A stretch of 64,000 nucleotides of DNA from an uncultured Pseudomonadota bacterium (GTDB taxonomy: Bacteria; Oederibacteriota; Muellerivitia; Muellerivitales; Muellerivitaceae). The stretch's first letter is position 1, and each line of letters begins with the position of its first letter. This document shows, one piece after another, positions 1-64,000 of the stretch. The notes beneath the pieces are model-generated. The model was not told where the DNA came from, searched no databases, and saw nothing but the letters and a program-made list of their open reading frames with translations. The position numbers were made by a program, and so were the translations under genes. The stretch covers positions 256,001-320,000 of the forward strand of contig CAVYRH010000005.1 of the NCBI GenBank assembly GCA_963770835.1, in the 5' to 3' direction.

Positions 1-1
1 T

Positions 2-658
2 GCCCATGTCGGAAGCCAAATGACCCAGATTAACTCGGTCGGCCAAGCCGCCAAGGTTATTGAAAAACTGGTACTTCAACTTCGGCGGGAAGGTTTTCCC
101 ATCCACACCGTCAATTTGGGCGGCGGTTACGGCATTGATTACCATGGCGAAGAGCCTCCCAAGCCTTCCCAGTATGCGGCATTGGTGGTTCCTGTTATCA
201 AGCGCCTCAATGCCACGCTGGTGTTGGAACCTGGCCGCTATATATCCGGCAATTCGGGAGCGCTCTTAACCCGCGTTACTTACGTGAAACAAAGCGGCAC
301 CAAGACCTTTTATATTGTGGATGCGGGAATGGGTGAGCTCATCCGCCCCGCCCTTTATGAGGCTTATCACCGCATCGCCCCGGCTGAGGGACCCCAAAAA
401 CCGCTTAGAAAAGTGGATGTGGTGGGGCCCATTTGCGAATCCACGGACTTCTTTGCCAAGGGCCGCCAACTACCCAACATGAAACGCGGAGATTTGATGG
501 TTATTTTCTCCGCTGGGGCTTATGGCAGTGTCATGGGGAGCACTTATAACTCCCGGCCCCTGCCACCGGAAGTGGTTGTCCGCGGCAACAAGTTCTCGGT
601 GGCACGCCGGCGGCAGACTTGGCAGGATTTGGTCCGGCTGGAAAAAATCCTCTCCTGA
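2..658 (+). CDS. lysA: diaminopimelate decarboxylase, C-terminal part (truncated by window start)
   Basis: HVGSQ, NLGGG, EPGR, GPICESTD and GAYG...YNSRP motifs; dap context. Confidence 0.95.
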   Translation, partial: AHVGSQMTQINSVGQAAKVIEKLVLQLRREGFPIHTVNLGGGYGIDYHGEEPPKPSQYAALVVPVIKRLNATLVLEPGRYISGNSGALLTRVTYVKQSGTKTFYIVDAGMGELIRPALYEAYHRIAPAEGPQKPLRKVDVVGPICESTDFFAKGRQLPNMKRGDLMVIFSAGAYGSVMGSTYNSRPLPPEVVVRGNKFSVARRRQTWQDLVRLEKILS

Positions 659-778
659 CTTAGCCCCCCGCAAACTTTACTTGCGATGACTGTCAAAATT
701 TCCTAATATAACTTTCCAACAACATTAACCCCCGCTTGGGGGTTTTATTATTTTGGGTGCAAAGGATCGGTAAAAAGA

Positions 779-1675
779 ATGTTTCGAGGTGCCTACACCG
801 CGCTGGTGACGCCTTTCAAAAACGGGCTGGTGGATTATGCCGCCCTGGAAGCCTTGATTGAAAACCAAGTTTCCAAGGGCATTGACGGCCTCGTGCCCTG
901 CGGCACGACGGGCGAATCGCCCACTCTCAACGAAAAAGAACATGGGGAAGTCATCGCCTTCACGGTGAAGACCGTCCACAAAAGGGTCCCTGTCATCGCC
1001 GGAACCGGATCCAATTCCACAGGAGAAGCCATTGAATTAACCAAGCGCGCTAAGCAAGTCGGGGCGGATGCCGCCCTTTTGGTTTGTCCCTATTACAACA
1101 AACCCAGTCAGAAGGGTTTGATCGCGCATTTCACAGCCGTTGCCGACGCCGTTGAGATCCCCCAGATCCTCTACAACATTCCGGGACGATCGGTTGTCAA
1201 CATGGCCCCCGAAACGATCGCGGAGCTTTCCCGTCACGGCAACATCGTGGGGGTCAAGGAAGCCAGCGGAAACCTTGAACAAATGATCCGGATTAAGGCT
1301 CTTTGCGACCCCGATTTTTCCCTCATTTCAGGTGACGACACCTTGACCCTTCCTATCCTTTCGGTGGGCGGCGTTGGCGTGATCTCGGTGACATCTCACT
1401 TGATCCCGGCGGAAACCTCCCGGATGGTCCATTCCTACCTAGAAGGAAAGACCGAGGAGTCCCGCGACCTATTCATGAAGTACTTCGACCTGGTCAAGGC
1501 TGTTATGACCGCAGACGCCAATCCGGTCGGAATCAAGACCGCGCTGGCCCTGCGTGGCCAAATCAAGGAGGAACTCCGCCTGCCTTTGGTTCCTCCCTCA
1601 ACCGAAGCCCGGGAGGCTATCCGAGTCCAACTGGACCGGCACGGATTACTGGCACCCGCCGGGCAACGCCGATGA
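779..1675 (+). CDS. dapA: 4-hydroxy-tetrahydrodipicolinate synthase
   Basis: GTTGES, YNIPGRS and GVKEA motifs. Confidence 0.97.
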   Translation: MFRGAYTALVTPFKNGLVDYAALEALIENQVSKGIDGLVPCGTTGESPTLNEKEHGEVIAFTVKTVHKRVPVIAGTGSNSTGEAIELTKRAKQVGADAALLVCPYYNKPSQKGLIAHFTAVADAVEIPQILYNIPGRSVVNMAPETIAELSRHGNIVGVKEASGNLEQMIRIKALCDPDFSLISGDDTLTLPILSVGGVGVISVTSHLIPAETSRMVHSYLEGKTEESRDLFMKYFDLVKAVMTADANPVGIKTALALRGQIKEELRLPLVPPSTEAREAIRVQLDRHGLLAPAGQRR

Positions 1676-2493
1676 ACCTCCGGCTCGCCGTTTCCGGCGC
1701 TACCGGGCGGATGGGCCACACTATTCTGGAATTGGCCTCCCAAGACCCCCAGTTTGAGATCGCGGGTGCCCTCGAAAATGCCTCCCATCCTTCTATCGGC
1801 AAGTCCTTGAATGAAGTTTTGCCCTCCGTTGCCAAGGTCAAAAATCCGGTTGCAGCGGTTTTGCCGCAAATAACTCCCAAACCTGATGTTTTGGTCGACT
1901 TCACCCAGCCCCAAGCCACCATGGGTTACCTGCATGAAGCCATGACTTTGGGTATCAATATGGTTATTGGGACAACGGGATGCAACGAAGGGGAGAAAGA
2001 ACAAATCCGCGAGGCCTCCACGAAAATTGCGATTGTCATGGCCTCGAATTTCAGCATTGGAATGAACGTTCTTTTCGCCCTGGTTGAGGAAGCTGCGGCC
2101 AAATTAGGTCGGAATTACGATGTTGAAATAATGGAAGCCCACCACCATTTCAAGAAAGACGCCCCTTCGGGTTCCGCTTTGAGCCTTGGGGAAGCCGTGG
2201 CCCGGGCTTGGAAAGTGAATTTGAAGGATGTGGCCACCCATGGACGGCAGGGACAGGTAGGGGAACGAAAGAACGGCGCCATTGGTTTCCACGCGATCCG
2301 GGGCGGGGACATCGTGGGAGACCATACGGTTCTTTACGCCGGACCGGGGGAAAGGTTGGAATTGACCCACCGTGCCCATAGCCGGGAAGCCTTTGCCCAG
2401 GGCGCCCTCAAGGCCACCCTTTTTGTTGCGGGTAAGAAGAACGGTCTTTACGACATGGGGGACGTCCTTGGCCTGCGTTCCGCCGATAAATAA
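1672..2493 (+). CDS. dapB: 4-hydroxy-tetrahydrodipicolinate reductase
   Basis: GATGRMG, IGTTG and EAHHHFKKDAPSGSA motifs; ATGA overlap with dapA. Confidence 0.97.
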   Translation: MNLRLAVSGATGRMGHTILELASQDPQFEIAGALENASHPSIGKSLNEVLPSVAKVKNPVAAVLPQITPKPDVLVDFTQPQATMGYLHEAMTLGINMVIGTTGCNEGEKEQIREASTKIAIVMASNFSIGMNVLFALVEEAAAKLGRNYDVEIMEAHHHFKKDAPSGSALSLGEAVARAWKVNLKDVATHGRQGQVGERKNGAIGFHAIRGGDIVGDHTVLYAGPGERLELTHRAHSREAFAQGALKATLFVAGKKNGLYDMGDVLGLRSADK

Positions 2494-2519
2494 TTCCACG
2501 ATCTTAAGGCCGAAATTCC

Positions 2520-3299
2520 ATGAGAATTGCAAGACTTCTTCATAACAACAAACCTCGGTGGGCAATGCTGCTGGAATCGGTGGATACCTACCGTTGTTTT
2601 ACCTCGGATGAGCCCTGGAACGATCCAACAATGGATTCGAAATCCAACCCCCTGAAGCCCTTCCAATTGCTGGCTCCGGCCACTCCCACCAAGATCGTTG
2701 CGGTCGGCCTAAATTACCAGGATCACATCCAGGAAATGAAGCACGAGGACCATAAGGATCCTGTTCTCTTCTTGAAGCCCCCTTCCTCTTTATTGAATCC
2801 CGATGGCAAAATCCTGTATCCTCCCTCATCTTCCCGCGTGGACTACGAGGCTGAATTGGCGGTGGTTTTGAAGTCCAGGCTGAGGAATGCGTCTCCGGAG
2901 GAGGCTTTGGAGGCAGTTTGGGGGTTTACCTGCTGCAACGATGTGACCGCCCGCGATTTGCAGAAGACCGACGGCCAATGGACCCGGGCCAAGGGTTTTG
3001 ATGGTTTTTGTCCGCTGGGACCCTGGCTAGTGACGGATTTCAGGGAAGGGAACCAAAGAATCCTCACCCGCGTGAATGGAGAAGTGAAACAGGATTCCAG
3101 GATTTCCAAAAGGATTTGGAACACCGCCCAGCTTCTTTCCTTTGCCTCCCAGGTCATGACTCTGGAACCTTTGGATGTTTTCACAACTGGTACTCCCTCA
3201 GGCATCGGGCCTGTTAAACCCGGTGACACGGTGGAAATTGAGGTCGAGGGAATCGGCGTGCTTCGTAATATGATAGCCCTCAATAATCTCGGAGGATGA
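2520..3299 (+). CDS. fumarylacetoacetate hydrolase family protein
   Basis: VGLNY, FLKP, DYEAEL, NDVTARD and TGTPSG motifs. Confidence 0.93.
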   Translation: MRIARLLHNNKPRWAMLLESVDTYRCFTSDEPWNDPTMDSKSNPLKPFQLLAPATPTKIVAVGLNYQDHIQEMKHEDHKDPVLFLKPPSSLLNPDGKILYPPSSSRVDYEAELAVVLKSRLRNASPEEALEAVWGFTCCNDVTARDLQKTDGQWTRAKGFDGFCPLGPWLVTDFREGNQRILTRVNGEVKQDSRISKRIWNTAQLLSFASQVMTLEPLDVFTTGTPSGIGPVKPGDTVEIEVEGIGVLRNMIALNNLGG

Positions 3300-3300
3300 A

Positions 3301-4464
3301 ATGGATTTTCCCCAGGCCGACCGCTTAAAAAAACTCCCTCCCTATCTCTTCATCGAAATGGACCGGAAAAAGAAGGCCGCCATCGAAAAGGGAGTGGACA
3401 TTATCAGTCTGGCTATCGGCGATCCCGACTTGGCCACGCCGGATTTCATCATTGAGGCTCTTTACAAGGCCGCCAAAGACAAAGCCAACCATCAATATCC
3501 ACTGGGGAGCGGCTTGCCGAAGTTCCGGGAGACCGTGGCCCATTGGTATGACCGCCGTTTCGAGGTGAATCTGGACCCCAAGGATGAAGTGGTGGCCCTG
3601 ATTGGTTCAAAGGAAGGCATCGGCCACTTACCCATCGGCGTCATCAACCCGGGAGACGTGGTTCTGGTGCCTTCGCCGGGATACCCGGTTTACCACGCCG
3701 GTACCCTCTTCGCGGGTGGTGAGTCCTTTTTCATGCCTCTTTTGGAAAAGAACGGTTTTTTGCCCGATCTAGACGTTATTCCTGCCGACGTTTTAAAACG
3801 AGCTAAGCTGATTTGGACCAATTCACCCAATAATCCCACCTCCGCCTTGGCCGGCAGGGATTTTTACGCCAAGGTGATCGAGTTCGCGAAAAAACACAAC
3901 TTAATCGTGGCGAATGACGCGGCTTACACAGAAATTTATTATGACAATCAAAAACCCGTGAGCTTCCTGGAACTGCCCGGTGCCAAAGAAATCGGAGTGG
4001 AGTTCCACTCTCTTTCCAAAACCTTCAATATGACCGGCTGGCGCATTGGTTTCGCGGTGGGGAACAAGAGCATCGTGAAGGCCCTGGCCGAAGTGAAGGG
4101 AAACCTTGATTCGGGCGTTTTCAATCCCGTTCAATACGCGGGTATCGCGGCATTGGAAGCCCCCGATTCCGTCACCGATAACATTCGCAAGATTTACCAG
4201 GAGCGCCGGGATATCTTTGCCGCCGGCCTTAAGAAGCTGGGCTGGAAGTTCCAAATCCCCCAGGCAGCCTTTTATATGTGGATAAAGGTTCCAAATGGAA
4301 TGTCCTCGGCTGATTGGTGCGGGAAAGTACTGGAGGAAGCGGGCATCGTGGTCACGCCGGGCAACGGTTTTGGCAAGGAAGGCGAGGGCTATTTCCGTAT
4401 GACCATCACCGTGGACAAGGCGCGGTTGGAAGAAGCGCTTCAACGCTTGTCGAGACTAAAGTAA
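3301..4464 (+). CDS. dapL: LL-diaminopimelate aminotransferase (class I/II PLP aminotransferase)
   Basis: GSKEG, PNNPT, DAAY and SLSKTFNMTGWRIG motifs; in dap operon. Confidence 0.88.
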   Translation: MDFPQADRLKKLPPYLFIEMDRKKKAAIEKGVDIISLAIGDPDLATPDFIIEALYKAAKDKANHQYPLGSGLPKFRETVAHWYDRRFEVNLDPKDEVVALIGSKEGIGHLPIGVINPGDVVLVPSPGYPVYHAGTLFAGGESFFMPLLEKNGFLPDLDVIPADVLKRAKLIWTNSPNNPTSALAGRDFYAKVIEFAKKHNLIVANDAAYTEIYYDNQKPVSFLELPGAKEIGVEFHSLSKTFNMTGWRIGFAVGNKSIVKALAEVKGNLDSGVFNPVQYAGIAALEAPDSVTDNIRKIYQERRDIFAAGLKKLGWKFQIPQAAFYMWIKVPNGMSSADWCGKVLEEAGIVVTPGNGFGKEGEGYFRMTITVDKARLEEALQRLSRLK

Positions 4465-4537
4465 GTCGGCAGTCGTCAGTCGACGGTCGACAGGTTAAAT
4501 CTTAAGGCTGTCGACTGTGAACTGTCGACTGTGGACT
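4464..4537. repeat. inverted pair of 7-bp-period tandem repeats (AGTCGAC)n ... (GTCGACT)n
   Basis: AGTCGGC AGTCGTC AGTCGAC GGTCGAC AG on the left; CTGTCGA CTGTGAA CTGTCGA CTGTGGA CT on the right. Confidence 0.85.
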
Positions 4538-4545
4538 GGTGTCAA

Positions 4546-5031
4546 ATGGCGACGGTTTATCTATCCTTAGGCTCCAACCTGAGCGAGCGTGAAAAATACC
4601 TGGCGCAGGCGCGCAAGGCTATCGAAAAGTCCTTCAACCTTCCCCGTTTTTCGAAAATTTACGAAACTGAACCCGTGGACTTGCTGGATCAGCCCTGGTT
4701 TCTCAACCAAGTGGCCGAATTCCAAACCGATTTGGCGCCGGAATCTTTGCTAGAATGGGTTCGGTCTTTGGAGGCGCAGGCGGGAAGGCAAAGGCAAATT
4801 CCCAGGGGTCCTCGGACCCTGGATGTCGATATCCTCCTCTACGATGATTGGGTCCTGGAGGTGGATGCATTGGTTTTGCCCCATCCCAGGCTGGAACAAC
4901 GGCGGCACGTTCTGGTGCCCTTGGCCGAACTGGCGCCGGAACGCTGCATCCCGGTAAGCCAGCGGACGGTTTTGGAAGCCCTGGAACAGGTTATCGACAA
5001 GGCACAGGTCAAACCCCATGCTTCAACATAA
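4546..5031 (+). CDS. folK: 2-amino-4-hydroxy-6-hydroxymethyldihydropteridine pyrophosphokinase
   Basis: LSLGSNL, YETEP, FLNQV, GPRTLDVDIL and LPHPR motifs; ATG at 4546. Confidence 0.96.
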   Translation: MATVYLSLGSNLSEREKYLAQARKAIEKSFNLPRFSKIYETEPVDLLDQPWFLNQVAEFQTDLAPESLLEWVRSLEAQAGRQRQIPRGPRTLDVDILLYDDWVLEVDALVLPHPRLEQRRHVLVPLAELAPERCIPVSQRTVLEALEQVIDKAQVKPHAST

Positions 5032-5662
5032 ATACATCGCAATCGAGGGCCCAATCGGGGTGGGGAAAACCAGCCTGGCCGATATCCTCGCCAAAAAATT
5101 GAACGCCCGCCTGGTCTTGGAAGGGGCCGAGGACAATCCGTTCATCACCGATTTTTATAAAGACATCCAGAAACACGCTTTCCAGACCCAAATGTTCTTC
5201 CTCCTCTCCCGGTTCAAGCAACAGCAGGAACTGGCCCAAAACGATCTTTTCCAACAGGGACTTGTCAGCGACTACGTCTTCGCCAAGGACCGAATTTTCG
5301 CCAACCTGACCTTGGACGACAACGAATTGAAACTTTATGAGCAAATTCATAGCATCTTGGGTGGCCGCGTTTTAAAACCCGACTTCGTCATTTACCTGCA
5401 GGCTTCCACGGATGTTTTGTTGAAACGCATCGCCATGCGGGGGAGGAAGTTTGAAACCCAGATCACGGCGGACTACCTGGCGGAATTAAACCAGGCTTAC
5501 AATTATTATTTTTTCCACTATCAGGAAACCCCTTTGATGGTGATCAACACCAGTGAAATTGATTTCGTCCACCGGGATGCCGACCTGGACGATCTCCTCA
5601 ACCATTTGGGCAAGGTCACCCGGGGCACGGTCTATTACCAGCCCATTAGCGTGAAAAAGTGA
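5018..5662 (+). CDS. deoxynucleoside kinase
   Basis: IEGPIGVGKT P-loop; folK-dNK-panB synteny. Confidence 0.93.
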   Translation: MLQHKYIAIEGPIGVGKTSLADILAKKLNARLVLEGAEDNPFITDFYKDIQKHAFQTQMFFLLSRFKQQQELAQNDLFQQGLVSDYVFAKDRIFANLTLDDNELKLYEQIHSILGGRVLKPDFVIYLQASTDVLLKRIAMRGRKFETQITADYLAELNQAYNYYFFHYQETPLMVINTSEIDFVHRDADLDDLLNHLGKVTRGTVYYQPISVKK

Positions 5663-5700
5663 CATCCACCGCCAAAGAACCCAGAAAGGCATTAACCAAG

Positions 5701-6492
5701 ATGGAAAAAAGAACAACCATCCTCGACTTCCAAACCAAATGCGACCGGGGTGAAAAACTCGTGGTGGTAACCGCTTACGACTACTCCATGGCCCTGGCCG
5801 TGGACGCCGCCGGGGTCGATGCCATCCTGGTGGGCGACAGCCTTTCCACGACCATGTTGGGGCGCCCCAACACCCTTTCCACCACGATGGACGAAATGCT
5901 TCACCATACCAAAGCGGTAACCCAAGGCGTGAAAAAGGCCCTGGTGATCGGCGACATGCCTTTTCTTTCCTACCAACTGGAACTGGAACAGGCCCTGGAG
6001 AACGCGGGTGAATTCCTGACGGAAGGCGGTGCCCAGGCGGTGAAATTGGAATGGTGCCCCCAAGCCCCGGAAGTCACAGCTTTCCTGGTGGAAAATGGGA
6101 TTCCTGTCATGGGGCACGTTGGTTTTACCCCCCAGCATGTCAACCAGTTTGGCGGCTACCACCAGCAAGGCAAGGGGAAGGCCGGTGCGGCACGGCTGAT
6201 TCAACAGTCAAAAATCCTGGAAAAGGCCGGTGCTTTTTCGATTGTTCTTGAACTAGTCCCTGCCGAGGTTGCCCAGAAGATCACCCAAGCCGTGAAAATC
6301 CCGACCATCGGCATCGGCGCGGGGCCCCATTGCGATGGACAAGTCCAGGTCCTCCACGATATGCTCGGACTCTTACCGGATTTTCATCCCAAGCACGCCA
6401 AGGCCTATTTAAAACTGCACGAATCCATCAAAAAAGCCGTTCAACAGTACGCCGGGGAAGTCCGTGGCGGCAAGTTCAATCCTGGTTCATGA
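5701..6492 (+). CDS. panB: 3-methyl-2-oxobutanoate hydroxymethyltransferase
   Basis: TAYD, LVGDS, DMPF and IGIGAG..CDGQV motifs; alternative GTG start at 5659. Confidence 0.97.
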   Translation: MEKRTTILDFQTKCDRGEKLVVVTAYDYSMALAVDAAGVDAILVGDSLSTTMLGRPNTLSTTMDEMLHHTKAVTQGVKKALVIGDMPFLSYQLELEQALENAGEFLTEGGAQAVKLEWCPQAPEVTAFLVENGIPVMGHVGFTPQHVNQFGGYHQQGKGKAGAARLIQQSKILEKAGAFSIVLELVPAEVAQKITQAVKIPTIGIGAGPHCDGQVQVLHDMLGLLPDFHPKHAKAYLKLHESIKKAVQQYAGEVRGGKFNPGS

Positions 6493-7340
6493 AAATAATG
6501 AAGGTTTTCGACGATCCTCAACTCATGCAGGCGCAGTCGCGGAATTGGCGCCATGCCAAAAGCAGCATCGGCTTCGTACCAACTATGGGGGCCCTTCATG
6601 AGGGGCATTTGGAACTGGTGCGGGCTTCCCGCAAAAAAAACAACATCACGGTTGTTTCGATCTACGTGAACCCCCTTCAATTCGGCCCCAAAGAAGACTT
6701 TAGCCAATACCCCCGCACCCTTGAAGCGGACTTGGAATTGTTGAAGGCGGAAAAGGTCCACACCGTCTTCACCCCCTCGGATAAGGAAATGTACCCGAAG
6801 GGTTTTTCCACCTTGGTCGAAGTGAAGGGAACGTTGGTGCAGGGCCTCTGCGCGCCTTTCCGGCCCGGCCATTTCAACGGCGTAGCCACTATCGTGGCCA
6901 AGCTTTTGGGAGCAGTCATGCCCGACCGGCTTTACCTCGGGCAAAAGGACGCCCAGCAGTTGGCCGTCCTGCGGCAGGTGATCCGGGATCTTAACATCGC
7001 GGTGGAAACGGTGGCCTGCCCCACGGTTCGGGAACACGACGGATTGGCCATGAGTTCCCGTAACAAACGGTTGACCTTGGAGGGACGCCAAACGGCCCCG
7101 GTCCTCTATAAAGCCTTGAAAGTGGGGAAGAGCATCGTCGAATTGGGCGAAAGTAACCCCGAAAAAGTCCTGGAGGAAATCCGGAAAGTAATCGAGGTGG
7201 AAAAGAGCGTGAAGATCCAGTACTTGGAAGCGGCCGACGCCGAAACCCTCGTTCCGGCCACGGAAATCCAGCCCGGCACTATGATCGCCTTAGCCGCCTA
7301 CCTTGACAATGTCCGCTTGATTGACAATATTATTATTTAA
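6489..7340 (+). CDS. panC: pantoate-beta-alanine ligase
   Basis: VPTMGALHEGH, RPGHF, GQKDAQQ, LAMSSRN and RLIDN motifs. Confidence 0.97.
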   Translation: MKIMKVFDDPQLMQAQSRNWRHAKSSIGFVPTMGALHEGHLELVRASRKKNNITVVSIYVNPLQFGPKEDFSQYPRTLEADLELLKAEKVHTVFTPSDKEMYPKGFSTLVEVKGTLVQGLCAPFRPGHFNGVATIVAKLLGAVMPDRLYLGQKDAQQLAVLRQVIRDLNIAVETVACPTVREHDGLAMSSRNKRLTLEGRQTAPVLYKALKVGKSIVELGESNPEKVLEEIRKVIEVEKSVKIQYLEAADAETLVPATEIQPGTMIALAAYLDNVRLIDNIII

Positions 7341-7454
7341 CGATTGCCATCTACCCCAAATCATCCCTTGAAAATATTGGATCGGATTTCTTGGCTCTGG
7401 ATGCACTGTTAATTTTAGGTTACACTGTCGCCCATTCTCCACAAGGGATTAAGC

Positions 7455-7820
7455 ATGGCAAGGGTTTTCGTTAAATCCAAAATTCACAAAGCCACCGTCA
7501 CCCAGACCGACCTGGAATATGAGGGAAGCATCACGCTGGATCCGGGACTCATGAAAGCGGCCGATATCGAGCCGTTTGAGCAGGTCCATGTCCTTAACCT
7601 CAACAACGGCAACCGCCTGGAAACCTACGCGATCAAGGGAAAAGCCAACTCGGGGGTGGTTTGCCTCAACGGGGCTGCGGCCCGGCACGCCGAAAAAGGC
7701 GACCAAATCATTATTTTGACCTATGAAAGCTTTGGGGGGAAGCCGCCGGCCGGGTATGCCCCGACGGTTGTTACGGTGACGGCGAAGAACAAGGTTTTAA
7801 AAGTGAAAGGGGGACGGTAA
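7455..7820 (+). CDS. panD: aspartate 1-decarboxylase
   Basis: SKIH, YEG/SITLD autocleavage site and NGAAAR. Confidence 0.96.
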   Translation: MARVFVKSKIHKATVTQTDLEYEGSITLDPGLMKAADIEPFEQVHVLNLNNGNRLETYAIKGKANSGVVCLNGAAARHAEKGDQIIILTYESFGGKPPAGYAPTVVTVTAKNKVLKVKGGR

Positions 7821-7822
7821 CC

Positions 7823-8758
7823 ATGTCACTCGATCTTTTTTTGGATGATGAGGAACTGATCGCCCGCATCAAGAAACTCAAGAAAGAACGCAACGCTGTC
7901 ATCCTGGCCCATAGCTATGAGAGGCCGGAAGTCCAGGATATCGCCGATTACGTGGGGGACTCCCTGGAGCTTTCGCGGCTGGCCGCCAAGACGGACGCGG
8001 ACGTGATCGTGTTTTGCAGCGTGCATTTCATGGCTGAAACCGCCAAAATTCTCTCGCCCCAAAAAACGGTTCTCTTGCCAGCTTCGGAGGCGGGTTGCCC
8101 CCTGGCCGACATGATTACTCCCGCCCAATTGGAGGCCGAGAAAGCCAAACATCCACAGGCCGCTGTGGTGGCCTATGTGAACTGTTCGGCGGAGATTAAG
8201 GCCATGGCGGATGTCTGCTGTACCTCGGCCAACGCCCTGCAAGTGGTGAATTCCATGCCTCAGGAAGAGATTCTTTTCGTCCCCGACCAGCACTTGGGCC
8301 GCTTCGTCCAAAAACAGACCCATAAGAAGATGATCCTTTGGGCGGGCTGTTGCCCCACCCACCAGCGCATGAAGGTCAAGGATATCCTCGATTTGAAAAA
8401 GCAATATCCTGACGCCGAAGTGGTGGTCCATCCGGAAAGCAACGAGGATATCTGCAATATGGCGGACGCCATCCTCTCCACTTCCCAGATGCTCCGCTAT
8501 TGCCAGGCTTCCATTGTCAAAACTTTTATCATCGGCACGGAGATGGGCATGCTCCACCGCCTTCGCACCGCCATGCCGGATAAAACCTTTCTCCAGCCCA
8601 GCAAGGGGCTCATTTGCCCCAACATGAAGATGACCCAACTCGAGGATGTTTATGAGTCCTTGAAGGAATTGAAACATCCCATCGAAATCCCCGAGCCCAT
8701 CCGCGTGAAAGCCCTGAAAGCCTTGGATGGCATGCTGGCGGCGGTCCCCACGAAGTGA
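7823..8758 (+). CDS. nadA: quinolinate synthase A
   Basis: GDSL, VHFMAE, GCPLA, YVN, HPE and CPNMK motifs. Confidence 0.96.
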   Translation: MSLDLFLDDEELIARIKKLKKERNAVILAHSYERPEVQDIADYVGDSLELSRLAAKTDADVIVFCSVHFMAETAKILSPQKTVLLPASEAGCPLADMITPAQLEAEKAKHPQAAVVAYVNCSAEIKAMADVCCTSANALQVVNSMPQEEILFVPDQHLGRFVQKQTHKKMILWAGCCPTHQRMKVKDILDLKKQYPDAEVVVHPESNEDICNMADAILSTSQMLRYCQASIVKTFIIGTEMGMLHRLRTAMPDKTFLQPSKGLICPNMKMTQLEDVYESLKELKHPIEIPEPIRVKALKALDGMLAAVPTK

Positions 8759-9585
8759 AGCATCCAATTCCGAGGCGCCTCGGGATTGTTGGCTGCGGGG
8801 CCATCGGATCGCTGGTATCCCGGCTTCTCGAGAAAAAGAAATCCTCTTTCCGCGTGACGGCCGTCCTAGACAGCCTTCCTTCTTCCGCCCTGAAACTTTC
8901 CAAGAGCCTAAAATCCCGTCCCCTCGTCTGTACAAAGCTGGGCCAACTTCTGTCGAAATGCGACTTCGTCCTGGAAGCGGCGTCGGTGAAAGCCGCCCTG
9001 CCAGTTGCCGAAGCCGCCTTGAGGCGCCGCAAACCTATCGTCCTGATGAGTACGGGGGGATTTCTCCTTAACCAGAAAAAACTGTCGGTCCTAGCGCGCA
9101 AGTACCGCACCAAAATTTACCTGCCCTCGGGCGCCCTTTGCGGTTTGGATGGGCTTAAGGCCGCCCGCCAAATCGGGAAAATCAACGAATTGAGGATTAC
9201 CTCCACCAAGCCGCCCGCCGGGTTTCAGGGTGCCCCGGGACTCACCCCCGCTCAAAAACGTTTGCTTTACAAATCCAAGTCGGCTTTTTATCTTTATAAG
9301 GGTGATGTGTGGGGCGCCGTCCGGCGCTTTCCGGCCAACGTCAATGTAGCCGCCACCACCGCCTTAGCCTCCGGCAACCCCAAGAAACTCAAGGTGCAGG
9401 TTATGGCCGACCCCAAGATGAAGTCCAACCAACACGAGATCCACGTTTCGGGGGATTTTGGGGAACTTACCGCCGTAACCCGGAACCGCCCTTCCCGGCA
9501 AAACCCCAAAACCAGCGCCCTGGCCATCCAATCGGCCCTCGCCTTATTTGAGCGGCTCGAAAGCTATGTCGAGGTGGGAAATTGA
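8755..9585 (+). CDS. nadX: L-aspartate dehydrogenase
   Basis: GCGAIG, PSGALCGLD, FPANVNVAA and NPKTS motifs; coupled to nadA. Confidence 0.9.
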   Translation: MKHPIPRRLGIVGCGAIGSLVSRLLEKKKSSFRVTAVLDSLPSSALKLSKSLKSRPLVCTKLGQLLSKCDFVLEAASVKAALPVAEAALRRRKPIVLMSTGGFLLNQKKLSVLARKYRTKIYLPSGALCGLDGLKAARQIGKINELRITSTKPPAGFQGAPGLTPAQKRLLYKSKSAFYLYKGDVWGAVRRFPANVNVAATTALASGNPKKLKVQVMADPKMKSNQHEIHVSGDFGELTAVTRNRPSRQNPKTSALAIQSALALFERLESYVEVGN

Positions 9586-10562
9586 GCGCGGATGCCGCCG
9601 AGGGCCTTTCCTGCGCCATCCGTATCCGCGACCTCTCCAAAACCTACAAAACCGGTTTTTGGTTCACTCCGAAAGTCACCCAGGCCCTGAAGAACGTCCA
9701 TCTCGACATCTATGAAAGCCAAGCCTTTGGCCTGATGGGCCTGAACGGCGCAGGGAAGACCACGTTGATCAAGCTGGTCTTAGGCCTTCTTAGGCCGACC
9801 ACGGGCTCCGTCGTTGTTTTGGAAGGGTCCATTTCCCAACGTGCGGTGCGGCAACAGATTGGTTACCTTCCCGAGCTGCCTTATTTCTCAAAGCAGCATA
9901 CGGGCAGGGAACTTTTGGGGTATTTCGGTTCCCTTCATGGTTTGTCCGGATCCGCCCTCCGGCACCGGGTGGATGAGATATTGGAGCTCGTCCGAATGCG
10001 TCCGGCGGCCGGCCAAAGGGTGTCCGGATATTCCAAAGGAATGCTCCAGCGAATTGGCATCGGCCAGGCCCTTATCGGGAAACCTAAACTCCTCATTTGC
10101 GACGAGCCCATGAGCGGTTTGGACCCGGTGGGCTACAAGGAAATGCGGGATATTTTCATCGATTTGAAAAAAACGGGAACCACCATTTTCTTGAACACCC
10201 ATATCCTGGACGAGGTGGAAAGAATCTGCGACCGGATCGGCATCCTCCATGAGGGGGTGTTGAAGGAAGTGGTTCCGATCTCCAAGATCCTGGAATCTTC
10301 CGTGCCGGTGGATTACTGGGTGGACGTGGACCGTAAGGAAGTTCCCAAACTTTCCGGGTTACCTTTCCAGGAACCGATCCAAAAAAACGGAGGTGTCCAG
10401 GTTTCAGGCCTCGTTTTAGCGGAAACCCTCTCGCTTTTGACTTCGCGGCAGGCCCAGATCAACGGGGTTCGGCCCCTTTCCTCCCTCGTGGAGGCTTATT
10501 TTCTCAAGGCGATCGGGGCGCAGGAGCACTTGAACCGCCCCCAGGAGGGGAATAAGGCATGA
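9582..10562 (+). CDS. ABC transporter ATP-binding protein (PilH/XapD-like)
   Basis: Walker A GLNGAGKTT, YSKGMLQR signature, DEPMSGLDP. Confidence 0.92.
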   Translation: MSADAAEGLSCAIRIRDLSKTYKTGFWFTPKVTQALKNVHLDIYESQAFGLMGLNGAGKTTLIKLVLGLLRPTTGSVVVLEGSISQRAVRQQIGYLPELPYFSKQHTGRELLGYFGSLHGLSGSALRHRVDEILELVRMRPAAGQRVSGYSKGMLQRIGIGQALIGKPKLLICDEPMSGLDPVGYKEMRDIFIDLKKTGTTIFLNTHILDEVERICDRIGILHEGVLKEVVPISKILESSVPVDYWVDVDRKEVPKLSGLPFQEPIQKNGGVQVSGLVLAETLSLLTSRQAQINGVRPLSSLVEAYFLKAIGAQEHLNRPQEGNKA

Positions 10563-10735
10563 ACCGATTTTCATTTGTTAACATCCGGAAACGGAAATCG
10601 GCTCAATACCGACTTCCTTATTCGTTTCCCACAAACGGAGAGTCGGCATGCGCCGATTCTCCTTCACAAAGGACAATGAAATCGGTGCTATGCCAACTTC
10701 TTTTCAAAAGCTTTTCCAACGGAGAGTTGGCATGA
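10556..10735 (+). repeat. two tandem 84-89 bp double-hairpin units bounded by GGCATG
   Basis: each unit has CCGATT..AATCGG and CCRACT..AGTYGG stems and ends AACGGAGAGTYGGCATG. Confidence 0.75.
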
Positions 10736-11508
10736 AACGAATCCTTTCCGTTACCTCGTTTACTTTCCGGGAACTCATCCGGAGCCGTCTGTTGTTCGTG
10801 TGGCTCATCAGCGTGGTCGTGCTTTGCGGCTTGGCCTACCTTATTTCCATCCTTAGCTTCGGAAGCATTCTTGAAATCTTCATGGACCTGGGATTGACGG
10901 GGATGGAATTCGCGGGCACTTTGGTGCTTCTTTTAGCGCTTGCGGTCACCTACAACACTGAAATGGACCAAAAAGCCATCTTCCTTCATTTGGCCAAACC
11001 CCTCACCCGGGGGGAATATCTTCTGGGCCGCATCCTTGGATTTTGGTTAGTGATCAGCCTGGTGATCCTGGGAATGGGTTTGGTAGTGGTCGGACTGGTT
11101 GTCTTTGCAGGGGGCGGTACGGTCCCCCCACTCTTTTACGACTGCGTTGCTTTTATGCTCCTGGAAATGTTTGTTTTGACCGTCCTGGGCCTGACCTACC
11201 AGGCAATCGGCACCTCCATGGTGGGTGTTGTTCTTTATGCCTTTTTCACCATTTTCCTGGGGCACTGCGTGGGAGTGGTCCAATGGCTTTTGAACCAGCA
11301 ATTGGCCAATTGGGTCATGGACCTCTTAAAGACGATTTATTACCTGCTGCCAAACTTGGAGGCCTTCAACCTCAAGGACCGCCTCTATGACCCGAATTTA
11401 ATTTTAGGCTGGCCCCAATGGCAGGAAATCATTCTTTACACCTTTTCCTATTCCTTTGTGGTTTTTCTCATCGGTTGGATCAACCTTGAAAAAAGGGAAT
11501 TCAAATGA
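10732..11508 (+). CDS. ABC-2 type permease (PilI/XapB-like)
   Basis: multi-TM protein, KPLTRGEYLLGR, YYLLPNL, C-terminal KREFK; alternative ATG at 10648. Confidence 0.85.
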   Translation: MKRILSVTSFTFRELIRSRLLFVWLISVVVLCGLAYLISILSFGSILEIFMDLGLTGMEFAGTLVLLLALAVTYNTEMDQKAIFLHLAKPLTRGEYLLGRILGFWLVISLVILGMGLVVVGLVVFAGGGTVPPLFYDCVAFMLLEMFVLTVLGLTYQAIGTSMVGVVLYAFFTIFLGHCVGVVQWLLNQQLANWVMDLLKTIYYLLPNLEAFNLKDRLYDPNLILGWPQWQEIILYTFSYSFVVFLIGWINLEKREFK

Positions 11509-12218
11509 GGGCGGGCATATCGGAAGGGGTCTTGAAAACGGTGCCGTGGCTTATCCTGTTTTTTTTCATCTTCCAGGCTCTCCTTTCCTCCCGCCTCCAG
11601 GATTGGGTGCATCCCACCCCCTTCGCGGTCAGCCAAGTCCAGGGGGTAGACAAAAAGATCACTTCCACCCTCCGGGCAGTGGCCTTATTGACGGGCAACA
11701 AGGTTTTGGTGGGCCATGTTTTTTGGATCCAAGTTATTCAATACTATGGGGACGACGACAACGCGGCCACGCGCTTCGACAAGCTTTATAATTATTGTTG
11801 CCTGGCGTCGGACTTGAACCCCCAGTTTATTTCCATTTACACCTTCGGGGCGAACGCCTTGGCGTTCCATTTGAAACGCTACGACCAGGCGGCCCGCCTA
11901 CTGGAAAAGGGCATTAAGGCAAACCCCCACGCCGAGCGGTTGAAGTACCTCTTGGCCGCCATCGGCTTCCAGAATTCGGGCAAGGCGGACTTAAAGTTGA
12001 TCATTCCCGTTTTGGAGGAGGAAGCCAGCCGGCCCGACGCTCCCCCCACCATGGTCAATATCCTGGCCAACACCTATCAAAAAGTGGGTCGCTACCAGGA
12101 GGCGGTCCGGGTGTGGCAGAAACTTTTGAAGGAAGGCGAAACCGACGAACAAAAGATTGTCGCGGGCCAAAAACTCCAGGAACTTTACGCAATTCTTAAA
12201 AACCAAAACGGACATTGA
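11505..12218 (+). CDS. membrane-anchored TPR protein (PilG/XapA-like ABC accessory)
   Basis: N-terminal TM, WIQVIQYYG, TPR-like helices; coupled to the permease. Confidence 0.7.
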   Translation: MRAGISEGVLKTVPWLILFFFIFQALLSSRLQDWVHPTPFAVSQVQGVDKKITSTLRAVALLTGNKVLVGHVFWIQVIQYYGDDDNAATRFDKLYNYCCLASDLNPQFISIYTFGANALAFHLKRYDQAARLLEKGIKANPHAERLKYLLAAIGFQNSGKADLKLIIPVLEEEASRPDAPPTMVNILANTYQKVGRYQEAVRVWQKLLKEGETDEQKIVAGQKLQELYAILKNQNGH

Positions 12219-12326
12219 ATCGCCAAGGGCGCCAAGAGAAACGAATGATAACGATGGTAAAACAGGGAAATAAAATGATGTTTAGCAAATTTTTTCTTGG
12301 TGCCCCTTGTGCCTTTGGTGGTTCAA
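12215..12326. repeat. 9-bp-period inverted-repeat element TTGAA...TTCAA, copy 1
   Basis: TTGAATCGCCAAGGGCGCCAAG pairs with CTTGTGCCTTTGGTGGTTCAA; similar to 17433-17543. Confidence 0.75.
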
Positions 12327-15034
12327 ATGTTCTTTTTCTTTTGATGGTTTGCCTTCTTCCTGGGGTCGGGTTCGCCCAGGTCAAAACCGATTCCTCCCCA
12401 AAATCCGTCTCGCCACTGACTACCGAAAGCCTGCCTAAGGTAAAGCCCGCTGACCCCTTTTTGGCCCATTCCCGGCATTCGTTTTATTTCCAGGACACCC
12501 TGGCCAGCGTCCTGCTGAAATATACCTCCAGCCCGGATTTCAACCCCCAGGACCCGGCCTCGGTGAACGACCTCGGTTATATTTACTATTATTTTGGCGA
12601 ATACGCGGACGCGGCCACCCAGTTCAAAAAAGCGCTGGACTTGAACCCCGCTTTCGCAGACGCCTATATCAACCTGGGCGTGACGGCCTATAAGACGGGC
12701 GACACCGACCTGGCCCAACAATACCTGAACAAGGCCTATCAAATGGATTCCTCCCGGGGCGAGGCTGCTTATGACCTGGGTCTCTTGGCTTTCGAGCTAA
12801 ACCAATTCTCAAGGGCCACGGGATTCTTCGAGGAGGCCTCCCAGAGCCTTTCCCAGGACCCCAAGGTATGGAACAACCTGGGTTGCGCTTATTTTCAGCA
12901 GAAAAACTACGCCCAGGCCTACCAGTGTTTTAAGGAGGCCGTGGATAAGGGAGCGGGCTTCTACCACGCTTATTACAACCTGGCGGTGGCCTCGGTGCTT
13001 TCCGGCAACTACGAGGGCGCAGTAGAGGACACCCAGAAAGCCGTCGAACTGGCTCCCGCCAACCCGGACGCCTATAACCTTTTAGGGTTGGCCTACCTTT
13101 TCAATCAAAGTTATTTGAAAGCGTCGGTAGCCTTGGCCCATGCCATCCAATTGGACCCACGCAACGCCGGCTATTTCAACAACCTGGGCCGGGCTCAACT
13201 GGGCCTGGGCCACACCAGGGAGACCGAGAAGGCGCTTAATCAGGCGCTTCTTTACCAGCCGGACTTAAAGCCAGCCCTCTGGAATATGGGTGATTTGAAA
13301 TTGCGCCAGGGCAAGTATCCGGAAGCCCTGACGCTTTATGAAAACGTTGCGGATTGGGAACCGGCCATGGAAAGTCCGGTTTTCCAGTACAACTGGGGCG
13401 TGGCTTATTACAAAACGGGGGATAAGGACAAAGCCAGGGAACTTTGGGAAAAAGCCAGGGGCATGGACGCCCAATACATGGAGCCCCTTTATGGCCTAGC
13501 GGTCTTATATGAGAACCAAAAAGATTACGAGAAATCCTCCGCCCTTCTTCGGCAGGGGGAAACATTGGAACCCCAATCCTCACGCTGGGTGCGGCTGGAA
13601 GGCGACCTGGACATGGTCCAGGGAAAATCCGCCGAAGCCTTGGCCGCCTATGAGAAGGCGAAAGCGATGGGCCAGAAAGATGCCGATCTTTTCGCCCACA
13701 TTGAACAGCTCAAAAATACGGATGAGTCTCCCTCCGCGACGTCGCAACCGGAAGAGGCCAATGACGAGGCGGGCTACCATGCCCAGGTTCTTCACCTGGA
13801 AGACGCGGGAAACCTGGACGAGGCCCTGGCCCTGGCCAGAAAAGCGGCTGACCAGTGGGGCTCCAAGCCGGAAGTTTGGGAAGACCTTTCGGACGTTTAT
13901 TTGAAGATGGATCAAAAACCCCAGGCGCTGGAGTCCATGGAAAAGGCCCAACGCCTCTCCCCCCAGGACGGGCATTACCTGGAGGAATGCGGCCACATCG
14001 CCTATTTGAGCGATAAGTTCGAGATCGCCGAACATTATTTTGGGGAAGCCGCCCGGACAACTTCCTCTACTTGGCAGACCGCCCTGGGATTGGGCTCCTG
14101 CTACTACCGCCAGAACCTTTTTACGGAAGCCATCGCCTATTGGGAGAAGGGAGCAGCCGCCTACCCGCACCAGCCGGAGTTTGACTACAACCTGGGCCGG
14201 GCCCATTATCAGAAGGGGGAATTCGCCCAAGCCGCTTTTTATTACAAAAAGGCGTTGGAACTCAAACCCAATTATCCCGAAGACATCACCAACCTGGCGG
14301 CCCTGGAACTGGACCAGGAAAATCTGGTGGAAGCCGGGCAAAACCTGAAGAAGAGCCTGGCCTTGGACCCCCAATTAGCCGAAACTTATTTCAATTTGGG
14401 GAACCTGGAAATGAAAACGGACCATTTCGACGACGCGATGAAATATTACCAGCAGGGCCTGCGGATAAATCCGGATGACGCCCAAGGTTATTATTGCCAG
14501 GGTGTGGCCTGTTTGAGGCAGGGCCAATGGGTGAAGGCCGAAACCTTCCTCGAAAAAACCCTGGAGAAGGACCCGTTAGATGCCGACGCCCTTTACAACC
14601 TCGGCAAGGTGGCCGTGGAACTGAACGATTATTCCACTGCCCGTAGATACTTCGAGGAATCCCTCAAGTACAAGCCGGGCCAGGATGACGCTTATTTCGG
14701 CATCGGCCTGGTGTATTATCACGAAGGGCAGTACAAGGATGCCCAACTTTATTTCGTGAAGGCTCAAACCAGCTTCAAAGTCGCCCATGAGGCGGCCTTT
14801 TACCTGGGCCAGACGGAGGAAAAAATGGGTGATCCGGATTCGGCGGAAGCCTTTTACCGGCAGGCCATCCAGTTGAAGCCGGGTTTCGGCATGCCCCATT
14901 TGGCCTTGGGCGATCTTCTCAAACAAAAGGGAAGGCTGATGGAAGCCCGCATGGAATACCAGAAGGCTGCGATCCAACAGGAATATCCCGAAGTCGCCAA
15001 AGTGGCGGAAGACCGGTTGGCCCAACTGCAATAA
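12215..15034 (+). CDS. large exported TPR-repeat protein (true start probably a downstream Met)
   Basis: many 34-aa AYxNLG..A...P repeats; signal peptide ending GFAQ. Confidence 0.9.
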   Translation: MNRQGRQEKRMITMVKQGNKMMFSKFFLGAPCAFGGSNVLFLLMVCLLPGVGFAQVKTDSSPKSVSPLTTESLPKVKPADPFLAHSRHSFYFQDTLASVLLKYTSSPDFNPQDPASVNDLGYIYYYFGEYADAATQFKKALDLNPAFADAYINLGVTAYKTGDTDLAQQYLNKAYQMDSSRGEAAYDLGLLAFELNQFSRATGFFEEASQSLSQDPKVWNNLGCAYFQQKNYAQAYQCFKEAVDKGAGFYHAYYNLAVASVLSGNYEGAVEDTQKAVELAPANPDAYNLLGLAYLFNQSYLKASVALAHAIQLDPRNAGYFNNLGRAQLGLGHTRETEKALNQALLYQPDLKPALWNMGDLKLRQGKYPEALTLYENVADWEPAMESPVFQYNWGVAYYKTGDKDKARELWEKARGMDAQYMEPLYGLAVLYENQKDYEKSSALLRQGETLEPQSSRWVRLEGDLDMVQGKSAEALAAYEKAKAMGQKDADLFAHIEQLKNTDESPSATSQPEEANDEAGYHAQVLHLEDAGNLDEALALARKAADQWGSKPEVWEDLSDVYLKMDQKPQALESMEKAQRLSPQDGHYLEECGHIAYLSDKFEIAEHYFGEAARTTSSTWQTALGLGSCYYRQNLFTEAIAYWEKGAAAYPHQPEFDYNLGRAHYQKGEFAQAAFYYKKALELKPNYPEDITNLAALELDQENLVEAGQNLKKSLALDPQLAETYFNLGNLEMKTDHFDDAMKYYQQGLRINPDDAQGYYCQGVACLRQGQWVKAETFLEKTLEKDPLDADALYNLGKVAVELNDYSTARRYFEESLKYKPGQDDAYFGIGLVYYHEGQYKDAQLYFVKAQTSFKVAHEAAFYLGQTEEKMGDPDSAEAFYRQAIQLKPGFGMPHLALGDLLKQKGRLMEARMEYQKAAIQQEYPEVAKVAEDRLAQLQ

Positions 15035-15040
15035 ACGCAG

Positions 15041-15120
15041 ATATTAGATGTTAGCGGTTCGATTTTGGCTTCGACTTTGGAGTTGTTTTGGCTAATAGTT
15101 AACAGCTAACCGCTAATGTC
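15041..15120. repeat. 7-bp-period inverted repeat (GTTAGCG / GCTAAYN)
   Basis: ATTAGATGTTAGCGGTT ... GCTAATA GTTAACA GCTAACC GCTAATG. Confidence 0.65.
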
Positions 15121-15136
15121 TGTCTTTCGAGGTTTT

Positions 15137-16060
15137 ATGATTCACTTAGTCACCCTGAACCCGGCACTCGATTTGGAACTGGAGCTGAAAGACCCAGCCC
15201 AGGGGAAAATCGGCGAGGTTCTTCATTCGGATGTGGAAGCAGGCGGGAAGGCCCTCAATATCGCCCGTTTTTTAGGAAAAAAGGGGGCTGCCTGGACCGC
15301 TTGGCTGGGCACGGGCGGCGGAAGCCATCCAACCCATGTTCTTTTAAAAACCCTTTTAAAAAGGGAAGGCATTCCAGTTAGATATCTCAGTTCCAAAGCC
15401 CCCATCCGATTGAACGTCGTCGTGGGAACGGGGGAGAAAAAGCAAAAGTACAATCACTCCGGCTTTGAACTGGACCTTACCGATTTTGGACAATTGGACC
15501 GGTCGGTTAAAAGGGGCGACCTCCTGGTTTTGACGGGCCGCCTGCCCCATGGGATGAACCCGGGCCTTTACCGGGCCTGGGTTGACGCCTTCAATCGAAA
15601 AGGTGTTTGGACGGTGGTGGATACCTCCGAGAAGGCCCTTTATGAAGTTCTTCAAGCCAAACCCTGGTTTTTCAAGGTGAACTTGGAGGAACTGTCCGAA
15701 GCCATGGGATGGACGGTGCCGGGCCTTTTTGCCGTCCCAACCTTAAGGCGGACGGTCCTGGTCAAGGCGGGCTTGGTGCACGGGGCGGTCACGGATGGCG
15801 CCAATGGCGCGGTGGTTTGGAACGAAGAGGAAATCCTTTCGGTGAAGTATTCAGGGAAAGCGACGAAGGGTTTCGTGGTGGGAGCCGGGGACGGCTTCCT
15901 GGCGGGCTATTTGAGGGGGATTCACCAAAATAAAAACCTGAAGGATCGCGCCAACCTGGCCTGCGCTACCGCCACCGCTGTGGCCCAGACGGGGATTATG
16001 GGATTCAATCCGCAGATGGTTTCGAAATTGATCCAAGGTGTAAAGGTTACAAAGTTTTAA
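15137..16060 (+). CDS. PfkB family sugar kinase (1-phosphofructokinase-like)
   Basis: VTLNPALD, GGKALN, VDTS and VGAGDGFLAG motifs. Confidence 0.88.
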   Translation: MIHLVTLNPALDLELELKDPAQGKIGEVLHSDVEAGGKALNIARFLGKKGAAWTAWLGTGGGSHPTHVLLKTLLKREGIPVRYLSSKAPIRLNVVVGTGEKKQKYNHSGFELDLTDFGQLDRSVKRGDLLVLTGRLPHGMNPGLYRAWVDAFNRKGVWTVVDTSEKALYEVLQAKPWFFKVNLEELSEAMGWTVPGLFAVPTLRRTVLVKAGLVHGAVTDGANGAVVWNEEEILSVKYSGKATKGFVVGAGDGFLAGYLRGIHQNKNLKDRANLACATATAVAQTGIMGFNPQMVSKLIQGVKVTKF

Positions 16061-16069
16061 GCACAAATT

Positions 16070-16140
16070 CTTATCTGTGTGCATCTGTGGCTTAAAATAT
16101 CCTTGCCTTACTCTGTGTCACTCTGTGAACTCTGTGGTGA
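16070..16140. repeat. two clusters of (A/C)TCTGTG repeats with 9-10 bp period
   Basis: ATCTGTGTGCATCTGTGG and CTCTGTGTCACTCTGTGAACTCTGTGG. Confidence 0.7.
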
Positions 16141-16149
16141 AAAGGTTTT

Positions 16150-17427
16150 ATGAACGGCGAATCCCGCGTTATCTATTCCGTCACTGAACTGGTCCAGACC
16201 GCCCGGGCGCTTCTAGAGGCCAAGTTTCCCTATGCCTTGGTCCAAGGGGAAATCGGCCGGTTCATCAAACACCCCTCCGGCCACATGTATTTCGACCTCA
16301 AGGACGAAAAATGCCTTGTCTCCTGTGCCTTCTTCAAGGGAAGCAACCAGGGACTGACCTTCCAGCCGGAACAGGGCATGAAGGTCATCGCGGGCGGAGT
16401 CCTAACCCTTTACGAAGCCAGGGGCCAGTTTCAGCTCAATGTCCGCACCTTGGAGCCCGTGGGAGTCGGCGGTCTCTTGCTGGCCTTCGAACAGCTCAAG
16501 AAAAAACTCCAGGCCGAGGGCCTGTTTGATGAATCCCGCAAAAAAACCGTGCCAGAACATCCCCATCGCATTGCGCTCATTACTTCCCCCACCGGCGCGG
16601 CCATCCAGGACTTCATGAAAATCCTGGAAACGCGGGTGGGAATTGATGAAGTGGAATTGTTTCCCGTAAAGGTGCAGGGGACCGAGGCCCCGGAGGAGAT
16701 CATTGCCGCTATTGAAGAAGTTTCTAAAAGGGAAGAACACGACGTCCTGGTCCTGACCCGGGGCGGGGGAAGTCTGGAAGATTTGGCGGCCTTCAACGAC
16801 GAAGGAGTCGTGCGGGCCTTGGCCGCTTGTTCCATTCCCACCATTTGCGCGGTCGGGCACGAGGTGGATTTCAGCCTTTGTGATTTCGTCGCCGACCGCA
16901 GGGAACCCACCCCCACCGCCGCGGCGGCCCACCTGGCGCCCGGCAAGGACGAGGTTCAGGAGCAACTGCAATATCTCCAACATCGGCTTCGGGAAGCCCT
17001 GGAAAGCCTATTGGACGGCAAAAAACGGGACTTGCAGGAACTTCTTAAGACCCTCAAAAGCCGCCGCCCTGACCTCCTCTTGGACCAAGCCCGGCAGGAC
17101 CTCGACCGACGCATGGACGACCTGCAAGAAGCCTTGCGGAACTCGCTTCAGGACAAGCAACTCCAACTCCAGCGCCTTTCCGATTTCCTGGCCCGCGCCA
17201 CTCCCTTGCAGGTGATGAAGCCCTTCCGCGAAAAGCTCAAAGGCTTGGAAGCCCAATTGCAGGCCTACCATCCCCACGGCCCCTTGAAGAGGGGTTATGC
17301 CATCGTTACCGAGAAAGAAAGCGGTTCCATCGTGCGGGATGCGGCCCAAGTCAAAAAAGGTGACCGGCTTATGATCCGGGTGAAGAAGGGCCGGGTGGAG
17401 TCAGAAGTGGTTTCGAAAGAAGAATAA
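16150..17427 (+). CDS. xseA: exodeoxyribonuclease VII large subunit
   Basis: SGHMYF.LKD, TSPTGAAIQD, RGGGS.EDL, VGHEVD and TPTAAA motifs. Confidence 0.97.
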   Translation: MNGESRVIYSVTELVQTARALLEAKFPYALVQGEIGRFIKHPSGHMYFDLKDEKCLVSCAFFKGSNQGLTFQPEQGMKVIAGGVLTLYEARGQFQLNVRTLEPVGVGGLLLAFEQLKKKLQAEGLFDESRKKTVPEHPHRIALITSPTGAAIQDFMKILETRVGIDEVELFPVKVQGTEAPEEIIAAIEEVSKREEHDVLVLTRGGGSLEDLAAFNDEGVVRALAACSIPTICAVGHEVDFSLCDFVADRREPTPTAAAAHLAPGKDEVQEQLQYLQHRLREALESLLDGKKRDLQELLKTLKSRRPDLLLDQARQDLDRRMDDLQEALRNSLQDKQLQLQRLSDFLARATPLQVMKPFREKLKGLEAQLQAYHPHGPLKRGYAIVTEKESGSIVRDAAQVKKGDRLMIRVKKGRVESEVVSKEE

Positions 17428-17432
17428 GGCAT

Positions 17433-17543
17433 TTGAACCACTAAGGCACAAAGGGGACTAAGAAAAGCCGAAGCAGTTTAGGATTTCGAACATTTAATCT
17501 TTTCTTTGTCTTCCTTTGTGCCCTTGGTGTCTTTGTGGTTCAA
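17433..17543. repeat. 9-bp-period inverted-repeat element TTGAA...TTCAA, copy 2
   Basis: TTGAACCACTAAGGCACAAAGGG pairs with CCCTTGGTGTCTTTGTGGTTCAA. Confidence 0.8.
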
Positions 17544-17580
17544 TAGGTTTTCCTTTTAGGCCTCAAATTTCGGAGGAACC

Positions 17581-19539
17581 ATGAAAAGCTTGAATCTTGC
17601 CCTGATCCGGTCGATGCTGGCGGCTGTCTTTTTACTCGCTGCCGGGGCTTACGCGGAGGATTCAACACCCGTGGGACATTATAAAAACTTCAAAACAGCC
17701 ATCTACATCACGGTCGGTTCAACCAAATCCTTCACCGATGCCCAACGATTGGAAAAGGAATTCAACCGGGCCATGGGCCAGGTGAAGTTCGACAAGGTCT
17801 ACCTGGAAGTCTACCGGGACAAGAACTTTTGCGATGAATCCACCCTGGATGGCATCAAGAAATTCTTCACCGACCACGGGGTAGAGGTTTGGGGTGGCAT
17901 CACCCTCTCGGCCGGAGGGGGCAAGGGCGGCCAATTCGGGACCTTTGACTTCGAAAAGCCCGCCGACCGGGCGGAATGCAAGAGGGCGGTAGAGATCGCG
18001 GCTCGGCATTTCGACCACGTCATCCTGGATGACTTTTTCTTTTATACCAGCAAGTCCGACGCGGACATCAAGGCTAAGGGAAAGCGGTCCTGGACCCAAT
18101 ACCGCCTGGACACCATGCGTGAGGCTGCCCGGGACCTGGTTCTGGGACCCGCCCGCAAGATCAACCCCAACATCAAGATGATCATCAAGTACCCCAACTG
18201 GTACGAGCATTTCCAGGGCCTGGGCTACGACCTGGACAAGGAAGCCCAGATGTTCGATTACATCTACACTGGCACCGAGACCCGCGACCCTTACATCACC
18301 GACCAGCTCCTGCAACAGTACGAAAGTTATGAGATCTTCCGTTACTTCAGCAATATCCGGCCCGACGGCGGCAACTTGGGGGGCTGGGTGGATACCTATA
18401 GCACCCGCTATGTGGACCGCTACCCGGAACAGTTGTGGGACACCCTGTTGGCGAAGTCGCCGGAAATCACTCTTTTCAATTGGTACCCCGCCGCCGAATC
18501 CAAGGGAGTGGAACCGGGTGACCGGGAGGCCTGGAAGAACCTCGATACCAGCTTCAATTGGGACGAGATGGTCAAGAGCTTTAAGCCCATGGGGGGCGAC
18601 ACGGCCCCGGCCGGCTGGGGGAGGGTGGCGGGATACGCCTTGGAAAAGATCGACCGGGTTTTGGGTAAGCTCGGCAAACCCATCGGTATCGCCAGCTACA
18701 AGCCTTACCAGTCCACGGGCGAGGACTTCCTCCACAACTACCTGGGCAATTGCGGTATTCCCATCGAGCTTTATCCCCAATACCCGAAGGACGCGGATAC
18801 CATCCTGCTCACCGAGTCCGCCAAGTTCGACCCGCAGATCGTTTCCAAGATCAAGAAGAGTTTGGCAGAAGGGAAGAACGTCTTCATTACCTCGGGGTTG
18901 TTGGGCGCGCTCCAGGACAAGGGCATACGGGACATCGTGGAGGCGGAGCCCACGGGCCGCATCGTCTCCATCCATGATTTCATCAACGGGTTCGGCGCGG
19001 GGAATGGGGCCTACTTGAACGACCCCAAGCAAGACAATCCTTCCATCCTGTTTCCGGAAATCCGCTTTTTCACTAACGACGCTTGGGGCATCATCCGGGG
19101 CGTAGCCTCGGCCAAGGGTTATCCCATCGTACTGATGAACCACTATTCGAAGGGGATCATTTATATCCTGACGATCCCTGAGAATATTTCCGATCTTTAC
19201 AACATGCCCCGGGAGGTGTTGGCCGCCATCAAGGGTTATCTTCAAGCCGATTTCCCGGTGCGGATTGACTCGCCGGCCCAAGTGGCCTTGTTCGCCTACG
19301 ACAACAACAGCTTTGTCGTGGAATCCTTCCGGCATGACCCCTGCGAAGTCACCCTAACCCTCCCTGGCGCGGATGGAAAGGTCAAGGATGCTGTGACCGA
19401 TGAATCCCTGGCGCCTTTGCCCCGGCCCACTCCGGACCCCAAAAATTGGTGGGCCAGGCAGAATCCTCCGGCTCCCAAAACGGATTTCAATGTCTCGATT
19501 CCGCCGCACTCCTATAAGGTTTTCACCATTGAGAAATGA
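17581..19539 (+). CDS. exported hypothetical protein, possibly glycoside-hydrolase-like
   Basis: GGAGGA RBS, signal peptide ending AYA, ILDDFFF, IIKYPNWYEHF and TGTETRD motifs; function inferred. Confidence 0.6.
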   Translation: MKSLNLALIRSMLAAVFLLAAGAYAEDSTPVGHYKNFKTAIYITVGSTKSFTDAQRLEKEFNRAMGQVKFDKVYLEVYRDKNFCDESTLDGIKKFFTDHGVEVWGGITLSAGGGKGGQFGTFDFEKPADRAECKRAVEIAARHFDHVILDDFFFYTSKSDADIKAKGKRSWTQYRLDTMREAARDLVLGPARKINPNIKMIIKYPNWYEHFQGLGYDLDKEAQMFDYIYTGTETRDPYITDQLLQQYESYEIFRYFSNIRPDGGNLGGWVDTYSTRYVDRYPEQLWDTLLAKSPEITLFNWYPAAESKGVEPGDREAWKNLDTSFNWDEMVKSFKPMGGDTAPAGWGRVAGYALEKIDRVLGKLGKPIGIASYKPYQSTGEDFLHNYLGNCGIPIELYPQYPKDADTILLTESAKFDPQIVSKIKKSLAEGKNVFITSGLLGALQDKGIRDIVEAEPTGRIVSIHDFINGFGAGNGAYLNDPKQDNPSILFPEIRFFTNDAWGIIRGVASAKGYPIVLMNHYSKGIIYILTIPENISDLYNMPREVLAAIKGYLQADFPVRIDSPAQVALFAYDNNSFVVESFRHDPCEVTLTLPGADGKVKDAVTDESLAPLPRPTPDPKNWWARQNPPAPKTDFNVSIPPHSYKVFTIEK

Positions 19540-19623
19540 GTCCTTGGAAAGCTTCCAGTGGTGGGAGACTTTTCAAGTATTTTCAAAACGGTTAAGATGT
19601 CCTAGCTTTCCTGGGAGGGTTCA

Positions 19624-19905
19624 ATGGTTGAAAATAGGCCGCTTTTTCATGAGGCCTTCCTGCAGGTGTTTTTTCGAGTTTGGGGCGTTCTTCTAGCCCT
19701 TGCGATGTTTGCTTATGCCTTTCAACACCAAGAAATAATTTTGGCTTTGATCTCTCTCGCATTAGTTCTATTTGGAGGTTATCTATTAACGGGAAGAGCC
19801 AAAAAATATGAGAACCAGATCCGAAGAATAGTAATTATTTTTCAATTTATTTTTGTTTTTATTTTCATTGCACAATGGGTTCTATCACTCATTAACAAAA
19901 GATAA
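19624..19905 (+). CDS. small AT-rich membrane protein
   Basis: GGAGG RBS, three hydrophobic segments. Confidence 0.6.
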   Translation: MVENRPLFHEAFLQVFFRVWGVLLALAMFAYAFQHQEIILALISLALVLFGGYLLTGRAKKYENQIRRIVIIFQFIFVFIFIAQWVLSLINKR

Positions 19906-19914
19906 GGTATTATC

Positions 19915-20139
19915 ATGCCCAATAAATCAACCTTTGAAGACTCGCTCGTTAAACTCGAATCCATCGTCGAAAAGATGGAATCGGGAGACCTCAAACTCGA
20001 GGATTCCCTGAAGCTTTTTGAAGAGGGGATGAAACTAACCGCCGAGTGTAATCAGCGGTTGAATGAAATTGAAAAGAAGGTCAAAACCCTTCTCAAAACC
20101 GCAACGGCAAAATCCAAAGACGAAGAATCAAAAACCTAA
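19915..20139 (+). CDS. xseB: exodeoxyribonuclease VII small subunit
   Basis: FEDSL.KLE.IV..MESG.L.LEDSL..FEEG motif. Confidence 0.96.
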   Translation: MPNKSTFEDSLVKLESIVEKMESGDLKLEDSLKLFEEGMKLTAECNQRLNEIEKKVKTLLKTATAKSKDEESKT

Positions 20140-20157
20140 ATGAACCGGCAGAACCTT

Positions 20158-20259
20158 CACCCTCACCCCGACCCTCTCCCCTCAAGGGAGAGGGGGAAGG
20201 CTTTCAAGACTTTCGCATTCCTATCCCTCTCCCCTTGCGGGAGAGGGCAGGGTGAGGGG
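20158..20259. repeat. inverted pair of CCCTCACCC..CCCTCTCCC..GGGAGAGGG palindromes
   Basis: read directly; related pair at about 63070-63160. Confidence 0.85.
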
Positions 20260-20267
20260 TGATTTTT

Positions 20268-21164
20268 ATGCCTTTCAACATCGAAGCCTACCTCAAAAAA
20301 AACCGCCTTGTCGTGGACCGGGCCCTTCAACAGGTCTTTCGCAACGGTTCCAACTGCCCTAAAACCCTCTGGGCCAGCATGAAATACAGCGTCTTCGCGG
20401 GCGGCAAGCGGCTACGGCCTATCCTTTGCCTGGCCTCCGCCGAAGCCGTGGGGCTCCCTCAAGTAGAAGCCCTGCGGATCGGCTGCGCCTTGGAACTCAT
20501 CCACACCTACAGCCTCATCCACGACGATCTGCCAGCCTTGGACAACGATGATTACCGCCGGGGCCGCAAGACCAACCACAAGGTTTTCGGAGAAGCCATG
20601 GCCATATTGGCCGGTGACGGCCTCCTGACCTTGGCTTTTGAGTGGGTTTCCATTCCCACCGCCTATGATGCTTCCTACCGAAAGAATCTGCCGCAAGTCG
20701 TCCACGAACTCGGCCATTACGCTGGCTATCCAGGCATGGTGGGGGGGCAAGTCGATGACGTCCTCGCCGAAAGACAAAAGCCCACCTTGCCCAAGGTTCT
20801 TTCCATCCACCGCCGCAAAACGGGGGCCCTGTTGCTCTCTAGCGTCCGTCTTCCGGCTTTATTGGCCGGGGTTTCGCGTCCAAAGCTCAAGGCCTTTACC
20901 GACTTCGGCTGGGCGGCGGGACTGGCCTTCCAGATCGTGGACGACATCTTGAATGAAACAGGGGACAGCAAGGCCTTGGGCAAGAAGGCCGGCAGCGACC
21001 GGGAGAGGGGCAAAATGACCTATCCCGCCGCCATCGGGTTGGAAAAGTCGAAAGACGAAGTCGCGAACCTCACCCAAAAGGCGCTCCTGTCCTTGAGGCC
21101 ATTCGGACTCAAGGGAAGGCCTTTGATGGAACTGGTAATTTATATGGCCCGGAGGACGAATTAA
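20268..21164 (+). CDS. ispA: farnesyl diphosphate synthase
   Basis: GGKRLRP, SLIHDDLP.LDNDD.RRG, KTG and FQIVDDIL motifs. Confidence 0.94.
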   Translation: MPFNIEAYLKKNRLVVDRALQQVFRNGSNCPKTLWASMKYSVFAGGKRLRPILCLASAEAVGLPQVEALRIGCALELIHTYSLIHDDLPALDNDDYRRGRKTNHKVFGEAMAILAGDGLLTLAFEWVSIPTAYDASYRKNLPQVVHELGHYAGYPGMVGGQVDDVLAERQKPTLPKVLSIHRRKTGALLLSSVRLPALLAGVSRPKLKAFTDFGWAAGLAFQIVDDILNETGDSKALGKKAGSDRERGKMTYPAAIGLEKSKDEVANLTQKALLSLRPFGLKGRPLMELVIYMARRTN

Positions 21165-21166
21165 CC

Positions 21167-21622
21167 TTGAAACCCCTGGATCAAAGAGGAAGTCTTAATA
21201 TTCTTTACGTGACAACGGCGGCTTGGGCCGTTGCACAAGGATTGAAGGTTGCTATATATTATGTGCGCCATCGGAAGTTCAACTTTCGCTTGTTTGTTGG
21301 TACGGGAGGCATGCCCAGTTCCCATTCGGCTTTTGTGTGCAGCCTGGCAACCGCCATTGGGATCGAAAGCGGCTGGAATTCACCGGTTTTTTTGCTCTCC
21401 GTTGGGATGGCCCTGGTCATCATGACCGACGCGGCGGGTGTGCGCAGGGCGGCCGGTCAGCAGGCCAAAATCCTCAATGAAATCGTTGACGACATGTATA
21501 GCTCCAAGCCTGTTCCGCCTGAACGGCTGAGGGAACTGCTGGGGCACACGCCCACGCAAGTGTTTGTAGGGGCCTTTCTCGGCATAGGGCTGGCTTTCGC
21601 CTACTACGCCCTGGCAAGGTGA
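21167..21622 (+). CDS. divergent PAP2 family (DUF212) membrane protein
   Basis: GGMPSSHS, DAAGVRR.AG.QA and LGHTP motifs. Confidence 0.9.
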   Translation: MKPLDQRGSLNILYVTTAAWAVAQGLKVAIYYVRHRKFNFRLFVGTGGMPSSHSAFVCSLATAIGIESGWNSPVFLLSVGMALVIMTDAAGVRRAAGQQAKILNEIVDDMYSSKPVPPERLRELLGHTPTQVFVGAFLGIGLAFAYYALAR

Positions 21623-21627
21623 AAGGC

Positions 21628-21724
21628 AATTATAAATTTTGAGTTCTCGATTTTAAATTGTTGAGGATTTCCGCTTGGCGGAAATAGCCTTAATTTAAAA
21701 TTTAACATTCAAAATTAAAAATTC
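21628..21724. repeat. AT-rich 7-bp-period inverted repeats around a central hairpin
   Basis: (AATTTTR)n ... ATTTCCGC TTG GCGGAAAT ... (YAAAATT)n. Confidence 0.75.
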
Positions 21725-21742
21725 GACGAAGTTGGAGAAAGA

Positions 21743-23656
21743 ATGTACGAGTACCTCGATAAAATCCAAACACCCGCCCACCTAAGGGCCCTCCCCGTGG
21801 AGGCCCTGCCTAAGGTGGCGGAGGAGTTGCGGGACTTTCTGGTGACCTCTGTTTCCCAAACGGGCGGGCACCTGGGCTCCAGCATGGGCGCGGTGGAGCT
21901 GACCTTGGCCATGCATTACGTTTACGACACCCCCCAGGACCGCATCGTGTGGGACGTGGGGCACCAGGCCTACGGCCACAAGGCTTTGACGGGCCGCCGG
22001 GATAAATTTCCCACCCTGCGCCAGTTCCAGGGCCTTTGTGGCTTTCCCAAGCGCAATGAAAGCGAATACGACACCTTCGCCGTGGGCCACGCCGGCACGG
22101 CCCTTTCGGCGGCTTTCGGCATGGCCATGGCCCGGGACATCCAAAAGAAGAATTTCCACGTCCTGGCGGTGGTGGGCGACGCCGCCATCCCCAACGGCCT
22201 TTCCATGGAGGCCTTGAACAACATCGGTGACCACCCGGAACTCAACATGACCGTCATCCTGAACGATAACGAAATGTCCATTTCCCCCAGCGTGGGGGCC
22301 ATGACCAGTTACCTCAACAAGATCTTGGCGGGCAAGTCCTATAACGAAGCCAAAACCCACGTGGAGCGCTTCATCAACGGCATCCCCAAGGTCGGGCACC
22401 AGATGCTGCAGATGACCCACCACGCGGAAGAGGCCCTGAAGGGATTCATGACCCCCGGCACCCTCTTCGAGGAACTGGGCCTCCGCTATTACGGCCCCAT
22501 CGACGGCCACGAAATCCGGACCCTGGTGGAAATCTTCAAGAAGGTCAAACAGCTGAAGGGACCCATACTCCTACATGTCGTAACCCAAAAGGGCAAGGGC
22601 TACGCGCCAGCGGAGGAAAATCCCGAGAAGTACCACGGTGTGACGGTGTTCGACAAGGAAACGGGCAAGAGCACGGCGGTGAGCGTGCCCGGCGCGGCGC
22701 CGGCTTATACCAAGGTCTTCGGTGACGCCATGATCGAACTGGCCAAGGCCAACCCGAAATTGGTGGCCATCACCGCGGCCATGCCCGACGGCACGGGCCT
22801 GAAGAAGTTCGGCGAAACCGTTCCTGACCGCTATATCGATGTGGGCATCGCGGAAGGCCACGGCGTCTGCATGGCGGCGGGGCTTGCCTGCGAGGGCATC
22901 AAGCCCGTGGTGGCGATCTATTCCACCTTCCTCCAAAGGGCCTACGACCAGATCATCCACGACGTCTGCCTGCAGAAGCTGCCGGTGGTCTTTGCGCTGG
23001 ACCGCGGCGGCCTGGTGGGAGAAGACGGTGAAACCCACCAAGGTGTTTATGACTTGTCCTATCTTCGCTGTATTCCCAATATGACGGTGATGGCGCCCTC
23101 GGACGAGAATGAACTACGCAACATGCTTTACACCGCCGTCGAGCACAATGGCCCCATTGCTTTGCGCTACCCGCGCGGCAACGGGGAAGGCGTAAAGATC
23201 GAGGAAGGCTTCAAAAAGCTGGAAATCGGCAAGGGGGAACTCCTGCAGGATGGGAAGGACTACGCCCTTCTCGCCGTGGGCCGCATGGTGGGTGTGGCCA
23301 AAGCGGTGCGCGAGATTTTGAAGAAGGAAGGCCTTGAGGGCGCGGTGGCGAATATGCGCTTCGTGAAGCCCTTGGACGAAAAATTGATTCTTTCCATATC
23401 GGAAAAGAATAAAGTGCTTCTGACCCTGGAAGAAAATTCGGTCATCGGCGGGTTCGGCAGCGCCGTCTTGGAAGCCCTCCAGAGGCACGGCGTCACCGAT
23501 TGCGCGGTGAAGTGCCTGGGCATCCCCGACCGCTACATCGAGCACGGAAAGCCCCAACTGCAGAGGGAAATGTGCGGCCTGGAGCCGGCCCAGGTGGCTG
23601 ATGCGGTCCGGAAGATGCTGAAAGACCAGCAGCCGTTGCTGGGAGTTGTGTCCTAA
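21743..23656 (+). CDS. dxs: 1-deoxy-D-xylulose-5-phosphate synthase
   Basis: GGHLG, WDVGHQ.Y.HK, LNDNEMSIS, IAEGH, YSTFLQRAYDQ and RYPRG motifs. Confidence 0.98.
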   Translation: MYEYLDKIQTPAHLRALPVEALPKVAEELRDFLVTSVSQTGGHLGSSMGAVELTLAMHYVYDTPQDRIVWDVGHQAYGHKALTGRRDKFPTLRQFQGLCGFPKRNESEYDTFAVGHAGTALSAAFGMAMARDIQKKNFHVLAVVGDAAIPNGLSMEALNNIGDHPELNMTVILNDNEMSISPSVGAMTSYLNKILAGKSYNEAKTHVERFINGIPKVGHQMLQMTHHAEEALKGFMTPGTLFEELGLRYYGPIDGHEIRTLVEIFKKVKQLKGPILLHVVTQKGKGYAPAEENPEKYHGVTVFDKETGKSTAVSVPGAAPAYTKVFGDAMIELAKANPKLVAITAAMPDGTGLKKFGETVPDRYIDVGIAEGHGVCMAAGLACEGIKPVVAIYSTFLQRAYDQIIHDVCLQKLPVVFALDRGGLVGEDGETHQGVYDLSYLRCIPNMTVMAPSDENELRNMLYTAVEHNGPIALRYPRGNGEGVKIEEGFKKLEIGKGELLQDGKDYALLAVGRMVGVAKAVREILKKEGLEGAVANMRFVKPLDEKLILSISEKNKVLLTLEENSVIGGFGSAVLEALQRHGVTDCAVKCLGIPDRYIEHGKPQLQREMCGLEPAQVADAVRKMLKDQQPLLGVVS

Positions 23657-23670
23657 ATTAGATTTGTAAA

Positions 23671-23859
23671 CTGTCATTGCGAGGAGTGGCCGCCGAATAG
23701 GCGGACGGTTACGACGAAGCAACCTCAGTCTTAATAAGACTTACACCACCCATGAACTGGGGAGTGCGGTTGTAGTTGGCCCAAAGGGCCAACCACGGTA
23801 GGCCGAATTTCGGCCTACCGCTTCAAGCTTGCCCCGAAGTTCGTGGCTCGCAATGACAG
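23671..23859. repeat. composite palindromic element with 13-bp terminal IR CTGTCATTGCGAG
   Basis: CTGTCATTGCGAG...CTCGCAATGACAG enclosing several perfect hairpins. Confidence 0.8.
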
Positions 23860-23883
23860 CAAATTAAATTTTGAGGTTGAATT

Positions 23884-24882
23884 TTGCTTTTTAACCGCCG
23901 TGTGGTTCTCTTCCTAATCCTGGACGCCGTGATCCTTTTGGGCTTGATGGGGGTCTTCGCGGCGGTCAACCACGCATTTGTCCCAGGGTCCTCCCAACAG
24001 CCCCCGGTCAGCGTGGCCGACACCGTCAAAATCACCCCCACTATCCAAGCCATCCCCCCAACAATCGCCGTGCGAAAACCCGCCGGGACCATCGCCGAAG
24101 CCACCACGGCCGACGTTTTCGATTTGAAGAAGATCGTCTGTAAGACCGTCAAAGTGACCGTCCATACGGTCCAGATGGGGGAGAACTACTGGACCATCGC
24201 CAAGAACAACAACCTGGACGTTTATTCCCTTATCGGTGCCAATCCCACCATGCCCTTCAGGGCCAAGATCAAACAGACCATGAACCTGCTTTCCCGCAAA
24301 GGGGTCCTGCACGTGGTGGCCAAGGGGGAGGAACTCGCCAAGATCGCCCTAGATTACGGTGTGGACGAGAAGACCCTCAAGATCGAGAACGGTATCCACT
24401 GGTGGCATAACTTGCATGAGGGGGACGTGGTTTTCATTCCCAACGCCAAACCCCTCCTCATGGTCAAGGAATGGAAGGACTATTTCAGCCGGCGGGGCAT
24501 TTTCGGCGACCCACTGGGCCATTGGGAGAAGATCAATTCGCCCTTCGGGGTCCGGGTGGATCCCCTGACGGGTGATACACGCCATCACGGGGGAGTGGAC
24601 CTGCACGCCAAATACGGCGACCCGGTTTATGCGGCAGCCAACGGCAAGGTGGTCTTCACGGGCGTCTCGGGCGGTTACGGAAACCTCATTGTGGTGGCTC
24701 ACGGCAACGGATTACAAACTTACTACGGCCATCTTTCGAAGATTTACGCCAAAACGGGCCAGCGGGTGCATCGCGGTACGCTGATCGGCCGGGTCGGGGC
24801 CACGGGGCGCGTTACGGGTCCGCATTTGCATTTCGAGATCCGCAAAAACGGACGGGCCCAGGATCCGCTGTTGTATATTTGA
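23884..24882 (+). CDS. LysM-containing M23 family peptidase
   Basis: N-terminal TM, two LysM domains, HGGVD, YYGHLS and TGPHLHFE motifs. Confidence 0.93.
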   Translation: MLFNRRVVLFLILDAVILLGLMGVFAAVNHAFVPGSSQQPPVSVADTVKITPTIQAIPPTIAVRKPAGTIAEATTADVFDLKKIVCKTVKVTVHTVQMGENYWTIAKNNNLDVYSLIGANPTMPFRAKIKQTMNLLSRKGVLHVVAKGEELAKIALDYGVDEKTLKIENGIHWWHNLHEGDVVFIPNAKPLLMVKEWKDYFSRRGIFGDPLGHWEKINSPFGVRVDPLTGDTRHHGGVDLHAKYGDPVYAAANGKVVFTGVSGGYGNLIVVAHGNGLQTYYGHLSKIYAKTGQRVHRGTLIGRVGATGRVTGPHLHFEIRKNGRAQDPLLYI

Positions 24883-25034
24883 TCGTCACGAAGTCCACAC
24901 CCCCGGTTAAAAATCCGTCTTTCGAAATAAAGCTGAAATTTCCGGCATATTTGGGCGCAGGTTCAAACAAGCCAGTCATTGGTCCGGATTGTGAACTTTA
25001 ATTTGTCCCCCCCTCATGATATGGTGTTGACCAC

Positions 25035-28000
25035 ATGGACCCTCGATTTATCAAAGAAAAGGGCGTTGAAACCTATACCGGCAACGAGCTGATTCTCAAG
25101 GGCGGCCTGGAAGCGGGGTTAAACCTGCTGACCGGTTACCCCGGCTCACCTGTCGCGGATGTCTTCGAAGCCGCCGCCAACGCCACCCCCTACCTCAAAG
25201 AACACGGCATCCTCGCCCAAATCGCCAACAACGAAGCCCTCTCGGCCGCAAGGCTTAACGGCGCCCAAATGGCGGGCTTGAGAGCCATTACGGTCATGAA
25301 ATCCGTAGGCTTCCACGTGGCCGCCGACGCCTTGGTAGCCGCCTCTCTTGCCAAAAAGGGCCACCAGGGGGCCGGTGTTATCGTTATCGGGGACGACCCC
25401 TGGAGCGACACCACCCAGGTTCCGGTGGATTCCCGCCGCCTGTCCGACCACCTCTTTATCCCCGTTTTGGAGCCAGCGACTTTCCAGGAGATCAAGGATT
25501 GGGTTAAGGTAGCCTTCGAGCTCTCCGAGGAAGCCGACCTCTTTATCGCCTATCTCCTCATCACCTATACGGCCGAGGGGGGCGGAAGTGTGGAAGTCTA
25601 TCCCAACCAGCCGCCCAAGGGCTTCAGCACGCTCAATAAGGCCACCCTGGACAGCTCCAAGTTCGACATCACCCATTCCATCGTCTTGCCGCCCCATACC
25701 GTGCCCCTGGAGCAGGAAGCCTTGGAAGTCAAATTCCCCCGGCTCCTGGCCGCGGCCCGCAAGAAGGGAATCAACAAGCTCATACCGCCCAGTTCTTCCT
25801 CTGGCAAAAATGATAAAGAAAAATCGGGCATGTCCCATTCTCTTCTGGATCATGAAAACAATGGAAATGGGTCGGCCAAAGGCAAGGCTCCTTTTGCCTT
25901 CATCACCGCCGGGGCCTCTTATACTTACCTGGAACAAGCCCTTTCCGAATTCGGCATGACCGGCCATTTCCCGATCTTGAAATTGGGCCTTACCTATCCG
26001 GTGGACCCCGAAGCCATCCAGGAGGTTTTGAAATACACGAACACCCTCGTCGTGGTGGAGGAGAAGCGTCGTTTCATTGAAAGCCAGGTCCGCAACATCG
26101 TCATGGATCTTCATCAATCCGGCAAGATCAAGGAAATGCCGACGGTCTGGGGCAAGACCTTCCCGGCAGACTTGACCGGCTTCCCGGCCGACCAGGGTTT
26201 GAGCCCCGCCGTGGTCATGCGCACCCTGGCCCCGCTTTTGGCGCACACCGGACTTTCGACCCCCCAGGTGAAAAAAGAAATCCAGTTCATGGACAGCCTG
26301 GAACAATTCGAGGTCGCCATCCCCAAGCGCACGGCATCCTTTTGCCCCGGCTGCCCGCACCGCGACTCTTCCTCGGTCTTCCTCCAGCTGGTGGCGGACT
26401 TCAAGGACAAGGACTACATGAAAAAAAAGCACAAGCGGGAACCGCTGGATATCCTCTTCCACGGCGACGCAGGTTGTTACGTCCTGCTCTTCATGCCCCC
26501 CAACGGGCCCCTCATGCACAACTATATCGGCATGGGCCTGGGCGGCGGCACGGGCGCGGGCCTTTCACCCTTTTCCACCAACAAGTCGGTTTGCTTCATC
26601 GGCGATTCCACCTTCTTCCACTCGGGGCTGGCTGAAATCTCGGACTCCATCAAGAACAACCAGGATGTGCTTTACGTGGTCTTGGACAACAAGACCACCG
26701 CCATGACCGGCCACCAGCCCCACCCGGGCATGGAAAAGGACCTCATGGGCAACCCCACCTTCGGGCAGGACATCGAAAAGGTGCTCCACGGCCTGACTGA
26801 GGGCGAGGATGTCTCCATCGCGCGCGTAAACCCCGAGCTTCGGGACGACTACCGGGAAATCCTGGAGGACATGATCCTGGAGCCCGGCGTGAAGTTCGTT
26901 ATCGCCGACAAGGAATGCGGCATCACCTTCCACCGCCGCAAGCGGCTGGAAGTAAGCCGCCAGAAGGCCAAAAGGGGCTATCTACCCGTGCAGAAGCGCA
27001 TCAACGTGAACGACCACACCTGTGAGTATTGCCTGGAATGCACGCGCCTGACCGGCTGCCCGGGCCTGGCCATCGAGGACAGCCTCTACGGCCCCAAGAT
27101 GTCCACCGACCTTTCCTATTGCGTGTCCGACATGGCCTGCACCCGCGTCAAGGCCTGCCCGGCTTTCGAGGAACTCACCATTATCCGCAAGCACAAATCC
27201 GCCAACCCCATCCTGCCCGACCCATCCCATCTTCCCGTGCCCGAACCCTATAAGTTCGACGAGGATTGGCGGGCCTACGTGGCGGGCGTGGGCGGCATGG
27301 GCATCGGCAGTTCCACGGCGGTTTTGGTGCGCGCGGCCCTGAAGCACGGCTACCACGTGACCTTCTGCGACAAGAAGGGAATTGCCATACGGAACGGCGG
27401 GGTTTATTCCCAAATCACCTTCTCCAAACAAAAGAAGGTGGTGGCGCCCCTCCTGCCCCAGGGCAAAGCCAACCTGCTCTTAGGGCTCGATATCCTGGAA
27501 GCGGCCCGGGGCCTGGACCCGCGCATGACCTTCCGGGTCGGGCTCCAAGGAATACACCCATTCGGTGGTCAATACCCACAAGACCCACACGATCCTGACC
27601 CTCATGGGCCTGGATGACTTTGACACCGCCCAATTGTCTGAGATCTTCAAGCGGTACACCAAGGATTACTTCGGCGCGGACATGAGCAAGATCGCAGAGG
27701 ATTACCTGGGCAACAAGGTGTTCGTGAACATCCTCCTCTTGGGCGTGGCCTTCCAACGCGGGCTTTTCCCCCTCACCCTCCACGAGATCACCGACGCCAT
27801 CAAGGACAACTTCAGCCCCAGCGCCGCCAAGCACAACATCGACGCCTTCCATTTGGGGCGGGATTTGGCCGTGCACCCCGAAAAGTACAACGCGGAAGTG
27901 CGCATGAGCTTCCAAGAAATGATGATGAAAAAAGCCTCGCTACTGGGCGGCAACCGGGCCAGTGCCTACCTCGCCATGGCGGGGGATTTCCTGCAGGTTT

Positions 28001-28665
28001 GGGAGGGGGACAAGGAAACCCGCGTGCAGTTCGTGAACCGGCTCTACGACCTGATCGAATTCGAGAATTGGCGCTATGCCCAGAAATACGTGAACCGGGT
28101 CATGGCCACCCTGAAGAAGGACACCAAAGCCGCTGAATTCTCCGGCACCAAGGCGGTCGTGAAGTACCTGCATAAGGTCATGGAAATCAAGGACGAGGTC
28201 TACGTGGCCCATCTTTTGACCAGCCCGGAGAAATATGAGAAGGACGCCCGCCGCTACAAGGTGGATTTGGCCGGTGGGGACAAGATCGTGTACAAGCACT
28301 TCAACCGCCCCGAATTCGACGTCCTGGGCATGAAAATCCGCTTTGACATGAAGAGCCGCGACTGGATGCTGAACGCCATGAAACACATGAAGTTCCTGCG
28401 CCGCTTGTTGCCCCAATGGCACAAGAAGGAAAAGGCCTTTAGGGCCTGGTATGAGGCTTTAGTGGACCGTTTTGAATACACCAGCCCCGAGATGTACGAG
28501 CGCTGGGTGGCCGCCCTTTCTCTCCCCGAGGAAGTGCGTGGATACCGTGGTATCAGGTACCCGAAGATGGAACAGGCCATGGATCAAGCCGAGAAGATCC
28601 TGTCGGGAAAAACCTCGCCCGCCGTCAATCCTACAAACTCGCCTAAACAACTTTCAAAAGTTTAA
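25035..28665 (+). pseudogene. fused alpha/beta indolepyruvate ferredoxin oxidoreductase family gene with a +1 frameshift near 27541 (real or sequencing error)
   Basis: GYPGSP, FCPGCPH, TPP motif GDSTFFH..DNKTTAMTG, Fe-S CxxCxxC, GVGGMG and IKDEVYVA; removing one G at 27540-42 joins the two ORFs (RVGSKEYTHSVVN). Confidence 0.85.
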
Positions 28666-28695
28666 GCGCGTAAGATTCTTTTGATAAAACCCATC

Positions 28696-29436
28696 ATGCT
28701 CCGGCCTAAACTAAAGCAAATCCTTCTTCTTCTCCTTTTTTTGATCGCCATTGGCCTTTCTCCCAAACCCACATTCCCATTCCTTGAATCTGTTCTTAAT
28801 GCCCAGCCGACGCCAAATTTTCAAGATCCTGCCTTGGAAACCACGTTTAAGAAATATCCAATTGTCACTCCTAAAAAACTGGAACTTACCAAAGAATACT
28901 GCCAACAGCATTACGGATTGGATTCTTACAAGCTTGAAAATCCACAAATGATTGTCATTCATGACACTGAGATATCCACTCTTAAAGCATCATTACAGGC
29001 CTTCAAAGCCGATGAGGTCCTAGGTTTCAGGAAGGAGTTGGTCGGACATGGCAGGGTAAATGTTGGAATTCATTTTGTCGTGGACCAAAACGGGGATATT
29101 TATAGCCTTCTTCCAACCAATATCGTCGGCCGGCATGTCATCGGGTTTAACCATGTTGCCCTGGGGATTGAAAACGTGGCGAGTGACGAAAACCACTTAA
29201 CGGCCCAACAAGTGGAGGCTGACGTTAAGCTTGTGGAAATTCTGGTCAAAAAATTTCCGTCGGTTCAATATATGATCGGCCATTACGAATACATGCACAC
29301 CGAATTACCGCATTTCAAGCTCTTCAAAGAGCTGGAAAAAGATTACAAACCCACGATTAAAAGTGACCCGGGTGGAAAATTCATGCATGATTTGAGGGAA
29401 GGGCTGAAAAAGGACGGTTTAACTTTACAAGATTAA
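28696..29436 (+). CDS. N-acetylmuramoyl-L-alanine amidase (Amidase_2)
   Basis: IVIHDT, HFVVD..G.I, LGIEN, IGH.E and KSDPG motifs; N-terminal signal/TM. Confidence 0.9.
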   Translation: MLRPKLKQILLLLLFLIAIGLSPKPTFPFLESVLNAQPTPNFQDPALETTFKKYPIVTPKKLELTKEYCQQHYGLDSYKLENPQMIVIHDTEISTLKASLQAFKADEVLGFRKELVGHGRVNVGIHFVVDQNGDIYSLLPTNIVGRHVIGFNHVALGIENVASDENHLTAQQVEADVKLVEILVKKFPSVQYMIGHYEYMHTELPHFKLFKELEKDYKPTIKSDPGGKFMHDLREGLKKDGLTLQD

Positions 29437-29453
29437 ATATAAGTGAGGCATTT

Positions 29454-31010
29454 ATGGGAGAGCGGAAATGGCTTTATATCTTTTTGGGAGTGTTTCTTTT
29501 AGCCGGTTTTCAAAACGTTTCGGCGCAAACCGATCCATTTCGGGAAGTCATTGATTATCTCAACAATAAACCGTACACAGCTGACAAGGCCGACCTGACG
29601 AAAGCCGATTTGAAAGTTGGCGATGAAGTCGATCAGGCACTGACTGATGTCGGTCTTTCCGTCTACACGCTCCTTCGAAACGAACCTTTTGCCCGTCACG
29701 GCTACCTCTTCAAGGATATGATATTACAGGACATTTTCTCCCAAACTAATTGGTATAAAGGGAACCCGGATTTCCAGTTCGGACAACTGAGCCCCCAAGA
29801 GAGCAAGAACGTCGAGTTCATCAAGTCCATCGAAAGCAATTACGATTACGATAATATCGCGAATTCCTTGAAAACCCTTAATAGCTCGCTTCTCGACGAT
29901 GATCTTTACAGCGCCATGTCCCTGCCCTTTCCCCACGATGTTTTGATGTCGCTCCACCACGTTCGGTTGAACCCGTCCCGCCTGTTGCGGAACCTGATCT
30001 TTGCGAAACGCGGGTACATCTTTAACGAGCCATTGCTTAAAAATATTTTCTCAAGGACGGACTGGTATTCGCCGAAATCCGGGAATATCGCGGATATCCT
30101 TCCACAGATGTCCAAGACGGAAGTAAGGGATATCGAATTGTTGCGGAAAAAAGAGTGGGTCGACATTTTAGACTCCGTGAATTTCACGCTGCCCAAGGGC
30201 ATGTTTTTCATTCCCACCATCGGGTTTAACGCCCTGTTCATCCGTGAATTGACGTTTCAAGGCGAACCCTACTATTACAGTTCTAGCTTGTTCGACTTCG
30301 CCGAGGCCGCGGACGCCGGGATTTTGGATGGCCACAAAACAAACGCGGAAGAGCTGGTGGCCCCGGATGTCATCGCCAAGATTGAAGCCGAACCGGATCC
30401 GGCCAAGAAACTCGTTCTGTTTTTTAACAATAAGAAATACAAGGGCTACGCGGATACGATCGTTTTCAACCATAGCGACATGCAAGTTCCCACCTATCTT
30501 CAGGAGGCGGTCAAGGATTATGGCGTGGATTACCTGGTTTTGCTCCGGAAGGAAATCCACGCCAGGGTCGGCGTCAAGTTCGCGGACCAGAGAAGTTTCA
30601 ATATATTTTCTAAATGCGGTTGGTACAAAGCTCGGTATGACTTGACGCCTTTCACCGAAAGCCGTTTTCCCCCGGAAGCGAAAATCAGCAAAACCGAAAT
30701 CCGGAACTTCTCCCTATTGGAGGGGGTAGAGCTGGCTCCGAAAGCCTTGCTTTACAGGGATAAAAACATGGTCGCGGACCTTAAAAACGATAGTTTTGTT
30801 TTCGTTAAGGTTGGAAGAGTGAAGATTCCCAGTTCGGAGTCCGATGAAGAATCCGACGAAGAAATGGAAATCGGGTCTGAATATCCAACCCTGGAAGCCT
30901 ATGAGAAGGGGTCCTTGCAATCGGTAATCGACGATATTTTTAAGCGAATCAGAATCGATGGGAACGAGTATAAGGAACAAGAAGTGGGGTATACCGCCAG
31001 AGGAATGTGA
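29454..31010 (+). CDS. exported protein with three YARHG-like domains
   Basis: LLRNEPFARHGYLF, LLRNLIFAKRGYIF and LLRKEIHARVGVKF, each followed by F...WY. Confidence 0.8.
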   Translation: MGERKWLYIFLGVFLLAGFQNVSAQTDPFREVIDYLNNKPYTADKADLTKADLKVGDEVDQALTDVGLSVYTLLRNEPFARHGYLFKDMILQDIFSQTNWYKGNPDFQFGQLSPQESKNVEFIKSIESNYDYDNIANSLKTLNSSLLDDDLYSAMSLPFPHDVLMSLHHVRLNPSRLLRNLIFAKRGYIFNEPLLKNIFSRTDWYSPKSGNIADILPQMSKTEVRDIELLRKKEWVDILDSVNFTLPKGMFFIPTIGFNALFIRELTFQGEPYYYSSSLFDFAEAADAGILDGHKTNAEELVAPDVIAKIEAEPDPAKKLVLFFNNKKYKGYADTIVFNHSDMQVPTYLQEAVKDYGVDYLVLLRKEIHARVGVKFADQRSFNIFSKCGWYKARYDLTPFTESRFPPEAKISKTEIRNFSLLEGVELAPKALLYRDKNMVADLKNDSFVFVKVGRVKIPSSESDEESDEEMEIGSEYPTLEAYEKGSLQSVIDDIFKRIRIDGNEYKEQEVGYTARGM

Positions 31011-31026
31011 AACCTCCGGCAAATTA

Positions 31027-31106
31027 TTAACGGAATCTTAATATTGAAATACCGGCCATGACCGGCCTTAAGCGCCGGTGTCTGTTCCAAACTTCCGGCA
31101 TTCCTT
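31027..31106 (+). promoter_or_regulatory. 80-bp intergenic repeat copy A, starting with an 11-bp-period TTAAC box
   Basis: 60/80 ungapped identity to 31707-31786 by hand count. Confidence 0.55.
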
Positions 31107-31171
31107 CAGGAAAATACGGGATAATAAGGGAATTCGACGGTAGAAGATTTTTAACCCATAAGGCGGACCCA

Positions 31172-31669
31172 ATGGCCAAGGTTTTAGGTTTGATCTGGTT
31201 GGCTCTTTTTGTTTCCTTGATGGTTTATTTCTATTCATCCATTGACGGTTTACCCGACCGGCTGGCGGTTCATTTTGACGCCGGCGGGAATCCCAACGGG
31301 TTCCAAAGCAAAACCGCGTTTACGGGCACTTTTCCACTGTTTGTGCTGCTGATCAATGGTCTCTTGGCGGTTTTTTGCTGGGCCATCCATAAAATCCCGG
31401 CCCAGTTCATCAATGTCCCCTGGAAAAGCTATTGGCTGTCCACACCCGATAGAATTTCTCAAATGAACGAGAGGATGCCGGCAGCCATGATGTTGGTGGG
31501 GCTTTTCGTCAACGTCGTCTTCTTTTTCGCGGTTCACGCCATCGTGCAGGCCAACAGCAAGGAAGCGGGGATCAACATCCCCATCAACGCCGGCGTGTTG
31601 GGGATTTTTGTGCTTTCCCTTTTTTTATTGGCGGCACTCTTGATGATCTTTAAGCCTCGTGGCGAATAG
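31172..31669 (+). CDS. DUF1648-type membrane protein
   Basis: LPDRLAVHFDAGG.PNG.. motif, INVP...YW, four TM segments. Confidence 0.8.
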   Translation: MAKVLGLIWLALFVSLMVYFYSSIDGLPDRLAVHFDAGGNPNGFQSKTAFTGTFPLFVLLINGLLAVFCWAIHKIPAQFINVPWKSYWLSTPDRISQMNERMPAAMMLVGLFVNVVFFFAVHAIVQANSKEAGINIPINAGVLGIFVLSLFLLAALLMIFKPRGE

Positions 31670-31706
31670 CCGTTCCTTTTGCCCCCGCAAACCAAAACCC
31701 CAAGTT

Positions 31707-31786
31707 TTAACAGAATCTTCACATCGAAATACCGGCCATATTCGGCCTTGAAAGCTCATGCCCGTCCCTCGCTTCCGGCATACCTT
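31707..31786 (+). promoter_or_regulatory. 80-bp intergenic repeat copy B
   Basis: see copy A. Confidence 0.55.
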
Positions 31787-31851
31787 GCTTATTCGTTCCA
31801 GAAAGCGCATGATGCTCATCCGGCCGTTCTCTTCGCCGAAGGAGCCACCCC

Positions 31852-32088
31852 ATGAAACAAGTCCGATACCCCGAAAGCATTTTCTGCGCGGAATGCGAAA
31901 GCCATGTCGAAATGCGCAACTGCAGGATCCTGGACCGAAAAACCAAGGGGAAGACCCAGGTGGAATTCGACTACGTCTGCGTCACCTGCGGCCACCGCGC
32001 TTCCGCAAGCCGCGACTTCGAGTACCTTCAATTCAGCGAGAGGGACTTTTGCCAATCCAAGGGCCTCGCCTTGGCGGGCCGGGCTTAA
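31852..32088 (+). CDS. small zinc-ribbon protein
   Basis: AAGGAG RBS, CAEC...CVTCGH. Confidence 0.65.
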   Translation: MKQVRYPESIFCAECESHVEMRNCRILDRKTKGKTQVEFDYVCVTCGHRASASRDFEYLQFSERDFCQSKGLALAGRA

Positions 32089-32204
32089 GCGCTTTTCCTC
32101 CATTTCTAAAATTCTCTCCCATCCGGCAAGGTTAACGCTCCGTTAAGGGTGGATTTTCCAGAAAATCCACTCATCCTCCCTTTGATTTTCCGGCCAAGAG
32201 TTCC

Positions 32205-32233
32205 TTGAAATTTTCCAAACAAGTCTGTATAAC
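32205..32233 (+). promoter_or_regulatory. putative sigma70 promoter of the autotransporter
   Basis: TTGAAA-17 bp-TATAAC. Confidence 0.55.
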
Positions 32234-32296
32234 CCCTTCATCCAAATACCGAACATCGCCTTTCCTCGCCACCCTTTGAAATTGGGGGATTCAAAG

Positions 32297-35200
32297 TTGT
32301 CTACGAAGCCTCAATATCGATTTTCCTTAGCGCGGTTTTTCCTGCCCTTCGCATTTGGCCTTTTTGCCACCTCTCTTCACGCCCAAAGCGCCTCGGTGAC
32401 CGCCTCCACGGCAATAGGGGATGACAGCACCGGTTCCTTAGGCGCGGCCATTACGGCCCTGGACGCCACTTCCAGCGGCGGCAACATTCAAATCACCTTC
32501 CCCAACAACAGTTCCATTTCCTTACTCCAATTCATCGGCAACGGCACCCAGCCCATCACAATGATCAGCCCCAACGGGGGCGTTAGCTTTGGGCTCATCG
32601 GTAACAATGCCAATAACGGGTCCACGAACTACAATTTCACCCAGCTCACCCTGGGCCTCAACGTGGGTTTTAACCTGACGAACTCCGGCCCCACCACCGT
32701 TTCAACGGACACCAATGACAGCGCGGGCTTCAACATCACTTCATTGACCCTGAATTCGGGCTCCCAATTAAGCGTTACCTTCGGCCCCGGGCAAATCGGC
32801 ACTTCCGACGCCAACGGCGCGGTGGGCGGGAACGCTTATGTCACTGTGGGAGGCGCTACTTCCCTCAATGGCGGCACCTTACAACTGCTGGGCGGTACGG
32901 GCGGGCAGGGTGGAGTTAACGGTGGGTCCGGCAGCACGGGCGGAGCGGTCAGCCTAAGCCTGGGACCTCTCAGCGGCAGCGGAACCCTGAATCTCCAGGG
33001 CGGTACGGGCGGCCAGGGTAATTCGGGCGGCGGCTACGCCAACGGCGGCGACGGTGGTTCGGTTCTGGCCTTGATGGGGCCGGTCAGCCTTTCCAATTCC
33101 GCCCTCACGGTGGAGGGCGGCACGGCGGGGGCGGCCCAAAATGGCACGATCAGCAACGGGGGCTCGGGCGGAAGCGCCGGCGTCAGCATGCAATCCCTCT
33201 ATCTAAACGACACTTCCACACTGTTTGCCGGCGGGAATGGGGCGGTGGGTGGGGCAGGCGCCCAAGCCCAGAGCGGACAGAACGGCGGCAACGGCGGTTC
33301 GGGCGGGGCCTTAGGTGTGACCCTGGGCGATTTCACCATGACCGGTTCAAGCTATAGCTTGGGGGCCATTGGCGGTAACGGCGGGGCCGGCGGCGCGGGC
33401 GGGAACAGCAATACGACCACCACCAACGGCAACGGCGGGACTGGCGGCACGGGCGGAACCGGGGGCGGCGCCTTGTTCACGGCGGGGGCGGTTTCCATGG
33501 CCGGAACCAACCTGAGCCTGGAAGTCCTGGGCGGAAACGGCAACAGCGGTGGTAACGGGGGATACGCCAATCCCGACGGGTCCGGCGGCAGTGGTGGTAA
33601 CGCGGGCGATGGCGGGAACTCAGTTTTTGATTCCACCAGCCTGTCCCTCGCTGGCGCCTCCGTAACGGTTCAAGGGGGTGCGGGTGGAAATGGCGGGAAC
33701 GGCAGTACCGGCGGTAGTTGGGACATGGGCTCGAGCTACGCTGGCTTTACGGGTGGACAAGGGGGCCAAGGCGGTAACGGGGGCAGTGCGGGCCTGACAA
33801 CAACCTCCTCCCTTTCCCTGAGGTCGGCCGCAACCCTGACGGTTGTGGGCGGAACCGGGGGCAACGCGGGCCAAGGCGGTTCGGCCGGCAATGGGGATTA
33901 TGGCGCGGACGCCGGCGGCACCGGGGCCAATGGCAACGACAGCGGCGACGGGGGCCAGGGCGGCAATGGCGGCAACAGCTCCATCCCCGTGACGTCGATT
34001 TCATCCGGAACGACAACTATCTCGGATACCTCTCCCGGCCAAACCGGCGGCAACGCGAACCTTCAAACCTCCAATCTTTCCATGGGTGTTTCCGACCAAT
34101 TAACCCTGTCCGGCGGCAACGGGGGGGTGGGGGGGACTCCCGTGACCTCGGTTTCGGCGGGGGTCACCACCATCACGGCTAATTCGGGCGGCCCGGGTGG
34201 CGCAGCGGGTTATTATTCCGCCGGCGCCGGGTCCCCGGACACCAGTGGTTATGTCTCCTCCACAGGCGGTAATGGGGGCAACGGCGGATCAGGAGGCGGA
34301 GGCGGCTTGGGGGGCAATGGCGGCAACGGTGGAAACGCCTCCTTGAGCGCGGGGGCCGTTTCCCTAGGTTCCTACGACCTTTTGGCCGTCACCGGCGGCG
34401 CGGGCGGCATGCCCGTGACCACCGTTTCCTCCTCCGGCGGGCAGACGATCGTGACGGTTTATTCCGGCGGCAACGGCGGCGGCGGTAACGGCGGCAGCGT
34501 GGGGGGAACGGGCAGTTATGGCCGTAACGACGGTAACGGGGGCAACGGAGGGGCGGGCGGCACGGGAGGCTTCGGAGGGGATGGTGGGGCGGGCGGCAAT
34601 GCGTCCATGGCCGTTTCCAGCCTGACCCTCGCCGGGGACGGGGACATGGTGGACGTGACCGGCGGGGCGGGCGGCAATGGCGGGACAGCCGGATCGGGCG
34701 CCCAAGGCGGCTTGGGCGGATCGGATAATGGAGGCGTGGCCAGCTACAACCAAAGCGGCACCAATGGTGACGGGGGCTACGGCGGCAACGGCGGGGGCGG
34801 CGGTTTTGGCGGCGCGGGCGGGATCCTAACCCAAAGCATCAACAACTCAGGAGTCACCACGACGAATGTGGTCTCGGGCGGGAACGCGGCCTTGACCGTA
34901 TCCGGAACCCTTTTAATGCAGGGGTCGGGCGACGAGGTGAATGTGGCGGGCGGAGCCGGGGGAACGGGAGGGCTGGCCGGCAATGGAAACCAGGGCGCCA
35001 GCGGCGGCATGGGCGCCTCCAGCGATAACGCCGGTACCAGCGCACCCGGCGGAAACGGCGGCTACGGCGGGTTCGGCGGCTTTGGCGGCAATGGCGGCAA
35101 CGCAGGCGTGAGCCTGGGGATGCTTGACATGGCTGGGACCAATGAAATCTTCAATGTGACCGGAGGGGCGGGCGGAAACGGCGGCTTTGGCGGCGAGGGC

Positions 35201-38200
35201 GGCAACGGCGGCCCCGGAGGACAGGGAGCCGATGGCGGCAGCTGCAGCGGATGCTCGGGTGGCCAGGGCGGCAACAGCGGATACGGTTCAGCCGTCGCTT
35301 ATTTCAACAGCCAATTCAACTTCACCTCGGGTGGTTTTGGGGGCTTTGGTGGAAACGGCGGGAACGCCGGACTGACCGTGGGTTCGCTGTCCATGGGCGT
35401 ATCGGGCGACATCCTCAACGTGGCCGGCGGGGCTGGGGGCGGCGGCGGCTTCGCCGGAGCCGGCGGCAACGCCGTGACGGCCGGCGCGGGGGGCACGGGC
35501 CAAAATGGGGCGCCGGGCGGCAACGGCGCGCCGGGCGGCAATGGAGGAGCAGGCGGCGGGGGTGGAAACGGCGGCGCTGCAACCCTGGTGGCGGGCTTAG
35601 CCACAATGGTTTCGGGCACGGCGGTTTCGGTTACCGGCGGGAATGGAGGCGCGGGAGGCGGCGGCGGGAATGGGGGCAACGGCGGCACGGGCGGCGTGGG
35701 CGCCTCAGGTTCTTCCGGCTTAAACGGCGGTTTCGGCGGCAACGGCGGCGCGGGCAACAACGGCGGCGGAGCCGGCATGGGTGGCGAAGGCGGCATGGGC
35801 GGCAACGCCTCGGTCAGCCTGGGTTCCCTTAATATGGCCTCCAACTCGACCTTTGCGGTTCTGGGCGGAAACGGCGGCTACGGCGGCATCAGCGGTTCGG
35901 GCGGGGAAGGCGGCAACGGCGCCAGCGGCGGCAACGGCGGCGACGGATACCAGATTGTTACCACGGTCATCAGCGACACAGTGGCCATCATCGGCTTTAT
36001 TCCAACTGCGGGCCTATCGGCTGGGATCGTGGACCTGACCCTGGGCATCTACGTTCAGGCTGAGAACCAGGAACAACTTGAGGTCGTCCAGCCACCCCCC
36101 AACAGCGGGCTTCCTGATTACAACCCGGTTTCCCTGCAGGGCGGCAACGGCGGCAATGGCGGCAACGCCTTCTATAACGGAGTCACCTTGAACATGGCCT
36201 CGGGGGACAATTTCACCGTCGCGGGAGGTTACGGCTGGAACGGCAGCAACAACGGTTTCGGGGGTTCGGACGGAGTGACCGGAACCAACGGTTCGAACGG
36301 CAACAACATCGGCGGCGGTTTCGGCGGCGGGGCGGGGCCCGGGGGTGTCGGCGGTTCGTCGGGCGGGGGCGGCACCGCGGGCAGTGGCGGAAACGGCGGC
36401 TATGGCGGCAATGCCTGGGTGACTCTGGGCGCTGTGACCGAACTTGGCAACATGGGGGGCCAATCCACGACCTTCCTCGTGGGAGGCGGCGCGGGCGGCG
36501 TCGGCGGCAGTGGAATCTTCGGCCAGGGCTCGACGATTACGGTGGGCACGGGCGGCAACGGCGGCGCGGGCGGCAATGCGGCGGTTTCCATTAATTCCAT
36601 GGCCCTCGTCGGGGCCCAGGCCTGGGTGACGGGGGGAGCGGGCGGCCAAGGCGGCGCCAGCGTCAGCGAAAGCGGCGGGACCGGCGGATTGGGCGGCAAC
36701 GCGGCCATGACAGTGGGCTCCCTTTTCTCGGAAGCCAGTACGGTAGGTATCCTGGGTGGCGCGGGCGGTACGGCGGGCGCGGACGGCGGAAGCGGCGCGG
36801 CGGGTGGCGCGGCCAGCCTGATGGCGGGCGGCGTGACGCTGGTTTCCGGTTCCACGACCCTGGTGAACGGCACCGTGAACACCTATACCTCCCTTTTGAA
36901 CGTCCAGGGTGGAAAAGGCGGAAGTGTCCTGGCCGGGCAGGGGGGCCTCAGTGGGGCCAACGGCGGGAACGCCTTTGCCCAGATCGGCACCCTGGCGGTG
37001 CAGAATTCCACGGTTACTGTGGCGGGAGGGATGGGGGGCAACGCCGACAACGGCGGCATCAACGGCACGGGAGGCTCGGGCGGCGGGGCCACCCTGGTTT
37101 CCTCTAACCTCAACATCTTGTCGGGCTCCATCCTGGTGGCCGGCGGGGCGGGGGGAACGGGCGGCGGCGCGGGTGCGGGCGGCAATGGCGGCAACGCGAA
37201 TTGGGGCGGTGGCGGCAATGTGACCCTTTCCGGCCCTGTTAGCGTGATGGGCGGCCTAGGCGGCAACGGCGGCCAGGGCAATTCGGGCGCGTCGGGCAGC
37301 GGCGGTGCGGGCGGAAACGGCGGAAGTGTGGCCTTGGACATGCAGAACCTGACCATTGTCTCCGGAAGCCTCCTGAACATCGCCGGGGGCGGAGGCGGCA
37401 CGGACGATTATTCCAGCCAAAATTACGGCGGCGGAGCAGGCAACGGTGGAAGCGGCAGCCTGACTATTACCGGCACCCTGAGCCTCTCCAGCGGCGCCAC
37501 CTTGGACGTCTCGGCCGGCGAAGCGGGCCTGGCCGTGGGCAGCGACCCGGCGGGCACGAACGGCTCGGCCAGTGTTTCCATCGGCAACATCCTGGGCAAC
37601 GGCACCATCGACATCACGGGCCAGGGTCAATCCACCTTCCAGATCGGCGGTTTCGGGGGCTTCGGCGGGACGCTGGAGGGGACGACCCAAATGGACGTCA
37701 ACGGCGCCTACGTGACCTTGACCGGCAACAATACCTATAGCGGCGGCACCAGCATCTCCAACGGGGGAATCCTGACCGTTGCGGACGGTAATTCCTTGGG
37801 CGCGGCTGGGACGACAATCGACTTAAATGTGGGCACCCTGAGGATCGGGTCCGATTCCAATGTCAGCCAGCCCCTGGACATGGTGAACCGGGGTTTCGTG
37901 GACGCCATGGGCAACGCCGTCACCTTGTCCGGCGCCATCAGCGGCCCGGGCGCGCTCTGGCTTTATGGGAATGAGTACAGCGGCATTTATGGAGGCCCGG
38001 GGACCATCGCCCTGACGGGCGACAATACCTTCAGCGGCGGGCTGACAGTGAACATGTACACGACCTTGAACGCGGTCAACGACAATAATTTCGGGGCCGC
38101 TTCCAACCTGTTGGACATGATGGGCCAGTCCACCCTGCAGGCCGGGGCAAATTTCGATGTAAACCACGTGATTTCTCTCGACGAGGGCAGCGCCAGCCTG

Positions 38201-40534
38201 GACACCCAAAATTACGGCGTCACCTTGAGCGGGGCGGTGAGCACGGACAGCCCCAGCTATTACGGCACCCTCTATAAGAACGGCACCGGCACCCTCTACC
38301 TGCGGGGGAGCACCGGGCCCCTGGTCGGCTACCAGGTCAACGGGGGCTTCCTGAATATCCTCAACGATTCGGCCCTGGGAGTGAGCGAGCTGGCCGTCAA
38401 CCTCAACGGCGGCGGACTGCAATACGGCGACAGCACCTCTTCCAGCGTGACGGTCTATTTGAACCCCGGCAGCTCCGATTTCCTGGACACACAGGCCTAC
38501 AGCGTCACCTTGAACGGCCAGATCACCATCGATGTGACCGGCTCCACCGAAGCCTTGAGCAAGATGGGGTCCGGCACCCTTCTCTTGAACGGGCAGGCCA
38601 ACTTCACCGGCCCCTTGAGCATCCTGGCGGGGACCCTGCAACAGGGTTCGGTGACGGCGTTGGGAAATGCCTATGACCTGTTCGTCAATACGGGAGCGGT
38701 CTTTGACTTGAACCACTTCAACGGGACCCTCGGTTCATTGAGCGGAGGCGGTGCGGTTTCCATGGAAACGGCTGGCCTGGCCTTGGGGGATTTCAACTCG
38801 ACCACCTTCGGCGGGGTGATTTCGGGCACCGGCGGGCTGACCAAGCAGGGGACGGGCACCGAGGTTTTGGACGGAATCAACACCTACACGGGTGGAACGA
38901 CGGTATTGGCGGGCAACTTGGAGGTGGGGGATGTCAATGACCCCGGCGCGGTGATCGCGGGCGGGGTGACTGTGGCCGCAAACGGCACCCTTTCCGGCCA
39001 TGGAACCGTCCTTGGCGCCGTCAATAATAACGGGACCGTGTCGCCGGGAGGTACGGTGGGTGTGCTGACGGTGGGCAATTACAACCAGACAGCCAACGGA
39101 AGGCTGGACATGGAAATCTCACCTAGCCAAGGAAGCCTCCTCGACGTGACAGGGACCGCCCATTTGGGCGGGGCCCTGACCGTGACCGCCGACCCCGGTG
39201 GTTTTGGCGTCCGGGACAGCTATGTGCTGCTCACTTCCGGATCGTCCCTGCTTGGAACCTTCTCCTCATTCGGCGACAATCTTTCCGGAATGACGCCCAC
39301 GCTCTCCTACGGGACCGATGCGGTGACGCTGACCCTGACCCGGCTGAACGCCTTTTCGCCTTATGTCCAGACGCCAAACCAGGGATTGGTGGCCGATGCG
39401 CTCAACCAGAACATCCCCACGGCCCAGGGGGAGCTTTTGGCAAAGATGGGTGAGATAGTCAACCTTCCCTCGGGGCAATCACAGGTTTTAAATGAACTTC
39501 AAGGGCAGATTTACACGGCGCTGCCCAACGTGATGCTCAACAACTTGCAGTTCGAGGACAACCTATTGTTCTCGAGACTAGACGGCTCGGTGGGCCCGTC
39601 GATGAACCCAGCGCAAGCCGCCATGGTGGGAAGCATCCTGTCCGGAGACGCGAACCAGATGGGGCAGGCCGCCAACGCGGCTCCCCTGGCCTCGGTCAAG
39701 GCCCAGGGCCTTTGGATCCAGAACACCGACAACTTCGGGTCGGTGGCGGGGAACAGTGAAGTGACGGGCTTCAATCAGTCCGATTATGGCTTCCTGGGCG
39801 GCTATGACACCGAACTCCTGCCGGGCCTCACCGGCGGGCTGATGGGAGGATATGTCCACACCAACGTAACGGCCCAGGATGGCAGCGGCCAGACGGGGGT
39901 GGACGGAGTCCAATTCGGGGTCTATGGAAACCAAACTTTGGATAAGTTCGACATTCGTTTAGTGGCGGGGTATGGGACAAACCACTTCACCACGAACCGC
40001 ACCATTTCCATCGGCAGCGACCTAAACCTGGTTCAAGGAACCACCGACGGCAGCCAGATCATGGCGGCCCTGCAGGGGGATTACCGGATGGAGGTTTCAG
40101 GGGTTTCGGTGAAACCCCTCGTGGGAATGGAATACGCCCATCTCGGCGAGAACGCCTTTACGGAGACAGGTTCCAGCGGCTTGAACCTGGCCATGCCCAG
40201 CCAGTCCTACGATTCCTTGAGGCCCTATATCGGCGTGAACGGGGCCAAGGCCTATGGCTTGGGCGGGGACATGAAATTGACGCCGATGGTGAACCTCTCC
40301 GCCAGTGAGGAATTGATAAACAACGCAGGGCAGTTCCAGGCGGCCTTGGGCGGCGCGCCCGGAAACAGCTTCACGGTGACGGGAATCACACCTTCGGCCA
40401 CCCTTTTCGGAGTCGGAGCGGGCCTGGACCTAGCCTTCGGCGCCCCAGTCAATCTTTTTGCCTCTTATAAAGGATATTTCAGCGGGACAGAATCCCTGAA
40501 TACCTTCAGCGGTGGATTAAGCCTAAGTTTCTAA
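32297..40534 (+). CDS. giant glycine-rich autotransporter (type Va) adhesin
   Basis: signal peptide ending LHAQ, GGxGG passenger, PATR-like repeats (LTKQGTGT.VL.G.NTYTGGT), C-terminal beta-barrel ending LSLSF. Confidence 0.92.
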   Translation: MSTKPQYRFSLARFFLPFAFGLFATSLHAQSASVTASTAIGDDSTGSLGAAITALDATSSGGNIQITFPNNSSISLLQFIGNGTQPITMISPNGGVSFGLIGNNANNGSTNYNFTQLTLGLNVGFNLTNSGPTTVSTDTNDSAGFNITSLTLNSGSQLSVTFGPGQIGTSDANGAVGGNAYVTVGGATSLNGGTLQLLGGTGGQGGVNGGSGSTGGAVSLSLGPLSGSGTLNLQGGTGGQGNSGGGYANGGDGGSVLALMGPVSLSNSALTVEGGTAGAAQNGTISNGGSGGSAGVSMQSLYLNDTSTLFAGGNGAVGGAGAQAQSGQNGGNGGSGGALGVTLGDFTMTGSSYSLGAIGGNGGAGGAGGNSNTTTTNGNGGTGGTGGTGGGALFTAGAVSMAGTNLSLEVLGGNGNSGGNGGYANPDGSGGSGGNAGDGGNSVFDSTSLSLAGASVTVQGGAGGNGGNGSTGGSWDMGSSYAGFTGGQGGQGGNGGSAGLTTTSSLSLRSAATLTVVGGTGGNAGQGGSAGNGDYGADAGGTGANGNDSGDGGQGGNGGNSSIPVTSISSGTTTISDTSPGQTGGNANLQTSNLSMGVSDQLTLSGGNGGVGGTPVTSVSAGVTTITANSGGPGGAAGYYSAGAGSPDTSGYVSSTGGNGGNGGSGGGGGLGGNGGNGGNASLSAGAVSLGSYDLLAVTGGAGGMPVTTVSSSGGQTIVTVYSGGNGGGGNGGSVGGTGSYGRNDGNGGNGGAGGTGGFGGDGGAGGNASMAVSSLTLAGDGDMVDVTGGAGGNGGTAGSGAQGGLGGSDNGGVASYNQSGTNGDGGYGGNGGGGGFGGAGGILTQSINNSGVTTTNVVSGGNAALTVSGTLLMQGSGDEVNVAGGAGGTGGLAGNGNQGASGGMGASSDNAGTSAPGGNGGYGGFGGFGGNGGNAGVSLGMLDMAGTNEIFNVTGGAGGNGGFGGEGGNGGPGGQGADGGSCSGCSGGQGGNSGYGSAVAYFNSQFNFTSGGFGGFGGNGGNAGLTVGSLSMGVSGDILNVAGGAGGGGGFAGAGGNAVTAGAGGTGQNGAPGGNGAPGGNGGAGGGGGNGGAATLVAGLATMVSGTAVSVTGGNGGAGGGGGNGGNGGTGGVGASGSSGLNGGFGGNGGAGNNGGGAGMGGEGGMGGNASVSLGSLNMASNSTFAVLGGNGGYGGISGSGGEGGNGASGGNGGDGYQIVTTVISDTVAIIGFIPTAGLSAGIVDLTLGIYVQAENQEQLEVVQPPPNSGLPDYNPVSLQGGNGGNGGNAFYNGVTLNMASGDNFTVAGGYGWNGSNNGFGGSDGVTGTNGSNGNNIGGGFGGGAGPGGVGGSSGGGGTAGSGGNGGYGGNAWVTLGAVTELGNMGGQSTTFLVGGGAGGVGGSGIFGQGSTITVGTGGNGGAGGNAAVSINSMALVGAQAWVTGGAGGQGGASVSESGGTGGLGGNAAMTVGSLFSEASTVGILGGAGGTAGADGGSGAAGGAASLMAGGVTLVSGSTTLVNGTVNTYTSLLNVQGGKGGSVLAGQGGLSGANGGNAFAQIGTLAVQNSTVTVAGGMGGNADNGGINGTGGSGGGATLVSSNLNILSGSILVAGGAGGTGGGAGAGGNGGNANWGGGGNVTLSGPVSVMGGLGGNGGQGNSGASGSGGAGGNGGSVALDMQNLTIVSGSLLNIAGGGGGTDDYSSQNYGGGAGNGGSGSLTITGTLSLSSGATLDVSAGEAGLAVGSDPAGTNGSASVSIGNILGNGTIDITGQGQSTFQIGGFGGFGGTLEGTTQMDVNGAYVTLTGNNTYSGGTSISNGGILTVADGNSLGAAGTTIDLNVGTLRIGSDSNVSQPLDMVNRGFVDAMGNAVTLSGAISGPGALWLYGNEYSGIYGGPGTIALTGDNTFSGGLTVNMYTTLNAVNDNNFGAASNLLDMMGQSTLQAGANFDVNHVISLDEGSASLDTQNYGVTLSGAVSTDSPSYYGTLYKNGTGTLYLRGSTGPLVGYQVNGGFLNILNDSALGVSELAVNLNGGGLQYGDSTSSSVTVYLNPGSSDFLDTQAYSVTLNGQITIDVTGSTEALSKMGSGTLLLNGQANFTGPLSILAGTLQQGSVTALGNAYDLFVNTGAVFDLNHFNGTLGSLSGGGAVSMETAGLALGDFNSTTFGGVISGTGGLTKQGTGTEVLDGINTYTGGTTVLAGNLEVGDVNDPGAVIAGGVTVAANGTLSGHGTVLGAVNNNGTVSPGGTVGVLTVGNYNQTANGRLDMEISPSQGSLLDVTGTAHLGGALTVTADPGGFGVRDSYVLLTSGSSLLGTFSSFGDNLSGMTPTLSYGTDAVTLTLTRLNAFSPYVQTPNQGLVADALNQNIPTAQGELLAKMGEIVNLPSGQSQVLNELQGQIYTALPNVMLNNLQFEDNLLFSRLDGSVGPSMNPAQAAMVGSILSGDANQMGQAANAAPLASVKAQGLWIQNTDNFGSVAGNSEVTGFNQSDYGFLGGYDTELLPGLTGGLMGGYVHTNVTAQDGSGQTGVDGVQFGVYGNQTLDKFDIRLVAGYGTNHFTTNRTISIGSDLNLVQGTTDGSQIMAALQGDYRMEVSGVSVKPLVGMEYAHLGENAFTETGSSGLNLAMPSQSYDSLRPYIGVNGAKAYGLGGDMKLTPMVNLSASEELINNAGQFQAALGGAPGNSFTVTGITPSATLFGVGAGLDLAFGAPVNLFASYKGYFSGTESLNTFSGGLSLSF

Positions 40535-40538
40535 GTCC

Positions 40539-41105
40539 TTATTTTCCAGCCAAGTCTTGGACCGAGGAATCGATCTGCTCGGGAGTCACCTTGGAGTCGA
40601 ATCTCTGGACCGCCTTCCCATCCTTGCCGATTAGGAACTTTGTGAAATTCCAGCCGATGTCGGACTTGCTGCCGGTACCGGGCTGGGCCCCCTTCAGGAA
40701 TTTGTAAAGCGGGTCGGCGTTATCGCCGTTGACCTCGATCTTAGCGAAAAGCGGGAAAGTGACGCTGTACTTGGTGGAACAGAAGGTCTTGATCTCCTCC
40801 GCTGTGCCGGGCTCCTGGGCCCCGAATTGGTTGCAGGGAAAGCCCAAAATCACGAATCCCTTGTCCTTGTACTTCTCATAAAGCTTCTCCAAACCTGCGT
40901 ATTGCGGGGTAAATCCGCAATGGCTGGCCACGTTGACGATGAGAAGCGTTTTGCCCTTGTAATGGTCCAGGGTGACCGGCTTCCCGTCGATGGTGCTCTC
41001 CTTGAACTGATAAACCGTGTCTTGCGTCATGTTGTCCCCCCAAACCCAAGAATGGACCACCCCAACCGCCAAAACTGCCGCCAACGTCAAAACGAGCTTT
41101 TTCAT
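40539..41105 (-). CDS. Cys-type glutathione peroxidase with export signal
   Basis: NVASHCGFTPQY, GFPCNQFG.QEPG and WNFTKFL motifs; GGAGG RBS before MKK. Confidence 0.95.
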   Translation of the reverse strand: MKKLVLTLAAVLAVGVVHSWVWGDNMTQDTVYQFKESTIDGKPVTLDHYKGKTLLIVNVASHCGFTPQYAGLEKLYEKYKDKGFVILGFPCNQFGAQEPGTAEEIKTFCSTKYSVTFPLFAKIEVNGDNADPLYKFLKGAQPGTGSKSDIGWNFTKFLIGKDGKAVQRFDSKVTPEQIDSSVQDLAGK

Positions 41106-41175
41106 GAAGACCTCCCGATGAATTGAATATAGTCTTGAATAACGAGAGGGTGAAATCAAGGTTACAAGAACTTTT

Positions 41176-42363
41176 TCAAACCACCTGTCCGGCTGCCCAC
41201 CCTGAAGACCAGGCCCATTGGAAGTTGTAGCCGCCTAATTGGCCGGTGACGTCCACGACCTCACCAATGAAGTAAAGTCCCGGAATCTTCTTGCATTCCA
41301 TGGTTTTGGAGGAAAGTTCGTCCGTATCCACCCCGCCCCGGGTCACCTCCGCTTTGGAGTAACCCATGGTGGAAGCGGGGGTTAAAGTAAAGCTTTGAAG
41401 GAGGCGGCTAAAGTCGCTGATCTTCTTGCCGGATAACTGAAGAAGGTTGGCGTGGGGCGGAAGTTCCAGTTCACAAAGCCTTTCGGCCAGCCGTTGGGGA
41501 AGGAGATCGCCTAAGAGGGTTTTCACCTCGGATTTGACCCCTTTCTCCTTTTTCTTCAAGAACCACTCTTCCAGGCTCCCGGGCTCAAAGGACGGCAGGA
41601 AATTGATCTCAACCGGGTCGTCGGTCTCCCAATAAAGGGAAGCCTGGAGTGCGGCCGGGCCGCTCAAGCCCGCGTGGGTGAAAAGCACGTTCTCCGGGAA
41701 AGACGCCTTGTTGCAGCTGACCAGGGCATCGACCGATACCCCGGTGAGGTCCCCGAAGCGCTTTAAATCCTCCTGGTTGAACCGGAACCCGTCCAGGGCC
41801 GGGGATGGGTAGACGACCTTGAGGGCGAATTGATGGGCGATGCGGTAACCAAAATCCGTGGCGCCGACCTTGGGGATGGAAAGGCCGCCCGTGGCGATGA
41901 CAAGGGAATCACAGGAAAAATCCCTTTGATCCGTTTTGATCTCAAACCCCCCGGGCTTCTGCACTTTCTCGCACTTGTGATTCATGAAAAAATGGACACC
42001 GGCTTTTTCGCACTCTGAAACCAGCATTTCGACGATGTCCTTCGCCGAATGGTCACAAAAAAGCTGACCAAGTTTCTTTTCGTGGAAGGGGATTTGGTGT
42101 TCCTTAACGAGATTTATAAAATCCGTGGGGGTGAAGCGGGACAAGGCGGATTTGCAGAAGTGGGGGTTTTGGGAGACATAGTTTTCCGGCCCTGCGCCCG
42201 TATTGGTGAAGTTGCACCGGCCCCCGCCGGAAATGAGGATTTTCGCCCCCACTTTATCGGCGTGGTCAAGGAGAGCCACCTTTCGGCCCCTTTTGCCCGC
42301 TTCCCGGGCGCACATTAGGCCCGCGCCGCCCGCGCCGATGACCACCACATCGAAGGTTTCCAT
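41176..42363 (-). CDS. HI0933/BaiN family FAD-dependent oxidoreductase
   Basis: GAGGAG, SGGGRCNFTN, ATGGLS.P and GGYNFQWAWSSG motifs. Confidence 0.94.
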   Translation of the reverse strand: METFDVVVIGAGGAGLMCAREAGKRGRKVALLDHADKVGAKILISGGGRCNFTNTGAGPENYVSQNPHFCKSALSRFTPTDFINLVKEHQIPFHEKKLGQLFCDHSAKDIVEMLVSECEKAGVHFFMNHKCEKVQKPGGFEIKTDQRDFSCDSLVIATGGLSIPKVGATDFGYRIAHQFALKVVYPSPALDGFRFNQEDLKRFGDLTGVSVDALVSCNKASFPENVLFTHAGLSGPAALQASLYWETDDPVEINFLPSFEPGSLEEWFLKKKEKGVKSEVKTLLGDLLPQRLAERLCELELPPHANLLQLSGKKISDFSRLLQSFTLTPASTMGYSKAEVTRGGVDTDELSSKTMECKKIPGLYFIGEVVDVTGQLGGYNFQWAWSSGWAAGQVV

Positions 42364-42607
42364 GGGCCTATCCTATGCAAAACTCCATTTGAATCCATCG
42401 AAACAAGAGGTAGGGCGTCGTGCCTTTCTTCGGTATCCTGTGTTTTCCCGGGAATTGAAAAATTTACCAAGAGAAGTATTGCAAACCCCGGAAACTAGGT
42501 GACAATGTTGCCACGCCCGCTGGTTTTGAAGAACCGAATATCCGAGGGCGGGCGAGGTTGGCCATGAGGTGCAGGGGTTTTCGGACGATTGATTCCAGGG
42601 GCCATTT

Positions 42608-44917
42608 ATGAACGTCCCCAAAATATTTTTGCTTCTTTTTTCCGCGATATTTTTGACCACTGTACCCGGCTGGTCGGCGGTGGACGCGACCTCGACCCAG
42701 GCTACTTTTTCCTCGGTCACCGGAAATGTAACCCTCCAAGGCCCCAACTCCAAAAAGAAAACAACGGTCAACCTTAACTCCACGGCCCAGGAGGGCGACC
42801 GGGTCACCACCGGGAAAGATTCTTCGGCCACGCTGGTCCTCTTCGATGGCTCCCAACTGCAAATCGGCGCCCAATCCTCCCTTATCCTTTCCAGCCTTCA
42901 AAAACCCTCCGCGCTCGACAAGATTTTAAAATTCAGACTTTTGGTGGGCCGGGTTTTGGCGAAAGTAATGAAACTTACTTCGGCCAAATCCTCCTTTGAA
43001 ATCCAGGCGGGCGGGGTGGTTTGCGGCGTGCGGGGGACGGTCTACTCGATGCACTACCAACCCGAAGCCCAAACGGTGGATTTGTCCGTTACCGAGGGAA
43101 CGGTTTATACCTCGGTGAACGGCGGGCCCGCGAGCAACGTCAACGCCGGCCAGACCCTGCATCTCACCAAGGTTTCGGGTTCTAATTCCAATGGCAACTC
43201 GACATCGACCGGAACAGGGTCCAAGTCCAAAGGCCAGCAGCAGGCGTCTTCTACGAGTAATTCCGGCAATGGAACCGGCGGCGCCGGCACTACGCTGACA
43301 AACGGCGGAGTCGTTATCGGAAAGGGAACCGGCAACGGCGGAGCCGGGTTAGGCGCGAGCAATACCGCAGCTTATAGCAATCCTGGGGGAACCACGGTGG
43401 TTTACGGCGGGAGCACCACAGTGGTATACGGCGAAACCACCACTAAGGTTGTCAACGGGGTCACCGTGGTCACCTACGGCGAATCCACCACATTGAAAAA
43501 CGGCGGAGTCGGTTTAAGCCCAAACAAACTCTCATCCTATAGTGGGGGCATCACCACCTACTCAAACCCCATTACCAGTAAAAGCGGCCAGGATTCCTGG
43601 CTTGCCCCCGGCTCGGGTTCAGGCGGTGGCGGTTCCACCGGAACCTCGAATACCGGCGTCAACTCCACCGGGTCTTCCGGTAACGGCGCCAACACCAGCA
43701 ACGGAGCTAACGGGAACAGCGGCGGTCCTTCCACCTTCACTAATACTTTGACCAGCAAGGCCGGTCAGGATTCCTGGCTCGGCCCCGGCTCGGGCACCGG
43801 CGGTTCCCCCGGAGCCTCGAATACCGGGAACGGCAACGGCTCCGGCAAACACATCCGAAAAGCCAGCCCCTATCTGAGTATGGGCAATACGACTGGAAAC
43901 AACGGCTCGAACGGGAAAAACATCAACATCACCAGTTTCAGCTTTAACACCGGCGCCACTACGTTGACCTCCTCCCAATCCAACACCATCAGCGGTACCG
44001 TCAGCGCGACGGACAGTTGGTTGGGCCCGGGCTCAGGGAGCTCGAACTCCTCCAACGGGAATGGCGGCGCCACCAAGAGCAACGGCGTCAGTGCCACTGG
44101 TGCGACGGACGATTGGAACGCCCAGGGCCCGACGAATTCGACCTCCTCCCAATCCAACACCATCAGCGGTACCGTCAGCGCGACGGACAATTGGCTGGGC
44201 CCGGGCCCAGGGAGTTCGAACTCCTCCAATGGCAACAGCGGCAGCAGTTCCGCTTCCCCTACCATTGCCGGCCCCGGCAACAACATTAACTACAGCGGCA
44301 CTCTCACCATCAACTCCACCAGCACCCTCACCGTCACGGGCGGGAACCTGGGCAACATTGGCAACGGCGGCATCAGCTTCACCACCACCAGCCCCGCCAC
44401 ACTGACAGGCGTGAACCTGGGCAATAACGCGGGTACCGGCATTATTACCTTCAACCCCAACAGCATCGTCACCCTGACGGGTGTGAACCTCGGCCCTGCC
44501 CCAGGCAACGGCACCTTTACCTTCATTCCCAGCAGTACCGTCACCGTGACGGGTGTAAACCTCGGCCCGGGCCCGGGCAACGGCACCTTCACCCTCAACG
44601 GCAACAGTACGATCGGGTTCACCGGCGCGAATTCCGGTACAGGCAACAACCCCTATACCGTCACTGTCACCGTCACCGCAACCAACCCCGCCACCCTCAC
44701 GGGCCTCAACATTGGCCCTGGCCCCGGCAACGCCACAGTCACCTTCATCCCCACCAACCCCGTTCCCACCGTCAACAACCTTGATAACCCGGCCCTGACC
44801 GTGTTGGACACTACCTTCCAGTCGGGCATCCTGGTGAACGGCGAGAACGGCCTGGGCCTTGCCAACCGCAACCAGGTCATCCTTCTGCTGGTCCCTCCCC
44901 AAGAGGCCGTACCATGA
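42608..44917 (+). CDS. exported FecR-domain protein with a long G/S/N/T-rich repetitive tail
   Basis: signal peptide; GDRVTTG.DS.A.L...DGS, VCGVRGT and V.EG.V FecR motifs; DSWLGPG and LTGVNLGP repeats. Confidence 0.82.
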   Translation: MNVPKIFLLLFSAIFLTTVPGWSAVDATSTQATFSSVTGNVTLQGPNSKKKTTVNLNSTAQEGDRVTTGKDSSATLVLFDGSQLQIGAQSSLILSSLQKPSALDKILKFRLLVGRVLAKVMKLTSAKSSFEIQAGGVVCGVRGTVYSMHYQPEAQTVDLSVTEGTVYTSVNGGPASNVNAGQTLHLTKVSGSNSNGNSTSTGTGSKSKGQQQASSTSNSGNGTGGAGTTLTNGGVVIGKGTGNGGAGLGASNTAAYSNPGGTTVVYGGSTTVVYGETTTKVVNGVTVVTYGESTTLKNGGVGLSPNKLSSYSGGITTYSNPITSKSGQDSWLAPGSGSGGGGSTGTSNTGVNSTGSSGNGANTSNGANGNSGGPSTFTNTLTSKAGQDSWLGPGSGTGGSPGASNTGNGNGSGKHIRKASPYLSMGNTTGNNGSNGKNINITSFSFNTGATTLTSSQSNTISGTVSATDSWLGPGSGSSNSSNGNGGATKSNGVSATGATDDWNAQGPTNSTSSQSNTISGTVSATDNWLGPGPGSSNSSNGNSGSSSASPTIAGPGNNINYSGTLTINSTSTLTVTGGNLGNIGNGGISFTTTSPATLTGVNLGNNAGTGIITFNPNSIVTLTGVNLGPAPGNGTFTFIPSSTVTVTGVNLGPGPGNGTFTLNGNSTIGFTGANSGTGNNPYTVTVTVTATNPATLTGLNIGPGPGNATVTFIPTNPVPTVNNLDNPALTVLDTTFQSGILVNGENGLGLANRNQVILLLVPPQEAVP

Positions 44918-46029
44918 GGCCCTGGAAAACCCGGCTCCTATGCCTTTTCATTTGGATACTTTCCGGTGCGGTTTTCGCGGGCCAGTTGGGCCTGGGCTTC
45001 CAATACCAAAACTGGTCCACCAACAGCAGCGCGCCGTGGAATGGAAATGAATTCCTGGTGCCGCTCACACTCTCCTTCGACCCTGTTAAGGACTTCAACC
45101 TTTACGTCCAAGGCGAATTCGCCAACGGCCAGTACACCGACCCCATCAACAGTACCCAAAACCTCGGCGATTTTTCCGATACGGTGGTGGGCGGCAAGAT
45201 CGGCTTTCAAAGTTTTTCCGTTCCTTCCTTGGTGGACATCGCGGTCAATCTCCCGACGGGGAACCAGGCCTGGGAAACCGAAACGCAGAAGGCCAATATC
45301 CCCGCCGAATTCGTGGATTACCGGTACGTAGCCAAGGGCTTCGGCCTCAGCGGGATTTACGGGATCGCCCTGCCGGCAGGCGCCACCCAGTACGGAGTGG
45401 GCTTAGGTTATTTTTATTCCGGAGCCCTCAACCCTTTTTCCAATTCGGTGGATAACCTGAAGCTGGGGGACTCGATGTTCCTGTCCGTGAACCAGGTAAC
45501 TAAATTCCCTGCAAACCAAACCCAATCCATCACCGCCTCTGCCTATTACTTCCTGCCCACCCTCCAAGACAACCAGGATTACCTTTGGATGGGGCCCAAT
45601 CTCAACCTTTCCTACAGCTGGACCAATCCCGCGGCCTTTTCCTTCGAGGCTGGCGTCCAGTATTTCCTGCCAGCCCAGACGGCGGTCAACGGCCAATGGG
45701 TGGCCGAGCCCCATAACTCTTTAGGCGCCCGGCTTTACTTGGACCCCTCATGGGCCTTCGGCGATTTCCTCTTAACGGGTCGGGTGAAATACGTTTTAGC
45801 GAACGGCTATAATTCCAGCCCCAGTGATCTTTCTTATGACGGCGGGGGGTTTCTGCTGGGGATTGAACCTTCGTACAAAATCAAGCTGGATAAGGAATCC
45901 GCTTTGAGGGTTTCGGCTTCTTACGACTACATAAACGCCGATGGCTATGGGACCGATTCCCTGGGAAACCGCGTGGACGTTCTCTTTAACCGGTGGACGG
46001 TGGGGGCCGACTATGAAATCAAACTATAA
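44914..46029 (+). CDS. putative outer-membrane beta-barrel protein
   Basis: signal peptide, alternating aromatic strands, NLPTG, terminal WTVGADYEIKL. Confidence 0.72.
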   Translation: MRPWKTRLLCLFIWILSGAVFAGQLGLGFQYQNWSTNSSAPWNGNEFLVPLTLSFDPVKDFNLYVQGEFANGQYTDPINSTQNLGDFSDTVVGGKIGFQSFSVPSLVDIAVNLPTGNQAWETETQKANIPAEFVDYRYVAKGFGLSGIYGIALPAGATQYGVGLGYFYSGALNPFSNSVDNLKLGDSMFLSVNQVTKFPANQTQSITASAYYFLPTLQDNQDYLWMGPNLNLSYSWTNPAAFSFEAGVQYFLPAQTAVNGQWVAEPHNSLGARLYLDPSWAFGDFLLTGRVKYVLANGYNSSPSDLSYDGGGFLLGIEPSYKIKLDKESALRVSASYDYINADGYGTDSLGNRVDVLFNRWTVGADYEIKL

Positions 46030-49000
46030 ATTTTACTTTTCGGTCCTCGCCCTGATGCTCCTCGTGGGCTGCCATTCGGCCAACAATACCAACGCTCCGG
46101 TCGCGCCCCTGCAGGGAACCAGCCTCACCATCAACATGCCCACCGATTCCATCAGCGGGTCGCTTTTGGGGGCCCCCGTTAACACGATTCTTTACTTCAT
46201 CACCGGCCCGGCGATGCAACCGGTTCAGGGAATTGTCGGCCCGATGAATACCCCTGCCAATTCGGGCGAAATCTCTTTCACCATACCCGTACCCCTGGGG
46301 AATTCCCGGCTCCTGGCCTTCCAATTGAACAACGCCACCAACCAACTGCCCCTGGCCGTGGGGGCGGTGGAAACGGATTTCACCTCCCAGCCCTCGGGGC
46401 CCCTCGTCGTCGAAATGGGGTCAGTCGCGAGGAATTGCTACAACATTTCCACGGCGCTTTATAACACCGGGTCTTATTTCACTTTCGAGACCGACGCCCT
46501 GGCGACTTCGGCACCCGTGTCCTATGACGTTAATTTTGTACCGGTCACCGTGGGTTCCACGGTGGGTTTTCAAATGAATGCCTCGGGTACGGACTCGGTG
46601 GCTTATATGGGAAACGGCAACCTAGTGGGTTTTGCGGCCGCGCCTTCCAGCGGTTATGCGGCTTCCTCCGGGGCGGCCAAGCAAGCTGCCGGGGCCTCGG
46701 GGACTCTGCTGCAGGCGGGGGATGTCTATTGCGTGCAATTGAACGGGGGAGGGCATGCCTGGGTACAGATCATCAACGGGGGTTCAGCCACTTCGGGGCC
46801 CTCATTCCGCTTCAGGGTGAACACCACGGCGTCTTATTACGCTTATGAGCAGACGACCATCGACAAATCGGGCAATTGCCCTACGGCCCTTCCTACCCTC
46901 ACTTCCACACCCACCCTGACGGCTACGGTGACTCCTACCTTCACCATCACCAACAGCCCGACGGTCACTGCCACCTGGACCCCTTCTTCTACGCCTACTC
47001 TGACGGACACAATCACTCCCACCGGGACGCCCACGAACAGCCCCACCGCCACCTCCACCAAGACGATCACTTCCACCCCGACCGTGACAAACTCGCCGAC
47101 CATTACACCCACACCCGGGACAGGGCCCATTACCGTCTCCGGTTCGGTTACCTATACCGGGTTTAACACCGTCGATACCATTCAAGCCCTCTGGTTGATC
47201 ATGGTGCCGACGGGTGGTGTGGGCCAGCAGGCGGAAACGTTCGTCACCGTCAACGGAGGGTCCTATACCCTCAACTCGACCCCCGGGAACTACAACCTTT
47301 TGGCTTTTTACGATTATGCCAGCGGGTATAACGGAGGCCCCCTCCCTGTCGGCGACGCCGTGGGTTATTACCAGGGGGCGGGAATGACCTTGGCTTGCCC
47401 AGCTCCCGGCACCCCTCCCATCACGGGATCAGTGAGTAACCTGAACGTCACCATCGGAAACTTAGACTGTTTCGGGAGCCCCACGCCCGTCATCACCCTC
47501 AATCCAACGGGGACCTTTACGCCCTCCTACACCCCAACGGTTTCACCCACTCCCTCGTCCACTTTTACGCCGAGCGCCACGAACACCCCCGGAGGCATCC
47601 CCATTACCGTTTCCGGTTCGGTGTTTACAGGTGGCTTCACGGGCGGCACCCTTTGGGCGGTTTTGGTGCCTGTCAGCGGCGGGACCTCGCAGGTGGTTGA
47701 GGCAATCACGAGCGAAGGAGCGCCTTACACCTTGGTCACGACAGCCGGTTCCTACAACTTGCTGGCTTTTTACGATTATGGAAATCAATTTTACTATGGA
47801 GGCGGCGTACCCTCGGGCTCCCAGTACAATTTTTATTACAGCACCGTTACCCCGGTTTGCACCCCGCCCGCCACTCCCTTTATCACGGGATCGGTGAGCG
47901 GCTTGGCCCTTACCGTCGTGGGGGGGGAATGCAGCGCCAATACCCAGACACCCTTGATCACCCCGGTTCCGACCAACACTCCCACTATCACCCCTACTCC
48001 AACCACCACTACCACCCCTACGCCTTCGGCCACCCCCACCAGCACCCTCGGCCCCGGGGACATCATCACCGTGGCGGGCAATGGGACGGCCGGTTTCGGG
48101 GGTGACAGCGGGAAAGCGGTCACCGCCGAGCTGAGTGGCCCCTCGGGAATAGCGGTGGACTCCTCGGGCAACCTCTATATCGCGGACTCTTTAAATAATC
48201 GGATCCGGAAGGTGGACACGAACGGAAACATCTCAACGGTGGCGGGAAACGGAACGGCGGGATATTCGGGCGACGGGGGCTTAGCCACTTCGGCGGAGCT
48301 GCTCCAACCCTGGGGAGTCGCCGTGGATTCCTCCGGAAATCTTTATATTTCCGACTGGCAGTACAATGTCATCCGGGAGGTCTCCGGCGGGATCATCAAC
48401 ACCATCGCGGGCTACAACCAAGCAACCCCCCCATCTTGCGCCTCCAATTGGACGGGTTTCCAGGGCGACGGCGGGCCGGCCACCTGCGGCGAGCTTCAAT
48501 ACTCCACCGGAATCGCCTTGGACTCCTCGGGCAACCTCTATATCGGGGACACGAATGACCACCGGATCCGCGAGGTCTCGGGCGGGATCATCAACACCAT
48601 CGCCGGCGGAGGCGTGGGTTCCGGTTTCACCGACGGCGAAGCGGCCACCCTCGCGGGCATGGCGGGCCCCTATCAGGCGGTGGTGGACTCCTCCTCCAAC
48701 ATCTACATTTCCGATTTATCAACCCAGGAAATCTATGAAGTTTCATCAGGAAATATAACGCTGTTGGCGGGAACCGGGTTGCAGGGTTACTCGGGCGACG
48801 GGGGGACGGCCACCTCGGCGGAGCTGGACAGCCCCAGGGGAATCGCGGTGGATTCCTCGGGCAACGTCTATTTCGCGGATGCTTACAACCAAGTGATCCG
48901 GAAGATCAGCGGCGGCATCATCTCCCTTTACGCGGGTTCGTCCACCATCGTGGGAAGCACCACCTCTGGCGTGGGGGGGTACTCGGGCGACGGAGGGCCG

Positions 49001-49108
49001 GCCACCTCCGCCAAGCTTAGTCAACCCGCGGGAGTCGCCGTGGATTCCGCCGGAAACCTTTATATCGCGGACACCAGCAACAACGTGATCCGAAAGGTGC
49101 TCCATTAA
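46013..49108 (+). CDS. surface lipoprotein with Pro/Thr linkers and a C-terminal NHL beta-propeller
   Basis: lipobox LVGC; TPT repeats; repeated P.GIAVDSSGNLYIAD and GYSGDGG.AT. Confidence 0.9.
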   Translation: MKSNYKFYFSVLALMLLVGCHSANNTNAPVAPLQGTSLTINMPTDSISGSLLGAPVNTILYFITGPAMQPVQGIVGPMNTPANSGEISFTIPVPLGNSRLLAFQLNNATNQLPLAVGAVETDFTSQPSGPLVVEMGSVARNCYNISTALYNTGSYFTFETDALATSAPVSYDVNFVPVTVGSTVGFQMNASGTDSVAYMGNGNLVGFAAAPSSGYAASSGAAKQAAGASGTLLQAGDVYCVQLNGGGHAWVQIINGGSATSGPSFRFRVNTTASYYAYEQTTIDKSGNCPTALPTLTSTPTLTATVTPTFTITNSPTVTATWTPSSTPTLTDTITPTGTPTNSPTATSTKTITSTPTVTNSPTITPTPGTGPITVSGSVTYTGFNTVDTIQALWLIMVPTGGVGQQAETFVTVNGGSYTLNSTPGNYNLLAFYDYASGYNGGPLPVGDAVGYYQGAGMTLACPAPGTPPITGSVSNLNVTIGNLDCFGSPTPVITLNPTGTFTPSYTPTVSPTPSSTFTPSATNTPGGIPITVSGSVFTGGFTGGTLWAVLVPVSGGTSQVVEAITSEGAPYTLVTTAGSYNLLAFYDYGNQFYYGGGVPSGSQYNFYYSTVTPVCTPPATPFITGSVSGLALTVVGGECSANTQTPLITPVPTNTPTITPTPTTTTTPTPSATPTSTLGPGDIITVAGNGTAGFGGDSGKAVTAELSGPSGIAVDSSGNLYIADSLNNRIRKVDTNGNISTVAGNGTAGYSGDGGLATSAELLQPWGVAVDSSGNLYISDWQYNVIREVSGGIINTIAGYNQATPPSCASNWTGFQGDGGPATCGELQYSTGIALDSSGNLYIGDTNDHRIREVSGGIINTIAGGGVGSGFTDGEAATLAGMAGPYQAVVDSSSNIYISDLSTQEIYEVSSGNITLLAGTGLQGYSGDGGTATSAELDSPRGIAVDSSGNVYFADAYNQVIRKISGGIISLYAGSSTIVGSTTSGVGGYSGDGGPATSAKLSQPAGVAVDSAGNLYIADTSNNVIRKVLH

Positions 49109-49126
49109 GGCCTGGCCAGGACTGTG

Positions 49127-49237
49127 ATGAGTCCGTGGTTCTCTAGGATACCTACGGGCATCGCGGTGGATGGAAACGGGTTCATCTACGTGGCTGACGC
49201 GGGTCTTTGGATCGTCGGGATATTCAACCCAGGGTAA
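49127..49237 (+). pseudogene. orphan single NHL-repeat fragment
   Basis: hand translation MSPWFSRIPTGIAVDGNGFIYVADAGLWIVGIFNPG*. Confidence 0.6.
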
Positions 49238-49267
49238 CCTTAAAAATCAAACGGCAAGGAGGCTTCG

Positions 49268-49855
49268 ATGAAGACATTGACTTGGGTTTTTATTATTTTC
49301 ATGGCGGTCTTGGGAGTTTGCCGCGCGCAAGACGATAATCCGGGCGACGGCAATCCAACGGCCACTGCCAAACCCAAATTCCAACCCATCGAGATCCAGA
49401 CCTTCGGGTGGGGGAACCACGCCACGAACGGGTTCTATTACAACGGTTTGCCCCTGACGGATCCGCGGGACTTCGAGCGGGTCATTGACCCCCTCAACGA
49501 CGCCCAGGCCAGCCAAATGCTCCGTTCCGCCGCGGACGAGAGCGGCTGGGGGACGGGCCTTTTGGTGGGGGGTATCGCGTTGGAAGCGGCGGGTTGGGTG
49601 GATTTCACCGTCGTGATGGCATCCTTGGCGTCCGATACCGGGGATAAAGGCCCCGATATAGGACCGTCCTTGATCATGATCCTGGGGGGAACCGGGATAT
49701 GGGTCGGGGGCCTGCTTTTGGATGTCAACGCGGGCAACGACCGCTACAACGCCGTCAATCGCTACAACTATGTGGTCCAGCATGGTAATGGCCTGTCCTT
49801 GATGTTCCTGCCTGATACCCAGAAACCGGGCTTAGCTTTTACCCAACGCTTTTAA
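49268..49855 (+). CDS. exported/membrane hypothetical protein
   Basis: AAGGAGG RBS, signal peptide, two hydrophobic helices, terminal F. Confidence 0.75.
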   Translation: MKTLTWVFIIFMAVLGVCRAQDDNPGDGNPTATAKPKFQPIEIQTFGWGNHATNGFYYNGLPLTDPRDFERVIDPLNDAQASQMLRSAADESGWGTGLLVGGIALEAAGWVDFTVVMASLASDTGDKGPDIGPSLIMILGGTGIWVGGLLLDVNAGNDRYNAVNRYNYVVQHGNGLSLMFLPDTQKPGLAFTQRF

Positions 49856-49927
49856 TCCATCTAAACTTAAAATCGCCCGGAAAATATCTTTCATCGTCCG
49901 GCGCATTTCAAATTTATTGTTCTAAAG

Positions 49928-49980
49928 TTGTCCACGGCGGGGAACCCCGCACCCCAGAGCGGGGCAGTGGCATTGGACAA
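49928..49980 (+). repeat. cassette-boundary site 1 (with 23-bp hairpin insert)
   Basis: TTGTCCA CGGCGGGGAA[CCCCGCACCCCAGAGCGGGGCAG]TGGCAT TGGACAA. Confidence 0.75.
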
Positions 49981-50008
49981 ACAAATTAACCAAATGAAGG
50001 AGGCGATT

Positions 50009-50491
50009 GTGCGGAGATCGAAATCGATAGGGAAGATCAGTTTGGCCCTGGGTCTAATTTTATTGGGCATGAATTATTTGGGCTGCTCAAGCTCTGATAA
50101 CGAAGCCGACAGCAAGGCCTACGTGGATAAAGTTGCGCCGGTCATATTCAAGGATTGGGATACGACTCTTATTTTGGCGGAAGCCGATCCGGATTTGAAG
50201 AATTACGCTGACACAAATAAAGAAGTCTTCGAGAAAGGTATCCAATCCTTCAAGGATGCGGTCGGTTCCATGAAAGCTTACAAAGGCGCAACCCTTTTGG
50301 GAAAACCCACCGAGGGACCGGACCATACAGTTGTTGCCGCTTATTCCGTTGAGGCTGATTTTGAGAAAGGGACCAGTAAGATTATGCTGACCACTACCCT
50401 CCGTGATGGGAAATGGCAGATGGGCCTTTTTAACCTAGATCCGCAGGCTGAGCTACAAAGGATGACAAAGGCCATGACCCCGAACCCCTAA
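50009..50491 (+). CDS. hypothetical lipoprotein
   Basis: AAGGAGG then GTG start, lipobox YLGC, Y..EADFEKG C-terminal strands. Confidence 0.75.
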   Translation: MRRSKSIGKISLALGLILLGMNYLGCSSSDNEADSKAYVDKVAPVIFKDWDTTLILAEADPDLKNYADTNKEVFEKGIQSFKDAVGSMKAYKGATLLGKPTEGPDHTVVAAYSVEADFEKGTSKIMLTTTLRDGKWQMGLFNLDPQAELQRMTKAMTPNP

Positions 50492-50556
50492 ACAACCGGA
50501 TGAGCCGGGAGTTTCTGCGGCCTTGCTAAACCATTAGTCTTTTGCTGACGAAAACT

Positions 50557-50585
50557 TTGTCCACGACGGGGACCCATCGTGGACA
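50557..50585 (+). repeat. cassette-boundary site 2 (last base displaced to 51386 by the intron)
   Basis: TTGTCCA CGACGGGGACCCATCG TGGACA|intron|A. Confidence 0.85.
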
Positions 50586-51385
50586 TCGTGCCAGAGGAGG
50601 GTTTGCAGAGCCAGCAGGTGAGGGAGTAGGCCGATGAGGGTCAACCCAAGTCCTGACCAGGTAATCACCAGAGAGCCTGGAAGTCAGCCCCCGGCGTAGG
50701 ATCGAGAGGTCCTGCCCGAAACGGGGTCATAAACCTCATTTAGTGAGGGAACAATCCAGCAGTCCGCAACATCAAGTGAATCCTGCCGCTTCGTGAATGG
50801 GACACCGAAAGGTGCAAGGGGATGCCGAGCCGCGTGTCTACTGGCGAAGGCCACGATCCCGCTGAAGAATCTGGTAGCAAGCGGGGCAAGTCCTCCGGAG
50901 TATGGGGAACGGAATGTTGGAAAGGCTATGCAAGCAAGCTGGGAGATCCTACCCGCCAAAAGACTTGCCGCTATAAGGCTAAAACCGAAAAGAGGCAAGG
51001 GTGGGAGGAAGTCGGAGGGGGTCACAGTACCGATGAAGGGGTGGACAACAAAACCACCCTGAGGGAAGGACCCCTGCTTCAACCATGTGTCTCAAAGAAG
51101 GTAGGCGCTGGAGCATGCCCCAAAAGGGCCAACAACTCTGTAGTACCAAAGCGCGAGGCCTTTGACAACAGGCACTATGCCGAGCGGCCAAGGGGGAAGT
51201 CGAACCTGTAAAGCCGCCGGAGGAGAGGTTGTCGGAAAGCCGTATGATCGAAAAGGTCACGTACGGTTTGACGAGGGGGCGCTGGAAACGAAGTGATGAG
51301 GGAACCTCGTTGGGGCACGGAACCGGAAACGGGGAAACAGATCAAGGAACCCTCTGCACACCATCGCGCCAGTGCTCTACTCTGC
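50586..51385 (+). mobile_element. ORF-less group II intron (IIB, bacterial class E-like), 800 nt
   Basis: domain V AAGCCGTATGATCGAAAAGGTCACGTACGGTTT (51237-51269, AGC triad, AC bulge); long DVI with bulged A 7 nt from the end; DIII; DIV closed by CAACC/GGTTG with a degenerate IEP start (KARGL*QQALCRAAK). Confidence 0.92.
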
Positions 51386-51462
51386 ACCCCGGCCCCGCAA
51401 GGGGGATTGCGAAGCTTGGCGGATGGATACACAATCGTATATACAGAAAAGGAGGTTTTCCA

Positions 51463-51696
51463 ATGAAAATTTTAATTGTCCTTCCCGATGAATTGGGGGC
51501 GGAACTAAAGCATTCCATTCCCGCGCGCCAAAGAAGCCGGTTTGTCGCGGAAGCGGTTGAAAAACAACTCCGGTCGATGAAATTCAAGAAAGTCCTTAAG
51601 AAAACAGCCGGAACATGGACGGATAAAAACCATCCTGATATGACAACCCAAGCCGGTATCAACCGCCACTTGGGCCGAATCCGGGGATGGAAATAA
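51463..51696 (+). CDS. VapB-like antitoxin (ribbon-helix-helix)
   Basis: AAGGAGG RBS; MKILIVLPDEL...RSRFVAEAV; directly upstream of a PIN toxin. Confidence 0.8.
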   Translation: MKILIVLPDELGAELKHSIPARQRSRFVAEAVEKQLRSMKFKKVLKKTAGTWTDKNHPDMTTQAGINRHLGRIRGWK

Positions 51697-51705
51697 GCCA
51701 ATCCC

Positions 51706-52095
51706 ATGGCCTACCTGATTGATTCCGACGTCATTATTTGGGCCCTTCGTGGGCGCCCGTCGATAGTGAAACTCTTATTAAACCTCTCCGAGGAAGATTC
51801 CATAGCCTGTTCAGCCATAAATGTTCTGGAGGTAGAAGTCGGAGCCAAACCCCCTGAAATGAAAGCGGTCCGCCAACATTTGGGAAGCTACGAAATACTT
51901 CCGGTTCTCCCCTCAACAGCCCAAAAAGCAGCTGAAATTCTTCGTTCGTCTTCCCGCAAACCTCACCCGGGTGAATGGGCTGACGCGGTTATCGCCGCCA
52001 CGGCCCTACTTAATGATTTAACGTTGGTCACCTTTAACACCCGTCATTACCAATACCCAGGGCTTTCACTTCATACAATGAAGGACTTAATTTAG
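51706..52095 (+). CDS. vapC: VapC-family PIN domain toxin
   Basis: YLIDSDVII, S.I...E, DAVIAATA and LVTFN.RH motifs. Confidence 0.92.
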   Translation: MAYLIDSDVIIWALRGRPSIVKLLLNLSEEDSIACSAINVLEVEVGAKPPEMKAVRQHLGSYEILPVLPSTAQKAAEILRSSSRKPHPGEWADAVIAATALLNDLTLVTFNTRHYQYPGLSLHTMKDLI

Positions 52096-52116
52096 GGTTT
52101 TTGGGCGAACGGTAGG

Positions 52117-52210
52117 TTGTCCACGACCTGTCTCCCGACCTGTCCCCCGGAACTTTAGTGCAGGGGGAAGTTCAATGAACGTAGGGAGTACGGGGACCCA
52201 TCAAGGGCCA
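52117..52210 (+). repeat. cassette-boundary site 3 (with nested 64-bp insert)
   Basis: TTGTCCA CG[insert 52126-52189]ACGGGGACCCATCA AGGGCCA. Confidence 0.8.
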
Positions 52211-52257
52211 AGAGAAAAAGCGTAAACCAATCTTCGTATAAAGGCATTAATTAAAAG

Positions 52258-52596
52258 ATGAAAAGGAAATATTCGGAATTTTTTGAGGCGAGAAATAGAT
52301 TGGGGCATCAGGTTTTTTGGATGTGGCTTTCCTTTTTCCCCCTCGTGTTTTTAATCGCGGTGTTCTCCAAATGGATCCCGGGAATTGCCGGATTACTTCT
52401 TTCCCTGTTCCTTTTTTATGTTCTTCTGACATTTGGGTTTGGTATCGCCTATTCTTTTTTAAAATGCCCGCGGTGTAAAAAAAAGTTCACTCGGTCTTTA
52501 GACATAAAATTTGAATCGGGCTTGGATTTACTGCGGATATTCAGGGGTAGGCAATGTTCTAATTGCGGGTTGATAATGCCCCGGCCCAAAAAGTGA
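52258..52596 (+). CDS. small AT-rich membrane protein with zinc ribbon
   Basis: two TM segments followed by CPRC...CSNCG. Confidence 0.7.
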   Translation: MKRKYSEFFEARNRLGHQVFWMWLSFFPLVFLIAVFSKWIPGIAGLLLSLFLFYVLLTFGFGIAYSFLKCPRCKKKFTRSLDIKFESGLDLLRIFRGRQCSNCGLIMPRPKK

Positions 52597-52608
52597 TGGA
52601 TTCAAGGG

Positions 52609-52638
52609 TTGTCCACGGCGGGGAGGCTTATTCGACAG
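52609..52638 (+). repeat. cassette-boundary site 4
   Basis: TTGTCCA CGGCGGGGAGGCTTAT TCGACAG. Confidence 0.8.
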
Positions 52639-52975
52639 GTGAAATTAAAAATAGGACCAAGCGAGGGAATGTGAGACAAAATTCTTTTAGATATTTTATT
52701 TTCTTCATTTTTTTAATGCAGGCTTTTTCTACATCCGCACAAACCTCTGTTTCCGTTGAAGATTCCATGAAAAGGTTGGCCACTGACCCGAATTTTATCG
52801 ATATTACCAACTTCAAAGGCGTCACGATCGACCTCAAATACTCCACAACGGATAACTTTACCGGAACCAACCTGTATGGGAATTTTAAAATAGCTTATCT
52901 TCATAAAATTGCCGCCGGGAAATTAAAAAAAGCAATTGATCTGCTTCAAGCCAGCCACCCCGGTTATCAATTTAT

Positions 52976-54267
52976 GGGCACCTCTAAAAATTCTGTTTGA
53001 AGGCTTTACGGTCACCTCAAACCAGTTTGCAACCCTCAACCAAAGGAGTTCGTGGAAATTTTTGGCCCGGAATCTCCCTTCGGCTACTCCCAGAACCTTT
53101 CCTTAGCCCCCAAAGTCTTTAAAATCTATGCGTTCACTGCCTCCGGACGCATTCGTCCCATTAAGTACGTAAATCGCTGCATGTTGTAAGCCAGGTTCCG
53201 CATTCCTATCTTCATCCGGGCCCTCACCTTGCCCACCACCCTCAACCAGTTTCCACCCATCGCCGTTTCCATGTGCCCGAACACATGCTCGACTCTCGCC
53301 CGAACCTTGGACCGCATCTTGTTCAACTTTTCCTGGAACTCCGTCATGGGATGATTCCGATTCGACTTGTAATGAATCTGGTTGTTATATCGCCTGCGCT
53401 TCAAGGTCTTGTTCTTCTTCTGTGACCGGTATGCGCTGTCTGCCCACACCTTCTTGCGGTTCTCCACGTCCAACAACTCCTCGAAAACCTCCCGGTCGGG
53501 TACCGAAGCCGCCGTCACCTCAAACTTCCGGACCAGCTTGTGTTTCTTATCCACGTTGATATGGTTCTTGTACCCGTAGTGATTCACGCCGTTTTTTTGC
53601 ACCCATCTCGCATCCACGTCTTTTTGCCTCATCTTATCGGTATCCCCCTTCCACTCCTGAGGTGTTTCCCCCTTCTTGATCTGGCCGTTTTCGTCTTTGG
53701 TGTTCCTCTGCCGGGGCACTTCCACTATCGAAGCATCGATGATCTGCCCTTCCTGGGCCTTCAGCCCGACCCGATCCAGGTGCCGGTTGAATTTCCCGAA
53801 CAACTGGTCAATCCAGCCGCCTTGGGCCAGCTTGTTGCGGTATAACCAGATGGTCTTGGCATCCGGCACATCCTTATCCATACCCAGCCCCAAAAACCTC
53901 ATGAAACTCAGCCGGTCCTGGATATGGAATTGTGTCCTTTCGTCCGCCAGGTTGTATAGGGCCTGTAAAACTAGCACCTTGAACATTAGTACTTCATCGT
54001 ACGGGGTACGCCCCGCCTCGCTTTTGCGTTCCTTATCGCGTAATGCCTTGCGCAACATACTGCGGAAATCCTCCCAGGGCACTACTCGGTTCAAGGCTTC
54101 CAGCGGGTCCCCCATTTCATCCAGGGATTTCAAGCGGTCTTGAAGGTCGAAGAATCCGGTTTGGCCCATTGCGGCACCTCGTTCAAGGATTTTTCAGCGT
54201 TTTCACGCGCTGTTTTCTCCTTGTACCTCCTTCACTTCGTCTCTACAACCAATTTTTAGACGTGCCC
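52976..54267 (-). mobile_element. complete IS5-family insertion sequence, 1292 bp
   Basis: 17-bp IRs GGGCAC(C/G)TCTAAAAATT and 4-bp target duplication TTAT. Confidence 0.96.
53126..54169 (-). CDS. IS5 family DDE transposase
   Basis: DRLSFMRFLG, IIDAS, YGYKNH, WADSAY and RARVEHVFG motifs. Confidence 0.96.
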   Translation of the reverse strand: MGQTGFFDLQDRLKSLDEMGDPLEALNRVVPWEDFRSMLRKALRDKERKSEAGRTPYDEVLMFKVLVLQALYNLADERTQFHIQDRLSFMRFLGLGMDKDVPDAKTIWLYRNKLAQGGWIDQLFGKFNRHLDRVGLKAQEGQIIDASIVEVPRQRNTKDENGQIKKGETPQEWKGDTDKMRQKDVDARWVQKNGVNHYGYKNHINVDKKHKLVRKFEVTAASVPDREVFEELLDVENRKKVWADSAYRSQKKNKTLKRRRYNNQIHYKSNRNHPMTEFQEKLNKMRSKVRARVEHVFGHMETAMGGNWLRVVGKVRARMKIGMRNLAYNMQRFTYLMGRMRPEAVNA

Positions 54268-54721
54268 TTATCGTTTTTGATGCTTTGCGGCCCCGCTCCG
54301 TTCAATGGGAGCTATGGAATCGCGTTAAAGGCACGGCCCAGCAAAAGTTTGTGGCGACCCCCCAAATGGGCTCAAACCATAATTATGGTCTCGCCGTGGA
54401 TATCGGTCTTTTAGATGAGAATGGAAAATTGCTTGATATGGGCGCGCCCTTTGACGGTTTTACCCCTCTTTCAGAACCCCAACTGGAAAGTAAGTTTTTG
54501 AAAGAGGGGAAATTGACCCCAAAACAGGTGGGTAACCGGCTCATTCTTCGTCGGGCAATGGAAGGCGCCGGATTTATACAATTGCCCCATGAATGGTGGC
54601 ATTATGATGCCTTGAAATCGAAAGACATCCGCGGAAAAATGGAAATTGTGGAATAAAGTTATGTTTTGACTTTGAATAAACCGAAGGCCCATTTTAATCA
54701 AACCTTATGGAGCCGTGACCA

Positions 54722-56365
54722 TTGCCCCAAACTCCAGCCTTATCGGAAACCAAGACCGTTGAAAGGGTTGGGATTCAGCCGTTCCACCGCCTTTACTTTA
54801 AAGCCGCCGCAACCTGTTTCCAAATAAAACGGTCCATCGAAAACAAAAATAATTCCCGAAAACTATTTTCGAAAGGAAATGGGCCCGATTTCCCGTTCTT
54901 ATTGGCTGAATCAAGGTCTTCGATTTTCAGCGACCGGCTCCAAGAACGCCCGTTTGAAAACGGCAAACTTGAAAATCTTAGGATCGCCACTCAAGCCCTG
55001 GACAAACTTGTCGTGGATAAAGGCGCTGAGTTCAGCTTCTGGAATCAAATTGGCAAACCCACTGCAAGCCGCGGCTTCCAGGTGGGACGGGAAATCCGTT
55101 GGGGATGTATGATTCCAGGAGTGGGCGGTGGACTTTGCCAACTATCCGGCGCTCTTTTTGATTGCGCCTTACAAATTGAATCGCAGATCACCGAGGTTCA
55201 CTCCCATACCCGCCGCTTGCCAAATGTCATTTACCGGCCCGAGATGGACGCGACTGTATTTTGGAATTACGTTGATTTATGTTTTAGGCCCCATTTTGAT
55301 ATTCTCATTGAACCCGTTTTTTCCGAGGAATCCTTCATCTTGCGATTTTGGGGGAAATCGCCCCGGACGCCCCACCCCGATAAAACTCCAGGCATCGAAA
55401 AAGCTTTGGCGCATGACTGCCTGGATTGCGGTATCGAGGATTGCCATTATCATGAAAAAACTCAAATCGCCCTGAATTACAAAAACCTTATTTTCAGCCC
55501 CAGCCTTGGACCGCTATCTTTAGTTCAAAGGCTGAAATCCCGTTTTTTATCAATCGCCGCCAGAATTCTTAACCGTGTTTTGAGTTCCCTTTCTTTACCG
55601 GTTGGGAAAATCGCGATCTTTCGTAACCAAGCTTTAGCGTTTTTAGTTAAAACTGTTTATCCCTTCCAAAGATCAACGGCATTAATTTCCCAGGATTTAG
55701 CCCCTTTCCTTAAAAAGTGGCTTCAAAAAGGGAACGTCCCTTATGTCCTTAAGTTGGAACATTTACCGATGAGGGAACTTCAAAACCGGCTCGACATTCT
55801 AGCGGCGCTACATCCCGACGACTTAAGACTTCGGGACTACCGTGTTTCTGAATCTATTAATGAGCATGAGATGGATTGCATTAAAATCGCAAAATCATTA
55901 TTTACCGACCATCCCTATTTAAAAGAACTGTTCCCGGAGGCTGAGTTGAAGATGGATTTGCCGGCCCCCCCGGCCCCGGGTTTTCGAAAGAGCCCGGCGA
56001 AGATGATCCTTTTTCCCGGTCCCTGTTACGCCCGGGAGGGAACCCAGGAGGTGCTACACGCTGCCGGACGGTTGAATCTGGAAGTGCTATGTCCCCATTT
56101 CTCAGCCAAAGGGAAGCCCTTCTTAAAATATGTCGAAAAGGCGGAGATTCCCTGGGAAAAAGTTTTAGTTTACGTCCATCCTTGCGTGTTTGACCGCCCC
56201 AACGAGGTCCTCCTGCAAGTGGTACACCATGGAATTAGGATTGTTGGAACCCTCGGCATTCCTTATCGTGGGGTACTTTTCAGCCAGTGCGCCTTGGGGG
56301 ACGCGATGGATTTGGAGGATAAGCTTCGGCAAATCATAGACTTGAAAGGGGGTTCGTATGTTTAG
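54722..56365 (+). CDS. VanW-domain protein with a degenerate glycosyltransferase-like C-terminus
   Basis: FSFW..IG.PT...GF, GGGLCQLS and DATVFWNYVDL motifs; start uncertain. Confidence 0.8.
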   Translation: MPQTPALSETKTVERVGIQPFHRLYFKAAATCFQIKRSIENKNNSRKLFSKGNGPDFPFLLAESRSSIFSDRLQERPFENGKLENLRIATQALDKLVVDKGAEFSFWNQIGKPTASRGFQVGREIRWGCMIPGVGGGLCQLSGALFDCALQIESQITEVHSHTRRLPNVIYRPEMDATVFWNYVDLCFRPHFDILIEPVFSEESFILRFWGKSPRTPHPDKTPGIEKALAHDCLDCGIEDCHYHEKTQIALNYKNLIFSPSLGPLSLVQRLKSRFLSIAARILNRVLSSLSLPVGKIAIFRNQALAFLVKTVYPFQRSTALISQDLAPFLKKWLQKGNVPYVLKLEHLPMRELQNRLDILAALHPDDLRLRDYRVSESINEHEMDCIKIAKSLFTDHPYLKELFPEAELKMDLPAPPAPGFRKSPAKMILFPGPCYAREGTQEVLHAAGRLNLEVLCPHFSAKGKPFLKYVEKAEIPWEKVLVYVHPCVFDRPNEVLLQVVHHGIRIVGTLGIPYRGVLFSQCALGDAMDLEDKLRQIIDLKGGSYV

Positions 56366-57764
56366 AAATGTAATCCTTTGTATCGTGGGGTTTTTAACCC
56401 TTGCAGGAATCACAATGGGGAGGGCTGCCGCGGACCCCGTCCGGGTAATGGCCTTGAGCGCCACCAGTTCCAAGGACGCCCATTTTGACCTTGCGAGCCT
56501 TTTGGATTCCAGCGCCACCACCGGTTGGCAACCCGGCCTTTCCGGCAGCGGCGCAGAGGAGGGTGTCCTCCTCGAGTTTGAAAAACCCGTCAAGGTGGAT
56601 GAGATCCAGCTTTCCGGCACCGATACCTTCAAAGTTTCTTTGAACGGCCGTGAAAATGACAAGATGGGGAATGAATTCAAAATGAAAATCCCCGTGGAAC
56701 TCAAATCCCTTTTCATCCATGTGGCATCCCGCCCCAAGGGGCCAAGCGAATTGAAGGGGTTTAAGCTCCTGCGCAATGGCAACCCCATCGAACTCCAAAA
56801 GCCCTTGATTGTCCGGGGGGAAGTGACAGCCCAGAATGTCCTCGAACCCTTCATCGCCTACGGCCCTTTCCGGCTTTTCGACTCGAAAATCGATATGGCT
56901 TTCGCGATGGACGGGAACAAGATCAACCCTTCGGCGCCGATCCCGCTTTTCGACCTGACCTTTCCAAAATCCCTCCGGCTGAAAGGGTTTTATATCTGGA
57001 ACGGCTATCAGCGGTCGAATCAACACTACTATTCCAACGCCCGCCCGGAAGTTCTCACTGTGGCAAGCGGCGGCCAAAAAGCCCAATTCCCCCTGAAGGA
57101 CGACATGGGGGCCCAGTGGGTGGCCTTTCCGGGAAACGGATGGGATGCTTCCTCACTGCATTTCACGGCCGACAAGGTTTATCCAGGCACCACCTACAAG
57201 GACCTTGTGGTATCGGAGATTTCCTTCGTCACGGAAGACGGCCAAACCCTGCTGGTGGACGCGCAAAAACCGGTGGCGACGGTTTCAAAGGAAATGACGG
57301 GCCTTCTCGACCAATCTTTCAAGTCCTATCCCGACGACGAATACCATTTTGACATTAAGTTTCGAAGCGACGGCACTTTCGCCGCATTCCAGCACAAAAT
57401 CTCGCAGGCCAATACGGACCGCTGCATCTACGAGGGCAATTGGGAAATGAAGGACGCAAGTCATTTGAGGGTATTCGGGCGTTATTACGAGACCTCCCGG
57501 GAGCTGCAGGCCGCCTACGGCGTGGGCACTTCCACCGAGCAATCGGGTATTTTCCAGACTCAGATCCAGGTCACCTCCTTGGACCGCCTCACGCCATCCC
57601 AGAAGAAGGAAATCTACGATTTTGAGAAGGACCGGGCGACCCTACCGGATTTTCCACAAGATGAAGAAACCTTCTGGAAGGCGGCAAAAGAAAAGGGGGG
57701 GATGTTTTTTATCAAATCCAACCTGTTCTCACAGATTATGGTTGCCGATAATATTGAAAAATAG
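56358..57764 (+). CDS. exported protein with discoidin/glycan-binding-like domains
   Basis: signal peptide; LLD....TGW..G, IWNGYQRS...Y.SN.R and VYPG..Y.D..VSEI motifs. Confidence 0.65.
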   Translation: MFRNVILCIVGFLTLAGITMGRAAADPVRVMALSATSSKDAHFDLASLLDSSATTGWQPGLSGSGAEEGVLLEFEKPVKVDEIQLSGTDTFKVSLNGRENDKMGNEFKMKIPVELKSLFIHVASRPKGPSELKGFKLLRNGNPIELQKPLIVRGEVTAQNVLEPFIAYGPFRLFDSKIDMAFAMDGNKINPSAPIPLFDLTFPKSLRLKGFYIWNGYQRSNQHYYSNARPEVLTVASGGQKAQFPLKDDMGAQWVAFPGNGWDASSLHFTADKVYPGTTYKDLVVSEISFVTEDGQTLLVDAQKPVATVSKEMTGLLDQSFKSYPDDEYHFDIKFRSDGTFAAFQHKISQANTDRCIYEGNWEMKDASHLRVFGRYYETSRELQAAYGVGTSTEQSGIFQTQIQVTSLDRLTPSQKKEIYDFEKDRATLPDFPQDEETFWKAAKEKGGMFFIKSNLFSQIMVADNIEK

Positions 57765-59013
57765 CCGCCTCTTCCACGGCCTCCCGGCCGTCCTGACGGT
57801 TTTGGTCTTCGGGGCTTGGCTTTTTTCCCGGGCCTATCTGCCTGGTTCGGACGGCTATTACTTTCTCGACCAGGCTGTCGGAATCCTGAACTCGGGCTCG
57901 TTGCGCATCAAAAACCACGACCCGACGCCCTATTTCATCGCGGGACTCATCCGCCTGGGGATCCAGCCCGAACTCAGCGTAAAACTTCTTTTCCTGGCCG
58001 CAACCGGAATGTGGTTTTGGCTGGGCCGCAAGGCTGAAACGGCCCTTTTCTACCTGTTGGCTCCGCTTTTCCTCTTCCACTTGATCCAATTTCCAAAGCT
58101 GACCCTCGCCTTGCTCCTGGCGATCCAGGCTTTCCAATCCCTAGGATGGGGTTCCCGCATTACATGGCTTTCGGGGGCAACCCTCTTCCATCCCATCGGA
58201 TTGGCATCCTGGGCGCTGGCGAAGCTGAGGGATGTGAAACCCTGGGCGCCATGGATCGGTTCGGCGGCATTAGCCGCGGGGTTTGTGGTTTTCGGGTGGT
58301 TCCTCCGGAGCCAGTCCTTTTCCCTCACGCCCGTAGGCGTCAAGTTTTTGGTCAACCCCCATTTGCCCATCCTATTCCGTATTTGTTGCGGGCTTTGGAT
58401 GGGGCGAATGCTTTTCGCCCCACGCCAAGGCTGGCTGGTCCTGGGCCTGCTGGCGCCCAGTTCTTCCGGGGAGTTGTTCGGCAGCCTGGAACGGTGGGAC
58501 TTGGCACTGATACTTTTCTCGCCCTGGCTGCTTTCCCGGGAAAAATGGAACTTTTTTTGGGCCCCCCTGGCCCCCGTTGCAGCCGGATGGATGCTCCTGC
58601 CGATGCCCGTTTACGACTACTCAGTGCTGGACCAGGTGATCGACCTTTCCAAAAACTTGGACATGAAGATGTTGGTGGTGGACCAGACGGGCAAGTTCTA
58701 CTTCACGGCTAAAACCGGCATCGATGCTTATTTTTTCGAACCCGAAGACGGCTGGCCCAAGGAAACCACCTGGAGGCTGGCGCGGAATGTCTCCTCCGGG
58801 GAGCTCTTGCCCTACCTGGAGGGGCCCTGCGCTCCGGGTTCCAAAACCTGGTTTACCCTCAGGCCCGGGACCCTTTTGATACGGGAGGATTGCTGGGAGG
58901 AAATCAGGTCGAAGATCCTTCCAGGCGAGAACGAGGATCTTTACGGCAGGATATGGGACAATCAGTCCAATCCGTCCCACAAACGGCCACCGTTTTTGGA
59001 TATCCGTCATTAG
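57754..59013 (+). CDS. polytopic membrane protein (GT-C-like, unproven)
   Basis: PGSDGYY after TM1, many TM segments; start uncertain. Confidence 0.6.
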   Translation: MKNSRLFHGLPAVLTVLVFGAWLFSRAYLPGSDGYYFLDQAVGILNSGSLRIKNHDPTPYFIAGLIRLGIQPELSVKLLFLAATGMWFWLGRKAETALFYLLAPLFLFHLIQFPKLTLALLLAIQAFQSLGWGSRITWLSGATLFHPIGLASWALAKLRDVKPWAPWIGSAALAAGFVVFGWFLRSQSFSLTPVGVKFLVNPHLPILFRICCGLWMGRMLFAPRQGWLVLGLLAPSSSGELFGSLERWDLALILFSPWLLSREKWNFFWAPLAPVAAGWMLLPMPVYDYSVLDQVIDLSKNLDMKMLVVDQTGKFYFTAKTGIDAYFFEPEDGWPKETTWRLARNVSSGELLPYLEGPCAPGSKTWFTLRPGTLLIREDCWEEIRSKILPGENEDLYGRIWDNQSNPSHKRPPFLDIRH

Positions 59014-59026
59014 GCTACTGGGAAAA

Positions 59027-59056
59027 ATGTCCACGACGGAGACCCCAAGTGGGCAC
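59027..59056 (+). repeat. cassette-boundary site 5
   Basis: ATGTCCA CGACGGAGACCCCAAG TGGGCAC. Confidence 0.8.
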
Positions 59057-59236
59057 CCTGAACGTGGAATCCCCGGCCCGATTGTTTGGGTAAAAGATAT
59101 CCCTCCCCTCAAGACCTGCCCCCATCACCGGTTTCCATCAAATAAATTCCCAACCTCTTTTGGACGGCGCTCCTGGGGGGTAAACTGGATGGGTGCCGCG
59201 GGCCTGAAAGCCCGCGTTTTCCGGAAAAGGTGAAGC

Positions 59237-61093
59237 TTGGCTTACCGCCCCTCTCATTTATTTTTCCGCCGAACGGCCCCGACTTTTTTTCTGGTTTGGG
59301 GCCTGGGCGTTTCCTGGGCCCAAACCCCGCCTGCGGGATACAGCCTTTTTTGGAGCGATGAATTCAACGGCGCCGTGGGCAGCGCGCCCAACGGGGCCAA
59401 TTGGACCTATGACACCGGTGACGGCGGCTGGGGCAACGCCGAGCTGGAAAATTACACGACCAGCCTCCAGAACTCCCAGATCATCGCGGACCCCAACGCC
59501 ACCGACGGAAAATCGCTGGCCATCATCGCCCTGGATACCGATCCCGGAAGCACGGCATACGGCACGGTGGGCCGGTACACCTCCGCCCGGCTTTTAACGA
59601 ACGCGGCGGGTTTTCAGGGCGTGACCTTCCAATACGGCTACATGGAAGCCCGCATCCAGATGCCCTATGGCGACGGCATTTGGCCGGCCTTTTGGATGCT
59701 GGGGACCAGCATCAATACGGGCACGGCCTGGCCCAATTGCGGCGAAACCGACATCATGGAAAATATCGGCAAAGCCTCGGACCAGCCCATCAACCACGGT
59801 TCGCTGCACGCGCCCAATTGGAACCCCACCGGCACCTACACCCTTCCGGGCGGGGCGCTTTACCACAACGCCTACCACACCTTCGGCGTGCTTTGGCAGC
59901 CGAACCAAATCGACTTTTACGTGGACGGGACGGATTACGAGACCCAGACCTTGGCCGGCGCCACGGCGGCCGGGGGCACCTGGGAATTCAACACCACCAT
60001 GTTCTTCCTGCTGAACATGGCGGTGGGCGGGAATTACCCAGGAAGCCCCGACGCCAGCACTTCCTTTCCGCAAACCATGCTGGTGGATTACGTGCGGGTC
60101 TACGAGCCCAACACCCCCACCGCGACGCCCAGCGCCTCGCCCACTTCCACGCCTTCCGGGACGCCCACGCCCAGTTCCACCCGGACCGCCACATCCAGCC
60201 CCACTTCCAGCCCTACGGCCACCGCATCGAGGACGGCTTCTTTCACTCCGACGGGCACGGCAACGGCTACGGCGTCCCCGACGGCCACGGCTATCCCCAG
60301 TGAAACTCCTTCCGCGAGCCCCACGGCGACCCGGACGAATACGACGGTCAACAGCCCCACAAATTCGGCCACTGCATCCCCAATAGCTTCGATGACCCCG
60401 TCCGCCACCAAAACGGCGACCGTTACGCCGTCCCTCACCGCTTCGCCGACGCCAACCGCCACACCCAGCGCGACCCCGGCCAATAGTTTGACGAACAGCC
60501 CGACTTTCACTCCAACCTCTTCGGCCACCACATCCCCAACCCCGACGGCTTCGAAGACCCCGACCGCCACCAAAACGGCCACCGTTACGCCGTCCCTCAC
60601 CGCTTCGCCGACGCCAACCGCCACCGGCACCCCCAGCGCGACCCCGGCCAACAGCTTGACGAACAGCCCGACCTTCACTCCGACCCCCTCGGCCACCGGC
60701 ATTCCCACCGCTTCGAACACGGTAACCCCAACGGGGACTTTTACCCCGACACCCAGCCTCACGATCACTTCCACACCGGCCCTTTCCCCCACCTCTTCGC
60801 CCGCCGGGGTGGTAATAGGGCTGCCTTATCCCAACCCCGTGATGGGCTCGGGGCCGGTGACCGTCCAGGTCCAAGCGCCCGCCGGTTCCACCATCGAATG
60901 GAGCGTCTTTACGGCGGCTTTCCGGAAAATAGTGGACGCCTCCCAGCCCGTCCCGGGGGACCACTTCGCCCTGGTTTGGGACCTGGAAGACCAATGGCGC
61001 AAACCCGTGGCCAGCGGTCTTTATTACCTCAGGGTCCAAGTGACCGGCCCGGCCAAGGCCTCCAAAGTCCTGAAGGTCCTGGTCCTCCGTTAG
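59237..61093 (+). CDS. GH16 glycoside hydrolase with Pro/Thr linker and FlgD-Ig-like C-terminal sorting domain
   Basis: WSDEFNG, WPAFWMLG, catalytic ETDIME, VDYVRVY; PYPNP...WD......VASGLYYL. Confidence 0.92.
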   Translation: MAYRPSHLFFRRTAPTFFLVWGLGVSWAQTPPAGYSLFWSDEFNGAVGSAPNGANWTYDTGDGGWGNAELENYTTSLQNSQIIADPNATDGKSLAIIALDTDPGSTAYGTVGRYTSARLLTNAAGFQGVTFQYGYMEARIQMPYGDGIWPAFWMLGTSINTGTAWPNCGETDIMENIGKASDQPINHGSLHAPNWNPTGTYTLPGGALYHNAYHTFGVLWQPNQIDFYVDGTDYETQTLAGATAAGGTWEFNTTMFFLLNMAVGGNYPGSPDASTSFPQTMLVDYVRVYEPNTPTATPSASPTSTPSGTPTPSSTRTATSSPTSSPTATASRTASFTPTGTATATASPTATAIPSETPSASPTATRTNTTVNSPTNSATASPIASMTPSATKTATVTPSLTASPTPTATPSATPANSLTNSPTFTPTSSATTSPTPTASKTPTATKTATVTPSLTASPTPTATGTPSATPANSLTNSPTFTPTPSATGIPTASNTVTPTGTFTPTPSLTITSTPALSPTSSPAGVVIGLPYPNPVMGSGPVTVQVQAPAGSTIEWSVFTAAFRKIVDASQPVPGDHFALVWDLEDQWRKPVASGLYYLRVQVTGPAKASKVLKVLVLR

Positions 61094-61129
61094 AGCGGGT
61101 TCCGCGGAATTGAAAATGGATTTAATATC

Positions 61130-61159
61130 TTGTCCACGGCGGGGACCCGAATTGGACAA
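61130..61159 (+). repeat. cassette-boundary site 6 (perfect consensus)
   Basis: TTGTCCA CGGCGGGGACCCGAAT TGGACAA. Confidence 0.88.
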
Positions 61160-61272
61160 TGAAACAAGGTAATAAGCGAATAAATGAACATCACTTTTTT
61201 AACGGTGAATTGGATAATTAGCCAATTTGGAATACAATCTGAACAAGCAAATGTACGCAAAGGGGATCGATC

Positions 61273-61506
61273 ATGAATCTCGCCGTCAAAGTACCTGTGG
61301 ACCTTGAAAATCTCATCCAACAGCTTTCCGTGAAAGACAAAATCAAGCTGGCCCACGAGCTCGAAAGGCAGACCCGGCGTGAACGTTGGACCCCCCTTCT
61401 CAACCGCATCCAAAAAAGGACCGCAAAGAACCGTTTGAGCGAGAAGGAAATAGTGGCTTTGGTCAAGGAAACCCGCAGGGAATTACGTGGCAAGAGCCGT
61501 CATTGA
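61273..61506 (+). CDS. putative antitoxin
   Basis: small helical ORF overlapping the PIN toxin; SEKEI...VKE.R motif. Confidence 0.75.
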   Translation: MNLAVKVPVDLENLIQQLSVKDKIKLAHELERQTRRERWTPLLNRIQKRTAKNRLSEKEIVALVKETRRELRGKSRH

Positions 61507-61879
61507 CACCAATATATTAATCAGCATTCTTCTTGGAAGCCGAAATTGTCTCGCCGTTCGAGGGGCTTTCTTGGATGGACTTTTCGAGATAATCACCTCA
61601 CCCGAACTCGTCACCGAGTTTAATGTCGCCTGCCGGAAACCCAAAATCTCAGCATTCGTCAATCCCCATGACATCTTGAATACCCTTGAGCTTCTTAATA
61701 GTGATGCTGAATGGATTTCCCCCGATATCAAAGTTGCCGCCAGCCGCGACTCCAAAGACAATCCTGTTTTGGAATGCGCTGTCGCCGGTCAGGCCGACTT
61801 TATTATTACAGGCGACAAGGATTTGCTTGACCTCAAGTCTTTCCGTGGAATTAAAATTATCACCCCCCGACAATTTTGA
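61487..61879 (+). CDS. PIN-family toxin (PIN_3 type)
   Basis: VIDTNILIS, RDSKDN.VLECA, IITGDKDLL and ITP..F motifs. Confidence 0.92.
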   Translation: MARAVIDTNILISILLGSRNCLAVRGAFLDGLFEIITSPELVTEFNVACRKPKISAFVNPHDILNTLELLNSDAEWISPDIKVAASRDSKDNPVLECAVAGQADFIITGDKDLLDLKSFRGIKIITPRQF

Positions 61880-61906
61880 TGGTTTTAAAAAGGGATTAAC
61901 TCTGGG

Positions 61907-62022
61907 CTGTCCACGACCTGTCTCCCGACCTGTCCCCCGAAACTTTAGTGCAGGGGAAGTTCAATGAACGTAGGGAGTACGGGGACCCGTTCGACAAGCT
62001 CATGGCAGGCCTCGTCGGACAG
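61907..62022 (+). repeat. cassette-boundary site 7 (nested 63-bp insert plus 23-bp insert)
   Basis: CTGTCCA CG[61916-61978]ACGGGGACCC[61989-62011]TCGT CGGACAG. Confidence 0.8.
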
Positions 62023-62248
62023 CCCATTTCGAAGAATGAAGATGTTTTTAAACTCCGCAACTTGGCTGGGGAAGGCCATCCCAGATCCTGGCTTCTGAAG
62101 AAATCCCCTGAATAAATAAGCTTTTTTCAACTAATGGGTGAATTTTGGGATTAAACCGGGGGTTCCCCGTCTAGAGGTTGGCGAATATAACGCTGATCCT
62201 GTATCTATCAAAACCTATTGGTTTATCAAGTTTTCGAAGGGGGAGAAT

Positions 62249-62971
62249 ATGGTGAGGAAACCTATTTGGGGGTTGATGATCTCTTGCGTGGCCTTGACCG
62301 GGGTAATTCTAACGGGCTGTATCAAAAAAATCAGCAGTCCTACCGCGCCCCAACCTCCCGCAACCGCCACGGTTGCTTTCACTTCAACCACTACCGCTTC
62401 CAACCAAACGCCCACCGCCACGCCAACGCTCACGGTGTTCAACACCTTTACGCCGACCCCTTGCGTGACGAATACGCCCACGACCGATCCGGGAACCAGC
62501 ACTCCCTCAGCCACGCCGACGCCTTGCGTCACCAACACGCCTGTGGCGACGAACACCTTTACGCCCACGCCCTGCGTCACCGACACGCCTGTTTCGACGA
62601 ACAGTTTCACCCCAACGAACACCACCTCGATCCAGACTCCCACGGCCACGCCGACCCCTTGCGTCACCGATACGCCCGTGGCGACGAAAACCTCCACCCC
62701 GACCTTAACACCCAACGCAACCAATACTCCCACCCACACTGCCACCAACACACCGTCCTCGACCCCCACGGTTACGGGAACTTGGTACACCTCAACCCCC
62801 ACGAATAGTCCCACACCCCGGTTCACGGCCACTCTTTGCATACCCTGCTCTTGGACCCCGTCCGGAACCATCACGCCGGCGGCGACGAATACGCCGACGG
62901 GTTCCTATACCCCCACCAATACCCCCACCCCAACGGGAACCTGGTTTACTCCAACCCCCACTCCGACTTGA
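62249..62971 (+). CDS. Thr/Pro-rich lipoprotein
   Basis: GGGGGAG RBS, lipobox LTGC, TPTPCVT(N/D)TP four times. Confidence 0.85.
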
Positions 62972-62994
62972 TTCGCCATCGAATCCGTTTTGCC

Positions 62995-63030
62995 AAGCCC
63001 CACCCGGGGGTTCCCGGATGGGGCTTTTTT
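62995..63030 (+). terminator. rho-independent terminator
   Basis: AAGCCCCACCCGGG..CCCGGATGGGGCTT stem followed by a T-tract. Confidence 0.8.
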
Positions 63031-63034
63031 ATTT

Positions 63035-63217
63035 CGGAACTATGCACTAGACGTACTTTGCAGTAAAAACCCTCGCCCCTTGGGGGAGAGGGTAGGGTGA
63101 GGGGTGTCATTAGTCGTCAAATTCACCCTCATCCCAGCCTTCTCCCCTCAAGGGAGAAGGTGAAAATAGCAGCCAACAGGTTTTGCTTGTAAATGGTACG
63201 CCAAGTGCATAGTTCCG
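63035..63217. mobile_element. 183-bp MITE, IS1595-family-like ends
   Basis: 22-bp IR CGGAACTATGCACTWGRCGTAC, 8-bp target duplication TTTTATTT, no ORF. Confidence 0.88.
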
Positions 63218-63235
63218 TTTTATTTCATGTCAAAA

Positions 63236-63265
63236 TCGTCAATGGTGGGGACCCGCCATGGTCAA
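63236..63265 (+). repeat. cassette-boundary site 8 (divergent, last in array)
   Basis: TCGTCAA TGGTGGGGACCCGCCA TGGTCAA. Confidence 0.6.
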
Positions 63266-63355
63266 AGCGAGGCAAAACTTTTAACATTTCCGCAACCCCC
63301 TATTCCCGCCTGAGTTTATAATCCCGCTTCGTTTAATCCATTCAAGGCTATCGAA

Positions 63356-64000
63356 ATGCGCTACTGGCTCTTCGCCCTCTTTGTCATGATTAGCCGCTTC
63401 GCTTCCTCCCAGGAAACCGCCACCCCCACTCCCGCACCCAGTTCGAGCCCTACCCCGGGTTTCTACCAGATGAATGAAGTGGTCGTTTACGGGCAACAAT
63501 TGGGAAATAAAATTCTGGAAGGGCCGGACCTGGAAACCTTGGAAGCCGACGGACGCCTGGGGGATCTGCTGGGGGAACTGCCCTCCCTCGAATCCCAGGG
63601 CCTGGGCGGGGCCAAAAGTTTCAGCAACCCCTCGGTGCGGGGAGGGGATACGAACCAGACCGTGATTCTCCTGAACGGGCAAAGGGTGAACCAGGGTTTC
63701 GACCTGGGCACCCTGCCCACCGACGACATTCAAAGCATCGAGCTCATCAAGGGGCCGGGCGCGCTGGCCTATGCCCCCGATGCCACGGGCGGGGTCTTGA
63801 ACATCGTCACGCAAAACGGGGAATCCAAGGGGTTGCTGGGCGCCTCCACCGGCGACTTTGGCACCTACCAATTGCGCGCCGCCACCGGCACCTGGAAAGC
63901 CGGGCCCTGGAAAGCCGGGCCCTGGAAAGCCGGGCCCTGGGAAGCTTCCCTGGGGGGCAACTGGGACCAAACGAACGGCTATGCCGTCAACACCGACCAG
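63356..64000 (+). CDS. TonB-dependent receptor, N-terminal part (runs off window)
   Basis: hand translation: signal peptide, TonB box NEVVVYG, plug motifs SVRGG....TVILLNG and IELIKGP...YAP.ATGGVLNIVT. Confidence 0.9.
   Translation, partial: MRYWLFALFVMISRFASSQETATPTPAPSSSPTPGFYQMNEVVVYGQQLGNKILEGPDLETLEADGRLGDLLGELPSLESQGLGGAKSFSNPSVRGGDTNQTVILLNGQRVNQGFDLGTLPTDDIQSIELIKGPGALAYAPDATGGVLNIVTQNGESKGLLGASTGDFGTYQLRAATGTWKAGPWKAGPWKAGPWEASLGGNWDQTNGYAVNTDQ

Follow-up and report, generated by a model that had tools for sequence, protein, structure and literature searches.

The window, a stretch of 64,000 nucleotides from the genome of an uncultured soil bacterium (G000, 96% complete), contains an array of gene cassettes delimited by copies of a short palindromic motif. 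All eight copies listed in an earlier note on this DNA are present on the plus strand with GA at their centre (8/8). The perfect 7-bp arms around 16 bp (7+16+7) that the note saw in each copy were over-regularised; the unit is a 28-mer with 13-bp arms (13-GA-13). Sites 2 (50558..50585), 4 (52610..52637), 5 (59028..59055) and 6 (61131..61158) are intact and contiguous, site 2 with one mismatch to the consensus, site 4 with a variant right arm and site 5 with an A at position 13. Sites 1, 3 and 7 are seen only after the removal of inserts. Site 1 (49929..49979), the first of the array, holds a hairpin insert of about 23 bp in its right arm, site 3 (52118..52208) a 63-bp MITE-like insert after position 10 (four copies in the genome, every one in a site), and site 7 (61908..62021) two inserts of 62 bp and about 22 bp. 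The supposed regularity does not extend to the right arm of site 3, which is decayed, nor to site 8 (63237..63264), which has eight mismatches to the consensus and scores under the PWM cut-off, its GA centre being retained. The compensatory C/G pair noted at site 7 is present but not significant, since complementary bases at -1/+29 occur in 229 of 490 pooled sites versus 224 in shuffles.

The cassette genes lie on the plus strand. Cassette 1 encodes a predicted lipoprotein (49994..50491), cassette 3 a small membrane protein with CxxC pairs (52258..52596) and cassette 7 a Pro/Thr-rich lipoprotein (62249..62971), all without a Pfam family. Much of the cargo proposed earlier is confirmed by Pfam: an antitoxin and PIN toxin of VapBC type in cassette 2 (51466..52095), ddpX (Peptidase_M15) and VanW in cassette 4, a GH16 protein with a Pro/Thr-rich tail in cassette 5 (59237..61093), and an antitoxin and PIN_3 toxin in cassette 6 (61273..61879). 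Cassette 4 (52671..59013; 6,418 bp from site to site) also encodes a lipoprotein-like protein and a membrane protein, and its ddpX is split by an IS5-type transposase gene on the minus strand (53126-54169; Pfam) that had been missed. Cassette 8 starts with a TonB-dependent receptor (565 aa; 63356..64000), whose end lies outside the window before a ninth site at C5:321316. An ORF-less group II intron, "intron B" (50588..51387, plus strand; Rfam RF02003 at 50642-50774, RF00029 at 51235-51385), is inserted 2 bp 3' of site 2; the genome holds 17 intron B 5' ends, and an 800-bp skip in metagenome run X1 represents an intron-free allele. The distances from stop codon to site (72, 65, 21, 12, 13, 36, 27 and 264 bp) and the differing base composition of the units (interval GC 0.43 to 0.63) agree with the earlier description.

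The 28-bp site family

About 112 copies of the palindrome occur in the source genome, in 33 clusters; the PWM scan that the earlier note had proposed finds 89 sites, versus 0 in a mononucleotide shuffle. Site orientation matches the strand of the local genes in 108 of 112 cases, and four of 112 sites lie within long ORFs. The median distance from site to site is 1.2 kb, and the units in between, at about 33 loci, span 0.3-9 kb and total about 147 kb of DNA. No tRNA gene was found within 2 kb of any site, and the 33 clusters stand in varied contexts. Sites are clustered between variable genes and not at conserved promoters, contrary to what an operator or REP would produce, which the note had named as the finding that would count against it. 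Within the class FCPU426 the motif is present in 31 of 32 genomes, and it was found in none of 15 genomes from the rest of the phylum.

Counted from the centre, conservation is highest at 1-3 and 8-13 bp and lowest at 4-7, and none is seen past about 2 bp outside the 28-mer. This profile fits recombinase-domain contacts at 9-11 without the zone at 16-24 to which the zinc ribbon binds, as given in the available text of PMC3783163. GA is 97% conserved, not above positions 12-13 (97-98%), and the 27 of 531 sites with a non-GA centre are not clearly more decayed (p=0.07). No covariation between arms was found in the pooled sites, whose counts exclude viral contigs, with seven single matches to the spaced pattern there. 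Apparently "inverted" sites with TC or GC centres were rejected as such: read in the usual GA orientation, each is a normal site whose left arm is variant or that carries one mutation.

Cassette movement and the place of exchange

Identical cassettes occur again beside different neighbours; one of 863 bp has four exact copies in four clusters with several different neighbours. From the window, cassette 2 is also site-bounded on contig C12 and in the relatives G021 and G041 (85-86% DNA identity), cassette 6 lies between two sites in G020 (79% over 743 of 749 bp), and stretches homologous to cassette 5 were found in arrays of G020, G043 and G021. The breakpoints expected in relatives by the earlier note are present: cassette homology ends at the sites, with the exchange located within positions 12-15.

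This interval follows from the linkage of site variants to their flanks. The right-arm variant is common to 211 of 328 comparisons sharing the downstream flank versus 17 of 223 sharing the upstream flank, and left-arm variants are only weakly linked to the upstream flank (18 of 79), the pairs in both sets not being independent. Variants at position 11 go with the upstream flank and those at 16-17 with the downstream flank. Because no informative variants at positions 12-13 were found in the genome comparison, a cut at GA and a cut after position 11 are not separable by that comparison alone. One contig of run X1 (depth 2, with a short side of 30 letters, in one of four runs) joins position 15 of site 4, as left partner, to position 16 of site 5, as right partner, and lacks the 6,418-bp cassette; this excision-type joint suggests GA as the crossover point. 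Taken together, the comparisons show that inter-site units move as blocks with exchange at positions 12-15, and we infer that crossover takes place exactly at GA and not elsewhere in this interval.

A candidate serine recombinase and rival explanations

The earlier note had stated that the window encodes no recombinase and had proposed a serine recombinase acting from elsewhere. In agreement with both, the candidate, a protein of 275 aa with PF00239 and PF07508, is encoded outside the window on contig C17 (G000:C17:12078-12905), in trans to the window array. It is not a resolvase of Tn3/gamma-delta type, with whose crossover site the note had compared the motif, but a naturally truncated large serine recombinase (LSR). 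The single PF00239 match in G000 carries the PF07508 recombinase domain and not a resolvase HTH, and members of its clade combine the catalytic and recombinase domains (PF00239, PF07508) in what a fold search identifies as an LSR fold.

The short clade comprises 19 proteins, set apart as a monophyletic group by a branch of SH-aLRT 99, and all 19 end at 275-283 aa. Their dN/dS, from the 7 of 10 pairs that are non-saturated, is 0.08-0.16 (about 0.1), and the catalytic motifs R16, S18, D87, R88 and R91, whose roles we assume by resolvase numbering, are invariant. In view of uniform length, monophyly and dN/dS, an accidentally truncated LSR was rejected. An integrase completed by a tail on circularisation was likewise rejected: in intact copies the reading frame stops before it reaches the site, and neither a C-terminal half nor a separate zinc ribbon was found in G000 (PF13408 is missing from G000, G020 and G043). 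That PLE integrase would be without a zinc ribbon proved wrong according to the available part of PMC6002521.

The short clade is always site-adjacent. For all genome copies whose 3' end is present (11 of 11), and for one metagenome contig, this end lies at most 40 bp from a site and in the same geometry; the control value is 4 of 3,086 ORFs, and none of the full-length relatives has its gene end near a site. The nearest of these relatives (49-59% identity) read on into a tRNA gene, tRNA-Gln or tRNA-Ser, and among the 150 matches listed in a library search at 50% identity most are full-length LSRs. The recombinase gene is located within a site-bounded unit or at the 3' end of an array, which it faces. 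Intact genes adjoin ArdC, RadC, TA or other mobile genes, and 5'-eroded remnants lie at array ends in G021, G043 and G046. No copy was found in 24 of 31 site-bearing genomes, including G002, G012 and G014 (96-99% complete). A tyrosine integrase beside the site at C26:881437 was dismissed as an enzyme lead, being one of six phage-type paralogues of which the others are not site-adjacent. The short serine recombinase is likely the enzyme of the 28-bp site.

We consider it quite probable from these sequence patterns that the palindrome is where a serine recombinase of naturally minimal size (275-283 aa) acts, serving the arrays in trans, and the earlier note's reading of a cassette system driven in this way is supported. 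A recombinase dimer would bind each site and cut on both sides of GA, after which half-sites would be swapped. With an enzyme that has no coiled coil, any site could pair with any other; any inter-site interval might then be released in circular form and integrate again at any other site, in an orientation set by GA. The recombinase would travel as part of a separate unit, bounded by sites and shared with ArdC, RadC and a TA pair, from which it would serve many enzyme-less arrays in trans. Array stability may come from TA cassettes, the rarity of the enzyme and site decay via introns, IS and MITEs, and the chromosome may also be rearranged when arrays recombine with each other. According to the accessible text of PMC5499577, LI integrase turns promiscuous on deletion of its coiled coil, in favour of the model, but is then poor at intermolecular recombination, which counts against it. 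If true, the model also requires an unregulated enzyme to spare the chromosome between arrays. To a still broader picture we give somewhat better than even chances: a decentralised integron analogue, in which a serine recombinase without zinc ribbon and coiled coil, carried as a cassette, cofactor-free and bidirectional on a symmetric 28-bp site, would move genes among dozens of chromosomal arrays class-wide and occasionally recombine arrays (as in the leuA/leuB versus HI0933/recN swap).

Three other explanations have to be weighed against this model. The only Xer of the lineage could use the site as a target of dif type (11-6-11), with the arrays as chromosomal pdif-type modules and the serine recombinase as a passenger. 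The 28 bp of the site are compatible with 11-6-11. Of 25 relatives from the two families that have the site, 24 carry a single Xer-like protein (54-83% identity), and Xer is also there in the absence of the serine enzyme; families outside these have no site and show only matches of about 30%, usually two. Chromosomal dif-module arrays are moreover known in Acinetobacter (PMC12907356, as far as its available text goes). This reading was dropped after a dif-like motif had been found beside xer, and we hold it to be improbable. The xer gene lies at a gene-strand switch and has its own AT-rich motif of this kind just downstream, conserved at every locus (15 of 15), and the best resemblance to the cassette site within 1.5 kb of the gene still shows at least 10 mismatches. 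The centres brought together at cassette ends are unlike at 16-17, as opposed to homology in a 6-bp overlap, and the adjacency of the serine clade (12/12) is left without account. About equally improbable is an attachment site of a small integrative element of the short recombinase, where arrays would be stacked integrations with eroded remains and single genes would not be reshuffled. The mobile genes beside intact recombinase genes and the remnants at array ends would suit such an element, and SCC composites arise by successive integration (PMC13739063, in the part available). The short median spacing, the single-gene and TA units found repeatedly, with ends exactly at sites, in several different arrays and genera, and the dispersal of the 863-bp cassette among differing neighbours speak against it, as do genes that start or end tens of bases from intact sites, which erosion would not be expected to leave.

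Least probable is a palindrome that serves as a terminator, as a repeat of REP type or as a target for other mobile elements (group II introns, IS110, MITEs), with cassettes moved by homologous recombination at the repeats or at inserted elements. The site is indeed targeted by group II introns of two families, by an IS110-like element and by small inserts, near-perfect copies fold as a hairpin, and the genome has 11 Y1 transposase genes. However, the points of insertion are 11|12, +2, the outer edge and the 3' side of position 10, most sites are free of inserts, and IS110 was rejected as the driver for inserting at the outer edge of either arm and not at the centre. Arm covariation is missing, a T-run stands 3' of only 55 of 524 sites, and REP/RAYT features are scarce: GTAG stands 5' of 10 of 524 sites, and one of the 11 Y1 genes (C12:25206) is inside an array, as cargo. 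The sites are single, co-oriented and found only at cassette boundaries, and site 4 does not fold and is nevertheless a partner in the joint.

Should the serine recombinase model be true, it would represent an independent invention of cassette capture with a fixed symmetric site, such capture having so far come from tyrosine recombinases (integrons, pdif modules). The system would escape attC scanners and LSR screens limited to 400-650 aa, the candidate filter of PMC10083194, by which the short clade would be dropped. The clade would provide a natural test of zinc-ribbon and coiled-coil roles, and a 275-aa recombinase with a 28-bp site and orientation by two bases is a possible compact tool. 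The DNA between the sites forms a defined store of unstudied accessory genes.

Comparison with known systems

The site presumably resembles site I of Tn3/gamma-delta resolvase in its 13-2-13 geometry around a central dinucleotide; unlike res, it has no accessory sites, and the enzyme has no resolvase HTH. attC sites of integrons are also parasitised by group II introns and IS, as is the case here, and the cassettes are co-oriented, mobile and site-bounded as integron cassettes are. With integrons and CALINs, as described in the available part of PMC4889954, the system shares co-oriented rows of mostly one-gene, site-bounded cassettes with TA pairs, and many enzyme-less arrays; it differs in its fixed 28-bp site, the lack of R boxes and arm covariation, and a serine enzyme that faces the array. 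IntI was not found in the genome (96% complete), the best of 12 matches to TIGR02249 reaching 44.6 bits versus a cut-off of 265. R''/R' box pairs occur at 7 of 524 sites versus 4 of 2,000 at random, no shared head gene or attI-like platform was seen in the arrays viewed, and a promoter scan remains at background level (12 vs 8 +/- 3).

The pdif/dif modules of Acinetobacter (XerCD) likewise have 28-bp sites bounding gene modules in arrays, on chromosomes too, in the text available of PMC12907356; here, by contrast, the sites repeat in direct orientation and have a symmetric core, they do not resemble the dif-like motif of the host, and there is no XerC/XerD pair. Phage-type large serine integrases (LI/A118, phiC31, Bxb1) have the same catalytic and recombinase domains and the same fold, but the present system lacks an attP/attB pair, a zinc ribbon and a coiled coil, and its site is half as long, judging from the portions available of PMC3783163 and PMC5499577. 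SCC and composite islands also combine a serine recombinase, half-sites around a central GA, tandem units and enzyme-less units served in trans, as is proposed for the arrays here; in the accessible part of PMC13739063 they are large, use one insertion gene (rlmH) and have full-length recombinases, unlike the near-perfect palindrome and 275-aa enzyme found here. CcrB is the best NCBIfam match of the candidate, at 70 bits versus a cut-off of 900, and CcrAB/CcrC models give 70, 57 and 26 bits versus cut-offs of 900, 700 and 900. The literature searched holds no prior description of the system, which in its working resembles an integron or an SCC composite island and is neither.

The site and the movement of the intervals between copies

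In the window, which spans positions 256001-320000 of contig C5 in the source genome (G000), the motif was found on the + strand at all eight positions for which the earlier note had claimed it, but only sites 2, 4, 5 and 6 are contiguous 28-mers; inserts interrupt sites 1, 3 and 7, and site 8 is degenerate. Its consensus, TGTCCACGACGGG-GA-CCCGTCGTGGACA, is perfectly palindromic save for the central GA. The genome scan proposed earlier, run with a weight matrix trained on 51 clean copies, returned 89 sites in G000 versus none in a mononucleotide shuffle. Including 23 interrupted or degenerate copies added by hand, this genome holds 112 sites in 33 clusters, of which 13 are singletons and the largest has 17 members. 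Neighbouring sites are spaced at a median of 1,245 bp (79 intervals, 147 kb in total), and the intervals have a median GC content of 0.48 versus 0.545 genome-wide. Only four of the 112 sites lie within ORFs of at least 200 aa, although such ORFs make up 74% of the genome. Site orientation is that of the local majority gene strand in 108 cases, and because gene strand bias is strong in G000 we read this as a probable orientation with the leading strand. Mirrored outer arm positions covary no better than shuffles, the only excesses, at 12/17 and 13/16, being small, and single-stranded site 4 shows no tendency to fold (z +1.2); both observations favour recognition of duplex DNA.

One 863-bp cassette occurs in four G000 clusters with 100% identity and several different neighbours, and two further cassettes are common to contigs C15 and C17. 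Window cassette 2, minus its intron, has an 85-86% match to a site-bounded cassette on C12, in G021 and in G041, and window cassette 6 matches a unit lying between sites in G020 over 743 of its 749 bp. We regard it as almost certain that the cassette system is real.

Flank linkage was assessed over a pool of 638 distinct sites, taken from G000 and every fetched locus and including a few chance matches in unrelated genomes. The upstream flank alone is common to 68 pairs and the downstream flank alone to 85. Sites with the same downstream flank agree in their right-arm variant in 211 of 328 comparisons, those with the same upstream flank in 17 of 223. For left-arm variants, where the link is much weaker, the corresponding counts are 7 of 92 and 18 of 79; pairs are not independent in either set. 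A position-11 variant goes with the upstream flank and variants at positions 16-17 with the downstream flank, which places the exchange within positions 12-15. The exchange at the GA postulated earlier agrees with this interval but is not narrowed further by it, no pair being informative for positions 12-13.

Array joints were sought in Logan contigs of four soil runs (two studies) aligned to the window array. One inter-site joint leads from position 15 of site 4 to position 16 of site 5 and skips 6,418 bp, which is precisely how far apart the two sites lie; it is carried by a single contig of depth 2, with a short side of 30 letters, in run X1 only, which may be the source sample of the genome. 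Since sites 4 and 5 differ at positions 13 and 16-17, the placement of this joint fits a cut at the GA. The circle junctions also proposed earlier did not appear in the Logan contigs of the four runs.

A candidate enzyme and the Xer alternative

G000 encodes 12 tyrosine recombinases, none of them an integron integrase, and one serine recombinase (C17:12078-12905), a 275-aa protein with PF00239 and PF07508 but without PF13408, whose gene ends 14 bp from an opposite-strand site. A protein search yielded 19 clusters, 275-283 aa long and with 68-100% identity, followed by a gap down to other relatives at 53-59%; in a quick, midpoint-rooted tree of 120 rows, a branch with SH-aLRT 99 separates the 19 short proteins from the rest. 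Their catalytic motifs are invariant, and dN/dS is 0.08-0.16 in seven of ten pairs from five intact genes, the other three being saturated at synonymous sites. The predicted structure of the G000 enzyme (pLDDT 80.6) best matches serine integrases, and its modelled recombinase domain overlays LI integrase at 2.3 A.

Among 32 class genomes the short clade is intact in five (G000, G004, G020, G024, G043), and two others (G021, G046) retain no more than remnants of it. The expectation that a recombinase gene adjoins other site copies was borne out: all 11 genome copies keeping their 3' end, and the copy on metagenome contig L088, end at most 40 bp from a site and converge on its right arm, with stop-to-site gaps of 8-36 bp (the stop is lost in the G046 pseudogene). 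As a control, 4 of 3,086 G000 ORFs show such stop-near-site geometry. No site adjoins the full-length relatives examined, three of four checked reading into tRNA genes; the nearest full-length serine integrases (L025, L027, L031) read into tRNA-Gln or tRNA-Ser genes. Site-pattern matches have a median of 90 in short-clade carriers versus 7 in the other 25 genomes, counts in which palindromes are scored twice and which assembly quality and kinship confound. In G000 the recombinase gene comes first in a site-bounded unit of 7 kb that also carries ArdC, RadC and a TA pair. ArdC adjoins the short recombinase in G043 and G020 as well, and in G004 the gene forms the end of an array, with core genes next. 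We consider the short serine recombinase the probable enzyme, shuffling the cassettes in trans.

An alternative is that the lineage's single Xer-like protein acts on the cassette sites. This protein at first looked the best candidate, being common to the two site-bearing families (24 of 25 relatives, 54-83%), in which no XerC/XerD pair was found. However, a conserved AT-rich dif-like motif lies just downstream of this lineage-specific 354-aa gene in 15 of 15 loci (C11:157250-157285, locus L023; L043-L057), and nothing near xer resembles the cassette site with fewer than 10 mismatches. The xer gene coincides with the gene-strand switch of C11, and position and geometry suggest that the motif is dif-like; gene and motif are possibly a further single-Xer system. 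We retain Xer as an improbable alternative because it would account for the 24 genomes that lack the serine recombinase gene.

The short serine recombinase also suits the dimensions of the site. In LI integrase, bases 9-11 from the centre are read by the recombinase domain and bases 16-24 by the zinc ribbon (excerpts of PMC3783163). A serine recombinase lacking the ribbon would be expected to require arms of about 13 bp. Counting from the centre, site conservation is high at 1-3 and 8-13 bp, drops at 4-7 and stops about 2 bp beyond the 28-mer; searches of G000, G020 and G043 gave no zinc-ribbon partner. LI integrase minus its coiled coil recombined site pairs indiscriminately, and weakly between molecules (excerpts of PMC5499577). 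Extrapolating from these contacts and this behaviour, exchange by the short enzyme would be symmetric and bidirectional among all sites, with the GA orienting exchange between them.

Parasites and REARRANGEMENT

A group II intron with an RT follows site position 11 in 10 of 12 copies, and the 17 copies of a second, ORF-less family all lie 2 bp downstream of a right arm or of a sequence resembling one; one of the 17 is in the window (50588-51387). The two families are often stacked, and several ORF-less copies contain an IS110. In the array of L305 (G043:C26), one cassette is duplicated in inverted orientation on the two sides of an intron copy. An IS110-like element, its family judged from sequence, is inserted at the outer margin of one arm or the other in four of five copies (C3:45328, C3:81921, C3:103117, C8:165072), and a 62-63-bp MITE-like insert occurs only after position 10 (window 52128-52190 and 61918-61979; C11:105393, C11:115078). 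An IS5-type transposase splits ddpX (window 53126-54169); its contig depth is raised in each of the four runs, which is compatible with several copies. The hairpin repeat at window 63065-63165, with copies on C3, C4 and C8, is a separate dispersed repeat, very deep in the runs and with many loose ends.

In most relatives leuB stands directly after leuA, or one or two genes on; a gene of the HI0933 family is head to head with recN in G015 and G023. G000 has swapped these partners reciprocally: C5 carries the HI0933 gene, the window array and leuB (window 41176-42363; C5:323205), and C11 carries leuA, an array and recN (C11:89512-117656), with an array at both new junctions. The swap is compatible with site-specific exchange as well as with homologous recombination between copies of an intron or IS.

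A cassette in which cas1 is followed by a small gene occurs in three G000 arrays (L329:7215-8587; C16:36044-37416; C3:47239-48611), and no CRISPR array was seen with it. A three-integrase (RIT-like) element lies at C10:6765-10013, and there are six paralogous phage-type tyrosine integrases on C5, C10, C1, C2 and C26. Just upstream of site 1, a 2,752-aa Gly-rich autotransporter-like ORF accompanies a FecR/outer-membrane/NHL cluster (window 32276-49108), for which no bounding site was detected.

Distribution and likeness to known systems

With one mismatch, the 18-base site pattern occurs in 21 of 24 same-family genomes, in the one sister-family genome and in none of the 15 genomes representing the phylum's other families; with two, it matches 31 of 32 class genomes, the source genome counted. 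Among the matches listed in a species-wide scan, the 80 loci with clustered or repeated matches are named as candidate division FCPU426 or 'uncultured', and other named taxa gave single loci only.

In mostly open-access literature, judged largely from abstracts, we found no description of serine-recombinase cassette arrays, of so short an LSR clade or of FCPU426 site repeats; one systematic LSR study, as excerpted, retained 400-650 aa candidates alone at one selection step (PMC10083194). The defining tests of pdif modules, resolvase/res systems and REP elements all failed for this system. Defining tests of SCC elements failed too, although the excerpted account of these gives them a chemistry and a GA centre in common with the array (PMC13739063). 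Defining integron tests likewise failed here, but the system works like an integron/CALIN network.

Follow-up and report, generated by a model that had tools for sequence, protein, structure and literature searches.

A precedent for ORF-less group II introns that share one deletion and are mobilised in trans is known from Thermosynechococcus elongatus, in which ORF-less TeI3 copies with one deletion, shared breakpoints and ORF remnants are described as having multiplied in the genome with RT-bearing relatives acting in trans (PMC2882425); ORF-less introns have been described as rare in bacteria (PMC4424553). The IIC-attC introns, such as S.ma.I2, are specialised on the recombination site of cassette arrays; they are reported to use a 3-4 bp IBS1 and a required hairpin, with no EBS2, and to lie inside attC, in its bottom strand and opposite to cassette transcription (PMC7923331, PMC4424553). 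Introns of the En-less class F / g1-g4 are described as about 1.98 kb long, with an RT-X IEP of about 430 aa carrying YADD (PMC3552965), and PMC8643678 and PMC12584367 treat other intron lineages.

The intron analysed here, located in a 64,000-nt stretch of DNA (the window), joins known kinds, the trans-mobilised ORF-less intron and the occupant of a cassette-site niche, though it fills that niche by another mechanism and its ends are unusual. What is most surprising is the covariation of these ends and the system that is targeted. Like TeI3, it shows the shared breakpoints of a single deletion, retains remnants of the ORF and has multiplied in a genome with RT-bearing relatives; unlike TeI3, it belongs to an En-less F/g-like lineage, targets a repeated cassette site and not introns or IS, and has non-canonical U1/G(n-1) ends. 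It shares with the IIC-attC introns the specialisation on a cassette-array recombination site, and differs from them in having a 7-nt EBS1 together with an EBS2, in being ORF-less, and in lying on the same strand as the cassette ORFs, just outside a site that is not attC. The RT-bearing members of the family have the IEP type, YADD motif and length described for classes F/g1-g4, and the intron falls into the same Rfam D1D4-4 family as Ni.ha.I1 (g3, former class F), whose IEP was the nearest curated one at 40% among four references (two g1, one g2 and one g3). Unlike those classes, the RT of this family formed its own clade; its identity to the four curated references was just 35-40%, and it grouped with none of them. 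The class E-like affinity suggested by the sequence-only reading is not supported by this comparison, whose references were of g1, g2 and g3.

The ORF-less, IIB-like intron is 800 nt long and occupies positions 50586-51385 of the plus strand. TGGACA at 50580-50585 is followed by TCGTGCC, which opens the intron at 50586, and CTCTACTCTGC closes it at 51385, after which comes A. Group II hallmarks (the D1 core, the domain V catalytic triad and the domain VI bulged A) are present, and the Rfam models D1D4-4 (50642-50774; 57.8 bits, E 4e-10) and Intron_gpII (51235-51385; 41 bits) both matched where the sequence-only reading had placed the intron. Domain V, with an AGC triad, was located at 51235-51269 by Rfam and folding (folding z = -4.1), and folding outlined a long domain VI at 51273-51382 in which the branch A bulges out at 51379, seven bases from the end. 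The alpha element (50667-50672) and its partner alpha' (50870-50875), placed by alignment, covary among relatives as CCAG/CUGG, CCUG/CAGG and CCCG/CGGG. A promoter scan gave 3 against 1.6 in shuffles, which is not above the shuffled level. The loop GTGTCTAC at 50834-50841, read directly from the sequence, had been proposed to hold an EBS1 that pairs with TGGACA through one G:U. We placed delta G at 50834 and EBS1, UGUCUAC, at 50835-50841, where it forms a 7-nt pairing with GUGGACA that includes one G:U. Over 35 distinct intron/target pairs, 241 of the 245 EBS1-IBS1 positions (-1 to -7) pair, which exceeds chance and bears the proposal out; the pair that closes the EBS1 loop varies (G-U, G-C, C-G, U-G and A-U), and one relative with EBS1 UUUACAC is inserted after GAGUAAA.

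Two independent tests fixed the intron boundaries. One contig of DNA run X4 (n = 1, depth 2.8, 10 letters on the left side) carries an intron-less allele in which ATCGTGGACA directly precedes 51386 (TGGACA|ACCCC). In the copy within a GH43 gene (C4:389639-390439 of the source genome, G000), excision with the same ends restores an open frame and one extra base gives a frameshift. Because the empty allele and the GH43 frame agree, the intron is taken to start with UCGUG and end with UGC, ends that are precise and show no duplication; a 5' extension before GUGCC and a TGGAC|A junction were both tried and ruled out by the same two tests. These results confirm that 50586-51385 is a complete group II intron with correctly placed boundaries, as had been read from the letters. 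The GH43 copy lies in sense orientation, so that the gene would need splicing. A 3'-flank search found no empty alleles within the source genome, and no spliced joint was found in RNA run X12, which yielded 3 short contigs.

The boundary consensus of group II introns is GUGYG...AY. UCGUG...GC departs from this consensus and retains G3-Y4-G5, the final C and the branch spacing; B.th.I3 (g2) likewise begins GCGUG. We listed 64 5' ends, and for 36 of these the 3' end was found automatically: 26 begin with U1 and end in UGC, and 10 begin with G1 and end in UAC. One copy added by hand (GUGUG with UAC) raised the second class to 11 and the total to 37, and none of the 37 was a mixed U1/A(n-1) or G1/G(n-1) copy. 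The 37 copies collapse to 16 D1-D3 types (nine U1/G(n-1) and seven G1/A(n-1)), and both end states occur within both RT subfamilies. The 5' tree requires five changes of end state (at least two of them on starred branches) and the 3' tree four (at least three); independent pairs on well-supported branches numbered just 2 and 3, with p values of 0.5 and 0.25 that are not significant. Three relatives (L112, L122 and L139), whose 3' ends are absent, have C as the first base. In a distant Leptospira plasmid intron (L141, L144 and L145; RT 52% identical), the first bases look to be UCCCG and the last are UGC or UAC. With its U start judged by the position of EBS1, n-1 is G in two records and A in one, and because this intron has both, the safer rule is that G(n-1) is seen only without G1. 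The first and penultimate bases of group II introns are described as interacting (PMC4238363, PMC3669008), and in RmInt1 a G at n-1 is reported to be one of the changes most harmful to the second step (PMC4238363). The observed association suggests that U1/G(n-1) may be a matched pair replacing the usual G1/A(n-1) contact, and is likely a natural compensation of it. We found no description of this pair in the literature; the class-specific boundaries treated in PMC4028801 may bear on UCGUG.

The intron follows a 28-bp palindromic cassette site at 50558-50585 (plus strand), TGTCCACGACGGG-GA-CCCATCGTGGACA in a 13-2-13 arrangement, of which the right half is the intron target. The genome-wide unit, TGTCCACGACGGG-GA-CCCGTCGTGGACA, occurs in arrays in 88 copies with at most 7 mismatches, a count that leaves out sites split by a second intron. 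The site was present in 25 of 30 genomes of the family, in the one genome (1/1) of the same order and in none of 29 genomes (0/29) that belong to other families within the phylum; the control gave zero matches. The conserved unit ends in TGGACA, which in 78 empty sites is followed by A (45 sites), G (30) or C (3); since this base varies, the intron must be placed directly after the site, which its insertion does not disrupt, and the +1 base becomes T. The sequence-only reading had put the intron within the right arm, which gave way to an insertion adjoining the arm; its perfect arm TGGACAA holds at this locus and not genome-wide, and its claim of specialisation on an abundant, conserved site stands on the 88 copies and the family distribution.

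The site is part of an array in the window, all on the plus strand. Upstream lie a long site variant with an internal insertion (49929-49979) and a single-gene cassette (49980-50557) whose ORF ends at 50491 and has no family match. Downstream, a cassette at 51463-52095 holds an antitoxin-like ORF (51463-51696, no family match) and a VapC-like PIN gene (51706-52095), followed by a site split by a 69-nt hairpin insert (52118-52203), a site with 7 mismatches (52610-52637) and more sites at 59028, 61131 and 61908. The 69-nt hairpin-rich insert occupies the same point of three sites (52127-52195, 61917-61984 and G000:C11:105392) and may be a miniature element. We also observed a second toxin-antitoxin cassette, with a VapB15-like gene and a PIN protein, at 61273-61879 between the sites at 61131 and 61908; an IS5-family transposase on the minus strand (53126-54169) within the array region; and a 2,752-aa glycine-rich ORF (32276-40534) that looks autotransporter-like by eye.

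In integrons, attC is made of RYYYAAC/GTTRRRY boxes, with the crossover at the 3' end. The 28-bp palindrome shows neither, and IntI, considered as the cassette enzyme, was rejected since none of 31 genomes (0/31) scored above the TIGR02249 cut-off. The arrays resemble sedentary chromosomal integrons and CALINs in consisting of co-oriented single-gene cassettes with toxin-antitoxin pairs that are shuffled between arrays, and, as in CALINs, many arrays lie far from any recombinase. Unlike integrons, they have no IntI and are built on a perfect 28-bp palindrome with a central crossover and no attC R boxes, and the enzyme proposed for them, a serine recombinase, is encoded at the downstream end and runs convergently to the array. 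The longest ORF lies on the site strand in all 38 short inter-site segments examined. One 863-nt cassette recurs at four places with differing neighbours, and in 4/4 groups the right arm moves with the downstream cassette, placing the crossover between site positions 6 and 19. We found no paper on a cassette system without integron parts.

The sole resolvase-family gene of the source genome encodes a 275-aa serine recombinase (C17:12078-12905), and just 14 nt separate its stop codon from the final site of an array; its neighbours are ardC- and radC-like genes, and it may belong to a mobile unit of its own. The protein has the PF00239 catalytic and PF07508 recombinase domains and lacks the zinc-ribbon family PF13408, as do its nearest 18-19 homologues (275-283 aa). 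For all nine loci of this short type (eight genomes, some fragments), a site lies no more than about 50 nt from the end, in one case an intron-split site recognised by eye, compared with 0/9 loci of other homologues that adjoin a site. The domain order and the central crossover dinucleotide resemble those described for the large serine integrases LI/A118 and TP901-1, and the recombinase domain of LI integrase is reported to have a 13-bp contact area (PMC3783163), which fits the 13-bp site arms. Unlike the large serine integrases, the 275-aa protein has neither the zinc-ribbon nor the coiled-coil region, so it should be free of attP/attB asymmetry, and loss of these distal domains might permit recombination of identical sites. 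From the observed association we consider it probable that the 28-bp unit is the crossover site of a cassette-shuffling serine recombinase, with catalysis by this enzyme presumed.

The alternative with most standing is that the 28-bp units are tyrosine/Xer-type 11-6-11 sites, or terminator/REP-like repeats, which we regard as doubtful. It draws on the presence of a single Xer-like gene, on a minus strand that scores terminator-like at this site, and on the short recombinase not being found in five site-rich genomes (G012, G018, G023, G025 and G030). Against it, G14 is kept in 88/88 sites and A15 in 86/88 while position 16 varies (74/88), which fits a 2-bp core and not a 6-bp one and leaves the 11-6-11 reading weaker than 13-2-13. 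The identical cassettes with different neighbours and breakpoints in the site, and the 9/9 against 0/9 association of the short recombinase, also argue against it. Six tyrosine integrases of about 370 aa, considered as cassette enzymes, were rejected, being located at tRNAs.

The 28-bp cassette site has been colonised repeatedly in the source genome, which contains 14 ORF-less 5' ends of the intron: nine uninterrupted identical 800-nt copies, a single 801-nt copy, two that are complete but interrupted by IS110 and two cut by contig ends. Ten copies (the nine uninterrupted 800-nt ones and one IS-split) have no differences, a degree of identity that repeat assembly may have raised artificially, and all complete copies differ in their flanks on both sides. 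Because there are 14 copies, ten of them without a difference, the spread appears recent. In run X2 the intron had a depth of about 53 compared with 3.5-6 on the flanks, with no alternative letters in the intron.

The earlier description of an ORF-less intron with an RT stub in DIV was upheld by alignment to RT-bearing relatives. Intron positions 1-610 align at 91% to an intact RT intron of genome G027 and then skip to its 3' end, and DIV retains a frameshifted remnant of the RT N-terminus, the start of the RT ORF, at 51115-51195 (plus strand, ATG at 51115). About 1.2 kb is missing after this stub. The deletion junction is identical in other ORF-less relatives and common to five ORF-less introns from different sources; since the shared junction is sometimes paired with a different D1 type, intron halves recombine. 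Mobility had been expected to need an IEP in trans, and RT-encoding relatives are indeed present in the source genome: three are 92% identical in D1-D3, all split by the same IS110 near codon 7, and three more distant ones (73-78%) are intact. Close intron relatives occur in seven of the 30 family genomes. In G027 a lone ORF-less copy is accompanied by 10 close RT copies that are intact, and G010 has both close RT and ORF-less copies; a search of genome contigs with the RT gave a single locus, identical with G010:C7. G002 (98% complete) and G021 have ORF-less copies, but a close RT was found in neither. The ORF-less intron presumably spread by using an RT-bearing relative in trans.

We think it very unlikely that the copies spread as DNA (with cassettes or by gene conversion) or are an assembly artefact, with the intron a dead remnant. 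Mosaic relatives do show recombination between intron halves, but different flanks on both sides of all complete copies speak against DNA-level spread, and the depth ratio is independent of assembly. In favour of a dead remnant, the closest helpers are broken and minimum-energy folding leaves EBS1 closed, the EBS1 hairpin resting on comparison (energy folding of the EBS1 region and of DIV was uninformative, z of -0.1 and -0.3); against it, D5 and D6 are intact, and the ectopic GH43 copy has exact splice ends and an EBS-matching target.

At the local site IBS1 spans -1 to -7 and IBS2 spans -9 to -13. EBS2, AUGGG at 50797-50801 (plus strand), pairs with CCCAU at exon positions -13 to -9, with compensatory changes in five relative types, and the EBS2:IBS2 combinations track the variable arm (AUGGG:CCCAU, ACGG:CCGU, AAGGG:CCCUU, CUGGG:CCCAG, CAGGG:CCCUG and GUGUC:GACAC). 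Sites with a match to EBS2 are favoured by the ORF-less copies, 13 of 14 of which have R,T at -10,-9 compared with 40 of 78 empty sites (p 0.003). The probable EBS3, assigned by position, is the U at 50901 (plus strand) of an invariant G-U-A, and would pair with the 3'-exon A. The first 3'-exon base is A at 17 of 18 filled family targets in the source genome against 28 of 53 among the empty sites that have no more than 4 mismatches (p 0.0014); U50901 is invariant and shows no covariation.

Homologous introns did not sit, as a rule, in unrelated targets, a possibility weighed in the sequence-only reading. Among 28 real metagenome insertions (30 pattern matches, from which L116 and L138 were dropped as non-introns), 22 follow a full site, three follow the right arm only, two lie at unrelated targets with matching EBS changes and one (L125) has too short a flank; of the relatives' insertions, 11/14 follow a full site and three the right arm. 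The left arm is absent at C4:389639, C26:878013, L113 and L117, and at four filled sites it is displaced by a 1.9-kb intron.

It is highly improbable that the palindrome is targeted as a single-stranded hairpin through EBS1 only, as in IIC-attC introns. The full palindrome precedes most insertions in both sets and a hairpin of 12 pairs can form from the site, but EBS2 covaries with the target, insertions occur with the left arm absent or displaced, and the hairpin stem would hide both IBS1 and IBS2. Recognition thus appears, from these pairings, to be ordinary IIB-type linear pairing, unlike the hairpin use of IIC-attC introns. The analogy with attC introns drawn at the outset survives as an ecological one; as a mechanism it fails on the covarying EBS2 and the palindrome-free targets. 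The site is itself not attC, and IntI was lacking among the genomes searched.

The sites and the introns have other tenants, a second intron and an IS110, which escaped the sequence-only reading, as did the U1/G(n-1) ends and the burst of copies. A second intron of 1,941 nt, in 12 copies (e.g. G000:C3:1721-3661), has an RT with FADD that groups with B.th.I3 (g2) at 100/100 support; it inserts after site position 11 in 10 cases, two copies are ectopic, and four sites with it also carry the ORF-less intron. The idea that introns help to build cassettes by copying the site onto new genes, and do not only parasitise it, has a model in IIC-attC introns (PMC7923331) and fits two intron lineages tied to the site and evident recombination between intron copies, but we give it very little credence, since close intron relatives occur in far fewer family genomes than the sites do and no intermediate was seen. 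An IS110 element of 1,523 nt is present in six identical copies in the source genome (contigs C2, C3, C11, C20 and C26), all at the same DIV position; it breaks all three closest RT copies, and its target at 51136-51137 (plus strand), occupied in 6 other intron copies, is empty in this one. ORF-less copies may serve as decoys for IS110. Sister introns (G000:C2:234144 and C19:427462) target TGACACGnATATGACA, a repeat with 15 matches (control 3); TGACACGnATATGACA repeats mark the 3' ends of four tyrosine integrases in tRNA islands and also lie near tRNAs, and are possibly integrase arm-type sites.

Taken as a parasite of the cassette site, the intron would be transcribed along with the cassette array, excised as a lariat and, with a reverse transcriptase borrowed from a related RT-bearing intron, would reverse splice into single-stranded DNA right after the 28-bp site. 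Recognition is linear, through a 7-nt EBS1, a 5-nt EBS2 and probably a one-base EBS3, as covariation and target bias show, and the site would offer a safe, renewable niche of about 90 intergenic copies left intact by insertion. We hold it highly likely that this is a non-autonomous group II retroelement with linear, EBS-guided insertion after a cassette site. We lean, with modest confidence, towards the larger proposal of an independent integron-like capture system, with a serine recombinase trimmed for symmetric 13-2-13 sites, a three-level chain of parasites and a repeated U1/G(n-1) swap.

The U1/G(n-1) ends would supply a compensatory pair that has arisen repeatedly in nature at the first-penultimate contact, so far known mainly from mutants, and would thereby allow a direct test of the contact geometry. 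Here an ORF-less intron outnumbers its helpers and would show that introns can also reach cassette recombination sites by base pairing, as a second route of colonisation, and its target points to a gene-cassette system without integron parts. If the larger proposal is true, these bacteria would harbor a parasite chain in which two intron lineages occupy different parts of one cassette site, an ORF-less freeloader lives on its RT-bearing helper, and an IS110 strikes freeloader and helper alike.
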